Below are positions 1-64,000 of a DNA stretch of 64,000 bases, in pieces (position 1 is the stretch's first letter; the number at the start of each line of letters is the position of its first letter). The notes below the pieces were generated by a model that saw only the letters and a list, made by a program, of their open reading frames with translations, had not been told where the DNA came from and did not search any database. Origin of the DNA: Eutreptiella sp. 'Long Island Sound 2002' (taxonomy: Eukaryota; Protista; Euglenida). Position numbers and translations under genes: made by a program. Location: assembly GCA_964036045.1 (NCBI GenBank), contig OZ038379.1, positions 7,998,001-8,062,000 on the forward strand. The letters are read 5' to 3'.

Positions 1-1531
1 CCATGTGGGAGTCATTCTCTCTCTCAAGAGCTAGCTCAATCAGGAGGTCCACCAGTTCATCGTACGAGTGGGTCCTACTCTTCCTCTCAGAGGTAGAGCG
101 GCAATCATCCCACGTACGTTGCGGGATCTTACTCATGAGCCACAGGTGGGGCTCAGTGGCTCCGTAGGAGCCCACGTTCATCCGCGAAAACAGATACTCC
201 AAGTCGCACACGTATTCAGAGATTCGCGCAGCGGAAGGAAACCCAGGGAGCATAGGTAGCTCCTCTATCTGTGTGCGCACACTGAGGTCAGTCTCATAGA
301 TTTGGAACGTTTTCTCCAACCTCTGGAGTACCTCTGCCCAGGTGGAACAAGTTTTCACAATCTGTTTCACCTGTTTTTGCAAAAATTTCTTTTTGCATGA
401 GCGTTTCAGCAGTGAGCATTTGGTGGCCACATCCACATGGGATTGGCCAGTCAGCAAAAGAAACTCAGCAAATTCTTCTGCCCATTCGGGCAGATTTTCG
501 GGGTCGAACTCCGGCAGTTCCAGCTGGATGTTCGCCTGGGCAATAGGTCTGCCCGTCTTCCCACCCCCCGGAGTTAGGGCAGAAGGCGATACGCCGGCAA
601 GAGGTGCCAGGGCTGACAGCCCTCTTTTCTCAGTCTCTGTCACAGGCACGTCCTGTAGTTCAGCCATGGGCACTGTCCTGGCACGGGGGTGAAAGGGGCT
701 GGGGCTGGTGACCTTAGGCAACAGCCTTGAAACCCTTGATCTCTTAAGATCTTCGGCCAGGGTACTCAGTCCGGGAGAGGGGGAGGACAACTCTGGCTTG
801 GGTAAGGGTTCTGCAATACCCAGTTTCGCCTTAATGGCCTCCGATAGGGCCGTCACATCTGGATCTTCTGATCCAGACAGAAGTTTGGCCAGCAGTTCGG
901 CCGTATGATCCAGGGCACCATAGGTTGGCCTTGGATGATGTTGTTCCTCAACTCGAGTCGGGCCCACTTCGGGAGCCCTTGGGGTTGGACAACATGCTCT
1001 TGGATACTCGGGTCTCGGTCGTCTTGGCAGGGATGCTGTCTCGGCTCTGTCGGACGGCGGGCCAGAGTGCGTGTAGGAACCTAGGTGTGTACGTGGTCTG
1101 GATCCGTGTACAGCCAATGGCTCCTCCCCATCTTCTCCACGAATGGATTTGTAGTACTCCTCATGGAGGATTTATTCATCCATTTTCTTCCTCAGCTCCT
1201 CGTATTCCTCAGGGCCTCCAATCGCTGTTGAGGATGAAGCCGGACAGGCGGATCGGGAGACTGAGGCTGCTACACGCCTGTGGAGATGATGCAGGCTGTC
1301 TCCACCGTGGGCCGCTAAGGCCTCGGTGGTAAGGGTTGTATTTTCTTCCGCCCTCCTGCGATCTGGATCTCCTTGGGACCCAGATGCGCCACTGAGATGT
1401 GGTGCTCGGTAAGGTGGTTCACTCATAGGGTGGGCCATGCTGCCCATTTGTACTTGGACAGTTCTTATGGGCCAGGTCCTGACGCTTGGCGTGGACATGA
1501 TGAACTTGTTGTTGAGCTTTGTGTGCTGCAC
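1..1531 (-). pseudogene. gag: LTR-retrotransposon Gag-like ORF (one in-frame stop, runs off left edge)
   Basis: A single minus-strand frame is open from 1531 to beyond position 1 except for a TAA at 1174-1172. The downstream part reads IQLELPEFDPENLPEWAEEFAEFLLLTG...TWAEVLQRLEKTFQIYETDLSVRTQIEELP..., a capsid-like pattern (PxFD..W..F; W..L..F). It lies just after a PBS. Confidence 0.75.
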
Positions 1532-1569
1532 TTCTTCTCAGGGTCGGTTCCAAAGGTCACAAGGGACTG

Positions 1570-1581
1570 CCTCTGCTACCA
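1570..1581 (-). promoter_or_regulatory. Primer-binding site complementary to the 3' end of initiator tRNA-Met
   Basis: The minus strand reads TGGTAGCAGAGG (plus CCTCTGCTACCA), complementary to the ...CCUCUGCUACCA 3' end of eukaryotic tRNAi-Met, about 40 nt upstream of the gag frame. Confidence 0.7.
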
Positions 1582-2300
1582 GAAAGATGTCCTTGATTAA
1601 TGCCCTAGATATTTTGATGAAACCCTGCAGGTTTTGAAGTTGAAAACCCAAACCAAAGCAGCAAGTAGAGCAAGAACAGGATGTGGATCGAATCAATGAA
1701 TGGTTTTGGAATCCAGTGTGACACAGAAGGGCTGCAGATAGACAATGCAGGTACAAACACAAAGATTCAATCACAAATGGATTATACAAAAGATTTTATA
1801 TGAAAACTGGTCTGACTCTGGCCTCCAAGATAGCATCAGGCACTTCATGTGCACTCTTTTGGGTGAAATGGTGCTGGTTAGGAATGTGGGGCATAGATGT
1901 CAGGCCAACACAGAAAATGACTTGGCCAAGCAACTGAATTCAGAAACAGTTAAAAAGTAGAACCACAATAAGTGGGAGAAACAATTGAGTATAGGGGTCT
2001 TGGGTTGGGAGACCACTAGGCTTAACCTCCAAGGCCTAAAGCATGAAATGCCTATTTTATTTCGGTATATCCTCCATGAAGGAAGGTACCTCCACTCAGT
2101 TGAGTGGTAGGGGTGAACTTCATGGGGGGCTAGGGTTACAACCCTAGTAACTTTGAGAAAGTGTACCAAAAGTTTCAAAAGAGTGATAAAAATACTTAAG
2201 TTAGTCTTAGCATCAACAAAAGGGTTTTAAGGGGGGCTTGGCCTGGATCAAGCCCTCCAAGAAAGACATGGCAGTGACTTTTTCTTACTCAGCAACTCGA
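1582..2300 (-). mobile_element. Putative LTR between the upstream pol end and the PBS (boundaries uncertain)
   Basis: Position only: a non-coding, AT-richer stretch between the chromodomain end and the PBS. No second LTR copy is in the window, so it cannot be confirmed. Confidence 0.35.
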
Positions 2301-2425
2301 CAAAGAGGCCTTATGACTTTGCAGCAACAAAAGACACTTCTCAACAAAAGATAGTGAAAAGAAGAAAAAACAGAGAGGAATGAGGGGAGGGAGGCATGAG
2401 GACTCCCACCAGAGCCACTTCATGA

Positions 2426-3363
2426 GCCCATGACGCTTACAATAGCGCTCAACCCTATCATTATTCTTGTCAATAATGTGGCACATGTCCTCCCAAGTTT
2501 TGTCCTCATGGCCCAGCCCTGAAATCCATAACCGCAGACTTGGGCTGCCACCACGAGGCTGCTCAACGTGGTGACCATGAAAATTTTCAACAATATAAGT
2601 GTCATCATTGGGTGGCCTTTGTCATTCAAAATAACAGGGGAATGAGACAATGTTCCCCTCGATGGTTGGGATGTACATTTTCCATCTGTCAGTCGCGATG
2701 ATCCTCCGAGCATGTTCTAATTGCCACAAATACCTATCCCCTGCCTCGTGACGAAGAATCTCATAAGGACCCTGCCAAATTTTCTTCATTTTGTTGCAAT
2801 TCCGCTGATCTGTCTTTGGTCTTTTCCTAACTCATGCAAGATCGCTCACTCGAAAAGGTTGCCTCCTAAACTTTTTGTACAGCTCCTCCGCAGCCTTATC
2901 ATGGAGCTGCATCTGCCCCTTTTTGACATGTTGACATTCCTCCATCTGTTTATTAAAAAGATCCTGTGTCTCCTCCGGGCCTTCACCCGGTACAGTGGGG
3001 GGCACTTACCCAAATCCCACAGGATCCCCCCCAAAAAGGAGTCGCCGAGGGGAATACCGGGCAACCATTCCCGTTACATCAATCAGTCCCCAAAGGGCCA
3101 GGGGAGGGGCGTGATACCAAGAACGTAGCCTTTGTGTCATGGCACAAAGCCATCACAACGCTTTTCACTGCCATTGGGGCGCGTCCATTAATGGATGACT
3201 TGTACGCGACAGTCATGGGGTGTTCTATCCCACTGAAGGAAAAGAGAGGCTCCATAAGCTCACTGGACAAAATGGAGGCGTTGTCGGGTCGGGTAGGGTA
3301 ACACAGTTGGCTGTAGCAACCTTCGTTGCTTTGTAACATGGGGACGGTGTGTTGTAATTTCAT
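2426..3363 (-). pseudogene. pol: Decayed Ty3/gypsy integrase core plus C-terminal chromodomain (chromovirus-like pol end)
   Basis: About 3290-3135 reads RPDNASILSSELMEPLFSFSGIEHPMTVAYKSSINGRAPMAVKSVVMAL, matching the rve pattern SDNG..F.S...GI.H..T.AY..Q.NGRAER (catalytic E lost). 2597-2426 reads YIVENFHGHHV...LWISGLGHEDKTWEDMCHII...VERY, a chromodomain pattern (YxVE..H...WxG...TWE). Stops and frameshifts lie between them. Confidence 0.7.
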
Positions 3364-5549
3364 GTCACGATGGCTTGGGAGTTTGTCCCAAAAAGACTAC
3401 TATTTGGGTGCACCATTATGACTTTTTTCCAGATAGAAAAAACCGTTGCATTTGCTTTTGACATGGGTACAAGAAAAAGATATCAAGGACTAATGTAGGT
3501 TGTGTCTTATGTTCTCTTTGTTTAACATATTGCCCCCACTAACTGATTATCAGCTCATTTGAATTGTTTTTCCACACCTGACGGCCCTTCTAATACATTT
3601 GAAATTCATCTTTGCAAATTATGAAAAGAGGGGCAACTCAAAATAGCTGGACGTCTGGGCGTCCAACGCCGAAATGGGCAAACACATATTTCACAAAATT
3701 GTTTTTCTTCTTCCTTTTTTTTGTTGAGTTGCCACCACCATTTCAGGTGTTAGAGGTTTTGAGATACGCGGCATTACACAAATCATTGTTGACACGTGGC
3801 AGTCTACAATGGATCTAGCGGTCACCTACATTGACCACCTTCTCCAAAAAGCCAAATCAAAAAAGCGATCCCAACCCTATGCCTGACAACCACACTCCAT
3901 GTGCACTTGCACGAAACAACAAGAAAAAGCTAATCCTGCATGTAGCATTGTGTTCAAACTGAACCCAAACACCCTTACATAACAAAAGCAACCAGATATG
4001 TTAATGAACACCTCTGGCAACACCCATGCAAATGATGTTCCAACCGTTACTCATAGCTGGATCAAAACAAACATCTGTTGTCATATTCCCTGTCTTCTTC
4101 TGCATGTGTCAATGTGCTTCATTGGATTGGGCGGTGCTCTTCAGATGTTCAGGAAATACCCTGCTCCTTGTCATTCCGTTACACCTTTGAAGTGTCACAA
4201 TGCACCTGGACGGAGGACTGCAGCCTCAATTTACTTCAACGCCAACAGGGGGAGACACCCACAATTAAATGCACCATGACACCCAGATCCAGCCAGCAAA
4301 CAACGCAAACTACCACAGGGGGGATATCTGATCTGTGTCAGCATTCGCGCGCAATTGTTCCCAGAAACTAACATCACCCCCCCCCCCCATCTTTGACAGC
4401 TGGGGGGCACACTGCACAAAAGAAAAGCACTAAACCGAACCACAGAACCCTCCCCCCCAGACTCCCCCCCCCTCCTAACGCCTTCATCAAAATGAGTGTT
4501 TCGGACACTTATGAAATACCATGAAAGAAACATTTCAAAATGGGCAACAGGTTTTGGACTCTATTTGAAATGACATTCCCGAAACACATTCATCTGGTTT
4601 TGGGGGCCATCCGCAATGTCCACCAATGGCAAAAAAGCCTACCCAGCGGACTTTGTGTCATCAAACATGGCCACATGATCACTGGTAGCCCTAATGTAAC
4701 TGCATACTGCTGTGTGTTTGGCGAGCCCACCTAGTGCCCCACCCCTTTCCCTGTTGCACATAAAAAGGGGCAGTTTTGCAGGCAGACTAGCCAAAATGCA
4801 CAGACCAGGGGACATTTTTGGCGGGGTGTTTGGCACTGCTCAGACACATGGCCCGTTTTGAGGGTAAGGCAAGTTTCATTGACACAACAAAAATAAGCAA
4901 GTCTGGCACAGTTGACATCCGTTGTGGGGCACTTTTCGCCGAACTGGGACGAAAAATGGTGAAGCTTGGCCCAGCCACCTACCCTCCAAGACACAGTTGG
5001 GGTGGGAAAAAATGTCGTGGGGGTGGCTAGGAGCCCCTTTCTCAACCCGGGGGAGCGCTTTGCCGAACCCACCAACCCCCTGCCCCTTCAGGGAGGCCTC
5101 TTTGGGCCAGTGCCCCTTTCAATGTACCAGCAATTTTCCACAAAAAAATTGGTGGTCACCATTTTTTAGAAAATGTATATTCCAAAAGCAAAAATGTTTG
5201 CCCAAACGGTGGAAATACTTTCTCTTGGATGTGAGGCTGAAAGAAGTGTGCAGGAGGTACTCTAGGGTAGCCCGCACCGGCCATCAGCACGCTGGACTTG
5301 TACTGGGCACATGCCAATATGTGCATATGTGGCAATCCAGGCCTGGGGCTGTTGCCAGTGAAAATGCGCAGAGTCTAGGCCATTTCGACGCGTTTTTGGG
5401 CGTTGCTCGGAGATATCGCAGAGTTACGGGGCGCATCTATCAAACCCTGCCAGCTGAGGAGGGCTGCCATCCTTGCTTCTTCTTTACCTGGTTTCAGGCA
5501 ATTTCGGCCTATTTTGCCACCAAAAAAGCCAAATCTCGACCATTTCCGC

Positions 5550-5623
5550 ATCTATCTGTCTATCTATCTGCCCATCTATCTACCTACCTATCTATCTATC
5601 CATCTATCTGTCTATCTATCTAT
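5550..5623. repeat. (ATCT)n microsatellite
   Basis: Degenerate tetranucleotide tandem repeat read directly. Confidence 0.95.
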
Positions 5624-5765
5624 GAAATGCAGTCGCTCAGCAAGCTGTTGACTCTGGATCTGGGAACGGCACATGCCCCATGGTCACGGTAGAGTGCAAA
5701 CAACCCGAAGCGCGAGGAAGAAATAGCTGTCAGGTTGTCAAAATAGCTTGCTTCTTGCTCATTAT

Positions 5766-6165
5766 TGTGCTGTACTGTGTTTTGTGGTGTTTTGTGGTGT
5801 TTTGTGGTGTGGTGTGGTGTGTTGTGTTGTGTTGTGTTGTGTTGTGTAGTGTAGTGTAGTGTTATGTTGTGTTGCGTTGTGTTGTGTGTTGCATTGTACC
5901 CTGTTGTGGTGTGGTGTGGTGTGGTGTGGTGTGGTGTGGTGTGGTGTGGTGTGGTGTGGTGTGGTGTGGTGTGGTGTGGTGTGGTGTGGTGTGGTGTGGT
6001 GTGGTGTGGTGTGGTGTGGTGTGGTGTGGTGTGGTGTGGTGTGGTGCGGTGCGGTGTGGTGCGGTGTGGTGTGGTGTGGTTTGTTGTGTTGCGCTGTGCT
6101 GGGTTGCACTGTGTTGTGTTGTGTTGTGTTGTGTTTGGTTTGTATTGTGTTGTGTTGTGTTGTGT
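5766..6165. repeat. (GTGGT)n/(GTTGT)n pentanucleotide microsatellite
   Basis: About 400-bp compound pentamer array; it explains the spurious HHTTP/VVWCG ORFs. Confidence 0.97.
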
Positions 6166-9100
6166 CGCGTTTTTTTTTGTGTTGTGGAAGCTGGAGTTGA
6201 GGGCACTGAGGTGTGACAATATATTGCAGCAGATACAAACTCATATACCGATGGATGCATCATGGCGGTGCATTTGGGCAAATGATAATTGCAGATGCTT
6301 GTGTGCAGGCTTGATTGGGCAGTGAAACACCACCCTGCGACAGGTGGTGAAGTCAATCCCTTGCACTTTGTGTGGCTCCGGAGCTGCAAGTGCATCATGC
6401 CCGAACTGGCATGTGCTCGAGCTGCATCTTGCATGGAGTGGTAAAGGTGTAGGAGTGTTGCAGGGACAAGCGCATGAAGGGCAAGGGAGCGGACAGACGG
6501 GCTGAGTAGCATAACACCAATGCGATTATGTACAAAGCTGTGAAACGTGGCGGTAGGCGAAAACGAGGATGATGGGATGATTTGGGTCTGTCCCAGGCCG
6601 CTGTAGAGGGGTAACGGCCTCGCCTGTTGCACACTACTTGGTGGGTTCCAATGGACAAAAAAAATCTATAGCCAACCAAGAACTGACCGGCGAATCTAAA
6701 GGATGGAGGACATGGGAGTGCGAAAAGAAAAGGCAATGGGTAAAAGGGGAATTGGGTTCGGCGTTGTGCATCATCCCTCGTAGACTGCCGTGCTCCGACA
6801 TGCCGCATCCCCGTCAAGTCCCGTCGGACAACCGCCAAAGGCCGTTGTCTTTGGACCGCCACACCCGATCAGTAGTGGTGGGTGAGCGATGGCGGTCGAT
6901 GGCCTGGGCTGTTGGTTGGTGGGCGGGCAACTGAATGCGGTGGACAGTCCTGGCAGTCTCACCTGAAACGACCCCAGATCGACCCCTAAAAGATCAGCCC
7001 CCTGTCCAGTGCATCTTCATGCGAGATTTGAGATGCCATTCGGGAGGGAATTGCATGCAGGCGGGCACCAGGATTGCAACCCTCGATGGTCACAATGCTG
7101 CAGCCCATCGAGTGCACCATGGGTGCACGCGACACTCCTTGGCACTGTGTTCGTCTATCAAGTGCCAGACACTTCGCGCGTGCTGAGCAGGTCTGACTGA
7201 TTACGATTAGGAGGGTCTTTACTGCTTTTTGCGGTCTCTAGATTGGCTGAAAACCAACCGCAGTTGGCGGTTATGAGTGGGGCAACGGACGCCGATGCAG
7301 CATCCTTGTGCCTACCTCCCCTGCAGCAGGCTACAGTGGCGGATAGATGTAGGTACTCTAGTAGTGGAGGCTAATTGGCAGGTAATGGGGTTCGGGCCTC
7401 GTTCTACGCGGTGTTTGCAAACTTCACCATCCCCCTGTGCAGTTGGGGTCAGACACGAGGCTTCGCGTGCCTGACTGCCCATATGTCGCCCTCCGACGTG
7501 CCCCAGGGCTGCCTGTCTTCTGCACACAGACAAGCGGTACGTCCTGCCCAGGGGGGTGAGGGGGGCACTGAGTCAAGTGGATCCCGCGGAGGGGGCCCCT
7601 TGAATCCAAAAAAAAAAAAAAAGAACCCAGAAAGCGGATGAAAGCACTCGGTCGTATTTGGGTGGTAACCGACGGTGATGCGGCGGTGCTGCGCAGGGCT
7701 TGCGGCCTGCAGCAGGACTCGCACTCATGAGCAACCTCCTCCAGGTTGGCCATCAGGTGCCCCTGCCCGCGCGAGTTCCCTTGGGCATGCCCCCCCCCCC
7801 CCCCCCAAATGCAACAGCACATGACCGGGGCCCGCCCGCTGCGTTGGTTGGGGCCGAGCGGGATCATCTACTCAAGTGTTAGGCAAAAAAGGGCTGTTTG
7901 AGGCGCGGAAAACCCTGCTTCAGGCCTGCTACCCTCCACTGCCAAAGGTTTGCAGCCTGTTTATGGGGCTGAGTGGGAGCGACGCACAGGGGGTGGGCGC
8001 AGTGCGCACAGCACTACTGGGACGCCTGTGCACAGTGCACCCCAACCTCAACCGCCGGGGAGTCCCCGGCAAGACGGAAACCCTGTCAGAGCCTTCACAC
8101 CAGCCCCATCGTACCTGTCTCCTGCGTCACTAAGCACTCGGCCTTTGCCGTGCCCCTGCCCCCTGATGCGCCCGCGCTGCCCGACTGGGCCACATGACCG
8201 CAGTGGGCACCGCAACCTCTAATGAGACCCCGGCCCCTGCATATCTAAGACCTTGATGGCATTCTGTGCAATCCAAGATTAAGCACTGCACTGCACACCG
8301 GTGCCGCAAACAGCACCAGTGAGTGCCCCCGGATGCCTCGGTGGATCAATACAAAGGGGCAGGGACCGAGGCCTGACTTCAGGATCTCGGTCCCCGCAGG
8401 GCAGGGCATCGCCAGTACATTGATCTTCTGCTGAGCGTCGTCCCCGCCATCGACTCCATGACCGTCATCTCACTCGTAGGGGCTGATTCGGACCTACGCT
8501 TGACGTCGGGTGAGAAGTTCACCGACCTTTGGACCAGTGCCTCTCCTGAACCTTTCATCTGCAGCCATAGACGTACCCACCGACCGCATCCTCGAGGTCG
8601 AGCGGCCTTCGGGTATCGTTGCGGGTCCTCCAACCGCCGTCGGTTGCTGTCCACCGGCTGTCGGTGGGCGCCCTAACCGCTGTGGCGGTCCTCGGATTCT
8701 ACTCCGCCCACACCCCTGCGTGCACTTGTGAGGGTTGTGCGCGCAGGGGAAGGGGGGGCGGGGGACCGGACGCCACGGCGCATTGCCATGGCACTCTGCA
8801 ATGCCTGGACGACGCACTGGTCGCGCTACTTCCTTCTGTGGGGGTGGACTGCCTGCGGTATGACTCGCATCGGGCGGTCCGATGTCGTCGTGGACCCCGA
8901 CTCCGTCCCCCGGACCACCCCACCCCCGGCGGCCCGGCCCGAGGCTCACCCCACTGCCCCCGCTCCACCGGCCACGCCCGCCCTCAGGCCGGGCTTGTAC
9001 TCCTGGTGCCACAGCTTCGACATGAGGTGCTGCAGCGCGGGGCTGAACCCGGCCTCCGCCTGCAGGCGGCTGGTCCACACCTGCAGCACCCACTGGGAGC

Positions 9101-9290
9101 GCTGCGGGTCTGTCGCAGAAACAGGGGCCCCGAGACTGTCCATGGCGACTGCACAGATGGGGCGGACATGGGGTGTGGCAGCGCGACAAGGTGGCCCACG
9201 ACCCGCCAGGGAAACGCCTCGTGCAGCTCGTACCCAGGGGCTCAGGAGGTACTGGGAAGTGTGCGCGCGTGCGGGGGGGGGGGGGGATTT

Positions 9291-9426
9291 GGCACAACGC
9301 CTCGGTATCTGATTGTTTGCCTTTGGCGGCGCCTATTGGCCTCTGGCCACTGCTCATTCTGACCTTCTGTGTCAACGGAGCCCCTGGATGACTTGTCCTG
9401 TTTGACTACTCCAGGGTCGGCTGTCC
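9291..9426 (+). repeat. Dispersed short repeat family (second copy 46362-46519)
   Basis: GGCACAA.GCCT.GTATCTGATTGTTTGCCTTTGGCGGCGCCTATTGGCCTCT...GACTACTCCAGGGTCGGCTGTCC occurs at both loci, each after a poly-G run. The second copy has an internal insertion of about 23 bp. Confidence 0.85.
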
Positions 9427-12400
9427 CGGAGACGGGCTGTTGCCCGTGCCGTTGACCAGGTGCATCCAGATGCACACTCCGAGTCCATGCCGGGTTTGCC
9501 GACTCCAGCACGGACTTGTGTGTGCGGGGGGGGGGGGGGGAGTACAGTTGCGCTGCGCGCACCGCAGAGGCCAGTGATCCCGGGAATGGCCGGTGTCTTT
9601 CCCGCGATTTCCCACTTCCCATTGGACCCTTTCCACTCCTGCCAGATGGCCCCTGGTTGCGCTACTACTTGCGCACGGCACCCACCCAGGCCATTGCCTA
9701 GGCCCTTAAGGGGGGGATAGTTTGGGCCCTAGCCAATCCCAGCGTATCCCCACCCACACCAGAGAATTGTTCAACAGGAAAAATGAAATTTATTGAAGTG
9801 GTCCAGAATGGGAGGCCCAATGAAAGTACCAAACTTGTTTTTCTGAACCCCCCCCCCTTTGCCGCTGAGCACTGCCTGCTCCCACTTTTTGCTCTGACTA
9901 TCCTGGGAATGGACCCTTAACCACCCCCAACACAAACACGCATAACACACTTCTCATTGTGCTCTTTACACTCTTGTCTGGTGAACCTCACTTGCCTGAA
10001 TATCCTCCCCCCGTGCCCGCCCCACCACAGGGAGGCCGCTCCCCGAATACCTCCCGGGAGACAGTCACCAAATGACGGTCACTCAGAATGGTTGGGTGGG
10101 GTGGAGATGGGGGGCACAAATCACATTGAAACACCAATAACGTTTGTGCATACCTTACCACACCTTTGTACGAGCAATGCATTCACAATTGTGCACTGTC
10201 AGGTACCAGGCCCTTACAACATGTATCACACAGGATAGCACTGCCGGGCACTGTGCTCACAGGCTCTTGCCTTCCCTGTGCTCCTTCCTTGGACTCCAGG
10301 TGTGTGTGTGTGTGTGGGAGTGGGTTGGGAGGGGAAAACAACATAAAAGAGGGAGGCCTGCATGGGTCCAGGGCCCCTAGCGGTTGCCTGAGGCGCCAGC
10401 TTACAAGACAAGTGGTGCAGTCCTGACGGCTTGTGCTCTTGTCTCTGGTGCCTGCTCGGGTCGCGGTAGGGGGCCTCGCCTGAGCCAGAACCTCCGGGGC
10501 TGGGGGGTTATGTCACCTCCGTCCCTACTCTTCCATGCCGTGCAGCGCTGGGCAACCGTCTGCGCATCCTCTTGGCTGGGGAGGGGGGTCACGTCCACCC
10601 TCCCTCGCTTGTGGGGCCGTTCCCATGTCTTAGTCGAACCAAGTGTCTACCCGGAAACCGGCTATCTAAATCGTGATAGGCGAACCGAAAAAAGTCGAGC
10701 TACAGCACCGAAATTTGAAGTAACAAAAATTTTTACCTAGCTTTCCGGTGCGTGAGACACAAAATGAAGAAAAACGTAGCCGAAAAACAATAGTCAAAAG
10801 TGGGGTATTTACTATGGGGAGGGAAGAAATGTAGTGGGAGAACATGGAAATCGAGGGTAAAGGACATAGCTGATTTGTGAGGGGTAGGGTAGAGGGGAAG
10901 ATTGAGTTAGACAAATGAAAACATTTTAAAAACCTCGTGGACACCTGACAGTCATGGACAACGCATAAACGTCACGAGCAAAACAGGCACGCAGAGCATA
11001 GGGTCAAAAGCAATAGCGACAATTTCAGATGATGTCTTTCAAATGATGCAATCTTTCTACTCGGTGATTGTGCCGAGCAGCTCAAGGAGTGCTCCGTTAA
11101 ACTAACGATCAGCCTTTCAGCAGTGAAAGACATATTACTCCGGACCAGATGCTATCGAAATTTCGATAGCACAATATACAAAGGAATCTGTCGTCGATGC
11201 CTATCGAAATCTCGATAGGATTAAAACATAAAAATCTGAAGGGATGAGGCCAATCGAAAATTCGATTGACGAGAAAAACAGCATGGGTGGCAATCGAAAC
11301 AGAGGTTCTATCGAAATTTCGATAGAAGTCAACAACACATCTCCATGAGAAATTAAAAACGGAACCTAAAAATATGACATATCCTCGGCTACTTCTTGGT
11401 GGTAGCCCGACTAGGATGAGAATCCTTGTGGGGCGAACCCTTCTTCTTGGGCTGATCCGTAGCAGCCTTCGACAACTTGGCCTGAAAATCAGCAAAAGCA
11501 AACTTCTTCTTCTCTTTTTCCTTCTGTGCTTCTTCTTTCTTACCTTTCGCCGATTCCTTTGCCGCTTCCTTTGCTGCTTCCTTCGCCGCCTTTTCGGTTT
11601 CCTTCTGCAGAGGAAGGGCGAAAGAATGCATGAAGGAAGCAAAACATCAGTGCAGATATGAGCATATAAACAGACATACTTTCTCCTGAGCAGCCGCTTT
11701 TTTCTGAGCTATACTTCGTGGCAACCAAGGAGGGGAAGATCAAGACCCTCAAGGAAGCCAAGAAGTGGCTCAACGAGCAGGAGCGGGTGGACGCTCCGCA
11801 GGTGGCTGCCAAGCGGTGGAAGTCCATCAAGCTTCATCTTCTTTCGTCAAGGCCTTGCTGACTTTCTTCTCAGTGTCCTTCGCTGCCTTCGCTTGACCCT
11901 TGACTGTGTCCTTGTCGTCGTCATCGTCGGAAGAATCTGTGACAGAACAAATAGGGAAGGAAAGGAACATGACCAATTTGATGAGATGTTTAACTTTCAA
12001 TGCATACCTTCGTCAGTGTCAGGAGCCTCAAGGGGATAACCCCGTTTCATCCGATCGAGAACAAGATCCCATGAGATCGGTGGTAGGGCCTGTACTCTTT
12101 GAAGGCCAGCTGAAACTGTAAGAAAAAACAGAAAAAATGAGTTGAGGAGTCAATTGTACTCGGGGTGGAAGGGAGGACTTGACACATACCATCATCAGCA
12201 AACTTCTTCAATTGTTCTTTGCTTGGAGCCGTTGACAAACCAAGAAGAACGGCAACGTTAACGTGAGAACGGAGACGAAGCCGGATGTTGCTCACCAGAA
12301 CGGGGGATGTAGTCTGAACGGCAACCCAGATCTCGTTAACACTTTCTTCGATAACATCCAATTTGGGTTGATGCATGATGCAGCCGAGAACCTCTGGAGG

Positions 12401-14836
12401 AAGTCGATTGTCATCTTCGGCCGGATTGTTGTACCGCTCGTCTTCGAAGGTAATGTACCTCGGAGGCTGCAAGAAATCGAATCGAAATTTCGATAGGAGG
12501 AAGTACGCAAAGCGAAGCTATCGAAATTTCGATAGAACACACCTTCCATTCTTTGATATGGCGCAATGTCACGACAACGAGCTGGGAAGTTGCCATGGTG
12601 TAATTGCTGGTCAAAATCCCCTTATTGTACAACGCGATGTCCCTGGTATAGAACTCATCATCCGTTGACGCAGCGATGGCGTTCAGAACAACGCGGACGT
12701 CAGGACGATCTCCAACCAAAAGCAGAACGGGCATCAACTCCTCATCAAGAACATAAGACAACATCATTGGACACAGGGGGCGTCCCGCAGCGGTACCCTT
12801 CGGAGTCTGATACACGAGAATCCTCGGTTTCAGCCCCGAGATTGCAGCAGGGGTTGCACCGACAGCTGGCCCGATGCGGACTTCACAGACTGCCTCTCCG
12901 GGTTTGGTTTCACCAAGCGTTACTGTCAGACATTCTGCCGACGTACTTTTGATCACAGGCTTCACCTTCGGTTGACTGAGGGATTCGCGGAGGGTCTTGA
13001 AATCCTCATCAGACCAGATCGGGGCCTTGCTGATGGTCGTCCAAGGCGGCAAAGGATGCTGTGCGGTCCACTTCCAGCACGAGATATGCACCTTGAAATC
13101 CTGGGGTGACAGTGATGAAGTTATTCTCTTCCACTCAGCAAAGTTTTTCCGAGACTCGTGCACGAAGGGGTTGTCCGGATGTTCCAAATGCCAAGAACAA
13201 GTTCGCTGCTCCCGAAGTCTCCGAACGAAGACCTTAAGCAATGGTGGCGTCAGACCACCTTCCAGCAGCCTTTCACAAACCTGTGAAGATATGTCCGATG
13301 ATGACTATGTTGTTTTAAATAAGAATGACGCAAGGAAAGTAACTACCTGCGCAATCTCCGGCGGATACAATCCCTCAAGCGGCTTATTGTTGTTGAACAC
13401 TGGGTTTAACTCGTCCTTCCCCTTAAGCTCGATGAGTTTCGGAATGATCGCTTTGTCCTCAACTTGGGAAACGAAGCTTGCAAGAACCGTCCATCGCTTT
13501 GCAACTTCTTCGTCTGTGCCGTGCACGGCAGTGTATCCGGTCTTGTGCATCATTGATAGCGTTGCGGCCTTTGGGGTAGGTACTCCTGCAGATAGATAAT
13601 AAGGAAAACATTGGTGATGTGATGTAAATCCACGTGGACCCGCTATCGAAATTTCGATAAAGACCTTTGAGGTGACACTCGGTGAAGAGGCGATGAAGTC
13701 GTTGCTCAAACGTATGCTCAGATCCGCCATGGGATGCCCGGTTGTGATGCCCTGCGAGGGTTTGTCGAACCCAAAAGGGTGTGTCCGCTCTCAAAACCAA
13801 CCCGTCGTACATCTTTGTCCAATGAGGCGGTGTCTTGCCTTCTTCTTCGTACTGCCTTCGTACATCCTGGGTCCATTCGAAAGCATGTTGTCCGCCGAGA
13901 CACTTGAATGTAGCGCCTGACGAGGAATCGTACAATCGAAATTTTGATAGAAGGTACGATGTAATCGACTGTAACGCGGCACGGTAATCAATCGAAATTT
14001 CGAACGCAAGGTATACCTGTTGGAAAGAGCAAGTACTCAATGTGTTTGTCCTTCGGTGGTGGAGCAGCAAGGATGTCATCACCAACCAACGCTTTCTTCT
14101 TGGGAGTAACCGTTCTTGTTTGGCCGAAGCTCATGTCGCGGTCCAGTTCGATCTTCGAGTAATGGACAAGTTGTACAAGCAAAACAAAACTCATTCAAAG
14201 GCCATATGACTTCCTGGTGCGCAGCACCTCGACGTCATGAGAGGTGGTCACCTCCATAGAGACTCGTACAGTGACAGTATGGGCGGGCGGGTGGGACCCC
14301 ATCCCCTCCTCCCTTCCTTTGGGTGGGTGGGATGGCCCTGTTATAGTTTATAAAATTTTGAATGTAACAGGGCATCATAATGAACAAAACAAAGTATGGT
14401 GTACAACTACTGTTACTGGGGAAACAGCAGTTGTACAAGCAAAACAAAACTCATTCAAAGGCCATATGACTTCCTGGTGCGCGGTCTTTGTGATTCAGCC
14501 AGCACCAAGCCATACTCCAGCGACCATAAATGGTGTTGTGCGTCCCCACGCGGTCATGACACCTCCAAGCACAGACACCGTGGGAAACGCCGCAGCGAAC
14601 TCGCCACTGCATTCCAGCCAACAAGGCGTCCGGCAAAGAGTACGAGGCCGCGTGGTCGTGGAGAGGCCACCAGAGTTGATACCGACTCTAAAAAACAGGT
14701 ACCGGTAACGAAATGCAACCGTGCCGGGTCAGGTCCCTCAGGGAAGGCAGCCTCTACGGGCAAGAAGATCCCAGGGACCCGCCGAAAAGTGGCAAGAGGC
14801 CACCAGCATCCCGCCCTGCGAAGCGTTCCGCCAACA

Positions 14837-17622
14837 CTAAGAGACAGCCCCCACAGGACATTCTGCAAGTTGGCGGTCCATAGCAGTGCGCCCCTTGGGC
14901 AAATTCGCAACCCACACAGGGCAAGGGAGGGCGGGGAAGGCCTGCAGGGACCGAAACCTGTCCCAAGCTGCCAACCCCGCCGCAGCGAAGTCGCCGCCAA
15001 AACCACCGTCAATACGGGAGAAACAGTCGGCCGGGTTCAACTCGCCTGGGACCCACTCAAGGAAAACTGTCGAATCAGATCTCTGGAGGAGGTAGAAAGC
15101 TCTGCGCAAGTTCCTGTTATGTCTCTTTAAACCGGACCGGGCGCGCATTCCCGCAATCTGGCCGATGGAGGAGGCATTGTCACCGACCAACCTGAAAACA
15201 GGCCAGCCCACATTGACTATGAAACTAAGGCCCCGGACAAGGGAGTCCAACTCTGCCTCCTGCTGCGTCAAAACTTCTTGCCCACAGCGAAAAACCCTGC
15301 CCCCCAGTGCAGGACCCCAGAGACCCACCTTGAAGCGGTCCAAATCGAAGGCAGCGTCGACGAAAACGAGGCCTCTGCCCGCAGAAGAGGGGGAATCGAC
15401 TCGCCTCGGAGTCCAACCACGCCGCGACATGACAAGGCAGTGCAGGAGGCTATGAACCAGTTTCAAGGGGGCTGAGGGCAAAAAGGAAGAGCCCCACATA
15501 ACGTGTGACCACCAACCAGCCAAAAAGGGGCAAGCGCCCACCTGGGGTCTCAGGGCCCACGAAAAACGGCCAATAACCCGTCGAGCGAGTTTCCTGGACA
15601 AAGGCAGCAGCGCAACCCGCAACCATAGACCCAGCAGGACGATCCACTGGTCGGGGACCACAAAAACGCCCTGTCCCGCCCCCGACAGCACCAATCGCTT
15701 ACCCAACCAGACAATGGACGGCACAGGCTCAAGGATGCTCTTGGGGCTGATAATCGCCCCCTCACGTCCCAACAGGTCACAGAGGCGCGCCGCCGCTGAA
15801 CGCACGTTGCCTGCCCCGAATCCCAAAACGAGAAAATCATCAAGATAGTGCAAAACCAAACCCGAGACCAAGTCCAGCCCTTGCAGTAAGTAACCAAGCA
15901 CAGTTTGGCAAATCACTGGAGAGTATTGCCATCCAAAAGGTAGGCAATCGAAGGCGAATGTTTCCCCGTCAATACTTACTCTGAAGGCCTGCTTGAAGGC
16001 ATGGGTAAACGTAACGACCAGAATGCATTCTTAAGATCAACATGGCAGGCCAGCAGGGGGGGGGCCTCAGGAGCCTCCAAACGCAGGTCATCGAGCGCGC
16101 GCAAAAACGGGTCGCACAAATAGCGGCCCACATCTTCAGAAAACGCAAGACACCCCTGGCCCGCCCGCAAGTAATGCAGCTCAATGAGGAAAGCCAAATC
16201 CTCCACGACCGGGAGGGTGAAGGACGGCGGGCGGTTGGCATGCTGTTTATTGAACTGCACTAAATGCACTATCATAGATGCTTTCTCCGAATTTTTGAGA
16301 ACTGGGAACAGCCAGCCATTAGGGGGGAGGTTGGAAGGGCACCGAGTCAAAATGCCATCCCGCACCAAGGCTCTTGCCATCACCAAACCTTCAGGAAAAA
16401 TATTTCGAATGCCCGGTAACGCGCGCGTAGACACCGACAGGACATCATTAGGGGCCACTGCATGCCAAATGAAGTCCGGGATGCGAATGTTACCCACCGC
16501 CCCAATTCCCCTCTCCAGCACGTCCAGGGATAATCCCACCAGGATCGGTTTAGGAGACGTCGATTCACGAAACACCACAGGCCAAAGGTCTGGCTCCAGG
16601 CGGTCCAGCGCTGCAACAGCCGCCTCCAGAAAATCAAAAACCCCCAAATCCCTCGCCACCACATTACCCCTCATCAATAATAATCGGATCCGGGACCTGA
16701 CGAGACCCCTGTCCGCGAGAGGCACCCTTAAGCCTTCGGACACGCGATCCAGCCATTGCTGTCCCCGGCGGGAGTTCAACAGGAGCTCCCAGCCCTCTTC
16801 CTCGACACCGCATGCGAAGAAGTCCAGACCCGCCGCTTCCTCCTCGCACAACGGGGGCGGTGCGCTGGTGGTCCCGGGCCCGTCCCTTGAACTTCGCCGC
16901 GACGGACTGGTGTTGGGGGGGACCGCCGGCTCTGACCGCTGAGCCGGACTCGGGGGCTGGCGCGGTGGTGGAAGAGTCGGGGGCAACGCCCTCTCCTGTC
17001 GGACCTCCAGGAGGGGAGTCTCGGGCCGGGGAGGACGGAACCGTTCGGCGCTCTGTGGTCGACGCGGACTGCGAGGTAGCCACCGACGGACCCGAGGGGG
17101 TCGACTGCCCGGTTCTCCGCGAAGGTTTTCGAGGCGGCGCGGGTCGTGAGGGTCGCTTGGCGGTTGGCGGCTGTACAGCGTCCCCGGAGTCGTCCCCTTC
17201 CACCACGGCCTCGGAACCCCTGTCGCGCTTCGATCCGGTGGCCGGGAGTTTAGCGGGTCTCTCGTCCGGTAAGCAGAGTCCCATGAGCGATGACGGCCAG
17301 AACTCCGCCGTGTCGGTGGTGATCCACTTGACCCCCTGACTCGTTGGCCATGGTAGGCACGAACTCGAGTGGAAGGTGAAGTCCTCCGGCGCCGCTGCAT
17401 AGAAGTGTGCCATGCGCACACTGGCCCAGCGTCCCCACCAGCACAGGTAGCGCCAGGCCACGGAAGCGGAGGAAGGTAGCCCCCGCGCGACGCCACGAGT
17501 GCCAGCGGTAAGCAGCGTAAGGGCTGCCTTGGAGCAGCCTGGCCATACCCTCTTCGAGGACGGCGGCTCTGTCGACCATGACGTCCCGTCCAGGGAACTG
17601 GCGCCGCAACCAGTGGGCCCAC
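14837..17622 (-). pseudogene. pol: Reverse transcriptase-RNase H of the YR retrotransposon (one frameshift near 16000)
   Basis: FPVLKNSEKASMIVHL, VDLKNAFWSL, then (frameshift) AFRVSIDGETFAFDCLPFGWQYSP, HYLDDFL, VWLGK. RNase H motifs: FVDAA, QQEAEL, VGDN, WVPGELNPADCFSR. Confidence 0.93.
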
Positions 17623-18284
17623 TCGCCCACAAAACTGCCGAGGTCACGGGGAACCCAGCGCGAATCCCTTTTGAGGCCCCAGAAAGCCACCGCCTTCCCC
17701 CGCAGGCCGGAGCGCCGGACAGATGCGATTTCCCCCACGCGTGTGAGGCTGCTGAAGGAGAGGACGGCGGCGGCGAAGACAGCCCAGTCCTCCGGAGTCT
17801 AGAAGGCCTCGGCCATGACGTGCAGAACATGGGGGCCTGCGTAAGGGCGGTCTCCCGGGGTAGCCACCGGCGCACGGGCGAGGCGCCAGAGGCGTTCCCA
17901 TCGGAGCGGTGGTATCCACCCCATGACCCACACTGCGTGTAACGCCGACACGGCGCCCCGCAGCGGTGCGGGCCGATATCCCGACCGGAAGGGGAGGAGC
18001 AAAATACTCTCCGCCAGGCTCTGCGTGTCCCCCGCCGGTGCCGACCCATGGAAGAAGGCGATTCGTCGAAGGTGTGAACCACAGGAATTCCGTGTCCCCT
18101 CCTTCCAAGTGCTGATGAGGCATGTCTGGACATCGTCCGCCGGATCCGCATACCCGAGCTCTCGCCACAAGGCCGCGATGGATCTCCAGTCGATGGTTTT
18201 TCCGACCCACTCTGATATCGGTGCCACTGCTACCGCCGAACTCGCCAACTCCAAGACCGGCTCCAGCCCCCCTGGCGCGTCGCG
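16664..18284 (-). pseudogene. Tyrosine recombinase (one TAG, one frameshift)
   Basis: Core-binding-like region (STWKEGTRNS...GYRPAPLRGAVSAL), then TAG at 17801-17799, then LTRVGE (R) and RWHSWRRAGAT (HxxR). After a frameshift near 17460 comes GRWASVRMAHFY (W, catalytic Y) and a low-complexity tail overlapping the RT frame. Confidence 0.9.
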
Positions 18285-19316
18285 TCACTCAAGAAAGGGA
18301 CACCTCCAGACCCAGTGACGGGTCACCTCACCACGAGCCTTGCAAGTCTTGCATGGGCCGACGGGATCCTCAGTCGTGCGTACCCACTCATTCTTGTGAA
18401 TCTCGAAGAATTCCTCACCGTCCATGATCTTGAAACGCCGTCGCATAGCCTTCTTTAGGCGCTTGCCCGCCTCCGACAGGCCCTCCTCCAGCCGAACATC
18501 CGATTCCTTCTGAGACCCAGAGGTAGATGAAGAACCAGTCGTCCCCTCGTACCGCTCTTTATAAGAGGCCGTCGCAGAGAAAACGAGCGTCCACAGCGCT
18601 TGCACCAGGGTGTGAAACCTCTCAGAGACCTGTGCGGAGTCCGGCGTGTCCATACTGTCTGACCCATCTGGGTGTTTACGGTCGGTCCACGGCGTGTCGT
18701 CCATCTTGTCCTCGTCAGTGAGGCCCAGCATGATCTCCTTAGCCGCGGTATCGGACATTTTGGGAATCATAGTGACTGCGGAGGCAGGGACATTCTCGAA
18801 TTTGAGCAGCCGTACCAGGAGGAAGAGAGCACGATTAATCCACTGGGGGTGGTTGGTGGTTGTGTCCGCATCGTGGATGGCCTTCAGCGATAATGCAGGT
18901 ACCTGCAACTGGTCCTTCGGCGGCGCCTCAGTGTTGCTTTGGACCTTGGCGGTAAGGGACTTGATGAGCTGTCCCCGGTCCTCCAGCAATTTAAGGATCG
19001 CAGGGTCCACCTGTCCAGGCGTCGGCACTGTCGGTGCTGCGGAGGAAGACTTCTTGAACGCCCCAGTGGCGAAGTCCAGCGTGACGTCTTCCAGAAGCAT
19101 GTAACCCACCAAGCGGTCAATGAATTCCCGAGAGCCCGTGAACGAGACGGTGGACGCGAAATTCTTAGCCCAGGCCTCCCCCTCGTCAGGCATCCCCCGA
19201 AGTTCCCGCATCAGGACCAGCTTTCGACGCGTCCATGACTTGGTATCCGCCCCAAGTCGAAACTCCCCATGGGCGTCTCCTTGGATGTAATCCGCGAACG
19301 ACAGTGCATCCTCCAT
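18285..19316 (-). CDS. gag: Gag-like ORF of the YR retrotransposon (343 aa, intact)
   Basis: Open from ATG 19316 (MEDALSFADY) to TGA 18285. It ends in a CCHC-type knuckle, CKTCKARGEVTRHWVWRC. Confidence 0.75.
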   Translation of the reverse strand: MEDALSFADYIQGDAHGEFRLGADTKSWTRRKLVLMRELRGMPDEGEAWAKNFASTVSFTGSREFIDRLVGYMLLEDVTLDFATGAFKKSSSAAPTVPTPGQVDPAILKLLEDRGQLIKSLTAKVQSNTEAPPKDQLQVPALSLKAIHDADTTTNHPQWINRALFLLVRLLKFENVPASAVTMIPKMSDTAAKEIMLGLTDEDKMDDTPWTDRKHPDGSDSMDTPDSAQVSERFHTLVQALWTLVFSATASYKERYEGTTGSSSTSGSQKESDVRLEEGLSEAGKRLKKAMRRRFKIMDGEEFFEIHKNEWVRTTEDPVGPCKTCKARGEVTRHWVWRCPFLE

Positions 19317-20292
19317 TTCTATACTGCTGCGCTGCCACCAAATGAACTCAACGAAACCAGAAGGAACAGCTCTCAAAGGAGTGGAAGTAGGTCAGCTGTT
19401 CGGCCTGCGCAGCAAAAGGAACAACACCTTCGTCTGAAGGCCCTGTTATAGTTTATAAAATTCTGAATGTAACAGGGCATCATAATGAACAAAACAAAGT
19501 ATGGTGTACAACTACTGCTACTGGGGAAACAGCAGTTCTCGGGACTCAACCCAATCGTCCATATAGACCCCAGAAGTATCATGCCATTCCTCAACCTCTG
19601 CGGATGTCGCTGCTCTGCCCTGCTCCGCAACGATCTTCTTCTTCTTCTTCTTCGGTGGAGGGGACTGAGAGAAAAGCGCGGCCTCGGAAGTATCCGTTCG
19701 GGGGCTTGCAGTGTCGGTTGACTGCGAATACGTTTGCGATGGAGGCTCATCAGAGTCCCCTGCCGGCTGCGACCGCTTCTTCTTCTTTATCCTCTTCTTG
19801 GGTGACAAATGGGACTCACCGGACATTGGGCAAATGTACTGAGGGTGATTAACGGGGTAAAACCTGTGCGCAAACGAGCTGAGGAACTCGGAAATGGGCG
19901 ATTGGGGCGACAAACGTGCTACTTTGCTGGTGAGACCAAACAGTTCTGTCTCGGTTTTTCAGTACCTCTAAATGTGAAGCGATCAAGCTCGGATTCATCG
20001 GTTACATTCCACTTAGAGTCGTAAATGTGTCGGAAATGCAATCGAAATTTCGATTGAGGCAGTGGTCTATCGAAATTTCGATAGACCGCGGACGAGATAC
20101 CGAGAAACGTTGTCTGATAGACAGTTAGGTTTAGATAGATGACTTCCAAGGAGATCAACTAGATGACTTCGAAGGAGCATTGAACCAAGCAAAGAAAGGG
20201 TGTTGCATGATGCAACGATTCGATCAACTACGTACGCACTGAAATTGCAACACACAACCGTGCAATCGGAATTTCGATAAGCGACTCAAATC

Positions 20293-22373
20293 TCAATGTT
20301 CAGCGGCAAGAAGCCTCGGACCTTCGGCCTCATCAACTATATGTTCGTCGTCCTCATCAGGTTCGCTCTCGCTGGATGGCGGGTCAAAGAGGGCAGGAGG
20401 CGGGCCACGTGGCTCTCTACGGAGGCGTCCCTGGTATCTGTCCGAAGGGGGATGTGCTTCAAGCGACCGTGTTGTTTGTAGTTTTTTCCAAGCTTTCACA
20501 TAGGAAACACGATCAGCAAGAGGTGTTGTAGGAATGTGGGTCATATAGTGATGGATTCCCTGTGTTACATCTCTGTGTTTGCACATTAACTTGAGAGCCC
20601 GAATCATGCACATATCAAGTAGGGGGGAGTCAACAGTTAGGTCAAGTGCAGGAAGGTAACTGGGATCCCATACAGGATCAGGTGTAACTGTCCTGTGTTT
20701 GGACTGGAACCGTGTGAACGGCGTGTTAATATCGGCAGCCCGTTGAACAAATGAACGTATCGTAATAACAAAATGTGTAACCAGATGTGGCTGGACCGAA
20801 GATCTTTCTGCAAGGGGGGAAGGGTGCAGTAGACATCACTTGCGCGAGAAAGATCTGTGACCTGTGGCAGCAGGGTGAGAGCATGTCCCAAACGTGACAA
20901 AAAGGCTTCACAACTTTCCTCAACGAACAGACAATCCGGGACCATGTCATACCACAACTGCCATGTACCGAGTGCAGTGCATAAGGTCCGAACATACTCT
21001 ATCTTGGGAGCATGCTTTTGTGTAAAGGAGACCAGTAAAAGCAGACAATGTTCAAGAACAGTGTGTGCAGTCTTCCCAGAATCCAGAGCGGCCCCGGCCC
21101 AAGTACATTCTCGAACCCCATACCCAATGGCCCAGAGTGCAGGTGTGAAAACATACAACAAACTGTACAGCAACTGAATCTTTTGATATGCCACAGTGTT
21201 TTCAAGATTCATTGGTCGTCTAAGGGTGGACAATCTTTCTCGAGCTTCGGTGATAAGACCTTTCAACAAGTTGCCCGCTAACAAAAGACCGGCTAAAACC
21301 TTTTCCATGTATATGAGCTTCCTGTGACATGGAATGCTAGTCCGCACCGTGATAAACGGTTTGAGGAGCCAAGAAATAATGGGAAAGAAACGCCTGAAAG
21401 TAATGTGTACACAATATTTGTACGGATGCCAAATGCCATAAAGCAGTGGAATGCGTTCCAAATGTGACCGGTAGTCCAGACTTCTCGGCTTCGAACGGTA
21501 CATGAAACGCAACAGCGATGCATGTATTTTTATGTCGACCAGCAAAGGCAGATCCCGGCCCGTATGAATCTGTATGCGACGCACCATCTCAATTAACTGC
21601 AGCAGCTCAGTGTTTGTGCTTGTTCGACACTCGTCCAGCAGCATAGGTTTCCAAATTTGTGGATGCACGATACCCCTGGCGATGCCGAGTGGCGCGCGGA
21701 TGAAATGTGCCTGTAACGTCCCGTCCGTAACAGCTGCAATAGTGTTCAGTAGACCCCTGATGGAGGTCCGAATGCATCTCATGACACCTGGCAGTCTGAA
21801 AACTATGCGGCGCAATGTGAGATGTCCAGGAAATCGTGGCAGCAAGATTGTATGGAGCACGGCTACGGCAGAACAGTCAAGATGTCCCGGCGGTCCATTG
21901 GGGTTCTGCAGGAATCGTTTTCTGAAAAAATTGTCCATCCATATGCCAACAGAGGGTTTGCTCATTGCATTCCAGAGGTCCGTCGCTGCTGCAACACCAG
22001 ATTCCTGCAGAGTCGGTATTCGAGGTGGAACTATGCCAAACCTTGCGAGTAACTTCCGTTCGCGCTGCGAAACAGTAATGTCCAGAGCCGGGCGAAAAGC
22101 TAGGGGTGCCGCACGGAGGTGCAGCACACGCCAGATGTTGAAGAGTTCCTGCTGGAGTACGCTGAGCCATCTCGGCAAGGGTGTGCAGTTTCTGTTGGCA
22201 ACCACCTGCTCAAATGTCTGGCGGCGGCGTTTGGTTATCCTTATTCCAAGGACAAATTCAACAAATCGCCTTGACGTACCGCCTTCGCAAGCATCTTCAA
22301 TAATTTGGCGTCCATTCTCCCAAGAGCGCGAAGCGAGGAATCCTCGCACGTAGGCAATGAAATGGGCATCCAT
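20293..22373 (-). pseudogene. DDE transposase, KDZ (Dileera-like)/RAG1-Transib class; 578-aa ORF plus probable frameshifted C-terminus
   Basis: Motifs in order: IWMD147N, WKPMLLDE, LLVD280IK, YGIWH316, EY460VRTL, FVE485ESCE489A. This is an RNase-H-fold DDE triad with an insertion of about 205 aa between D2 and E. A more protein-like C-terminus continues in other frames to 20293. Confidence 0.7.
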
Positions 22374-23296
22374 CTTTGGCGTACACGAAACTCGTACATG
22401 AAATAGAAGACAACAAATAGTCTAGCATGTAAAATCTTTGAATCTCTGTCAGACTGTCACTATCGAAAATTCGATTGGAGTTTAAACAGCCTATGCTTTA
22501 GCGGCTATCTAAATTTCGATTGGACGTTCCTATCGAAATTTCGATAGGAATTGAATTCCTTTTCAGTCGAATGCTCCTATCGAAATTTCGATTAGAGATG
22601 CTCCTATCGAAATTTCGATTGGTTTTAGAAATAAATCCATTGTGTATGCATCTCCATCGGATAAAACATCCAGTTGTTTTTTATTTCTTTTACCTCTTTT
22701 TTATTTTACCTTTATTTTTCTACTAAGTTGTAATTTAAAATTCATATACTACTGTAGTACAACTATGTTCCGATAAACCTTCTTGAAAAATTTTCATGGT
22801 TTGCTCTCTGAATTTCGTTAAAGACTTGCAATCGAAATTTCGATTGATCCATGCAAGGCAAACTGTCACGTAGTCTGGACAATCGAAATTTCGATAGCAT
22901 CATTGCTTTTTCATTCTAATTTTCACATACGCAGACTATCAGGCGTCGAGTTGGCAAAAAGTTTGATGTAGCTAATCGTGCAACCAAAGTTTCGATACAT
23001 GAGACTTCTTGCCTACATTGTGGACTTCCCTGGGTCTCTTTGCTATTCGAACAACAAACAACATGCAGCAATTCAAATAAAACACACTGAAGCGCATATT
23101 TGCATGCGCGTGGTATCACGGTGGTACACAACTGCTCATGTACTTGCACAACCACTGTCTTTTTGGGACATTTCTTCTTTCTTGGGATTGGCTTCATGTT
23201 CTTTAGCCGATTTTTCACACCGTGTGACACGTCGCTTTTTTGGTCCGCTTTCCGGTGACAGGGGCCCATTTTGGGTGGACACTTGGTTCGTCTAAG

Positions 23297-23700
23297 CATG
23301 TGAAGCCTGGTGGCCGAGCTTGCTGGTGTCTGCGCCGCTTGGCTGATGGTGTGCCCCCTGCCCCCGGGGTATGCGCTGCCGTTCGACGTGCCCCACCACG
23401 CGGACCCTGCAAGGCCGCGGACGGCCGGGGATGCCCGGCGTGCCCCCTGGCACAGCAGTGCCGCACTCCCCTGCCCACCGCCGCACATGACGCACATTGA
23501 CTATGTTGGTGTGCCGCGCAGATCCCGAGGCGTGGGAGCCGAGGTTGTTGCTCAGGGCGTCTTGCTACCGTGCACTTCGGCGGCGGGGTAAACATCGCCG
23601 CCCCACCGCTCCGTACTGCCTCCGCTGTGGCATCCTCCGCGTCTGCTACTCGGTATTGCGGGCCTCTCCTGGCTCCCGGTGGCATCACCGGGCCCATATA
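23297..23700 (+). mobile_element. Possible decayed non-LTR retrotransposon segment split by the TIR element (continues from about 10500-10628)
   Basis: The empty site reads through (PSLVGPFPCEAWWPSLL). Downstream, RLLLRASCYRALRRRGKHRRPTAPYCLRCG resembles a LINE ORF2 C-terminal CxxC region. Weak and stop-ridden. Confidence 0.3.
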
Positions 23701-25258
23701 GAAATCGCTTGCGTACGCCCCAGCTCATCGCTTCGCTCCTCCCTTGCGTGGGCACCTCTCTTTCCATGGCTGTGGCTCTCTTGACGCTGTCGGCTGTGCT
23801 CCCTGCGCCCGTCTTCGTTTGTGCTGCTGCCGTGTCACTCTCGCTTGATGCTGGCAGGTCCATCGGGCTGCGTTGTACTGCTGCAAGCGCCGCAGGTGGT
23901 GCTAGACTAGTGTGTGTGTGGGAGTGGGTTCACCCCTCCAATGTGCCCAACACAAAGTAGGGATCTTCCGCCAAGTCCTCAACGCTCCTGACTCAGTGAA
24001 GGTGGAGGTGACCTTTGGTCGACTTATCCTATTCAACACAGCCACCTCCAAGATTTGCTGGATTACAACCACTCAGCCACTCACCCAACCTGGGGTGGGT
24101 TTGGGGCACAGCCGGACGCTATACCCGAAGGGGGAGGGGGGGGGCACCCATCCACTTCATTTACCACTTACTGAAGCCTCCAGTGCTTGCAACCCCAGTC
24201 GGTGAAGCCTGCCACCTCAAAACCCCCTCACCCCTAATGGTGTTCTGAAAAGGGTGTGCTCTACCCGTCTGACCGAGTTCTAGCACCAATTGCATTTGTC
24301 TTCGCACAGGGCTTGTAGTTCTCATGCGCTTAGACTCTGCAACTTCCAATCCCTTTCAAAAATTCTGTGCCATCTTACAGATTCATTGCAAAATGCCTCA
24401 CAGCAATCTCTCATTGCAGAAAAAAAAATTGCACTGCCAAGATCCATGGTGCTAGCATTGGTGGAAACAACGCCGATGTGTTGTTTAGACGTGGGCGTTG
24501 TTGGCACAACAAGGGGGGTCATACAGACTGGTGGATTACAGTGCAGGACAACAGTATCCAGTGTGATACCTTTTTTGCATGACCTGCTTTTGTTCGTCAA
24601 GGCCACTTCTAAGGGAGTGTGGCAGTGGGGGAGTCGGCGCGTGTGTCAAAAATAATTCCTTCTGTCATGCTAGGCCTTGCTAACGAGTGGCCGATCATGA
24701 GTGTAGCCAACACACTGCCCATCATCATCAGCAGAAGCAGCCCAGTCAGCCTTGTGTGTATGCTTGTATCAGCACGTGCAATGTGGTTTTGTTGGAGAGA
24801 AATGAGGCCGTGAATTCCAGGGCACCCCCAGCCTCAAATTCAGGCCACCTTTGTTGCAAGAAAACATGTGAAAGGCTGCACGCACCCATGCACGCACACA
24901 CACACTTTTTTCGTATTTGGAGCCTTGGGAATGGTGTTGGTTGTGTTTTGTTGTGCAGTTCCTGTGTTAAACCATTGTTCTGAGAATCTTCTGTTGATGC
25001 GAATGTCCCAGGGGCCGCCCCCCTCCGCCCCACCAAAAACCAGCAAAGGGGCATCTAAGACTGCCTCATGAACCCTTGTCAAAGGGTTTCCCGTGGCTGG
25101 GAATCGAATTGGCCTTGCATTGTCGAGCAGCTGCCTGGAGGTATGGGCGCAGTGACGCTGCCCCGCATTGCTACCCTGACTGATGTAGGGCCAAGAATTC
25201 CCCATTCAACCTGACAGTCAAGTTCCCGCTCAACTTCCCGCTGGAAAATGAGGAGCTA

Positions 25259-25760
25259 GGGAGAATGGGGGAAATGGGGGGAAATGGGAAAAGGGAGGGG
25301 GGGGGGATGGGGGGAAATGGGGAAATGAGGGAAGATGCTGGTGGGGAAAACATGTGGTTCACTCAAAAGGCGTTGCAAACCTTTGCACACAGAGGAAAAA
25401 AGTTGTGTGGTCCATGTATGGAATCAAGGACATTGGTTCACAGACTTCAATGATTCAACACCTGAGCTACCACCGGAACCTGTCAAACCTGTGTAACAGA
25501 GGGTTCAAAGCTTGAACATGATATCCAGAAAAAAACCCCAACCTAGAGAATCCCCCCTCCCCCCCCCCCATTCCCCCCCATTCCCCCCAATTTCCCCCCA
25601 TTTTTCCTCAAGCACCTGACTCAGTACACCCCCCACCCCCACCACATCAGGTACCAATTTTTTTTGCTTCTCTCGCGGAGTTCTCCCCACTTTTCCACAA
25701 AACACCAACAATTAGTCCATTTCCCCCCGTTTTCCCCCATTTCCCCTGAATTTCCCAATA
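25259..25760. repeat. Inverted G-rich/C-rich degenerate satellite arms (GGGGAAAT...ATTTCCCC), fold-back-like
   Basis: G-arm at 25259-25331, C-arms at 25549-25607 and 25718-25760. Confidence 0.6.
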
Positions 25761-26428
25761 CAGCAAATAGTGTTCCCGCTAAGTTGTGGCAGCGGGAAAT
25801 TCTTGGCCCTGCTGATGTGCCCGTTGGCTTTAATGGCCCTGCGCGACACTGTGTCTTGCTGCCTATTGGGACATGGCGCCTCTGATGGACATTCGACGTC
25901 GTTCTACCAGGTGAGGCCTGACTGCTGCTGGCCCGATGCTTCGCAAACACGGCAGCGACACTGTTTGTCAGTCGTCAGGCACTGTCCCCAAGACAGATCC
26001 GGTTCGCCACTGCAAAGCCCCCCCCCCCCCCCAACGGTCTACTTTGGGCTTTCTGTGATACTGTGGGGACCCCAGGAGCAGGGGTCAGGGGTGCTTCAGA
26101 GTGGATGGGGGGAGTGGACATATTTGGCCCTCTTCCTTTGCAACCTTCGAGGAGGAACTCCCACCCACGCCTGGAACCTCTTCCCCCCCCCGCTCCCGCC
26201 CACTTCCCCCCCACAAAACCATCTCAATCAACAACGCACGATCAAACAAGGGACATGGCCCTGGCATGACACTGACTGTATCACATGGCACCCGACGTCA
26301 TGGGACCCCCGCCAGAGCAATCCAAGCCCCTGCCCCCCCCCCCCCCCAAAACACACACTGACGCCAGAACTGACCTCAACCAACAGAAGCAGGTCCCACA
26401 GAGGCCACGGCACTGGACACCGCTAACC

Positions 26429-26561
26429 ATCTACACCGACTACACGGTCAGCAACCACTTTTTATGGGATACCCCCACTCCCCTTAGTGCTGGCCCTGCC
26501 ACCGCCATGCCCTGTAACCTTCCAACACTGCCCCAACAAGTGAACCCCACCAACAAGATTG
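26429..26561 (+). repeat. Dispersed short repeat family (second copy 28930-29060)
   Basis: ATCTACACCGACTACACGGTCAGCAACCAC...GGGA.ACCCCCACTCCCCTTAGTGCTGG.CCTGCCACCGCCATGCCCTG...CCAACAAGATTG occurs at both loci; the second copy is in the last intron of the GST-like gene. Confidence 0.85.
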
Positions 26562-28683
26562 CTAGGTGCAGGGTTCCTTTTACTGGGGAGTGGCGGGGGC
26601 TGGGTCTAGGAGTGGTGGGTGGGTGGGTCCAGCCCCCCCCCCCCCCCCCCCCAAAAGTGGTGCTAAGTCTTTAGAGGTGCCGAAGGCGCCGAAGAAAATT
26701 TTTGGTCTAAAGTAATTGGCGCCAAAAAAATTTTTGATTGGCTAAAGGCCTGGAAGAAAATTTGCACCAATCTTTTGGGGGGGGGAGGGTGGTCCCCCCC
26801 CCCCCCCGCCCCAATGGTGCCACGTTCTAAAAAAGAGCCCTGACTACATGGCACCACAAGCCTTTCTGATAGGGCCTCCCAGGTCCAACGCCCCCTCCTT
26901 GGAGCTGTTGCAGCTGCCGCCTCCTTGTGCAGCCCCCAGGACCAGTCTCCGCCCCTCCCCCCCTGCCTGCCACCCCTTTGCACGGCAACGCCAAGACGGT
27001 CGGACAGTGCGGCATCGGGGCCCCTCGTTCCACGCGTTCTCACTTCGTGACCGGTCGGCGAAGCACATCTCCCTTCGGCACAAAGGCGGCAGAACAAGCG
27101 GTTGCTGAGTAACCCATGCGATCAATGATAGCGGCCGGTCCAGTCAAGCAGGCCCCTGCCGCAGCGGCAGAGGCATGACAATATATGAAAGATGAGTGGG
27201 CCACCAGCGGCCCGCTCATTCGGCCTCCCCACCCCCTACACACACAACCGAGTGACGCACCACACGCCAAGGCAGACATCAAAGCTGCCACGCCTTCCAT
27301 GTTGTTTGAGGGGATCCGGAGGGACTGTGCCCACAAAGCTCACGTTGCCGTGTTGGATACACCGGAACCCAAAGCCAACGCAGACCATCCGACCCAAACC
27401 GGGGCTTTGCAACGCTCATCGGCATAACAATCGGGAGGCTCTGTGACGGCCAACCGATGATGGTCATGCACGGGCTGAGCGGCTGGAACGCTGCAATTGT
27501 GTATGATGGCTGCATCATTCCTTTCGTGCTCAACCTGTCGTATTGAAGGTGTGCTGCACTGATGATGCATTCGGCGGCGGCGGGGGGGGGTTGCTGTTCG
27601 GGTCTATCCTACCGAATCTCTGTGTTCGGCCCAAAACAGTGCATATTTTGAACGCTAATGATTGTTTTTCGAGATACTTACCAGAGAACAGCCCCCCGCC
27701 CCCTTCCATGGCCTGAAAAAACACCGTTTGTACTCAACATTGAGCCCAAACTGGGGGGGTTCTGGTCCTAAAATGAGATATTTGGGGCCCGGTGTGCCAT
27801 CTCCACCTCTGCCCCCTGTTCGGCAGCGCCCCTTCGCACTGGAACACGTATTTTGGAGGACCGACCCTTGTAACACAGCGGACGGGTGGTGGGAGGTGAA
27901 ACCCGCAGCGGGTCAGGGCGCACGGACGCACTGATGTCGGGGGGGGACTGTTCGGCGGTGCAGCCATTTGTTCCACCGACATGGCGCCCCTAAGCGCCTC
28001 TTGTGCAGCACTGCGGCACAAACAGCGGCCGCCAGTATCGCGGCACCGCAGCCCAAATGGAGGGGGTTTGCGAACGGTGGGGGAGAGTGGCAGAGGGTTT
28101 GGGTTTTCTGGGTCGGTCGGCGGTGGAACCCTTGCGGTGTGTGACGACCTGTTTGCCGTTAATGCCCAAGCCCCTGCCCTGGCGCGTGCTTTGTGTGGCG
28201 GCGTTTGGGGCTTTCGGTTCAGCATCGGCTGGGGCCCTGTGTCATGCATGAATGCCTTGTGGCCTACAGGCGATTGTATTGACATGTGACGCTCGTGCAA
28301 TCGGTGCGACACGCAACGCGCATTCTCTGCCCAAAAACGCTGCTTGCAGATGAGCGTGAAAGCCTGTGAGTTCATTGTGAGAGCACATCCCATCGATTCG
28401 GGGGGTAGCAGTGACGAGGCCCCTTTTGTGGAGGTGTTTCTGTTGGGGCTTAATGACATCCCCTCGGAGCGGCCCGGTATCGACAACTGGGCAGCTGGGC
28501 AAGAGGGCTAAGTCCCGAGGACCTCCATCGGCCTCAGATGAGATGAGGAGATGAGGGCTTGCGGGGTCGTGAGAAGCGGCAGTACTTACCCGGGGGTTGC
28601 TACTCATAAGGCCGGTGGGAGACCCGGCAGCGGACAGCGGCATTGTTGTGGTTGCACGACCTGGCGGCCTCGTCGCCTTGAAC

Positions 28684-31600
28684 TTACTTGGCATAGACAT
28701 CGTAGAGATACTTGGCAATGGCTGTACTCTCGAACATTTTGACACCTGTGTTCGGGTCCTCCAGATAGGGCACCTGATGGACGCCAGTGGGTGGGTGGTG
28801 TTGGTAGTGTGAGATTGGTCACCACGTTGGGGGAAGTGCTGGAGGGAGGGGGAGAGGCAAGCGGCCAGGCAAGCCAGGAACCAGGGTCGTCAGGTCGGGA
28901 TGTGAGGAAGCATGGTGTTATGGAAGGAGATCTACACCGACTACACGGTCAGCAACCACCTTCTATGGGACACCCCCACTCCCCTTAGTGCTGGTCCTGC
29001 CACCGCCATGCCCTGCACCCCTCCAGTGCCCCCACAAGTGACCCCCCACCAACAAGATTGTACTACACGGTACCCCCCCAGCCTTTCTGACAGGGCCTCC
29101 CAGGCCCAACCCCCATGGTAGAGAGGTATCACCGTAACCCCCCTCCCCGACCACGTCTAAGAGCCTCTCAGGTGGTGGGGCAGGCAGGGGCACCTGGAAT
29201 GTGCCGGTGCGTTCAAAGACCTCATCCCGGTGCACACTGCCGCGGGGGCAGTAGTGCAGGATGTGCGGCAGCTCCAGCTCGCAGAGCGTCTCCCGGGCAA
29301 TGACGCTGAACGGCGAGGGCTCATACGCCCACAGCTCCAGCGGCTGCGCGGGCTGCCTCGCCGGGACGTACCGGGACCCGCCCCCGGCGCGTGCCAGCGA
29401 GGCTAGGAACAGCGACGTCGTGTTGAGGGGGTTGCTGCTGCACAGGAACGGCACCGCCGCCCCGCCCCCGTACCGCTCGAACAGGTACGCGACGATGTCC
29501 GCGCTCTCCCCGAGCTCCGTCCCGGTGTTCGGGTCGATCATGTGCGGGAACGTGTTCCAGCCCTTGCCCTTGGCCTCGGGCCGGTAAGTGGGCCCGCCTT
29601 TCGGGCATGGGAAGTACTGGACGTCGAGGTCGAGGACGCAGGCCGCCTCGCGGACCTGCGGAGGAAGGGAGGGGACACACAGTGGGCGCAGGGGTGGGGC
29701 TTGGGGGGGTTGGGGGGTGGGTGGACGGAGGACCGGATGTGGCTGCAGCAGCGTGCGGTTGAGTTGTGCACGGGCTTGCAGCAGGCGGCAACGGCCACGG
29801 CCCTGTTGGAGGACACCCTGAAGCGTGTCGACAAGGACCCCGCGCCTCCCCCATCGACTGCAGCGGAGTTGGACAAGCTCCTCAGGCGGTACAAGGTGGA
29901 GGACATTCTCCAACCGGGGAAGCGGCGTAAAATGGACCCGGAGGAGGAGGCCTTTATTCGGGACTTTGACCAATGATCATGATCCACATGCCGCTGTGGA
30001 AGGCGTGAGGTGAGGGAAACCTTTGATGCAATGCTAGGCACCTTTATGTAATGGTTGTGGTTGTGTGGCATAGTGAAGTGGAACATTTTCCCACTCGTTA
30101 TGGCCATCATTGGAGTGGATGCAAGAAGCATTACCCATTGCCACTGCGCGTGTCCATGGGCAGTGGTACCACACCCGGGGCGTCTCACCGGGGCAGGTTC
30201 CCGGGGCAGGGCGGCGCTCTGCACACCCCGGCCTTCCCTCCAACTGCCGAGGGCACTTCACCCTCGGCGTGAGCGTGGGGGCCCGGCCAACCGACAGCAC
30301 CACCTGCACCAACAGGCAGTCCAGGAGTGCACGTCCCGCTCCGTCGAGCGTCGTGCCTCAGCCATCCCCATGCCCACGTGGGGCAGCTTTGCAGCATGTT
30401 TCTGAGACCTGGAGAGCTGGCCTCCCCCGGTGGGCTCAGCCTCAGGCTTCCCTGCCTCCCCACAGGGTCTGGGGCACCAGGCACACACACAACCCCCTAC
30501 CCCCAACGGAGCAGCCAGGGGTGCCTGCATGTTCCTGCCCCCCCCTCCACACGTGCGGTACACACACAGGCACAGCGGTGTCTCCCTCCCACAAGTGCCA
30601 CCGCGGGGTTCGGGGGCTGGGCAAGAGGAAAATTGCTCCAGGGGCTGGGGGGGGGGGGGCAGGAGGCCCATTTTCCAACCCCCCCCCTCCTTGTCCGCGA
30701 GGGGGGGGTTCAGCGCTGGGGGTTGCCCTACCTGCCGTGCCGGGGAGGGGGGGGGGGTCGACCCCAACATCTATGGCTCCAAATGATCCCCACGTCGCGC
30801 TGATCACTTTGACTGCACATATGTGGGGGAAAATTTTTGGTGGAAAAACTTTTTTCGGGCTAAAATTTGTGTTCCGGCGCCTTTGGCGCCAACATCCATT
30901 ATTACACAAAGCAAAGGGCCCCGCACACAAGCCCATTTCTCCAACCCCGTGGCCCCCACCTTCGGCGGGCGCCCCCCCCCCCCCCGGAGCAAGGTTCAGC
31001 CTTGGCCGTGTCGTGTGAGGTCAGCAGGGTTCTCGGGTGTCTTCTTAACCTGTGCTGCTCGAATGATCGGGGTCTGAGGCGGCGTGAGAAATTGAGTGGC
31101 AGGCGGACGAGTTGGTCTAGTCGGGAACGCAATCACCAAACCAGCGACAAAACTCTGGAAGAGGGTTCGGCCTCGCTGCACCTTTCTTGTACAGGCCCGG
31201 GCACCACCATACCACACCATAGCCCCCCCCGGAGCAATTTTCAGGTCGCCTCGTCAGCAGTCCGACAGGCCTTGTGACGGGACCGCCGGGATCGCCCAGC
31301 CCAGTCGAGTCGTGCAGGTACGGGATCGCTGCCCAAGGGCTGATCGGCTTACGCCTTGACCCAACCTAACCCAGCCCCCCCTTTGTGTTGGAGTTGTGGA
31401 GCGAACCCGCGAAAGCGCTGGCCGTTGATGCCGAGCGGTGCAGCACATGGGCTGCTGCTCTGTGCGTCCAGGAGGGGGGCTGCATTGCTTTTCCTTGGGG
31501 CATGCTCTGGCATGGGGCTTGGGGCTGGCTGGTGGACGTTCTGGTGTGCCATTGCAGCCTTGTGCCAAAGAGGAGTGGGGGGGCATGTGGAAAGGGGGGG

Positions 31601-34600
31601 AGGGGGGGGCTGAACCATGAAGGCTAAGAAGTCCAGCCCGGTGAACCACCTGTTCGCAGCTTGCCTGTGGACAGGGGTTCAAATGAGGCTGAGGGAAGAA
31701 GGGGGCGAGGAAATGGCGGGGCACGAGGATCGGTCCCGCTGAACCAGTTCGAGGGTTGGGCCGTCGAAGGAGGGAAAGTGGCAACGCAACCCCTGCCTTC
31801 TCGGAGTCCCCGGGGCGGAGAAGTCTTTGTCGGGGGCATTTCGGCCCAACAAGATGCCCGGCACGCCAGCGTTCCCTCAGTGCCCCCCAACGGACAGCGC
31901 CCGCCAACTGAAAGTACTGAACGCCCGGCCGCAGTGGCGGATCGAAGAGGGCAGACCTTGCGGCAGAACGGACAGCCCTGGAACTCCCAGATCTGAATGG
32001 GCTGCTCTGGGCGCGTGGCCGGGAGCGTGGCCGACTTCTCCGCGACCCGGCGGCCGGCCGCGCGGAGGAGGCTGTAGCTCTTGCCGTCGTCGTCCTCAGC
32101 GATGGACGGGGACCAGCTGTTGACGAGCGCGCCGTTCCAGAAGCGGAACATGGCGGGCAGGGTCGCGAGGATCACCCGCAGTGTCTGGCCCTCGGGGATG
32201 GAGAACTTCTTGGGCTCTGGCGGTGTGAAACCCTCCGGCACCTGGAAATTGGGGTGGGGGTGTCAGCGACACATTGTCTGCGCATCACCGGGAGGGGTCC
32301 CTCGGTTTGACACGTGACCCTCCCCCCTCCCCTTCGCCTTGGTAACTGTGGGCCCAAGGGTCCTACATGGGGGTCCAAAAGGGGGGGCTCCGACTCCCTC
32401 AGCACTCATCATCACGTGCGGCCCCAGCCCGGCATTCCAAGGCATGACGAGTTCCCACGAGGGCGGTGCCGTTACTTCCGGGTGTGAAAAATGGAACTCG
32501 CGTTTGCCGCACACATAAATCACCCCCCGTACAACATACGCCCTCCGGGTCTGCACTCCTGTTGGGGGGCTGTTGAGGAGACGACCGTCGGCATGCCTTG
32601 TGCACAGATGGTGGGGGGATGCATTTTGGTGCGTGAGCATGTCCCTCTGCTCACAGGCGCTGCTGCTGTGTGCCCACTCCACTGCCGGCGCCCGCACTTC
32701 ACACCCTTCGCACTTCACATGAAGTCGGTCCCAAGACCGTGCAGACTCAGAGGGTGCTCTCCGTCGCATCTGATGTGCAAAACGGAACCCAAGGCCAGGG
32801 CGGGCCCAATCCCCCAGTGCTACGCATCGGTGGTGCGCACCACTTGGGGGCAGGGAGGAACATGGCTGAGACCCCCCACATCAGTGCAGTGGTGGTGTCT
32901 TTGCGTGTGGGGCGTCCTCGAGCGCCGCGCTGGAGCGGCTGGGCCGCCGCCGTCGCAGGCGTGCAGCCTTCGACGGGTGGGATGAGGATCGACTCACTTC
33001 ACGTGGGCAAATGGATCCCGTGACTGGGGCCCCTGTTTCTTTGCGTGGGGCCTATGTATGACCCTTCGGTGATGTTCAGTCAGTCACTCAGGAGCAGGTT
33101 CCCGGACGCTACATGAGCAGTGCCGCCCTCGCCACTCTCCGCGTAGAGAAGGTCCATTGCTGCGCACATCCTGCAGCCAAGAGGCTGCGGACAGTTCTGG
33201 AATCTGATGCATGGGATTGCGGCAAAGATGCCACGCCGAAGCAAATATCACCAAGCACGGGATCCACCCACTCCCACCCCTTGAAGCCCCCCCCCCCCCC
33301 CTGTGCACACCGGAGCACCAGCGCACGTCCAGTGCGAGTCACATGGAGGCAGGAGCTCCGGAAGCCAGCACAAAAGAGCCGTCGGACGTGCGCCGGCATC
33401 CTGAGCCCGGCCCACCGACGCCCGCAGTCCCGTTAGTTGGCGATAGTCGCGGCCTAACGCCCGTACCGCCGACTGAGTCGTGGACAACGGGTGGCTGAGC
33501 AGGTTGCAGACCGCGAGGGGGGGGGGCTGGCGCAGGGCACAACATCCGCTTCACCTGCCTATCGCGAAGGCAGCAGTGGTGGACATCTGGCCTCATGGAC
33601 CCAGAGAGGCCCCCTGAGCACACAACCGACGCCCTGCGCCCGACAGTTGTGCAATACGGTGCAAGGGTCGCGACCCAAACCCAAACCCAACCCCCCCCCC
33701 CCCCCTGTGGCGCACCAGCCACGCATCCCATGCTGTCGGGCCGCCCCCCTTACCACCCCCCCCCCACGGACACCAACAAAGAACAATGAGGAACAGCCGA
33801 CTTGGGCGCAAGTGGCGTCCGGAAATTTTTTTTGCCTCTGTGGACTGGGGCACAGAATTGCCCCCCATTGCCCCCCATTGCCCCCATTTCCCCCCTTATT
33901 CCCCTCGTTCGTGGTGAATGGTAAAAGGAGATTCTACCCCCCTCGAAGTTGTGTATATTCAAAATGCTCCGAATGAAACGGGGGATCCAAAAATACCCCC
34001 CAACACGGGGGGGTGACCACAACCGGTCCTGATGCGACCCACCCCCCAACTATCTTTCAAAACTCGGGGGGGGGGGGGGGGGGGCAGTTGGGGGCGGGGT
34101 CCAGCCAGGGGTCGGGGGGGGGGGGTTCCTGCCGGGGGTCGGGGGGGGCGTCTGGCCGGGGGTCATGGGGGTGTCCACCCAGGGGTGAGGGGGGGGGGGT
34201 TTAGGGTTAGGGTTAAGGTTAGGGTTAAGGTTAGCCCTAGGGTTGGGGTTAGGGTTAGGGTCACCGAGCTGGTGGAACCAGTCTTGGTTTTATAACCCTT
34301 TTTAGGGTCTAGGGTGGACCTACCAGGTTTAGCAGCAGCAGCAGCAGCAGCAGCAAGCAAGCAGCAGCAGCAAGCAAGCAAGCAGCACGCGCGAAAATGG
34401 GTAAAAATCAGTACTCCGTCGTGGTGCTTTGGATTTGGTTGAAATTTTGGTGCATGATACCTATGGGTGTGAAGTACAATCACACAAAGTTTGAGCGAGA
34501 AACTCAACGGTGGCGGCCGGGAACGGGATTTGCAAGTGGCGGACCTCACTTTCAAAAACTGCACTTTAGGGCCAAAAACAGCCATTTTTGGGCTTAAAAA

Positions 34601-37600
34601 GCCCTAGAACACATTCAAAACGGCCAAACGAAGGGAAACGGTGGGTACACTCCACGTGCTGCTTGACTTCCCTGTGTCAACGAGCTCTTTGCCGCCCTCT
34701 AACTCCATGACATGTCCCGGAAACGGCCCAAAAAGGCCCCCAGAAGCTTCAAATGCCGACAGCCACAAACCAAGAATAGGCCATATCTTTGGCTACATGG
34801 CTCAAAATGCGATTCCGAGGGCACCTACTCCACCCGCAACCCCCCACTTTTTGTGGTTTCCACCCCTTAGAATTGCCCAAACGGACGCCTACACCCTCGT
34901 ACTTAGGCCCACTAGGCTGCGGCAAGCTGCAAGCTCAAGCCCAAACAGGTGGGTGCCCAAATGGGTCATTAGGGTCCAGTAGGGGCAAAAAGATGACTTT
35001 TCTGAAAAATGATCCTAGACCATGTGCGACGCTAAAACAAGTGTTTTTGGACCATTTTGAGCTTGTGGTGGCCCATTTTGGTCCTCCGAAAATCTGAAAA
35101 TGCCTTGAAAAAAGGCTGTTTTGTGACCAGAAATGGGTCAAGAATGGGTCAAAAACGCGTTTTTCCAAAAATCATCCTAGACCATTTGGGGTGCACAAAC
35201 GGGTGAAATGAGCCCATTTTGAGCCCATTTTGGGGCATTTTGGCCCCTCATAAGTCCAACAAAAGCCTTGAAAGTAAGCCTCGTGGTGATGGGGTTCACT
35301 TGCAAGCTGATTTCACTTTGTTAAGAGCCATCAATGTGTGAATCATTCTTGATGTCCCTCACCAGTCATAGCTAATGTTCCCTCCCCCACCAGCTCGGTC
35401 CCAATATTCGGTCTTGATTAGGGCTAGGGTCACCGAGCTGGTGGAACCAGTCTTGGTTTTATAACCCTTTTTAGTGTCTAGGGTGGACCTACTAGGTTTA
35501 GCAGCAGCAGCAGCAAGCAAGCAGCAGCAAGCAAGCAAGCAAGCAGCACGCGCGAAATGGGTAAAAATCAGAATTCTGTCGTGGTGCTTCAAATTCGGCT
35601 GAAATTTCGGTGGATGATACCTATGGGTGTGAAGTACAATCACACAAAGTTTGAGCCAGAAACTCAACGGTGGCGGCCGGGAACGGGATTCCCAAGTCGC
35701 GGACCTCAATTTCAAAAACTGTAGTTTAGGGCCAAAAATAGCCAATTTTGGACTAAAAAAGCCCTGGAACACATTCAAAACGGCCAAACGAAGGGAAACG
35801 GCGGGTACACTCCACGTGCTGCTTGACTTCCCCGTGTCAACGAGCTCTTTGCCGCCCTCTAACTCCATGACATGTCCCGGAAACGGCCCAAAAAGGCCCC
35901 AGAAGCTCCAAATGCCGACAGCCACAAACCAAGAACAGGCCATATCTTTGGCTACATGGCTCAAAATGCGATTCCGAGGGCACCTACTCCACCAACAACC
36001 CCCCATTTTTGTGGTTTCCACCCCTCAGAATTACCCAAACGGACGCCTAGACCCCAATACCTAGGCCCACTAGGCTGCGGCAAGCTGCAAGCTCAAGCCC
36101 AAACAGGTGGGTGCCCAAATGGGTCAACAGGGTCCAGTAGGGGCAAAAGGATGACTTTTCTAAAAAATGGTCCTAGACCATGTGCAACGCTAAAACAAGT
36201 GTTTTTGGACTGTTTTCAGCTTGTGGCGGCCCAGTTTGGCCCAAAATGCCTTGACAGTGGGCTGTGTTGTGACCAAAAATGGGTCAAAAATGGCTCAAAA
36301 ACGCATTTTTCCAAACCTCATCCTAGACCATTTGGGGTGCACCAACGGGTGAAATGAGCCCATTTTGAGCCCATTTTGGGGCATTTTGGCCCCTTAGAAG
36401 TCCAAAAAGCCTTCAAAGTGGGCCTTGTGGTGATGGGGTTCACTTGCAGGCTGATTTCACTTTGTCAAGAGCCATCAATGTGTAAATCATTATTGATGTC
36501 CCTCACTAGTCATAGCTGATGTTCCCTCCCCCACCAGCTCGGTCCCAATATTCAGTCTTGATTAGGGTTAGGGCTAGGGTTGTTGTTGCTGTTAGGGCCT
36601 GCAGCCCTCCTGTAGCCCTCCTTCAGGTCAAAATTTTTTCTTGCTGTTTTAACACAAATATGATTTCTCTACACAATTTTGAGTATTTTGAGTATAAACA
36701 CATAGTATGAAAAATAAATTTGGCGCCTTCGGCGCCAGACAGTTTTCTCTAGAGACACTTGTTGGTGGTCGACCCGGCACCACTATCTTTCAAAACCCGG
36801 GGGGGGGGGGGTGGGGGGGCTGGGGGGGGGTCGCATACAAGGACCGGGCCCGGCCACCCCCCCGTGCCCCCCAAACCCGGAAAAACGATAACCTCCCCGC
36901 CCCCTCCGGACTGTGCAACTAGCGTCTGCGCCACCCCTTCGCAATGTACATCGGCTGTCAGAGACAAGGCCGTGCCGGTGCCACCCCACACAGGGTGAGG
37001 CCCGGGTTATAAGCCTGAGGTGGACAATTATAATGTATTCGGATGACCTCATTCTCTTCATCGGGCGGACGGCAGAACCGGGGTTGTTCACTTCCATCCG
37101 GGGGGTTGTCTCGTAATTTTTGTACTTGTGTGGTGTTAAAATGAATCCGACCAAGACCTCGGCGATGGTTAACAATGAAGAAGGCCGGAACGGGCTGCTT
37201 GCTTTTTGGCAGGGGCAGGGGGGGGGGGGGGGGCAACCTCCCATTCCACGAAGCTGAAACAGGGTATCATTCTGAGCCCTCGGAGCGTAGGCACAGTTCT
37301 TTCACGCCAAGCCCCCAGCGCCCCCGCCCGCCCACAAACCGAAGCCCAAGCCAGCCCTGCTTCACCCCCCCACCCTTTGGAATGCATTTTCTCGCCAGCC
37401 GGAATGACATTGTGGTTGCATATTCGGTGTGTATGAGGTGCTCTGCAACGGGGCAGGCCTTGAACAAGAGGGCAGGCCGTGCACGACACCATCTTCAGGC
37501 TTCTCTGCTGTTCTTTTTAGGGGCCAGACCAAGAGGAGCTGGCGTCGCCTGGTCACTGTAGGGTGCTCGAGATGACTTATTGGGATCAAGGTCCGGAGCC

Positions 37601-38593
37601 GTCCAGTCCTACGATGATCATACAAACGACTGCGGGAGCGGATCTGTGGCGAGGATGAGCTGACAACACCGTCTTCAGGTCCCTTTGCCTCACCATCGGC
37701 AGAGATCCTTCAGGGATGGTGCACGCCCATCACTTCATCATTGCCGACCTCACTCCACCAGACCCGTCCGTTTCGCGCGTGGGCGTGTCCAGGCCTTTGC
37801 TTAGTGATACTGGGGGGGGGGGGTCAAATTGGCCCCCCGGGATTTTGGCTGACCCACCCACCCACCCACATCAGAAAATTTTTCCTCCGGAAAAAAATGA
37901 AATTTATCAAAGGGGCCCGAACTTGGAGGTCGATTTTAGGTACACAAACTTTTTTTTGGCCTCTGACCCCCCCCCCCCCGGTATAGTATCAACCAGCCAC
38001 TAAGCAAAGGTCTGGGCGTGTCGCCAGTCCTGGGGGGTGCACACCTTGATATCGCCGTCGGTGGACTCCCCGGCCCCGGCGGCCATCGCGAACGCAACGC
38101 GCTCCTCCGCAAACATCGCACGCAAGGCCCTCACGCGGACCGCGACGCAGACCCCGAACAGCACCGCGGCGACGCTGCGGATCCCGAAGGGCAGGGCCAG
38201 ACCCGTTGCGGCGGGGCCTGCGGCGGGCGGCCCCTCCGCCCCAGAGGCTGAGGCTGGCAATGGGGGCACCGCCGGGAGGCTGGCCATGCTGCTCTGCGGC
38301 ACCGCCCTGGGGGGCCGCCTCGCAGGCGTTGGGGCCGGGATGGTCAGAGGCCTGGCGGAGGCGGTGGCGGTGGGGGCCCACAGCCCTGCAGCGCCGGACT
38401 GGGCCGAAGGGTGGTACCACAGTAGAGCGCCGGCGAGCGCCATCACCACGAGCCCGATGGAGCACATGCGACCCGTAAGCGGCGCGCGCGACGCGGGCAC
38501 AGTGGACGCTGCGGTCGAGTCCACCGAGTCATAGCCCCGGGGGCGCGCAGCCTCGAGGGACAGCGTGCACTCCTCTACGTCGCCTTGTAACAT
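28684..38593 (-). CDS. Plastid-targeted protein with two glutathione S-transferase N-terminal (thioredoxin-like) domains, 461 aa, 4 exons
   Basis: Exons 38593-38045, 32241-31957, 29655-29194 and 28773-28684; all GT-AG, phase 0. Junctions read GDIK|VPEGFTPPEPKKF, CPFCRK|VREA and GTFQ|VPYLEDPNTG. Domain motifs: WEFQGCPFCRKVRE, FPHMIDPNTG...ESADIVAYL, AYEPSPFS, VPYLEDPNTGVKMFESTAIAKYL. Exon 1 has a hydrophobic segment, an S/T/A/P/R-rich linker, a second hydrophobic segment and AFAMAA. Confidence 0.92.
34201..36580 (+). repeat. Two tandem 1.16-kb units bounded by interstitial (TTAGGG)n, within intron 1 of the GST-like gene
   Basis: Degenerate TTAGGG arrays at 34201-34260, 35418-35429 and 36562-36579. 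The units between them are similar copies, each with ACCGAGCTGGTGG near the start (34263, 35432) and its reverse complement near the end (35387-35399, 36531-36543), plus internal (GCA)n/(GCAA)n. Confidence 0.9.
37000..37200 (+). pseudogene. Non-LTR retrotransposon RT fragment
   Basis: WTIIMYSDDLILF...*FLYLCGVKMNPTKT matches the YxDD and GLxxNxxKT motifs of LINE RT; one stop; truncated by poly-G. Confidence 0.7.
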
Positions 38594-38601
38594 TTCGAAG
38601 A

Positions 38602-38635
38602 CTGCGAGAGCAGTGGGTGAAGTGAGGTGAGCATC
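38602..38635 (-). promoter_or_regulatory. Putative spliced-leader trans-splice acceptor
   Basis: The minus strand has pyrimidine-rich CTCACCTCACTTCACCCACTGCTCTCGCAG, then 8 nt (TCTTCGAA), then the ATG. This fits euglenozoan SL trans-splicing (inference). Confidence 0.55.
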
Positions 38636-39423
38636 TCGGGCGACGTCCGAGGGCCCTTGTGAGGATCGGGTCCCATGCCCGAACTCCTACCGCAAGGTCA
38701 GCCCCGCGGCCCGGTAGTGCACCGGTTCCCCGTTGGAGGCATCAGTTGGGTTCCAACATGGGTCATCCGAACGGGCGTTTTCCGCTCATACCATTCACGC
38801 AGCCGGCCAGCGCCTGCAAGAGCAGTGGGGTGCTGGCCAAGTGGAACGAGGCCGCAACGCCGTCATTGCGGTGGTACCTTTGCTGTTGCAACCTGCAGTC
38901 TCAAAGCAGGGGTGCGGTGCCGGATGCCCAGCAGAGAGCCTCAGGCCTTGTTGTCCCATGGTCCACCACAGAATTTGGTGCCCTATGCCAGGTTGTCCGG
39001 TTCCATCCCTGGTGAGAATTGTTTCGCCCCCCGCCCCCGTTCGTGCAAGCAAAGGGCAAGAATGGTTGCTGTGTCAGCCCACCTGCCCCCCGTCCATTCT
39101 TGTCCAAGCAACACATACACCATTTTTGTCTTCCCGTTGCTCGGACAAGTCTCACAACAATCAGCACCCATTTCCTGAGGGATGCTCAGGCTGTTAGCAA
39201 TATCCCGTGCTGGAAATGAAAGGTAGTTTTCCGGTGACCCCTTTGCTTCCCCAGGAATGCAGTGGTCCCGGAAAAACATTTTTGAAGAGTAGCGTTTTGG
39301 AAACCTTCAGCCTGCAGAGGAAATCCTGTGGTGCATTGCGAAAACTGAAAATCATTTTGTTCACCTACGCTGAGATTCCTGAGAGAAGCAAATATATGGG
39401 GTTGTGGGATGTTGTTTTGTGCA

Positions 39424-39478
39424 GTAGTGCGGCGTGTTGTGTTGTTGTGTTGTGTTGTGTTGTGGTGTGTTGTGTTGT
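39424..39478. repeat. (GTTGT)n degenerate microsatellite
   Basis: Read directly. Confidence 0.85.
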
Positions 39479-42099
39479 ACCACCAGCGCCCCACAGTCAC
39501 CCTATCCTGACCCAAATCCCTGCATAGCAACAAAGCAGTATGGCACCAATCACTTAAGACAGCCGCATTGGTATTGACGAATGCAAAATCCTGATCATGT
39601 CGAAAATCAAAACTAAGACCAATTCTTGGATCACATCAGCATGCATCCACACGACTTCTCATCTCCATTCTGCACATGCTCATTCTGCATGCGTGATGTC
39701 TCCTAGCCCTATGACCCTCCCCTCACAAAACCTTGCTTGGGGATGCTCCCCTCAAAATGGAGGAGGTAAACTCCGTAGGCTACCTTCAAAAAAAAAGGTG
39801 TGCGTTACACTAAAACGTTACTTCCTCTGACGAGCGCGGTGCACACATTGCGCGCAGTGCGATTTCAGCACCCTCTCTGCGGTTTGACCCCCATTCCCCA
39901 ACCATGCCCCTCCAACAAGGGCCGTGGCGAGGGGCCACAGAGTGGCTCGCTGTGACTCCAAATTACCGCCCAGAGCCCCTCCCCCCCCTGCCCCACACGA
40001 CAACCCATCACTAAGAACGGCTTGGCAGCGATAAAATCCACAGTTCCCAGCATGTGCTCGACAGGTTCCACTCCATGCATACCACCTTTTGGGGGCAATC
40101 TCATCAACAAACACTGATCCTTTTGCACAGCTAATGGGCTGCAATGGTGGGACAAGAGTTTGGACCAGCACCAGCATGGGTCCACGGATATGCCACCCGA
40201 AACAGCAAAGTAGAGTAGCGCTGTTATGGTTGGCGTCCACTGCAGTTGGTACCAGGCACAATGTTTGGCACACTTGCCCTGTATGGTTTATTTCCACAGA
40301 ACCACCAAATGGCTTACACTATGTTGGCCTCCCTGTGAGGAAATTCAGTTAGTTGTTCGTTGGACACGGCATTCCATGCGCGCGAAAATATTGCAAAACG
40401 GCGGTAACACATCCCTAGGCACAAGACACCCAGCCCATTTAAAGCACAAAGCGATGGAGGCCTCCAATTAGCGCTTTTTAGAGTACAACCCCTTGTTCCG
40501 GTCCCGCTCAATACGGAAAAGCTGAACATGCTCCCCGGGCTTGGGGCCTTCCTTGTTCTTGGCACAGGCAGAAGTGGCAGCCCAATCTGGCTTAGGGACC
40601 TTTGGGACGGGTACCGCTTGTACAGCACCTCCCGGCCGGGTACAAGCAGAGAATCAGTCATGGTGGGCAATAGAGGTCCTGTAGTTGAGGGACACAATTC
40701 CCGCACATCCTGCTTTACAAATTTACCCACAGTTACTCACTACAACCCCTCATTTCCCCAATCCTTTAGCCTGAAACCTCGATTCTGAAGCCTGGTACAT
40801 AATTAAATACTTAATTAATTATGTCCTCAAAAAATACGGTCCGAACGGAAGTGTTCGTTGGACACGGCATTCGTTGGACACCAGGGGGGGGGATAAGGGC
40901 CAACAATGGTCATTTGCCGCCCCCCCCCCCCCTTCAACAAAGGGACTCTCTTGGCAGGAAAACGCATGGTGGAGGGCACTAGACTCCCTCATCATGCTGA
41001 TTCCGAGTTTTGGCTCACCTCCAGAGACCGTGGGCCTGGTACTCTGTGGCAAGAAAAATCCATTTCTGATGCTCAGAAAATTCTCCAGTGGTCAATTGAC
41101 GTCAGATGACGTCAGGTGAGGTCAGGTGAGGTCAGGTGAGGTCATGAGTATAGGTGCGTTGAGGCCCCGTTGTGTCTGCACAGTTCTGAGTGTCGGTCCC
41201 CCCACCGCTTTGACGGTCTGTTGCTCGGGCCCCCCGAAAAACAATAGAACAAAGGGTCAGGGAATGTGGCAAGGGGGGGCGGCCTGTTCGAATATTGACA
41301 CCCAAGCGTGTGCGAAAATTTTTGGGGTCCGGAGGTGGGGGGGGAGGGTTTGGTAGGTCGGCCGGTCAGCCGCCGGGGTCCCCAGGGGGGGTCGGTGGGT
41401 ACCCCAACATACATACCTCAAGATGATCCCCAGGGGGCGCTGATCATTTTGAACATACACAAGCGGGGCAAAATGTTTTCAAAAAAACTTGCCCATCAGC
41501 CAAAGTCCGACCCGGAGGTCGGGTCCTGGGGGTCAAAATTTTTTCTCTTGTGTTTTTCACCCATTTTTGAATTCTCCACAAAAATCTGAGTATTTTGAGG
41601 AAAGACACATAGGGTAAAAAAAAAACATTCCCCTCAAGAGGCCAAAGGAAAATTTTCCGGCGCCAACAGCTTTCCCCAAACTCTCAAATGGGAGAAAGAC
41701 GGTTTCGAAAACTTTGGCGGGGCTGGAGGGGGGGGCGGGGCAGATGGATGTCAGGATTCGAACCGGCTGCTCCCCTTGGAATGTGAAATCATCCATTGGC
41801 CAATATGTACACCGGAAACGTCGACAAGGGGGAGCGGGGGGGGGGGACCGTATTATAGAGAGAAATCAGTATGGGTCTCTGGATTAGGGAGCGCTGATTG
41901 GGGACCTATCATTTGGGGCTGGTTGACTGGTCCTGGGGACGTGGTCTCCCCGCTTATATGAGGCCCCTCATGCGTTAACCCTCGTCTGGGCTAGAACCTC
42001 TTGAACAGGTGTGGATCAGGTGCATTCTGTTCCCGCACAGCCATGCCGTCCCACCTGCCGCCCTCGGAGGCAGCGCCGCTTCTGGTGCGGCATGGAGGG

Positions 42100-43080
42100 T
42101 GCGTCCTCCCGCAGCTGTCATGGATGGAGTTGCCAAAGATTTCATCGGATTTGGTAATCGGGATTCATGCAGTCGTCACATCACCACTGCTGCTGCGGAC
42201 GGCAATGTCATGTAGCATCAGCTCTGCACTTTGCAACATCTGAGCAACGGCTCTCCCATCTTAGAATGGGTGCACTTATGCCCCAAATCCCCTCGCTGCC
42301 CGTTCCGAGAATCAGACCACAATATTACTTCCGCTGCTCGTGGATGACGGGACGTTGGTTGCCGCCCAGAAGGAGATCGAAGAGCTCAAGGAGCAGCTGG
42401 AGGCCAAACTGGCAGGTGCTCTCTGTGCGCGCATGGACCGCCCAGGGGCACGGGGCACGGACGTGGTGGCCCTCTGGCCTTATAGCCAATGCACACGCCG
42501 CCGTTGGTGATTTGGCATCGTACCATCATGTGGTTCAGGCCCGCAGGCCCAGGAAGCACCATGGCAGCAGACTGCCCCGGCGGCGTCCAGTTCCCTGCTG
42601 CCGCTGGCAGAGGCTTTGCGGGCAGTCATGCCCTTGACGATGAAGTTCGGGGATTGCTCTGCACCACTACTTTGCCAGGCATTCGACGGCATGGTCACTT
42701 GCCAAAGCGCTTCTCACTCCCCACTCCCCGTGGACACACATGACCTCGAGGAACCAAAGCAAGTCACACAACCGGCAAAGCTCTGGACACCAGCTGCACT
42801 ACACGGCCTTTGTGGAACAACTCCTTGAATATGGGGCACCACCAAGGATCGGTCACGTGGTGTGTGATGGGCCGTGGGAGCCTGGTGCATGCTCCCGGTC
42901 GCAATGCCGCACACACTGATTTGCCAAGGCTGAGAACGTAGCGGCGGCATATCGTAATGGATTCGCAGATTGGAAGCAGTGGTATGGAACAGACATGCCG
43001 CCAGTCTGCGGCAGGGACACCGTATCTTGCGAAGAAGTGAACCCGTTTCACTCAGTAATAGCTCCCTTGTCCACATCCAG
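42100..43080 (+). pseudogene. Decayed coding-like segment of unknown family
   Basis: Interrupted frames read LLVDDGTLVAAQKEIEELKEQLEAKLAG and TAFVEQLLEYGAPPRIGHVVCDGPWEPG...AAAYRNGFADWKQWYGTDMPP, with stops and frameshifts. No family recognised. Confidence 0.3.
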
Positions 43081-43222
43081 CACACATCCAGCACACGTCC
43101 AGCACACATGTTCAGCACACGGCTCAGGAGGACCGAGCTCCTCCTGGTCACGTCTGAGGTGCTGGACGCTAGTGGCAAGCACCCCCCTCCCCCAAGCGCC
43201 GTGTCCATCGTGTGTAGAGTGA

Positions 43223-46200
43223 TCAGGAGCCCGCAGACGGTGACGCTTGCGCATGCCGCACGGAGGGGGGCAGCACGGGGTTATGCAACGTGGCGGTGGT
43301 GGAGCCCGGCGGCACGCGGAACTCGAAGGGGAGCAGAGGGAAATTCCACTTGTTGTAGAGCGTGCACTGCGAAGAAAGAGTGTCACAGCGGCAGGTCTGC
43401 ACCGCACGGCGGCATACCGAGGCAGTGCGTGCGACGTGGGCAATGGTGATATGTGTGAAGCAATGCCTCCCACCGGCGCATTGCCTGCCTCAAATGCGGC
43501 CTTTTGAGGAGTATACGCCGCTACATAGAGGAACCTATGCCCAGACTGTAGCTTGAGCCGCAGCCGGCGCGGCGCACCAAATGCAGCCCCCAACCGAATT
43601 GGCATCGACGCAGCTGTTTGACACCAACTTCTGACCCCACTCACCCATGCCCATTGTTTCCCACACTTTTGCAGACTTGGGAGCACCAAATGCGCAGCCT
43701 TGGGATCCCACTGACAGCCTGAATGCAAAGACATCTGGACACCCACTGCACGCCTAGATGCATGCGTCGCTGCATGCCCGCATGCAGGCACAGCATCAGG
43801 CACATCAGGATACCCCGTGCAGGCCCACGCAAAACACCAGGGTTGTCCTTCAGGGGCGAAAAAAAGAGAAAAGTGAGGCGAACGTTCACGGGGATGCTCT
43901 CTGCTTCATGGCCATAGGACCTTCTCTACTTCAAAGGTTGGCAATGGCAGATGGTGGTTGGTGGTGGTTGGCAGTTGGCGGTCGGCGGTTGGTGGCGGTT
44001 GGCGGTTGGTGGTCCCTGGGAGCCGTCCTTAAGGGGCTGTGCTTAACAAAAAAAAAATCTGGGTTGTTAAGGACAGCCCTGCAGAACACTTGGGATGTTG
44101 AATGGCAAGTGATTTCCCAGACCCCACCCCGTATCTTACCCGTGGAGGTCCATCAAGTGCATTCAATTCCATTAGGAGCATGCACCCTGAGTTGCAATTG
44201 CAATTTTGAGTGTGCAATAGTTTCCTTGTGGATTGGTGGATCATGATCGCGCCAGTTACCTGAACCTTGCCTGTGTCACAAAAGAGGTTTCCGCAGGACG
44301 CATGTGGACCTCAACACCCATGCACACCTGGATGCATGGACCTGGGAACCCATTGCACAGCCAGGTGCAGTCAAATTGCACGGGGATGAGAGCATGTCAT
44401 CGCGTGCAGATCATACCTGGGGCTCGTCATCGAAATCAAAGCGCAGAATCGTGGGTGGTTCAGCACTGCGAATGCGGAGCTGCAATTGTGCACCCTTGAC
44501 CAGCGCGTAGTCCTCCACTGGCTGCCAGTGCTGAGGGTCTTGCACTGCCACAGCGTACCTGTGCGACGACCATGCCAATGTTTTGCAGGGTTTGCACTGA
44601 TTGCTGAGTGACCGACACCGGTGCGGCACGGATCACGGACACCAGTGCGGCCGGTTGGGACCGGAATCAGCACTGGATGTCTCGTGCATCAAAGGCTGCA
44701 CATGTATTGGATGCACAGCCCCCTCAGCTCCCCGGCGTCCGTGCCAGAACACCCTCACAGACCTGGGTACTGTGGAATACATGAACGGCGTCACCTTGCA
44801 GCATGAAACGCATTGGGCGGTGCCACGCCACGTCAAATGAGAGATGTTGCTCGCGGGCTGACCCGACAGCTGCAGCGTCAGAACAAACTGAGAGCAGAGA
44901 ACATGAATCGGCGAAGGTCAACCAGTGACCAGCGGTAAGACAGAGGTCTGTCAGGCGCGCTGTACACAAAAAGAGTGGACGCCATGCGTTGCAGAGAAAA
45001 TGTCACGCTGCACTACCACCCATGCAGCCTGTGGCTACACCTACTAACCCAAACCTCAAGGGTGCGCCCCCCAGCCTGTAGATAGGCAGAGCGCCCTTGC
45101 CAGCCACCCACGTGGCCCACGGGATCGCCCAGGATGCACCCGGAAACGGGCCTGGGGAAGGGGTAACCAAACCAGGACCCAAGCCCGAACCCAAAGGCGC
45201 GGTTCTGCGAGCAGATTCGGACGCAATTGTGGCTCGTCTGGTGCTGAGGAACCCTGCGGAGGCTGCCATGAAGGTTGAGTAAGTGTGCCAGTTGGTACTT
45301 CCGGGTGTACGCACTGGTTTGCGTTTTTGGAAAATATCAATCGGTGAGAGTGGGACAATTGTCCCTCTCCTCACAAATGCAGGGTTTGTTTGGCGCAACC
45401 CCAGCCGACCCACACACCCACCCACATCACAAGAATTTCCCTCAGAAAACCATATAATCTATCAAATGGGGGGGGGGGGGGCAAAATTGGTGGTCAATTT
45501 TTGGGAGACAAGCTTTTCTTTGCCTCTGACCCCCCCCCCCCCCTTTGGGGAGTCCGGTCAGCCTGCTGGGGATTTTGTGCACAAATTGTGTGCATTCCCC
45601 GGCTGGCTCAGCCGGCAAGGGGTCGCTGCGCACAAAATCCCCCGTACACTGACCGGGCATGGGGTCCGTGCGCACACAATCCCTGGCACTGACCGGCCGT
45701 CTGGCGCACAATTTCCCCGGATCGCTGACGCGAAAGGGGGGTGTTGCGCGCACAAAATTCCCGGGTTACAAAATCCCCGGCTGGCGAAGGGGGCGTTCCA
45801 TAAAGGTTGGTAGGGTACCGTGTAGTACCCCTGGTGCCCGGTGCCAAATCCTTTGTGTGCCCTGCTGTTGCGGGTGGAAGGCAGCCCACACCCACATCAA
45901 CCGCTGACGCGAGCACAACCCTCTTTCAAAGAGGATCTGCTGGGCCGAGGGCCCTTGTGACAGTGCCCTAGACAAATGCTCCTCATGAAGAAAAAAAAAA
46001 AAGAAACATTTTGGGCGTCGGGTTTCAGAGGCGATAAAACAGAGCAGCCCACGGACGGCAGTAACTGGCATCCAACGAACGGTGCTGTGGTTGGCCAACT
46101 ACCGCAGTGGACGGTACGGCAGCCGTTGGCGATTCACTGGCACCGGTTGGCCAGTAACAGCCGGCCGGGGGTGTATATGTTCCTCGAAAAAAAACAGGAA

Positions 46201-49200
46201 ATGTCGGCGTCGCACCTGGGCGTCCCTCCGGCACCGGGGAAAGTTTTCTTTGGTCGTAAATGATCAAGAAAAAAGAATCACTGATGACTTTTCCGGACCT
46301 CTTCTCCGTGCTGATCCAACATCACCTTTTGGGATTGGGAGGGAGAAAGGGGGGGGGAGTTGGCACAAGGCCTGGTATCTGATTGTTTGCCTTTGGCGGC
46401 GCCTATTGGCCTCTCGCCACTGCTCATTCTGACCCTCTGTGGGCCCCAAGGTGTTTTGGTTGTGTCAACGGAGCTCCTGGATGACTTGTCCTGTTTGACT
46501 ACTCCAGGGTCGGCTGTCCTGGAGAAAGGGAGGAGGGGAGGGGGTGGACTCTGCTCCTCGCCCTTCTTCCATGCAACCCCTGAACCCTGAAGAAAGGGGC
46601 ACAGCAGCACCTGTGAGCAGAAGCACAGTTGTTGCATTCTCACTGACCAAACATACCCTTTCTCCAGAGGCCGAGACAAACAACGCAGGAAACTCAGTGC
46701 GTACACCAAAAGCTCCACCCGGAACACTTCCTCAGCCTTAACCCCCCCGCCCCCACACACACACTGTATTCCATCAGAGCGTACATGCCCCTGCACTTCA
46801 ATCCCCTTTCAAGTGACCGAATCCCCCTGTCAACGCGGAGGGGGGCGGCGGAGGGGGGACCCCAAGTGTGAGCACGCGCAGGAGCTTGACGCATGTGCGG
46901 TCCCAAAGCCTGCGAGGCTGCGGGGGCATCGCACAGAGCAGGCGACGACCTCTGTGCCATTGGCAGTGCTCTGCGGCTGCAGCGCGATGGCGCTGACCCA
47001 TGGGCCGTGCCAGACCACCGCGTCATCTTCGTACAGAAGGCGGTACATGGCCGCCGCCAGACGGCGGCCCACCGGCACCTTGTTGGCGGGATGGATGCTG
47101 CCCTGCACGTCCCCCAGATCGTGTGCGCTGGCCACTGCAAAGACACAGGAACGGGCGGGGCCGGCACGGCCGGGAAGCCCCCCTAGTCCAAGAGGTTCAC
47201 TCCTTACTCAGTGGGCCAGAAGTGCCCCTAGAAGTGATTTTTTGGTTGGTTCATCCCCCAACCCTTACCCTGGATTGAACACGCCCTCTGGAGGGGGTGC
47301 AACTAGTGGTTCGCCCGCCAATGGGCCACTGGAGATCAATGTCCAAGCGAACAGCTTTCCTCTTCGTTGACCCTCCCAGCAAAGACTGGGGGCTAGGTTT
47401 CTCTCTGCGTGTCTCAGAGCGGCCCCCTATGTTCGGCCCCCATCTGTGGCGCACCAGTTTGCGGGCCAGCAAAGGCTGGCCAATACATCGCTATTGTAGG
47501 GCAGCCCATGTACCAGATTCTGGGAGAGCTTGGAATATGCATGGGCGATCATTTGGCGAGAGGATGTGTAAATACCATCAAACCATGGGGCCAACCTGGC
47601 AACCAATAGCGGGGAGCAGAGCCGACCTCGAGCGCCTGCGAGGGTTGTGATTCAAAGCATACCTGGACCCCCTTCCCTCGGATGTCAGGGCTTTGATGAC
47701 AGGGGCCCCTGCAGGACGGGCGGCCAGCGGTCTTACCGGTGTAGTTCCGACCTACGCACGAACTACGTTTTCAGGGGCTGCGCACAGATTCGCAGGAAGT
47801 GCACCAACACACATGGCAGACTGTGACCTGAAACACCGTCATTGGGCCACGAACCCTGAGGCAAAAAAGGCAAAGAATTGTCTTTCGACGCTTTTGGCGC
47901 CAACCCAAACCCCGCCCACATGACCCACCCCAGGGCTGCCCTTAAGGGCAGGAAAAAGAACCTTCGTAAGCCAACAGAAACCAACATTCACGGGGACGCT
48001 CTCTGCTTCATGGGGACCTTCTCTCCTTTAAAGGTTGGCGGTTGGTGGTGGTTGACGGTTGGCGGTTGGTGGTTGATGGCGCTTGGCAGCGGTCGGTGGT
48101 TGGTGGGGGTTGACGGTTGACGGTTGGTGGTCCTCTCCTACTTCTTTAACTCCCTCCGACCAAATTCTTTCCCGCCCTTCATACAATACCTGCTGGACTA
48201 CCTGGTTTACTGCCCCATTTTTTTTGCAGGCTCTCTCAACAATGTGGCGCGCCACGGCAGTATTGCCGGGACCGGGCTCTCTCAGAGAGCTGGACTACGG
48301 GCCCTCTCTTGTTGGCACCTCAAACACAGAACCAGCCCGACTCCTTGTGTACTGCGGCATGTCCTCTCGGCTGCTAAGCAAGGCCCTGCGCCGGGCCAGA
48401 CCACCCTTTTTCTCCATCCCGGCTCCCCAGGGTGGTTTCCAGTAATTGTGCCAGGGCAACTCCAGCCAATGCTGTGCTCGCTGCCGCCCCCCCCCCCCCC
48501 CACACACAGGGGGTCCTCCTGTGGGCATGAGCCGTTTCAATACAGCCCTGGCCTTCCGGCTGGTAACTGTTCGGGGGGGGGGGGGGGGTGCAAGGTGTGG
48601 TGCGGGCATGCGACCGGTGTGTATCAGTGTGAGCGCGGGAGACGCACTTTTCCTGTCGGGGATGCGCACACTTTGGATGTCCGGACATAAACTTGATGCA
48701 CCAAATGCAAGTGGACGGGAGGCGTCTTGGAGTAGCACGGCCGTGAGATGTGGCTTCCAAGACAACCGCTTCAGGACTAGCAACGGCAGAAAGAGGGCGT
48801 GAGGCCCACGCAATACGTACCCTTGGAAGCCGGGGTGCACATGGGAGACGCACTCTTGAGCTTGCAATACAGTGTGGGACAGGAATGGGGTGCTTTGGGG
48901 TACAAACTGACTGCAGGACTGGGGGTTGGGCGGGGGTAGGGGCTGTTACGTCACCCCCCCTGAGGCGTTGCAGCCATCAGACCTGCCGCCGGGTACGAGA
49001 TGTTGTGGAGCGCCAGCAACTGGGCCGCCCGGAGGAACGGCCACACGCCAAAGGCCTTGTCACGGCGCCACGTGGCAACCAGCGTGTACACGAACGGCAG
49101 GCGGGGGCCCCAGAGAGACCGGAGCTGGTGCACGAGGGCCCTGCGAGAAGGATATCCGGACGGGGACCATGGGGTGCAAGCCCCCCCCACGGGGGTGCAA

Positions 49201-52200
49201 GGGGGGAGGGGACCTCGGAGTCATGAATTCTTGGAGGTGTTGGGTTCAGGTTCCGTCGGTCTCTCCAGGTGGTTTTGTGGTGCAACGAAGCATGTGAGCC
49301 ATAGCTGAGAAATGGGTCTTTGAGGGGTCGGCTCTGCCAAACGTCTGCGGAGTGATTGGGCCCCTTGGATGGCCTTGAACTAAAAGGAGACTTATAAAAA
49401 AAAGAAACCAAAACGTGAATCATGGAAGCACCAAAAGCCAGCCAACCCACTGTTGGCCCACTCCCACTCCCAGAGTGGGGGGTCCCATCAGAAGGAGGCC
49501 CCCAGCATGTTGAAGAAGGCATGCACCCCATCCCCCCTCCTGTGATAGGGTGTGCACTGCACCAAGAGAAGGCCTGGTCGGGTGTCATGAAGGGGTCTTG
49601 GTGGGAACTGGTACGTGTGACCGTGAGCAGAGACTGTCTTTGCTGACCCCATCTGTGGGAAACCGGGTGCGAAAAGCCCCATGAGGCTGCAGTCTTTGGC
49701 TTAACCCCCCCTCCGCGAAAAAAACCAGATCCGAGGCCTGTCACTGACCCCCCCTCCCAGGGACTTGCTTGAGCGGGTGGGGGGGGGGAGGGGGGGAGGG
49801 GGTCCAGGGGGGAGCCCCCCCCCCCCGTCGGAACGTACCTAGTCCACAGGGAACAGAAAATTTATTGTGCAACGAACCACTCAGCACATGGAAATGTCAT
49901 CTTGTTGGTAGCAAACAAAGCAAATTCATCATTGCAGGTCAATTCAGCGTTCCCTCATCTAATCAAGACACAACAAATACAACAAAGCGGGACATTCACC
50001 ACCGCATGCCAACTCACATTGATCATGGTCAATCAGAATTAGACTCCCCTGAACTGGAGCCTCCATCTGTAGTGGAAGTGGAGCTGGAACCTGATGATGA
50101 TGAGGAATCTGAGTCGCTGCCTGAATGGGAGACATCAGACAAGTGTTGCCATTGGCACACTCAAAAACAGTGTGGCACATGCCTTTTGTGCCTCATTGTA
50201 TGCTTCTTGTCTCTTCCAGCCAGTGATCCTATCTTTAAACCTAAAATAAAGCAGCGGGTCGATTACGTCTTTGCGTTTTGCGCGTGGCGACGGTTGGACA
50301 GGGGAGCAGAAATACACTGACAACGAGCGTTGGGTCACGGTAATCTGCAAGACAAGGAACGCAGAGTACACATAAAATGATAAGTAAACAGCGTGTGGCG
50401 TGCGCCAAAAGCGCCGAGAAATTTTTTCCCCGTCACCAAAAAAAGTTCCCAAACCCCAGGTGTTCAGCTGCACTTGAGCTGAGGGGGGAGGGGGGGAGGG
50501 GGTCCAGGGGAGGGGGGGAGGGGGTCCAGGGGGGAGGCCCCCCCCCCCCCCGTCGGAATGAAAATTAAAGCAAGTCCCTGCCCCCCCCCCCCCCCGTTCC
50601 AGAAAATATTTTCCAAAAAAACGGAGGGGGGGGTCGGCAAACCTCCATTTGGTATCCCATATGCGAGAGAAGCCAGCCACCCTCCCCCATGCCTGAGAGG
50701 GGGAGAGATGCCCTATCCGCCTGCCCCAACTCGCAGATGGGTGTGCCACAGCCCCAGTTCGGGAATCTGTGCCATGTATCTGACCCCCCCCTGCAATGTT
50801 GCAGTGGGTGGCTGGATCTGTGTTTAGCAGCTTTGTAACCATTGCCGTATCGGGGGGGCCCAGAGCAGGGAAGTGGGTCAAAAACTGGGTTTGGTGTTGT
50901 TGTTTCCTCGTTGAACTCTTCATCAAATTCTGTGCGCGTTGAGTACAAACATGTGGAGCGAAAAACCCGAAAAATCACCCCTTCAACTCGAAAACAAAAC
51001 TTCCCCGCACCATGGCGCCGTTGGTGCCATGACACCTGGACCACTGCCTCACAATACTTAGGGATGGCGTGGGGGGGCGGGGGGGGGGGGGGGTCGCATC
51101 GAAGGACCGGGCCGCCCCCCCCCCGCTTCTCAATGATAGTCACGCGACTGCTGCGCACTTTCCTGCCCCTGTCATTCCCTGTGCGCCATGGCTCATGCCA
51201 TGCCCCTTGTAGGGTCTGGGACTGCAGGTCGAGGGGCAAGGCATACCCCTGGCGACACGGGTACAATCTGCTCCGAAGGGCATCCGTCTCGCCCTGGTAG
51301 AACACGGCGCCGCCGATGGAAAACGTCTGCGCCATATCGCGCAACTGTGGCCAGGCCCTGCGGAGAGGGCACTAAGGGTCGCCCCCGCAAAGCACATCCC
51401 AAAGCCCAGCAGCAAACAGCCACATGCAGAACTGGAACGCACAAACACATGCACACACAATGAGGAGAGCCTATCAGACGCTACATGGCACAAGCGTAAC
51501 GAGGCAAGCTCGTGTGCGTACCCACAGGCCCTCGGTAGATGCACAGCCGGCCAGACCCGCCACAGCGTCCGCCAGCTTACACATGATCACAAAAGAGCAG
51601 GGGCCTATCGAGGGGGCTGTCTCTTACTGAGTTCTGGGTGTGCTCCCACGAGCGCGGCCGCCACACGCACAGCACAGAGCCCCACATGCACCGGACGCAT
51701 ACCAATGGGCCAAATGATGAGGCCCCACGTAATCTGTTCCAAAAAACTTCGCGAAGGCATCGGCGTAGGAGCGCACAAACTGGAAAAAAAAGACAAACCT
51801 GCAGAGAAAGGCACTAAGCCACGACTGGAAGCGCAAGTCCACGTGCCGAGGGGGTGCAAATGCAGAGCAAGCGGCCGGTGACGTTTGACCCCGGAGTGGT
51901 TCTTGCGGAACCCTCCACAACGCCGAAAAACCTCCCACAACCCTCCACAAACCACACAACCTGACCCTACCCTGCACAGCCCTGCACCTGCACGACCCTC
52001 CATAACTGTCATGCAACACACACCTGAGGCCCCAAAGAGCTGTACGTATGCGCCGATTCGGTGCTCGGGCATTGTGCCCATTCATTGGGTGCCAGAAAGA
52101 AGTTGATAGGCACACCGCCCATCGCCAAGGGGAGCAGCCCAATGGGCATGACCCTCTTGCGGTGCTTGCGGATGTAATCGTACAAGTGTTGCCTGTAAAG

Positions 52201-53594
52201 AAGGAGGGCACCCGGCGACTCGGACGCATGGAATGAGGCATAACCCCAGGGGGCCGCCTGGGCCGCTGCCATTGCGACCCACCCACTCGGGGCCGGGGGG
52301 GCATTGCATTGCAACCTATGTACCTGATCAATTTGAGGTTAATATGCTGGGGTCAAAAATACTGCGGGAAGGGGGATCCCCCAAGAAATTCTTCTTGTAG
52401 GCACCTCCGCCGCCAGCACCTCAGTACCAAACGGAGGGTTTTTGCATTGGTGGGTCTCCACTGTGGCGGCGTGGGCTTCAACCCCCCGACCGTCCATCAT
52501 ACCCTGGTGTCACTGTCGCATGAACACGCACACAACGTGAGAGGATCAAGTACACAGCGAGAGCGCAGCACTGATCATCAAAACAGCTCGTCAGGCCACA
52601 CACACACACACACACAGGGGGGTAGAAAAAAAAATTCCTGGTACCGGCGTACAGCCTTTTTTTCGGGGGGTACCCCCGGAGGGGGGGGGGGTACGAAAAA
52701 AAAATTCGCGCAAAATTTTTTTCCAGGCCCCCAAACCTGAAATTTCCTCAACTCTACCCCACCTCTTTGGGTTTGGAAGGTGCAAGGAGGATATTTTTCA
52801 AGGTGACCATTGATGTTTCAGCCGATATGGGTGGTATTTGTGCTTCAAGGCACAAAGACCCCCGGTCTGCTCTAGCTACAGTGCAGCGCCCACCGTCTTA
52901 TCGGTAGGCCCAAAAGTGGGCGGAAATGCTACATAACCCCTGCATTCTGGGGGGTCCCCAACAAAGGGGACAAGATCAAAGCACAAAAAAGCAACAAAAA
53001 GCAAAAATAAAAATTTTCCATTGTGTCCCACATCCTACCTGCAAACATTGAGATTGTCAGTCCCAAGAGATGAACCAAAGACCTTCCCATCACAGAAGCA
53101 CTGTTTACCCACTAGGGTACAGGCCATCTTTGACAGATGCGTGCACAGAGATGGTATTGATATTTGGTCCAATATGGTTTTCATCCATTATTGAGTTCTC
53201 CTGAAAAATCTGAGTATTTTGAGTATAGACACATGGGGTGAAAACCCAACTTTTCACCCTGTGCCAGATGAAGCAAATTCTCCTTATGGCGCACAATGTA
53301 GCAAAGTGAAGGTTACACGCAAATCCTCCTTGCGAAAGAAAATTCCTACAGGGGGTGCTAGTTTTATTTTCGGGGGGTACCCCGGGAGGAGGGGGGGGGG
53401 GGGCGAAAAAAAATTCGCGCGAATTTTCCACACACCCCCCTACACACACACACACGTGTGTGTGTGTGCATGTGAAGAGGACAGAGCAACAAAGCGGCTG
53501 TCCCAGTGAGGATTTGCTCGTCCACAACAACAACAACAAAAGTACCGTGCGGCGTGCCGTGATGAAATTCATTGCTGAGTGCAGCAACCCAACT

Positions 53595-53626
<32 letters not shown>

Positions 53627-54846
53627 GATTGCAAGACAAACGGGCACAACGCGGTTTCCGAGTGTGAGAATCCTCGTCAGTTGCATCGTCAAACAAGAGA
53701 AACCATGTTCGACGCCAATAAGCGCCTTTCCGCAGTACACACGGGGGGGGCGTAGCAACGGGCCATACGCCGACTCCCTCCCACTTTCCAGCCAATTTCA
53801 GGGCGGGGGCGGGGGGGGGGGGCTGGGTCTGGGAGGGGGGGGGGGGGTCTGGGGCCGGCTGAAGGGGAGGGGGGCACCCGGAACCCAACATATACGGCTT
53901 AAAATGACCCCCTCATCGCGGTAGACATTTTTGCAGTATGTATGTTGGCAAAAAAAAATTGCAACAGGGGGGGGGCATGGTAGGTGGTACTTGTGTTTAA
54001 GGGCATAGCACCCCCGAGTCAATTCCTGGCCACTGTTGCCAGTGGCGCCCCACCCAGGCCGAACCATGCATGTTGTGAAGAAGGAGTTGATGTATGTTTC
54101 GAAACCCTTTAGAGGAGAGGGGGGGAAGGGTTTGCAACGCGCGCAATACTTTTTTTTTTAAAAAAAGTTCTCTCCGCGCACTACGTGCCCACAACGTGCG
54201 TACGCACTATGCCCGCACGCCGGTTGTACATCGTGTGCACCAACGCGCCGCGTGCCCTTCATGGGGTTCTCCTCCTTGGGGCCTCAAAACATGGGTGATT
54301 GGAGTAGTGGAGTTGAGGAAGGTAATGGAAGGGGCGCTAAGAGCGCTTGTCCACCGGACGATCAAAGTAGTCCTCGTCGTCACTAGAGGAATCCGTTGCT
54401 TCCCGAGTTCTCTTCTTTTTGGCCTCGAGAAGTGCGTCCAGGCGCTTCTTGTCTCTTGCCCGCTTCCCGGTGGACTTCAACGGCCGTGTCCGACAATCCC
54501 CCTCCGTAGTGGCCTCCGATTCGGACGGTGCCATGGGTGGAGTATGAGATGATGTTGGTGGCATAGGGGGCGTTGTAGAGGAGGAAGAGGAGGAGGAGGA
54601 GGAGGAGGAGGAGGAGGAGGAGGAGGAGGTGGCAGTACAGGCACAAGGCACAGAGCAATGAAGGGGGCGTCCTGACCAACCGTGACCTCCACGAAGTCAA
54701 GGGTGGCCTCTGGCAGCATCGCCGGACCAGAGGCCACAGGAAACAGAAGGACTGAAAATCAGCTTGCAAGGCGTATAAGATGGGAAAGTCAGGCCCCTCT
54801 CTCCCTCCAGTCCTGTCTCGCTTCAGGCCGAGGTTTGTGGTTCCAG

Positions 54847-54893
<47 letters not shown>

Positions 54894-57800
54894 TACGCAC
54901 GCGCACACACACAGGCCAAAACCGGAAGCAGCGCACCCCCATCTCAGTTAGATACAGCGCATGTGGCAGGGTGTGAGGTGCCAGTGGAGGAGACTATGGG
55001 GAGAGGGGTGCCACCATGATACCCAGACATGTGCTGTGCTGCGCTGTGCTGTGCTGTGTTGTGCCCTTTTTCGTTGCCTCACCTGTTGTGGGGTTGGGTG
55101 CAGGCACACCACCCCACCAACAGGCGGCCATGAGGGCCCAGGCCATCAGTTTACCACCAATGCAGTGGGCAGCGGGAGCACGGGAGCGCAAACTGCCCCA
55201 CCCTTGGGGGCGCCCGTCCCATCTCACTGCAGCCATGCCCAGCTCACCATAGTGGCTGGCCGGGGGGGGGGAGGGGGGGTAAAACCTCCTGAATGTGGCC
55301 ACCCACCATGAGCTACTGGGGTGCAACCACTCAAAAGCACATAACTTCAAACAGGAGTGGGAGGGAGTGACGATACAAATTGGTGTGTAAAATGCGCACT
55401 GCAAAAACGCACTGTCAGAGCTGGCTGGCACAATGTCCTTTTCCCCCACCAACGCACCTGCCTACTCCCAAACCACGGGAGGACTGTGGCGTACAGGTGC
55501 TGCAAGGGAATGGCGCCAGTGGTCGGGGGGGGGGGGGGGTGATATCCCCCAGTCAGGGGGAGGGGGCTGCCCCTCTCCGTGATACACATCAACGGCCCAG
55601 TTCCAAGATTTGGCGTCCCCACCTGGGCCCCCTCTCCTCTGAACGCGCCCCTGCCCCCGCATTGTGTGGCCAGGCGAAGGGAAATCACAGCGAGACAGCG
55701 AAGGGCACAGACCCGTAGTGATAGCACGCCGCCGAATACTTCAGCAGGCCCTTGGCGGTGGGCGGATGCCAGCCCGTGTACCTGCGCCCCAGGCGCAGGT
55801 ACTCCTGCCCCGTATCGATGTGACTGCTCAGGAACTTCGCCTGCGAGGCCTTGGGGTTCTCCCACAAATCGTTGGCACCGGAACGCGCGCCGAGCAGCAC
55901 ATCGCGAGGGGCGGCCTCCGTGTTGCTGCGTGCCTCCCTTTCAAAAAGAGGTTGGTGGGGGCCGATGGTCAAAGGGCCCAGCTGTCAAAGCGCACAACGC
56001 CTGACCAGGAGGTAACAAGATCGGACCCCAGGTGGGGCACAAACAAGGGGGGGGGGGGTGTCTAGAAAAATTCGACTCTACAAATTCTGGCGCGACAAAA
56101 CCCGTGCCATTTCATAAAAATGAGCGAACAAGCCAAGCAGGGTTGGCAAAAATTGCTCATGAGAAACGGTGGACGGCTGCTGTAATTTCCCGGAGGACTT
56201 TCCTGGTGCATCGACCAGCACTCTTGTCTGCACCCCATTGAATGCCCCAGGAGCACTACAAATGAGGAAACACCACATCAGCACTTCTGCGACTTCCAAG
56301 GGAACCTAATCATCATGAACCAAATCCTCTGCCATAGTACAAGTGAGCGAAGGCACAGCGGTACGCCTACCCATGCAAATCCTTAAACACACCGAACAAA
56401 TTGCACACAAACATTCTGCACAGATTTTGTGACACAGAAATGCTACCCTGTGTACCCCCCCCCCCCAATGGGAACCAGCTCGGCAGCGTACATGTGCACC
56501 ATTGTTGCCGTTCGGGCTTCCTGCTGTTGTGTGTGCCACCGCCCATGGGGCTGTGGTTTGTTTACGTTGGCGTGTTCTGGTGGCTTTGTCGTTGTTCTGT
56601 TTATGATCGTCTGCTACACTTTCGTTGCCGTTGTTGTTGTCGTGCCACATTGTTTGTTGGTGTGTCATTTGCAGTGAGTCTGTGGCTCAGCCCTCCCCGG
56701 CGTGAGGGGTCCTCGGTGACCCCGCCAGTCCGGACGGACAAAATGGTTTGCGGGTGCCTGCGGATCGCCCGGGTGTCGCACCTGTGCCTCTACCATTCGA
56801 GTTGCTGCCCCCGTAGCACCTCGCGCAACGCCCAAGCCCACGGGGGGCACTTCAGTACAATTCTGCACCCCAACACCTGCGGCGTGAGAGGGGGGCAGGG
56901 CCGTCCGTAAAGGGGGGGAGGGGCATCCCTCCGTCACCCTGACGAAAGAGAACAGAATGTTACCCTCCAACCGCCGTCGGCTAACCTCCCAACGGGGGAT
57001 CGCCGTCCCTAATCCCTGTCCCTAAGGGGGGGAGGAATAGAAAATAGAAAATAGAAATAGAAAAATCCTTCCCAACGGCCCCAGGGGGGGGGGGGGGATG
57101 GGAGGGACTAAGAAAAATTGAATCGGATTTTTTTGGCACCTAAATTGCCTCTAAAATTTGTACCATTTTTGACTCAGACAAGGGAAAGGGGGGGGGGGGG
57201 CGTAAAAAACTATTGCCCACTGACCACAAATGAGGAACAGGAACTTTAATCCTAAATGGACGCCATAGGCGCCGGAGAAATCATCGGCCGGAAGGCCCAG
57301 AAAAAAAATTCCCCAATCACTTCAGGGGGAGAGGGGGGGGGGGGGGGGGGGCGGTGCTATTGGTGCTGAGTTGTTAAGTGAAGCTCTGTCCCCACGCCCA
57401 CGCCCATGGGGAGCCGCCTGCGCACCAGGGCCGACCACTACGTTGCGGCTCGTTGGGTGCTTTGGGGTTTCCCTCCATTTCACACTTTCCACTATGCTCC
57501 TTCCGCTGCTGCGGGGTTGCTGCCCGTTGCGCGAATAGGTGCACCGCACGCGCGCCTCGTCGAATGCTCCCCGAGTCGCATGAGCGGGTATTACTGGCAC
57601 ATCGTCCGGGGCTGCCGCATAACGAAACTCCGTGACCGCGCCGGACACTAGTGGCATGCCGGAAAATCAAGCACCACAACAGCAATAATCACCACAACAC
57701 GGACGCAGCGCGCGTGCACCAGCCGGGGCATACTTTTGCATATTCAGGGCCATGTTGGACTGCCCCACACACAGGAACAAATGCCCAAAGAGTACGTCTC

Positions 57801-57921
57801 GCAGGACGAGGAGCGTCTGCGAACGCTGCGTGACTTCGATGCGATACACGGCGGGGCCTGGGGCCCGGGGCCCCAAACAGGCCTTCCAGGCGCACTGCTC
57901 CTGAGGCTCCGCATGCACGAC
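43223..57921 (-). CDS. SASA-domain (sialate O-acetylesterase-like, SGNH) carbohydrate esterase; 5' end not found
   Basis: Exons (minus): 57921-57734, 55925-55713 (acceptor tentative), 52192-52024, 51371/51357-51247 (junction unresolved), 49140-48983, 47134-46950, 44869-44763, 44558-44417, 43366-43223 (TGA). Motifs in order: DVLFGHLFLCVGQSNM, YSAACYHYG, PIGLLPLAMGG, VFYQGETD, LRSLWGPRLPF, DLGDVQGSIHP, EPQCTLYNKWNFPLLPF. Confidence 0.88.
43881..44040 (+). repeat. Dispersed repeat family with (GGTTGGC/GGTGGT)n tail (second copy about 47990-48135)
   Basis: TTCACGGGGA.GCTCTCTGCTTCATGG...GGACCTTCTCT...AAAGGTTGGC... is shared; flanked by CCTTAAGG/CCTTCAGG motifs. Confidence 0.75.
54578..54910. repeat. 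(GAG)n and (CA)n microsatellites
   Basis: GAG run at about 54578-54628 and CA run at about 54847-54910. Confidence 0.9.
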
Positions 57922-59079
57922 CTGAGGAATGGAGACCGACCTTCCCCAATCCATTCCACTGCTCACACCGAAACATCCACAAAAACAATCCATCCATTCG
58001 ATTCCCAGGGCTGACACAAAATCAAATAGTAGTAAAATCAAATAATAGTTTGACCAGAAAACAAGAACGGCTGCGAAGCCTCTGGGTCCCTTGGGAAGTG
58101 ACTGCACCAACCCGTCCTGTTTTGGGTTGGATGGACAGTTAATTTAGATAGCCGCCCGTGAAGTTCCGTTGCATTGATAAGCAAAGGAACCCAGTGGACA
58201 AGCGGTACACACTGCGACTGTCCTTTGGTGAGCTTACTTCGTTGGAGTCAATGCCGCCTTGGGTGGGGACACCCAGCATGCCTCAAAAGAAACATGGACA
58301 CCGATGCAATCGGAACACCACCGATGCAATCAGAACACCACCGCCGCTCCTCCTGTGCTCCGAATTCCCATATGTGCCTGAGATGCGCTTGCTGCTACAA
58401 CCCGAGTCCCGTCGGGGTTTGCAGCTCTCATCTCAACTCTGAGCTCTCACCGGGGCACCAGCTCAAGAGATGCCCCAGAAGGGGCACAGGCAAGAGGCAA
58501 ACGCCGTGCACCGACAATGGTGCAAATTTGGCCTCTCGCGGGGGGTTAGGAAGGGTGGGGGCTCCACTAAGGCGGGCCGCGGAGAGGTTGTAGCTTTGTG
58601 AACCTGCTGTTGTTGATCGAGCTGGCGCCATAGGTCAGGCGGTTCCTGATGGGTCTGTGCTCGGGCTGAGGGCCAATGGACCCTGGAGCCGTGGATGGGG
58701 AGCCGTGGGTGGCGGGCTGCATCACCCATGGCACTGTCGCCTGTCACCCTTGTTGTGGCCGCGGCCCATGCCACCACGATCCGTACACCTCTGGTCCTTC
58801 CGCTGGTCTCTGACAAGAGCATGGCCCTAGATTGGCCCCAGCGCGCACCACACCTCTAAATATCCCGAAGCATTCTCCATCTGAATTTTGACCTTCAAGT
58901 GCTCGGACTGGCCCCAACCCCTCAGGCAGACCGGAGCCGAATGCTGCAATACCATGCGGGACCCAAAGAACGGATGCACAGCAAACGTCCCGCAGTCCTT
59001 AGGGGCGTGGAGCAGATCATTTAGAGCCCTTGTACCTGCGCAAAATCCCAGATGAGACTCAGAGAAGGAAAATCACATA

Positions 59080-59257
59080 TTGTGTTGTGTTGTGTTGTGG
59101 TGTGTCTTGCTGTGTTGTGTTGTGTTGTGTTGTGTTGTGTTGTGGTGTGTTGTGTTGTGTTGTGTTGTGTTGTGTTGTGTTGTGTTGTGTTGTGTTGTGT
59201 TGTGTTGTGTTGTGTTGTGTTGTGTTGTGTTGTGTTGTGTGGTGTGGTGTGGTGTTG
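59080..59257. repeat. (GTTGT)n microsatellite
   Basis: Read directly; it explains the CCVVL/HNTTQ ORFs. Confidence 0.97.
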
Positions 59258-59429
59258 TGATGAACTCCTCGATGACGTGGCCACGAACTCCGTCCCCAAT
59301 ATATGGGGTCTGGAGCAGTCCATGTGGGCTTGCTTCATGGAGGGGGTCTGCAATGCAGCCGCCCACTGCTCCAAAACTACCAACTCCCACAGCTAGGTGC
59401 GCTCAGGCGTACCCTGCCGCCCCACATAA

Positions 59430-59990
59430 CAGTCAAGCCATGCCGCGAGCCTCTCTCGGCCGCCACTCATGGGATTGGGCTGAGAAGACCGAGAGGTGGG
59501 GCGCCGTTTCCTGCTGTGTTCCACACATAAGGCACATTGTGTCGAGCACCGTGGCACGGTGGGATGACATGTGTGCCAGGATAGTCATCGTTGGGACGTT
59601 GTCCATGCGGTGCGCCGATATGTGCCGCTGCTGGTCCCTGTCGAACTAGTCTAGAGGGATACCTCCCCCCGGCGTGTAGTTGGCCCCCCAACGGGCCTCA
59701 TATCCGACCTGTGCCGGAATGGAGGCCTGCTCCTGCAACCAGTCATGCAGCGCCATGGGGGAGAGCTGGCACTGGTCCCGGTAGGCCACCAGGGGGAGGA
59801 AAGAGAAGGGGTGGCGCAGGAGCCAGGTCAGGTCCACCTCGTCGCTGCATCCACCTGGACATTGAGGTCCGTGATCCAGTGCGATGGTGTGGTAATCACG
59901 TTGATCGCTGAGGTGAGGACCACACGGCTGCCCCCCAAGACTGTAGCATACAGATGGTGGATGCCATGCCAACAGTGACCTCCGTCTTGG
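59430..59990 (-). pseudogene. Non-LTR retrotransposon ORF2 3' relic (zinc-finger end)
   Basis: ...ARWGANYTPGGGIPLD*FDRDQQRHISAHRMDNVPTMTILAH...DTMCLMCGTQQETAPHL: a CxxC...ExxxHL zf-RVT-like motif with a stop. Confidence 0.6.
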
Positions 59991-60918
59991 TAGGTGCAGA
60001 GAGCCCCCATTGCCGCCTCCGAGTCCGGCACAAGCCAGTACACCCTGGACCGCGCCGCTAGCCCACGGGGGGGGGGGGGGGGGCGACTACAACCAAACCT
60101 GATGTGACACCCCCCAGCTATCTTTCAAAACTTTGGGAGGGGGGGGGGGGGGAGTTGGGAGGGGGTGGGCTAAGGGTCGGGGGGGGCGGGGGTCAGCTGG
60201 AGGGTCGGGGGGGGGGGGCTGGAGGATGGATGGATGGATGGAGAGGAAGCATTTCGGAGGCCGCATCCCGAGGACACAGGCCATGAAGCCCAAACGGAGG
60301 GCCCATGACTCTGATCGCTTCACCGTCCTAGGCCAAGCCACAACTGGCGTCTGATGGGCAGTGACAACACCGCAGGCCCCCTTGCGGTGCCCAGGAGGGC
60401 CGTGACAGAGCATAGGACCTCTCCTGACGGCGGGCAGTGATAATACACTGAGCCCCCCCGGTGCACCAATGTCGGCTGGCAGCGCCTGGCCCCTAGCACC
60501 CTGCACCCTAGCATAGAATAGCACAACATCGGCATGGTACGACGGGAGCTCACATTGCAGTCACCCGTTCATCGTCCACGTCCGACGAGGAGTCACACTC
60601 CACGGAGGAGACGTCGCCCTCCTCGCCTTCGTCAGCATCCCCCGGCTCCCCAGCCGCTGACACCAGCTCAGTTTCCCATTTGTCACGGGTCAGCGCATGC
60701 AGCGCGCGACCCAAGCCCTTAGTGTAGATCCCGACCCAGTACCTAACCCACAGCTGAGGCAACGACACAAACCGTGGTCCACTCATCACTCTAGTCGCCG
60801 GGCTCAGCAAGCGTACAGACCCAGATGCCCCCCCAGCCAGGGGGTCCACGAACCACACGGGCGTCGCGGAAAACCGGCTGAGCGTAGTGGGACGCAAGCG
60901 CTGCGGGGCAAGGGCAGA

Positions 60919-61937
60919 CTAGGGGCCTGCAAGCTCCGGAGCCGGGGGGCAGCCCACATGCGCCAGGGCGGATGCGATCACCAACGGGCCCCACACAACT
61001 TCCCAGGGCCACCGGTTCGGAGATCCAGTATCGATCAGGAACGCCAAACGTGCATCTGGAGGCAGCACGATCCATGCAGCAGCAGCATTCAGGAAAGCAC
61101 AGACAACAGCGTCGAGGACCGCCGCCGCTACCGGTGCCCCGTCGCGGACCACCACTGCCCCATGCCAGGACATGAGCACATCTACGTTGGGGTGAGCTCA
61201 TAGAGGGTCAGAAAGCAAGTCAGGATGCACGAGACGCCACACAACCCCGGTGGGCGCACCCTGCTGCTGCACAGTGTCGAGCGAGAGCCACTGTGCCTCC
61301 AAGAGGTCTGCTAGAGCCTGCCAGCCCGCCCATACCGCCAGAGCCACCGCCACACAGTCATGCCACATGTGAGTGCCCCAGCAGGGACACGATTCGTGGC
61401 ACACATAGCAGTGCAGATTAGAGATAGCGGAGCGATGTGTGTGTGGTCCCGCACGTAGCCAATAGGCGAACTTTAGCCCCGCGGGCTGCATCCCCCGCGA
61501 CTGCAGGCAACGTATCCAGCACGGGGAGTCAAAGGGCCCTGCCCGAGGGCCCCGGGAGGCACATTCTGACGCATATATATTGTCTAACGCACGCACAGCA
61601 TCGCAGACTAGAACACCGGACCGAAGGAGGAGCACAGTGTCCCCCAACAGGGCGGGCAGTGGCACAGATCCCGCGTGCGCCACACTTAGCCCGTCATGCG
61701 CAAGCCCGTCAGAGGCTTCCTGCCAACCGGCGACGAGGTCACAGTGAAGGGTGTTGTGTTGCGCCGGCACATAGTATTCCTGACCAGCTCCCACTTCCAG
61801 AAACGCTGCATACTCACGACGCACTGTGTCGACCCAGACGCAGCGGGAGGGCCCTCCCCCATCCGCACCCAAGGTAGCGCTCACATTGTCAGCCACAAAG
61901 CCCAACACTGCATCCGGGGGGCACGCCCAACTCACAT

Positions 61938-61950
<13 letters not shown>
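60919..61950 (-). pseudogene. Second non-LTR retrotransposon 3' relic
   Basis: About 250 open codons ending LKFAYWLRAG...CYVCHESCPCWGTHMWHDC (CxxC..H..C), followed after a stop by further coding-like text. No RT core present. Confidence 0.5.
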
Positions 61951-61972
<22 letters not shown>

Positions 61973-62068
61973 TCGGCTGGAGGGTCGGGGGGGGGGGGTG
62001 TCGGCTGGAGGGTCTGTGCAGGGGTATGCGCCCGCCAGCGCCAGACGATGGCTCCCCGCCAGACGACT

Positions 62069-63665
62069 GGAATTATGGGAATTATGGGGAATTATGGGGA
62101 ATTATGGGGAATTATGGGGAATTATGGGGAATTATGGTGGAATTTGGGTGGAATTATGGGGAATTATGGGGAATTATGGGGAATTATGGTGGAATGATGG
62201 GGAATTATGGGGAATTATGGGGAATTGTGGGGGAATTATGGGGAATTATGGGGAATTGTGGGTGAATTATGGGGAATTATGGGGAATTATGGGGAATTAT
62301 GGGAAATGATGGGTGAATTATGGGGAATTATGGGTAATTATGGGGAATCATGGGGAATTATGGGAAATTATGGGTGAATTATGGGGAATTATGGGGAATT
62401 ATGGGGAATTATGGGGAATTTCGGGGAATTGTGGGGGAATTGTGATATTCAATTTCTTCATTTGCTTTGCCAGCTGCCCCTGAGAAATGTATTCCCTGGG
62501 GGCCTTGTATAGGTAGGCGAGTCGCACATAAAGAACATTGTTGTGAGGATGAAAGTCTGACATGTCTGTGGAAGCAAGGGGCCATACGACGACAAAAAAC
62601 AACGATCAGCAACACAAGAAATGACATCCCATAATTCCCCATAATTCCCCATAATTCCACCATAACTCCCCATAATTCCCCATAATTCCCCCATAATTCC
62701 CCCATAATTCCCCACAATTCCCCATAATTCCCCACAATTCCCCACAATTCCCCATAATTCCCCATAATTCCACCACCATTCCCCATAATTCCACCATAAT
62801 TCCCCATAATTCCCCATAATTCCCCATAATTCCCCATAATTCCACCATAATTCCCCATAATTCCCCATAATTCCCCATAATTCGAAAGGGTTCACCCCTG
62901 GGGTGGTACCATAGCCCTGTGCACGAACTAGGTACAATTGTTGGTGTTGGTGTTGGTGTTGGTGTTGGTGTTGGTGTTGGTGTTGGTGTTGGTGTTGGTG
63001 TTGGTGTTGGTGTTGTTGTTGTTGTTGTTTTTGTTGTTGGTGGTGGTGTTCTTGTTCTTGTTCTTGTTGTTGTGCAATTTAAATTGCCGTCCCTCAAGCC
63101 CTCTGCGCAACCCCATAATTCCACCCAAATTCCCCCATAATTCCCCCATAATTCCCCACAATTCCCCATATTTCCCCACAATTCCCCATAATTCCCCATA
63201 ATTCCACCACCATTCCCCATAATTCCACCATAATTCCCCATAATTCCCCATAATTCCCCATAATTCCCCATAATTCCACCATAATTCCCCATAATTCCCC
63301 ATAATTCCCCATAATTCGAAAGGGTTCACCCCTGGGGTGGTACCATAGCCCTGTGCACGAACTAGGTACAATTGTTGGTGTTGGTGTTGGTGTTGGTGTT
63401 GGTGTTGGTGTTGGTGTTGGTGTTGGTGTTGGTGTTGGTGTTGTTGTTGTTGTTGTTTTTGTTGTTGGTGGTGGTGTTCTTGTTCTTGTTCTTGTTGTTG
63501 TGCAATTTAAATTGCCGTCCCTCAAGCCCTCTGCGCAACCCCATAATTCCACCCAAATTCCCCCATAATTCCCCCATAATTCCCCATAATTCCACCCAAA
63601 TTCCCCATAATTCCCCCATAACTCCCCATAATTCCCCATAATTCCCCACAATTCCACCAATCCCA
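62069..63665. repeat. Inverted (GGGGAATTAT)n decamer satellite arms with a spacer and a 434-bp tandem duplication
   Basis: G-arm at about 62069-62445, unique spacer about 62446-62626, C-arm (ATAATTCCCC)n from 62627. The block TTCGAAAGGGTTCACCCCTGGGGTGG...(GTTGGT)n... starts at 62881 and again at 63315. Confidence 0.93.
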
Positions 63666-64000
63666 ATCATCCCACCAGCAGCTGTTCGACAAGCCCACTA
63701 GAGCCTTTAGGAATTATGGGAAATTTCCCCGCCACCGCCAGACGAACTTTCCCCGCCAGCGCCGCCAGCGATTTGGCGGGCGCATACCCCTGTCTGTGGG
63801 GGGGGGGGGGCTGGAGGGTCTGTGGGGGGGGGGTTCGGCCGTGGGGGGGGGGGGGTTCCCAAGGTGGGGGGGCCTACGCGCGACCCACAACAACCACATG
63901 CATACCTCTAGGGGGGATGTGTCTCTGGGGCGGGTTTGGGGAAGCTGCTGGTGGCTGTTGTCAAGCACGGGCTACAGATTGGTAGGTGTGTCCACAGTGG

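Follow-up and report, generated by a model that had tools for sequence, protein, structure and literature searches.

A two-gene DNA transposon with 5-bp target duplications in Eutreptiella that probably represents a new lineage of eukaryotic DDE elements

The window analysed here, a stretch of 64,000 nucleotides from the euglenid Eutreptiella sp. 'Long Island Sound 2002', contains a segment of 12,668 bp (10629-23296) with 24-bp terminal inverted repeats (TIRs) at both ends and a duplicated CATGT outside them. The left TIR (10629-10652, plus strand) begins CTTAGTCGAACC and forms the 3' end relative to the genes, while the right TIR (23273-23296), whose minus-strand reading is CTTAGACGAACCAAGTGTCCACCC, forms the 5' end; the two agree at 22 of 24 positions and the right one matches the 5' TIR of the intact copies L004-L008 exactly. 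A search of all 64 kb for the TIR returned these two sites alone, with a chance expectation of 0.00. The target site duplication (TSD) is read directly at 10624-10628 and again at 23297-23301. Between the ends lie two genes, both on the minus strand, namely an intronless transposase gene (22373-20293) and a multi-exon companion, here called gene 2 (19826-11389), with its ATG at 19826 and its stop near 11389. Imperfect TIRs starting CTTAG, CATGT on either side and two genes on the same strand had all been described in the original prediction, and each was recovered. We also sought an empty site in the window and found none, and neither an Rfam search nor a search with a spliced-leader pattern gave a match.

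The transposase is 697 amino acids long in intact copies. In the window the gene has lost 13 bp near 20805, which puts it out of frame from about residue 523 onward, and the open reading frame (ORF) first taken for the transposase (22373-20637), which does carry all of the motifs listed for it, encodes 578 amino acids that are not the true protein. Gene 2 is also damaged, as a 5.36-kb retroelement sits in its exon 1 and a 132-bp high-copy repeat in its last coding block. Judged from these lesions, the window copy is inactivated three times over and would be unable to move on its own, because its transposase is frameshifted and its second gene is interrupted twice. This triple inactivation had previously been missed. 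Subtracting the nested insert of 5,361 bp (14173-19533) and the 132-bp insert (11705-11836) leaves an element of about 7,176 bp.

Four complete sister copies in a public assembly measure 7,177, 7,193, 7,202 and 7,833 bp, and the first three of these, all intact, agree with the earlier estimate of roughly 7.2 kb for the element without its inserts. The sisters L004, L005, L006 and L008 are flanked by the TSDs AAGCA, AATTG, TTTTT and TTGTG, respectively, and share 95-98.8% identity, with dN/dS between intact copies of 0.19-0.37. At 90% identity the transposase falls in a cluster of 45 members that includes five ORFs of 697 amino acids, one of 701 and one of 682. The same assembly also holds distant lineages, specifically L003 (6,978 bp, perfect 24-bp TIR, TSD TCATT) and two deleted derivatives with intact TIRs, L011 (4,320 bp, TSD ACTTT) and L012 (2,900 bp, TSD TGTCG). 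Their transposases are only 32-38% identical, yet they have CTTAG-type ends and a 5-bp TSD, and in a tree of 37 proteins they are scattered over one of the two major clades. The conserved TIR pattern is 24 bp long (CTTAGRC...CAA...CCCACC), with CTTAG...CTAAG termini in all lineages that have complete elements. Altogether, CTTAG-type TIRs with a 5-bp TSD were found in 8/8 complete elements from four lineages, which is the combination of TIRs and fixed-length TSD in multiple copies expected of a cut-and-paste element and bears out the consistency of the TSD on which the original prediction depended. In two metagenomic relatives, L009 and L010, CTTAG ends were not found within their contigs, so that the terminal signature is proven inside one assembly only. 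The transposase would recognise the TIRs and integrate the element through a 5-bp staggered cut.

At E<=1e-3 the transposase family comprises 827 representatives and it has no Pfam model. An alignment of 33 members shows D147, N148, D280, E485, E486 and E489 to be invariant and A490 nearly so, and between D280 and E485 the invariant columns are G313, W315, H316, Y318, E357, G417, R421, W425 and Y460; the catalytic motifs noted previously (DN, VD280xK, GxWH316, Y460, EExxEA and others) are not only present in the window ORF but conserved in the alignment. An AlphaFold2 model of the protein (pLDDT 84.6) predicts an RNase H-like DDE core in which a long insertion, helical throughout, separates the second Asp from the Glu. 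Strand 141-151 carries D147, D280 comes after strand 277-279, and E485, E486 and E489 are at helix 486-501. Conserved Asp, Asp and Glu residues thus sit on an RNase H-like fold, and D147, D280 and one of the three glutamates are the candidate catalytic residues. The N-terminal 120 residues of the window protein contain two scattered cysteines and no more.

Comparison of the model with known and predicted structures in Foldseek placed DUF6589 proteins nearest (E 5.6e-9 to 2e-6, probability 1.0), with a TM score of 0.63, in an atlas of structure clusters, to one that has DUF6589 in 35% of its members. Unnamed clusters from fungi and cnidarians score 0.61-0.66, and the alignments in these comparisons cover 446-466 residues. 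The top PDB matches are DDE enzymes throughout, led by the P element transposase (Z 12.0) and Hermes (Z 10.4) and followed by Transib (Z 8.8) and RAG1 (Z 7.6), the last two reaching Z 6.4 and 6.3 in a wide structure search. This was part of the check suggested with the original prediction, and of the families it named DUF6589 emerged as nearest while Transib and RAG1 came behind the P element and Hermes. In Swiss-Prot the fold matches are hAT-derived proteins and THAP9, with E of about 1e-3 to 1e-2.

For gene 2, the exon structure with its GT-AG borders was worked out in the intact copy L008 and then transferred to the window. Its predicted GT-AG introns are short and some contain palindromes, for example 14014-13917 and 12544-12467. 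In L003 (e3 block, E 5e-12 and 4e-9) and L009, protein-level homologues of gene 2 follow downstream of the transposase, with position and orientation kept between elements whose transposases are just 33-35% identical, and three lineages, these two included, share the N-terminal motifs FGQxR and SGQH(R)xxAA. A Pfam search of gene 2 gave no match, and a model of its largest exon was unusable (pLDDT 34.5). The motifs may resemble a ParB/sulfiredoxin-type N-terminal domain; Pfam and PDB searches for a ParB-type domain were negative with separate exon pieces as queries, the domain being split by an intron.

All non-coding parts of the element are dotted with a palindrome, ATCGAAATTTCGAT, which occurs 19 times in the window against an expectation of 0, always within the element and never in the nested insert. 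Four copies form a 3' subterminal cluster (11154-11323), three lie between the transposase and gene 2 (20041-20278) and seven form a 5' subterminal cluster upstream of the transposase (22462-22895). L003, L009, L010, L011 and L012 have private, differing palindromes. Each lineage thus has its own palindrome of 14-22 bp, in many copies, some of which lie inside predicted GT-AG introns of gene 2.

Taken together, it is likely that 10629-23296 is an inactivated copy of an autonomous cut-and-paste family of about 7.2 kb that has been recently active in this genome and that combines a member of a large transposase clan with a conserved, predicted spliced second gene. Its closest recognisable relatives, judged by the predicted fold alone, are DUF6589 proteins; hAT transposases and the P element come next. 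None of the described superfamilies that we tested accommodates the element, which is probably a new lineage.

The alternative that survives best, although we judge it unlikely, is that the element is a divergent KDZ member, possibly of the branch that Pfam names DUF6589, in which the TSD has shifted from 7-8 bp to 5 bp. Structurally closest are DUF6589 proteins of rusts, Glomeromycota, cnidarians, molluscs and amphioxus, a taxon range that resembles the one reported for Dileera, and the fold match extends over nearly the whole protein including the N-terminal helices. KDZ elements are likewise large and carry extra ORFs (PMC11588098), and both are eukaryotic DDE elements with an RNase H-type core. 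A link through DUF6589 may exist. However, membership at the level of sequence is absent, as none of the 33 family members matches DUF6589 (PF20231) at E<=0.01 and the window ORF does not match it at E<=0.1; the KDZ domain (PF18758) is matched by neither of these at the same cut-offs, the intact L008 ORF and the L003 ORF gave no match to it either, and no CxC family was found by Pfam in the window ORF or the 33 members. KDZ elements have CxC zinc-chelating domains and the PF18758 domain, often with TET/JBP cargo, and TSDs of 8 bp in Zisupton and Dileera and 7 bp in Kyakuja (PMC12730594; PMC11588098), whereas those domains and that cargo are absent here and the TSD is 5 bp in 8/8 elements. We found no published description of TIRs or TSDs for DUF6589 elements.

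In our reading, the palindromes may be binding sites for the gene 2 protein, which would organise or regulate the DNA of the transposon. In bacterial ParB-parS systems, as here, multiple cognate palindromes of 14-22 bp accompany a protein that has GxxR-type and GxHRxxAA-like motifs, and in the present case the palindrome sequence varies by lineage; the resemblance is at motif level only, and in contrast to those systems the element here is a eukaryotic transposon with some of its palindromes in introns. A bolder extension is conceivable, though doubtful, namely that this is an undescribed eukaryotic DDE lineage at the level of a superfamily, whose transposition or maintenance would depend on a ParB-like partner loaded on lineage-specific parS-like palindromes; these are scattered over the element and would be tolerated in the partner gene only since they lie in spliceosomal introns. 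The opposite possibility is that transposition needs neither gene 2 nor the palindromes, which would be passengers, either host DNA picked up by the element or remnants of promoters and introns. Such a reading would accommodate the lack of a recognisable domain in gene 2 and the existence of deleted derivatives that retain intact TIRs and 5-bp TSDs, one of which (L012, 2.9 kb) is too short for gene 2. It is nevertheless quite unlikely, given that gene 2 is constant in position and orientation across such divergent lineages, that its N-terminal motifs are conserved between them, and that each lineage has a different, element-restricted palindrome which is present even in the short derivatives.

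Returning to the transposase, and to our view that it belongs to a lineage of its own, we also considered an extreme offshoot of the hAT or P superfamilies. With the P element (PDB 6p5a) the match covers 281 residues and includes the RNase H core and a helical insertion domain; identity is only 8-9%, THAP and GTP-binding domains were not found here by Pfam, and the P element TSD is 8 bp rather than 5 bp. Nor does CTTAG fit the terminal pattern of hAT elements. With hAT the fold match (Z 9.6-10.4) likewise includes a helical insertion. No solved structures match better than those of the P element and Hermes, and the Swiss-Prot fold matches are the hAT-derived proteins and THAP9; the E-values of the latter are, however, about five orders of magnitude weaker than those for DUF6589. 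The invariant G313-x-W315-H316, directly after strand 310-312, occupies the site of the C/DxxH motif of hAT, P, MuDR, Kolobok and Dada (PMC10045372), and it retains the His of that motif after strand 5, but an invariant Gly stands in place of the Cys or Asp at its first position. Lineages of hAT with a 5-bp TSD, hAT5 among them, do exist (PMC12730594), yet hAT dimerisation and BED domains were not found by Pfam in the window ORF or the 33 members, and a companion gene or palindrome arrays are not known from hAT. We regard such an origin as improbable.

A relationship to Transib/RAG1, suggested by a TSD that is 5 bp in Transib also, by the acidic motifs, by a DDE core that likewise holds an insertion domain and by fold matches across all of residues 118-529, is highly improbable, since both score below the P element and Hermes, no Cys pair or His pair lies among the invariant columns from D280 to E485 in the 33 members, whereas the CMC/Transib/RAG1 group is marked by C(2)C and H(3-4)H motifs (PMC12730594), and the ends are CTTAG, not CA..TG or CAC. 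The assignment to a KDZ/RAG-Transib class made in the original prediction was consequently not upheld by the Pfam models, the zinc motifs or the Z scores; its suggestion of an undescribed lineage stands, in that no tested superfamily fits and the 5-bp TSD is consistent, without the specific likeness to RAG/Transib. Academ elements carry a gene for an XPG nuclease or a helicase and have TSDs of 3-4 bp or 9-10 bp (PMC10045372); the TSDs here are 5 bp, and Pfam found neither a nuclease nor a helicase in any element ORF.

The two inserts in gene 2 are of separate kinds. The nested retroelement (minus strand), which is not a component of the transposon, has an RNase H ORF (RVT_3 match, E 1.9e-5), AGTT at both junctions and direct repeats of about 102 bp (14331-14432 and 19436-19537). 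The 132-bp insertion, which ends TG..CA and corresponds to an alignment gap in the sister copies, is a very high-copy repeat with a word depth more than 1000 times that of its flanks, and the joint without it (11704 to 11837) is present in all four sequence runs searched.

The element at 10629-23296 is a genuine transposon copy, now inactivated, with both genes on the minus strand, and belongs to an unnamed family. Its 24-bp terminal inverted repeats (TIRs), CTTAGTCGAACCAAGTGTCTACCC on the left (10629-10652) and CTTAGACGAACCAAGTGTCCACCC on the right (23273-23296), each read on its own strand, match at 22/24 positions, and the target site duplication (TSD) CATGT lies directly outside both, as the original prediction had accurately described. 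When the 64-kb window was scanned with a degenerate pattern (<=3 mismatches), only two TIR sites were found against 0.00 expected by chance, and a search within the window found no empty site. Of two checks on the euglenid host, an Rfam search and a spliced-leader pattern, neither gave a match. A chance inverted repeat can be dismissed, as eight elements are bounded by the identical kind of termini.

Comparison with intact sister copies shows that the 12,668 bp of the window copy consist of a transposon of ~7,176 bp and two later insertions. The larger of these is a nested retroelement of 5,361 bp (14173-19533, minus strand) that carries an RNase H (RVT_3) ORF, direct repeats of ~102 bp (14331-14432 and 19436-19537) and AGTT at both junctions; Pfam gave no match to RVT_1 in it at E<=0.1. 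The other is a 132-bp repeat (11705-11836) with TG..CA ends, which has no counterpart in the sister copies, and in public contigs of four runs position 11704 is joined straight to 11837. Word depth across this insert in public contigs exceeds that of its flanks by a factor of >1000, which marks it as a small repeat of very high abundance, probably a MITE- or SINE-like one of this genome. Compared with the intact ORF of 2,094 nt, the transposase ORF (22373-20637) has been cut short by a 13-bp deletion near 20805, the real C-terminus being encoded in another frame as far as 20293. The companion gene downstream (gene 2) starts at 19826, with exon 1 split by the retroelement and the last coding block by the 132-bp repeat. 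The copy has thus been inactivated three times. Separately, a short dispersed repeat lies upstream of the transposon (9304-9432) and again 37 kb away (46374-46525), the pair being 97% identical.

The family to which this copy belongs is large and recently active. At E<=1e-3 an exhaustive HMMER search recovered 827 representative proteins, of which 102 pass E<=1e-30, and the 90%-identity cluster (n=45) includes five ORFs of 697 aa and single ones of 701 and 682 aa. Five loci with intact 697-aa ORFs were taken from one public assembly (ENA ERZ25074135) and four of the five are complete elements, namely: 1) L004, 7,202 bp, TSD AAGCA; 2) L005, 7,177 bp, TSD AATTG; 3) L006, 7,833 bp, TSD TTTTT; and, 4) L008, 7,193 bp, TSD TTGTG. 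These sister copies are 95-98.8% identical among themselves and 91-94% to the window copy, and dN/dS among intact transposase ORFs is 0.19-0.37; L001, of a 76% subfamily, was left out because its indels and stop codons invalidate the comparison.

The same assembly holds three distant lineages whose transposases are 32-38% identical to those of the window family. L003 (9345-16322, 6,978 bp) has a perfect 24-bp TIR, CTTAGGCCACGCAAACTGCCCACC, and the TSD TCATT; L012 (9006-11905, 2,900 bp) has TIRs matching at 22/24 positions, CTTAGGCGTCAC..., and the TSD TGTCG; and L011 (8678-12997, 4,320 bp) has the TIRs CTCAG/CTTAGGCGGCCC... and the TSD ACTTT. A consistent 5-bp TSD in other copies, which the original prediction had left to be checked, is seen together with CTTAG-type termini in all eight complete elements from four lineages; their common terminal pattern is CTTAGRC...CAA...CCCACC and the eight TSDs together are 70% A/T. 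Deleted derivatives keep the ends and the palindromes considered below. In a maximum likelihood (ML) tree of 37 family proteins the four lineages are scattered over one of two major clades, which also includes the metagenomic relatives L009 and L010. Beside the deleted transposon copy of L011, gene calls recur every ~1.8 kb at 17985-21365 (ORFs of 212, 199 and 55 aa), which suggests a tandem array.

The residues that are invariant in a 33-sequence transposase alignment are D147, N148, R226, P228, R233, D280, G313, W315, H316, Y318, E357, G417, R421, W425, Y460, E485, E486 and E489, and the motifs originally picked out from the window ORF are all among the conserved positions. An AlphaFold2 model built from this alignment (pLDDT 84.6, pTM 0.75) has an RNase H-like core, in which D147 lies on strand 141-151, D280 comes right after strand 277-279, a helical insertion (~200 residues) follows D280, and EExxE stands at the start of helix 486-501. 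The best fold matches among AlphaFold DB clusters are DUF6589-annotated or unnamed proteins (E 5.6e-9 to 2e-6, probability 1.0) of rust fungi, Glomeromycota, cnidarians and amphioxus. ESM Atlas clusters gave TM scores (by query) of 0.63 for one from molluscs, with DUF6589 on 35% of its members, and of 0.61-0.66 for unnamed ones from fungi and cnidarians; the aligned stretches, N-terminal helices included, are 446-466 residues long. Solved structures were ranked by a first search and by a Foldseek-independent one, with Z scores respectively of 12.0 and 11.8 for the P element, 10.4 and 9.6 for Hermes, 8.8 and 6.4 for Transib, 7.6 and 6.3 for RAG1, and 7.6 and 6.7 for ISCth4; Tn5 (8.1) was listed in the second search only. 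Swiss-Prot fold matches are hAT-derived proteins and THAP9 (E ~5e-3). Judged by these structural neighbours, the protein is one of the DDE transposases that have an insertion domain; it has a specific affinity to DUF6589 proteins at the level of the predicted fold and is not particularly close to Transib or RAG1. Sequence-based searches gave less: Pfam had no match for the transposase in the window ORF, 33 family members or the intact and distant copies, PDB sequence and profile searches returned nothing relevant, an ESM Atlas feature search gave low scores only, and a word-indexed profile search aimed at DUF6589-annotated relatives recovered close family members only.

No traits of DNA transposon superfamilies are more conservative than TSD length and terminal sequence, and these can be set against the described groups. 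DUF6589 comes closest, since the fold is in common, yet 0/33 members match the Pfam model (PF20231). The original prediction placed the element in a KDZ/RAG-Transib class; the real transposon of an unnamed family and the 5-bp TSD stand, but the RAG/Transib class does not. Although a 5-bp TSD fits Transib/RAG1/CMC, the elements lack CA..TG termini, the conserved columns of the family include neither the C(2)C nor the H(3-4)H motif given for that group in PMC12730594, and Transib and RAG1 fall below the P element in Z score. A 5-bp TSD and acidic motifs are not enough to call an element RAG/Transib-like, a tempting over-reading that is corrected here. Membership of KDZ is opposed by the absence of a PF18758 match and of a CxC domain, and by a 5-bp TSD where KDZ elements have 7-8 bp (8 bp in Zisupton and Dileera and 7 bp in Kyakuja, PMC12730594; 8 bp in KDZ1 and KDZx1, PMC11588098). 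For hAT and P, Pfam detects no dimerisation, BED or THAP domain here. Academ, which makes TSDs of 3-4 or 9-10 bp and encodes a nuclease or helicase (PMC10045372), shares neither trait with the window family.

In the window family, L003 and L009, gene 2 follows downstream of the transposase, on the same strand, and its large exon has 29-38% protein identity to L003. N-terminal motifs on the two sides of an intron, (I/L)xLDxDMxFGQxR before it and (Y/F)xxxSGQH(R)xxAA after it, are conserved across lineages. We take these motifs to resemble the ParB/sulfiredoxin N-terminal domain, a likeness at motif level that searches of the exon pieces did not confirm: Pfam on all exons of three lineages, a homologue search, an Atlas search and PDB profiles of two separate N-terminal exon pieces gave no match, and the AlphaFold2 model of the 380-aa exon (pLDDT 34.5) is unusable. 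The public runs examined at the locus behave like DNA assemblies and contain no splice joints, and the gene-2 introns are predicted from genomic sequence.

The window holds 19 copies, against 0 expected, of a palindrome of 14 bp, ATCGAAATTTCGAT (in many cases lengthened to CTATCGAAATTTCGATAG), all within the transposon and none in the nested retroelement. L008 has 18, only in non-coding DNA (six upstream of the transposase, three between the genes, five between gene-2 coding blocks and four downstream of gene 2). Two gene-2 introns inspected have canonical GT...AG borders and two palindromes each, and such introns suggest a way to place cis-acting sites inside a coding region. Each of the other lineages has its own 16-22-bp palindrome, in 6 to >20 copies: GGTGCTGGCCCCAGCACC in L003, TTTGGGCACTGCAGTGCCCAAA in L011, CTGGCCGAAATTTCGGCCAG in L012, and TTTGCGTAATTACGCAAA and ACGCGTAATTACGCGT in the metagenomic contigs L009 and L010. 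These private palindromes differ per lineage and are element-confined wherever the ends are known (L003, L011 and L012); related lineages have cores in common, CGAAATTTCG in the window family and L012, and GCGTAATTACGC in L009 and L010.

Conservation of the DDE fold, its triad and the TIRs, together with the invariant 5-bp TSD and many near-identical copies, is compatible with a mechanism in which the transposase would bind the CTTAG TIRs, excise the element and integrate it by a 5-bp staggered attack, while the gene-2 protein may bind the lineage-specific palindromes as an architectural or regulatory partner. Palindromes and companion gene together make a testable case of a transposon encoding its own sequence-specific DNA-organising system. 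Because the literature searched has no description of this clan's fixed 5-bp TSD, CTTAG ends, conserved gene 2 and private palindromes, this large transposase clan without a Pfam model may be a further branch among the eukaryotic cut-and-paste elements, from a protist genome with few DNA transposons characterised.

Other repeats in the window are two tandem units of ~1,160 bp (34249-36573), 90-97% identical and each opening with TTAGGG-like repeats, and long GT-rich arrays of the GGTGT/TGTGG type with a period of 5-10 bp (5728-6163, 59036-59250 and 62026-63635).
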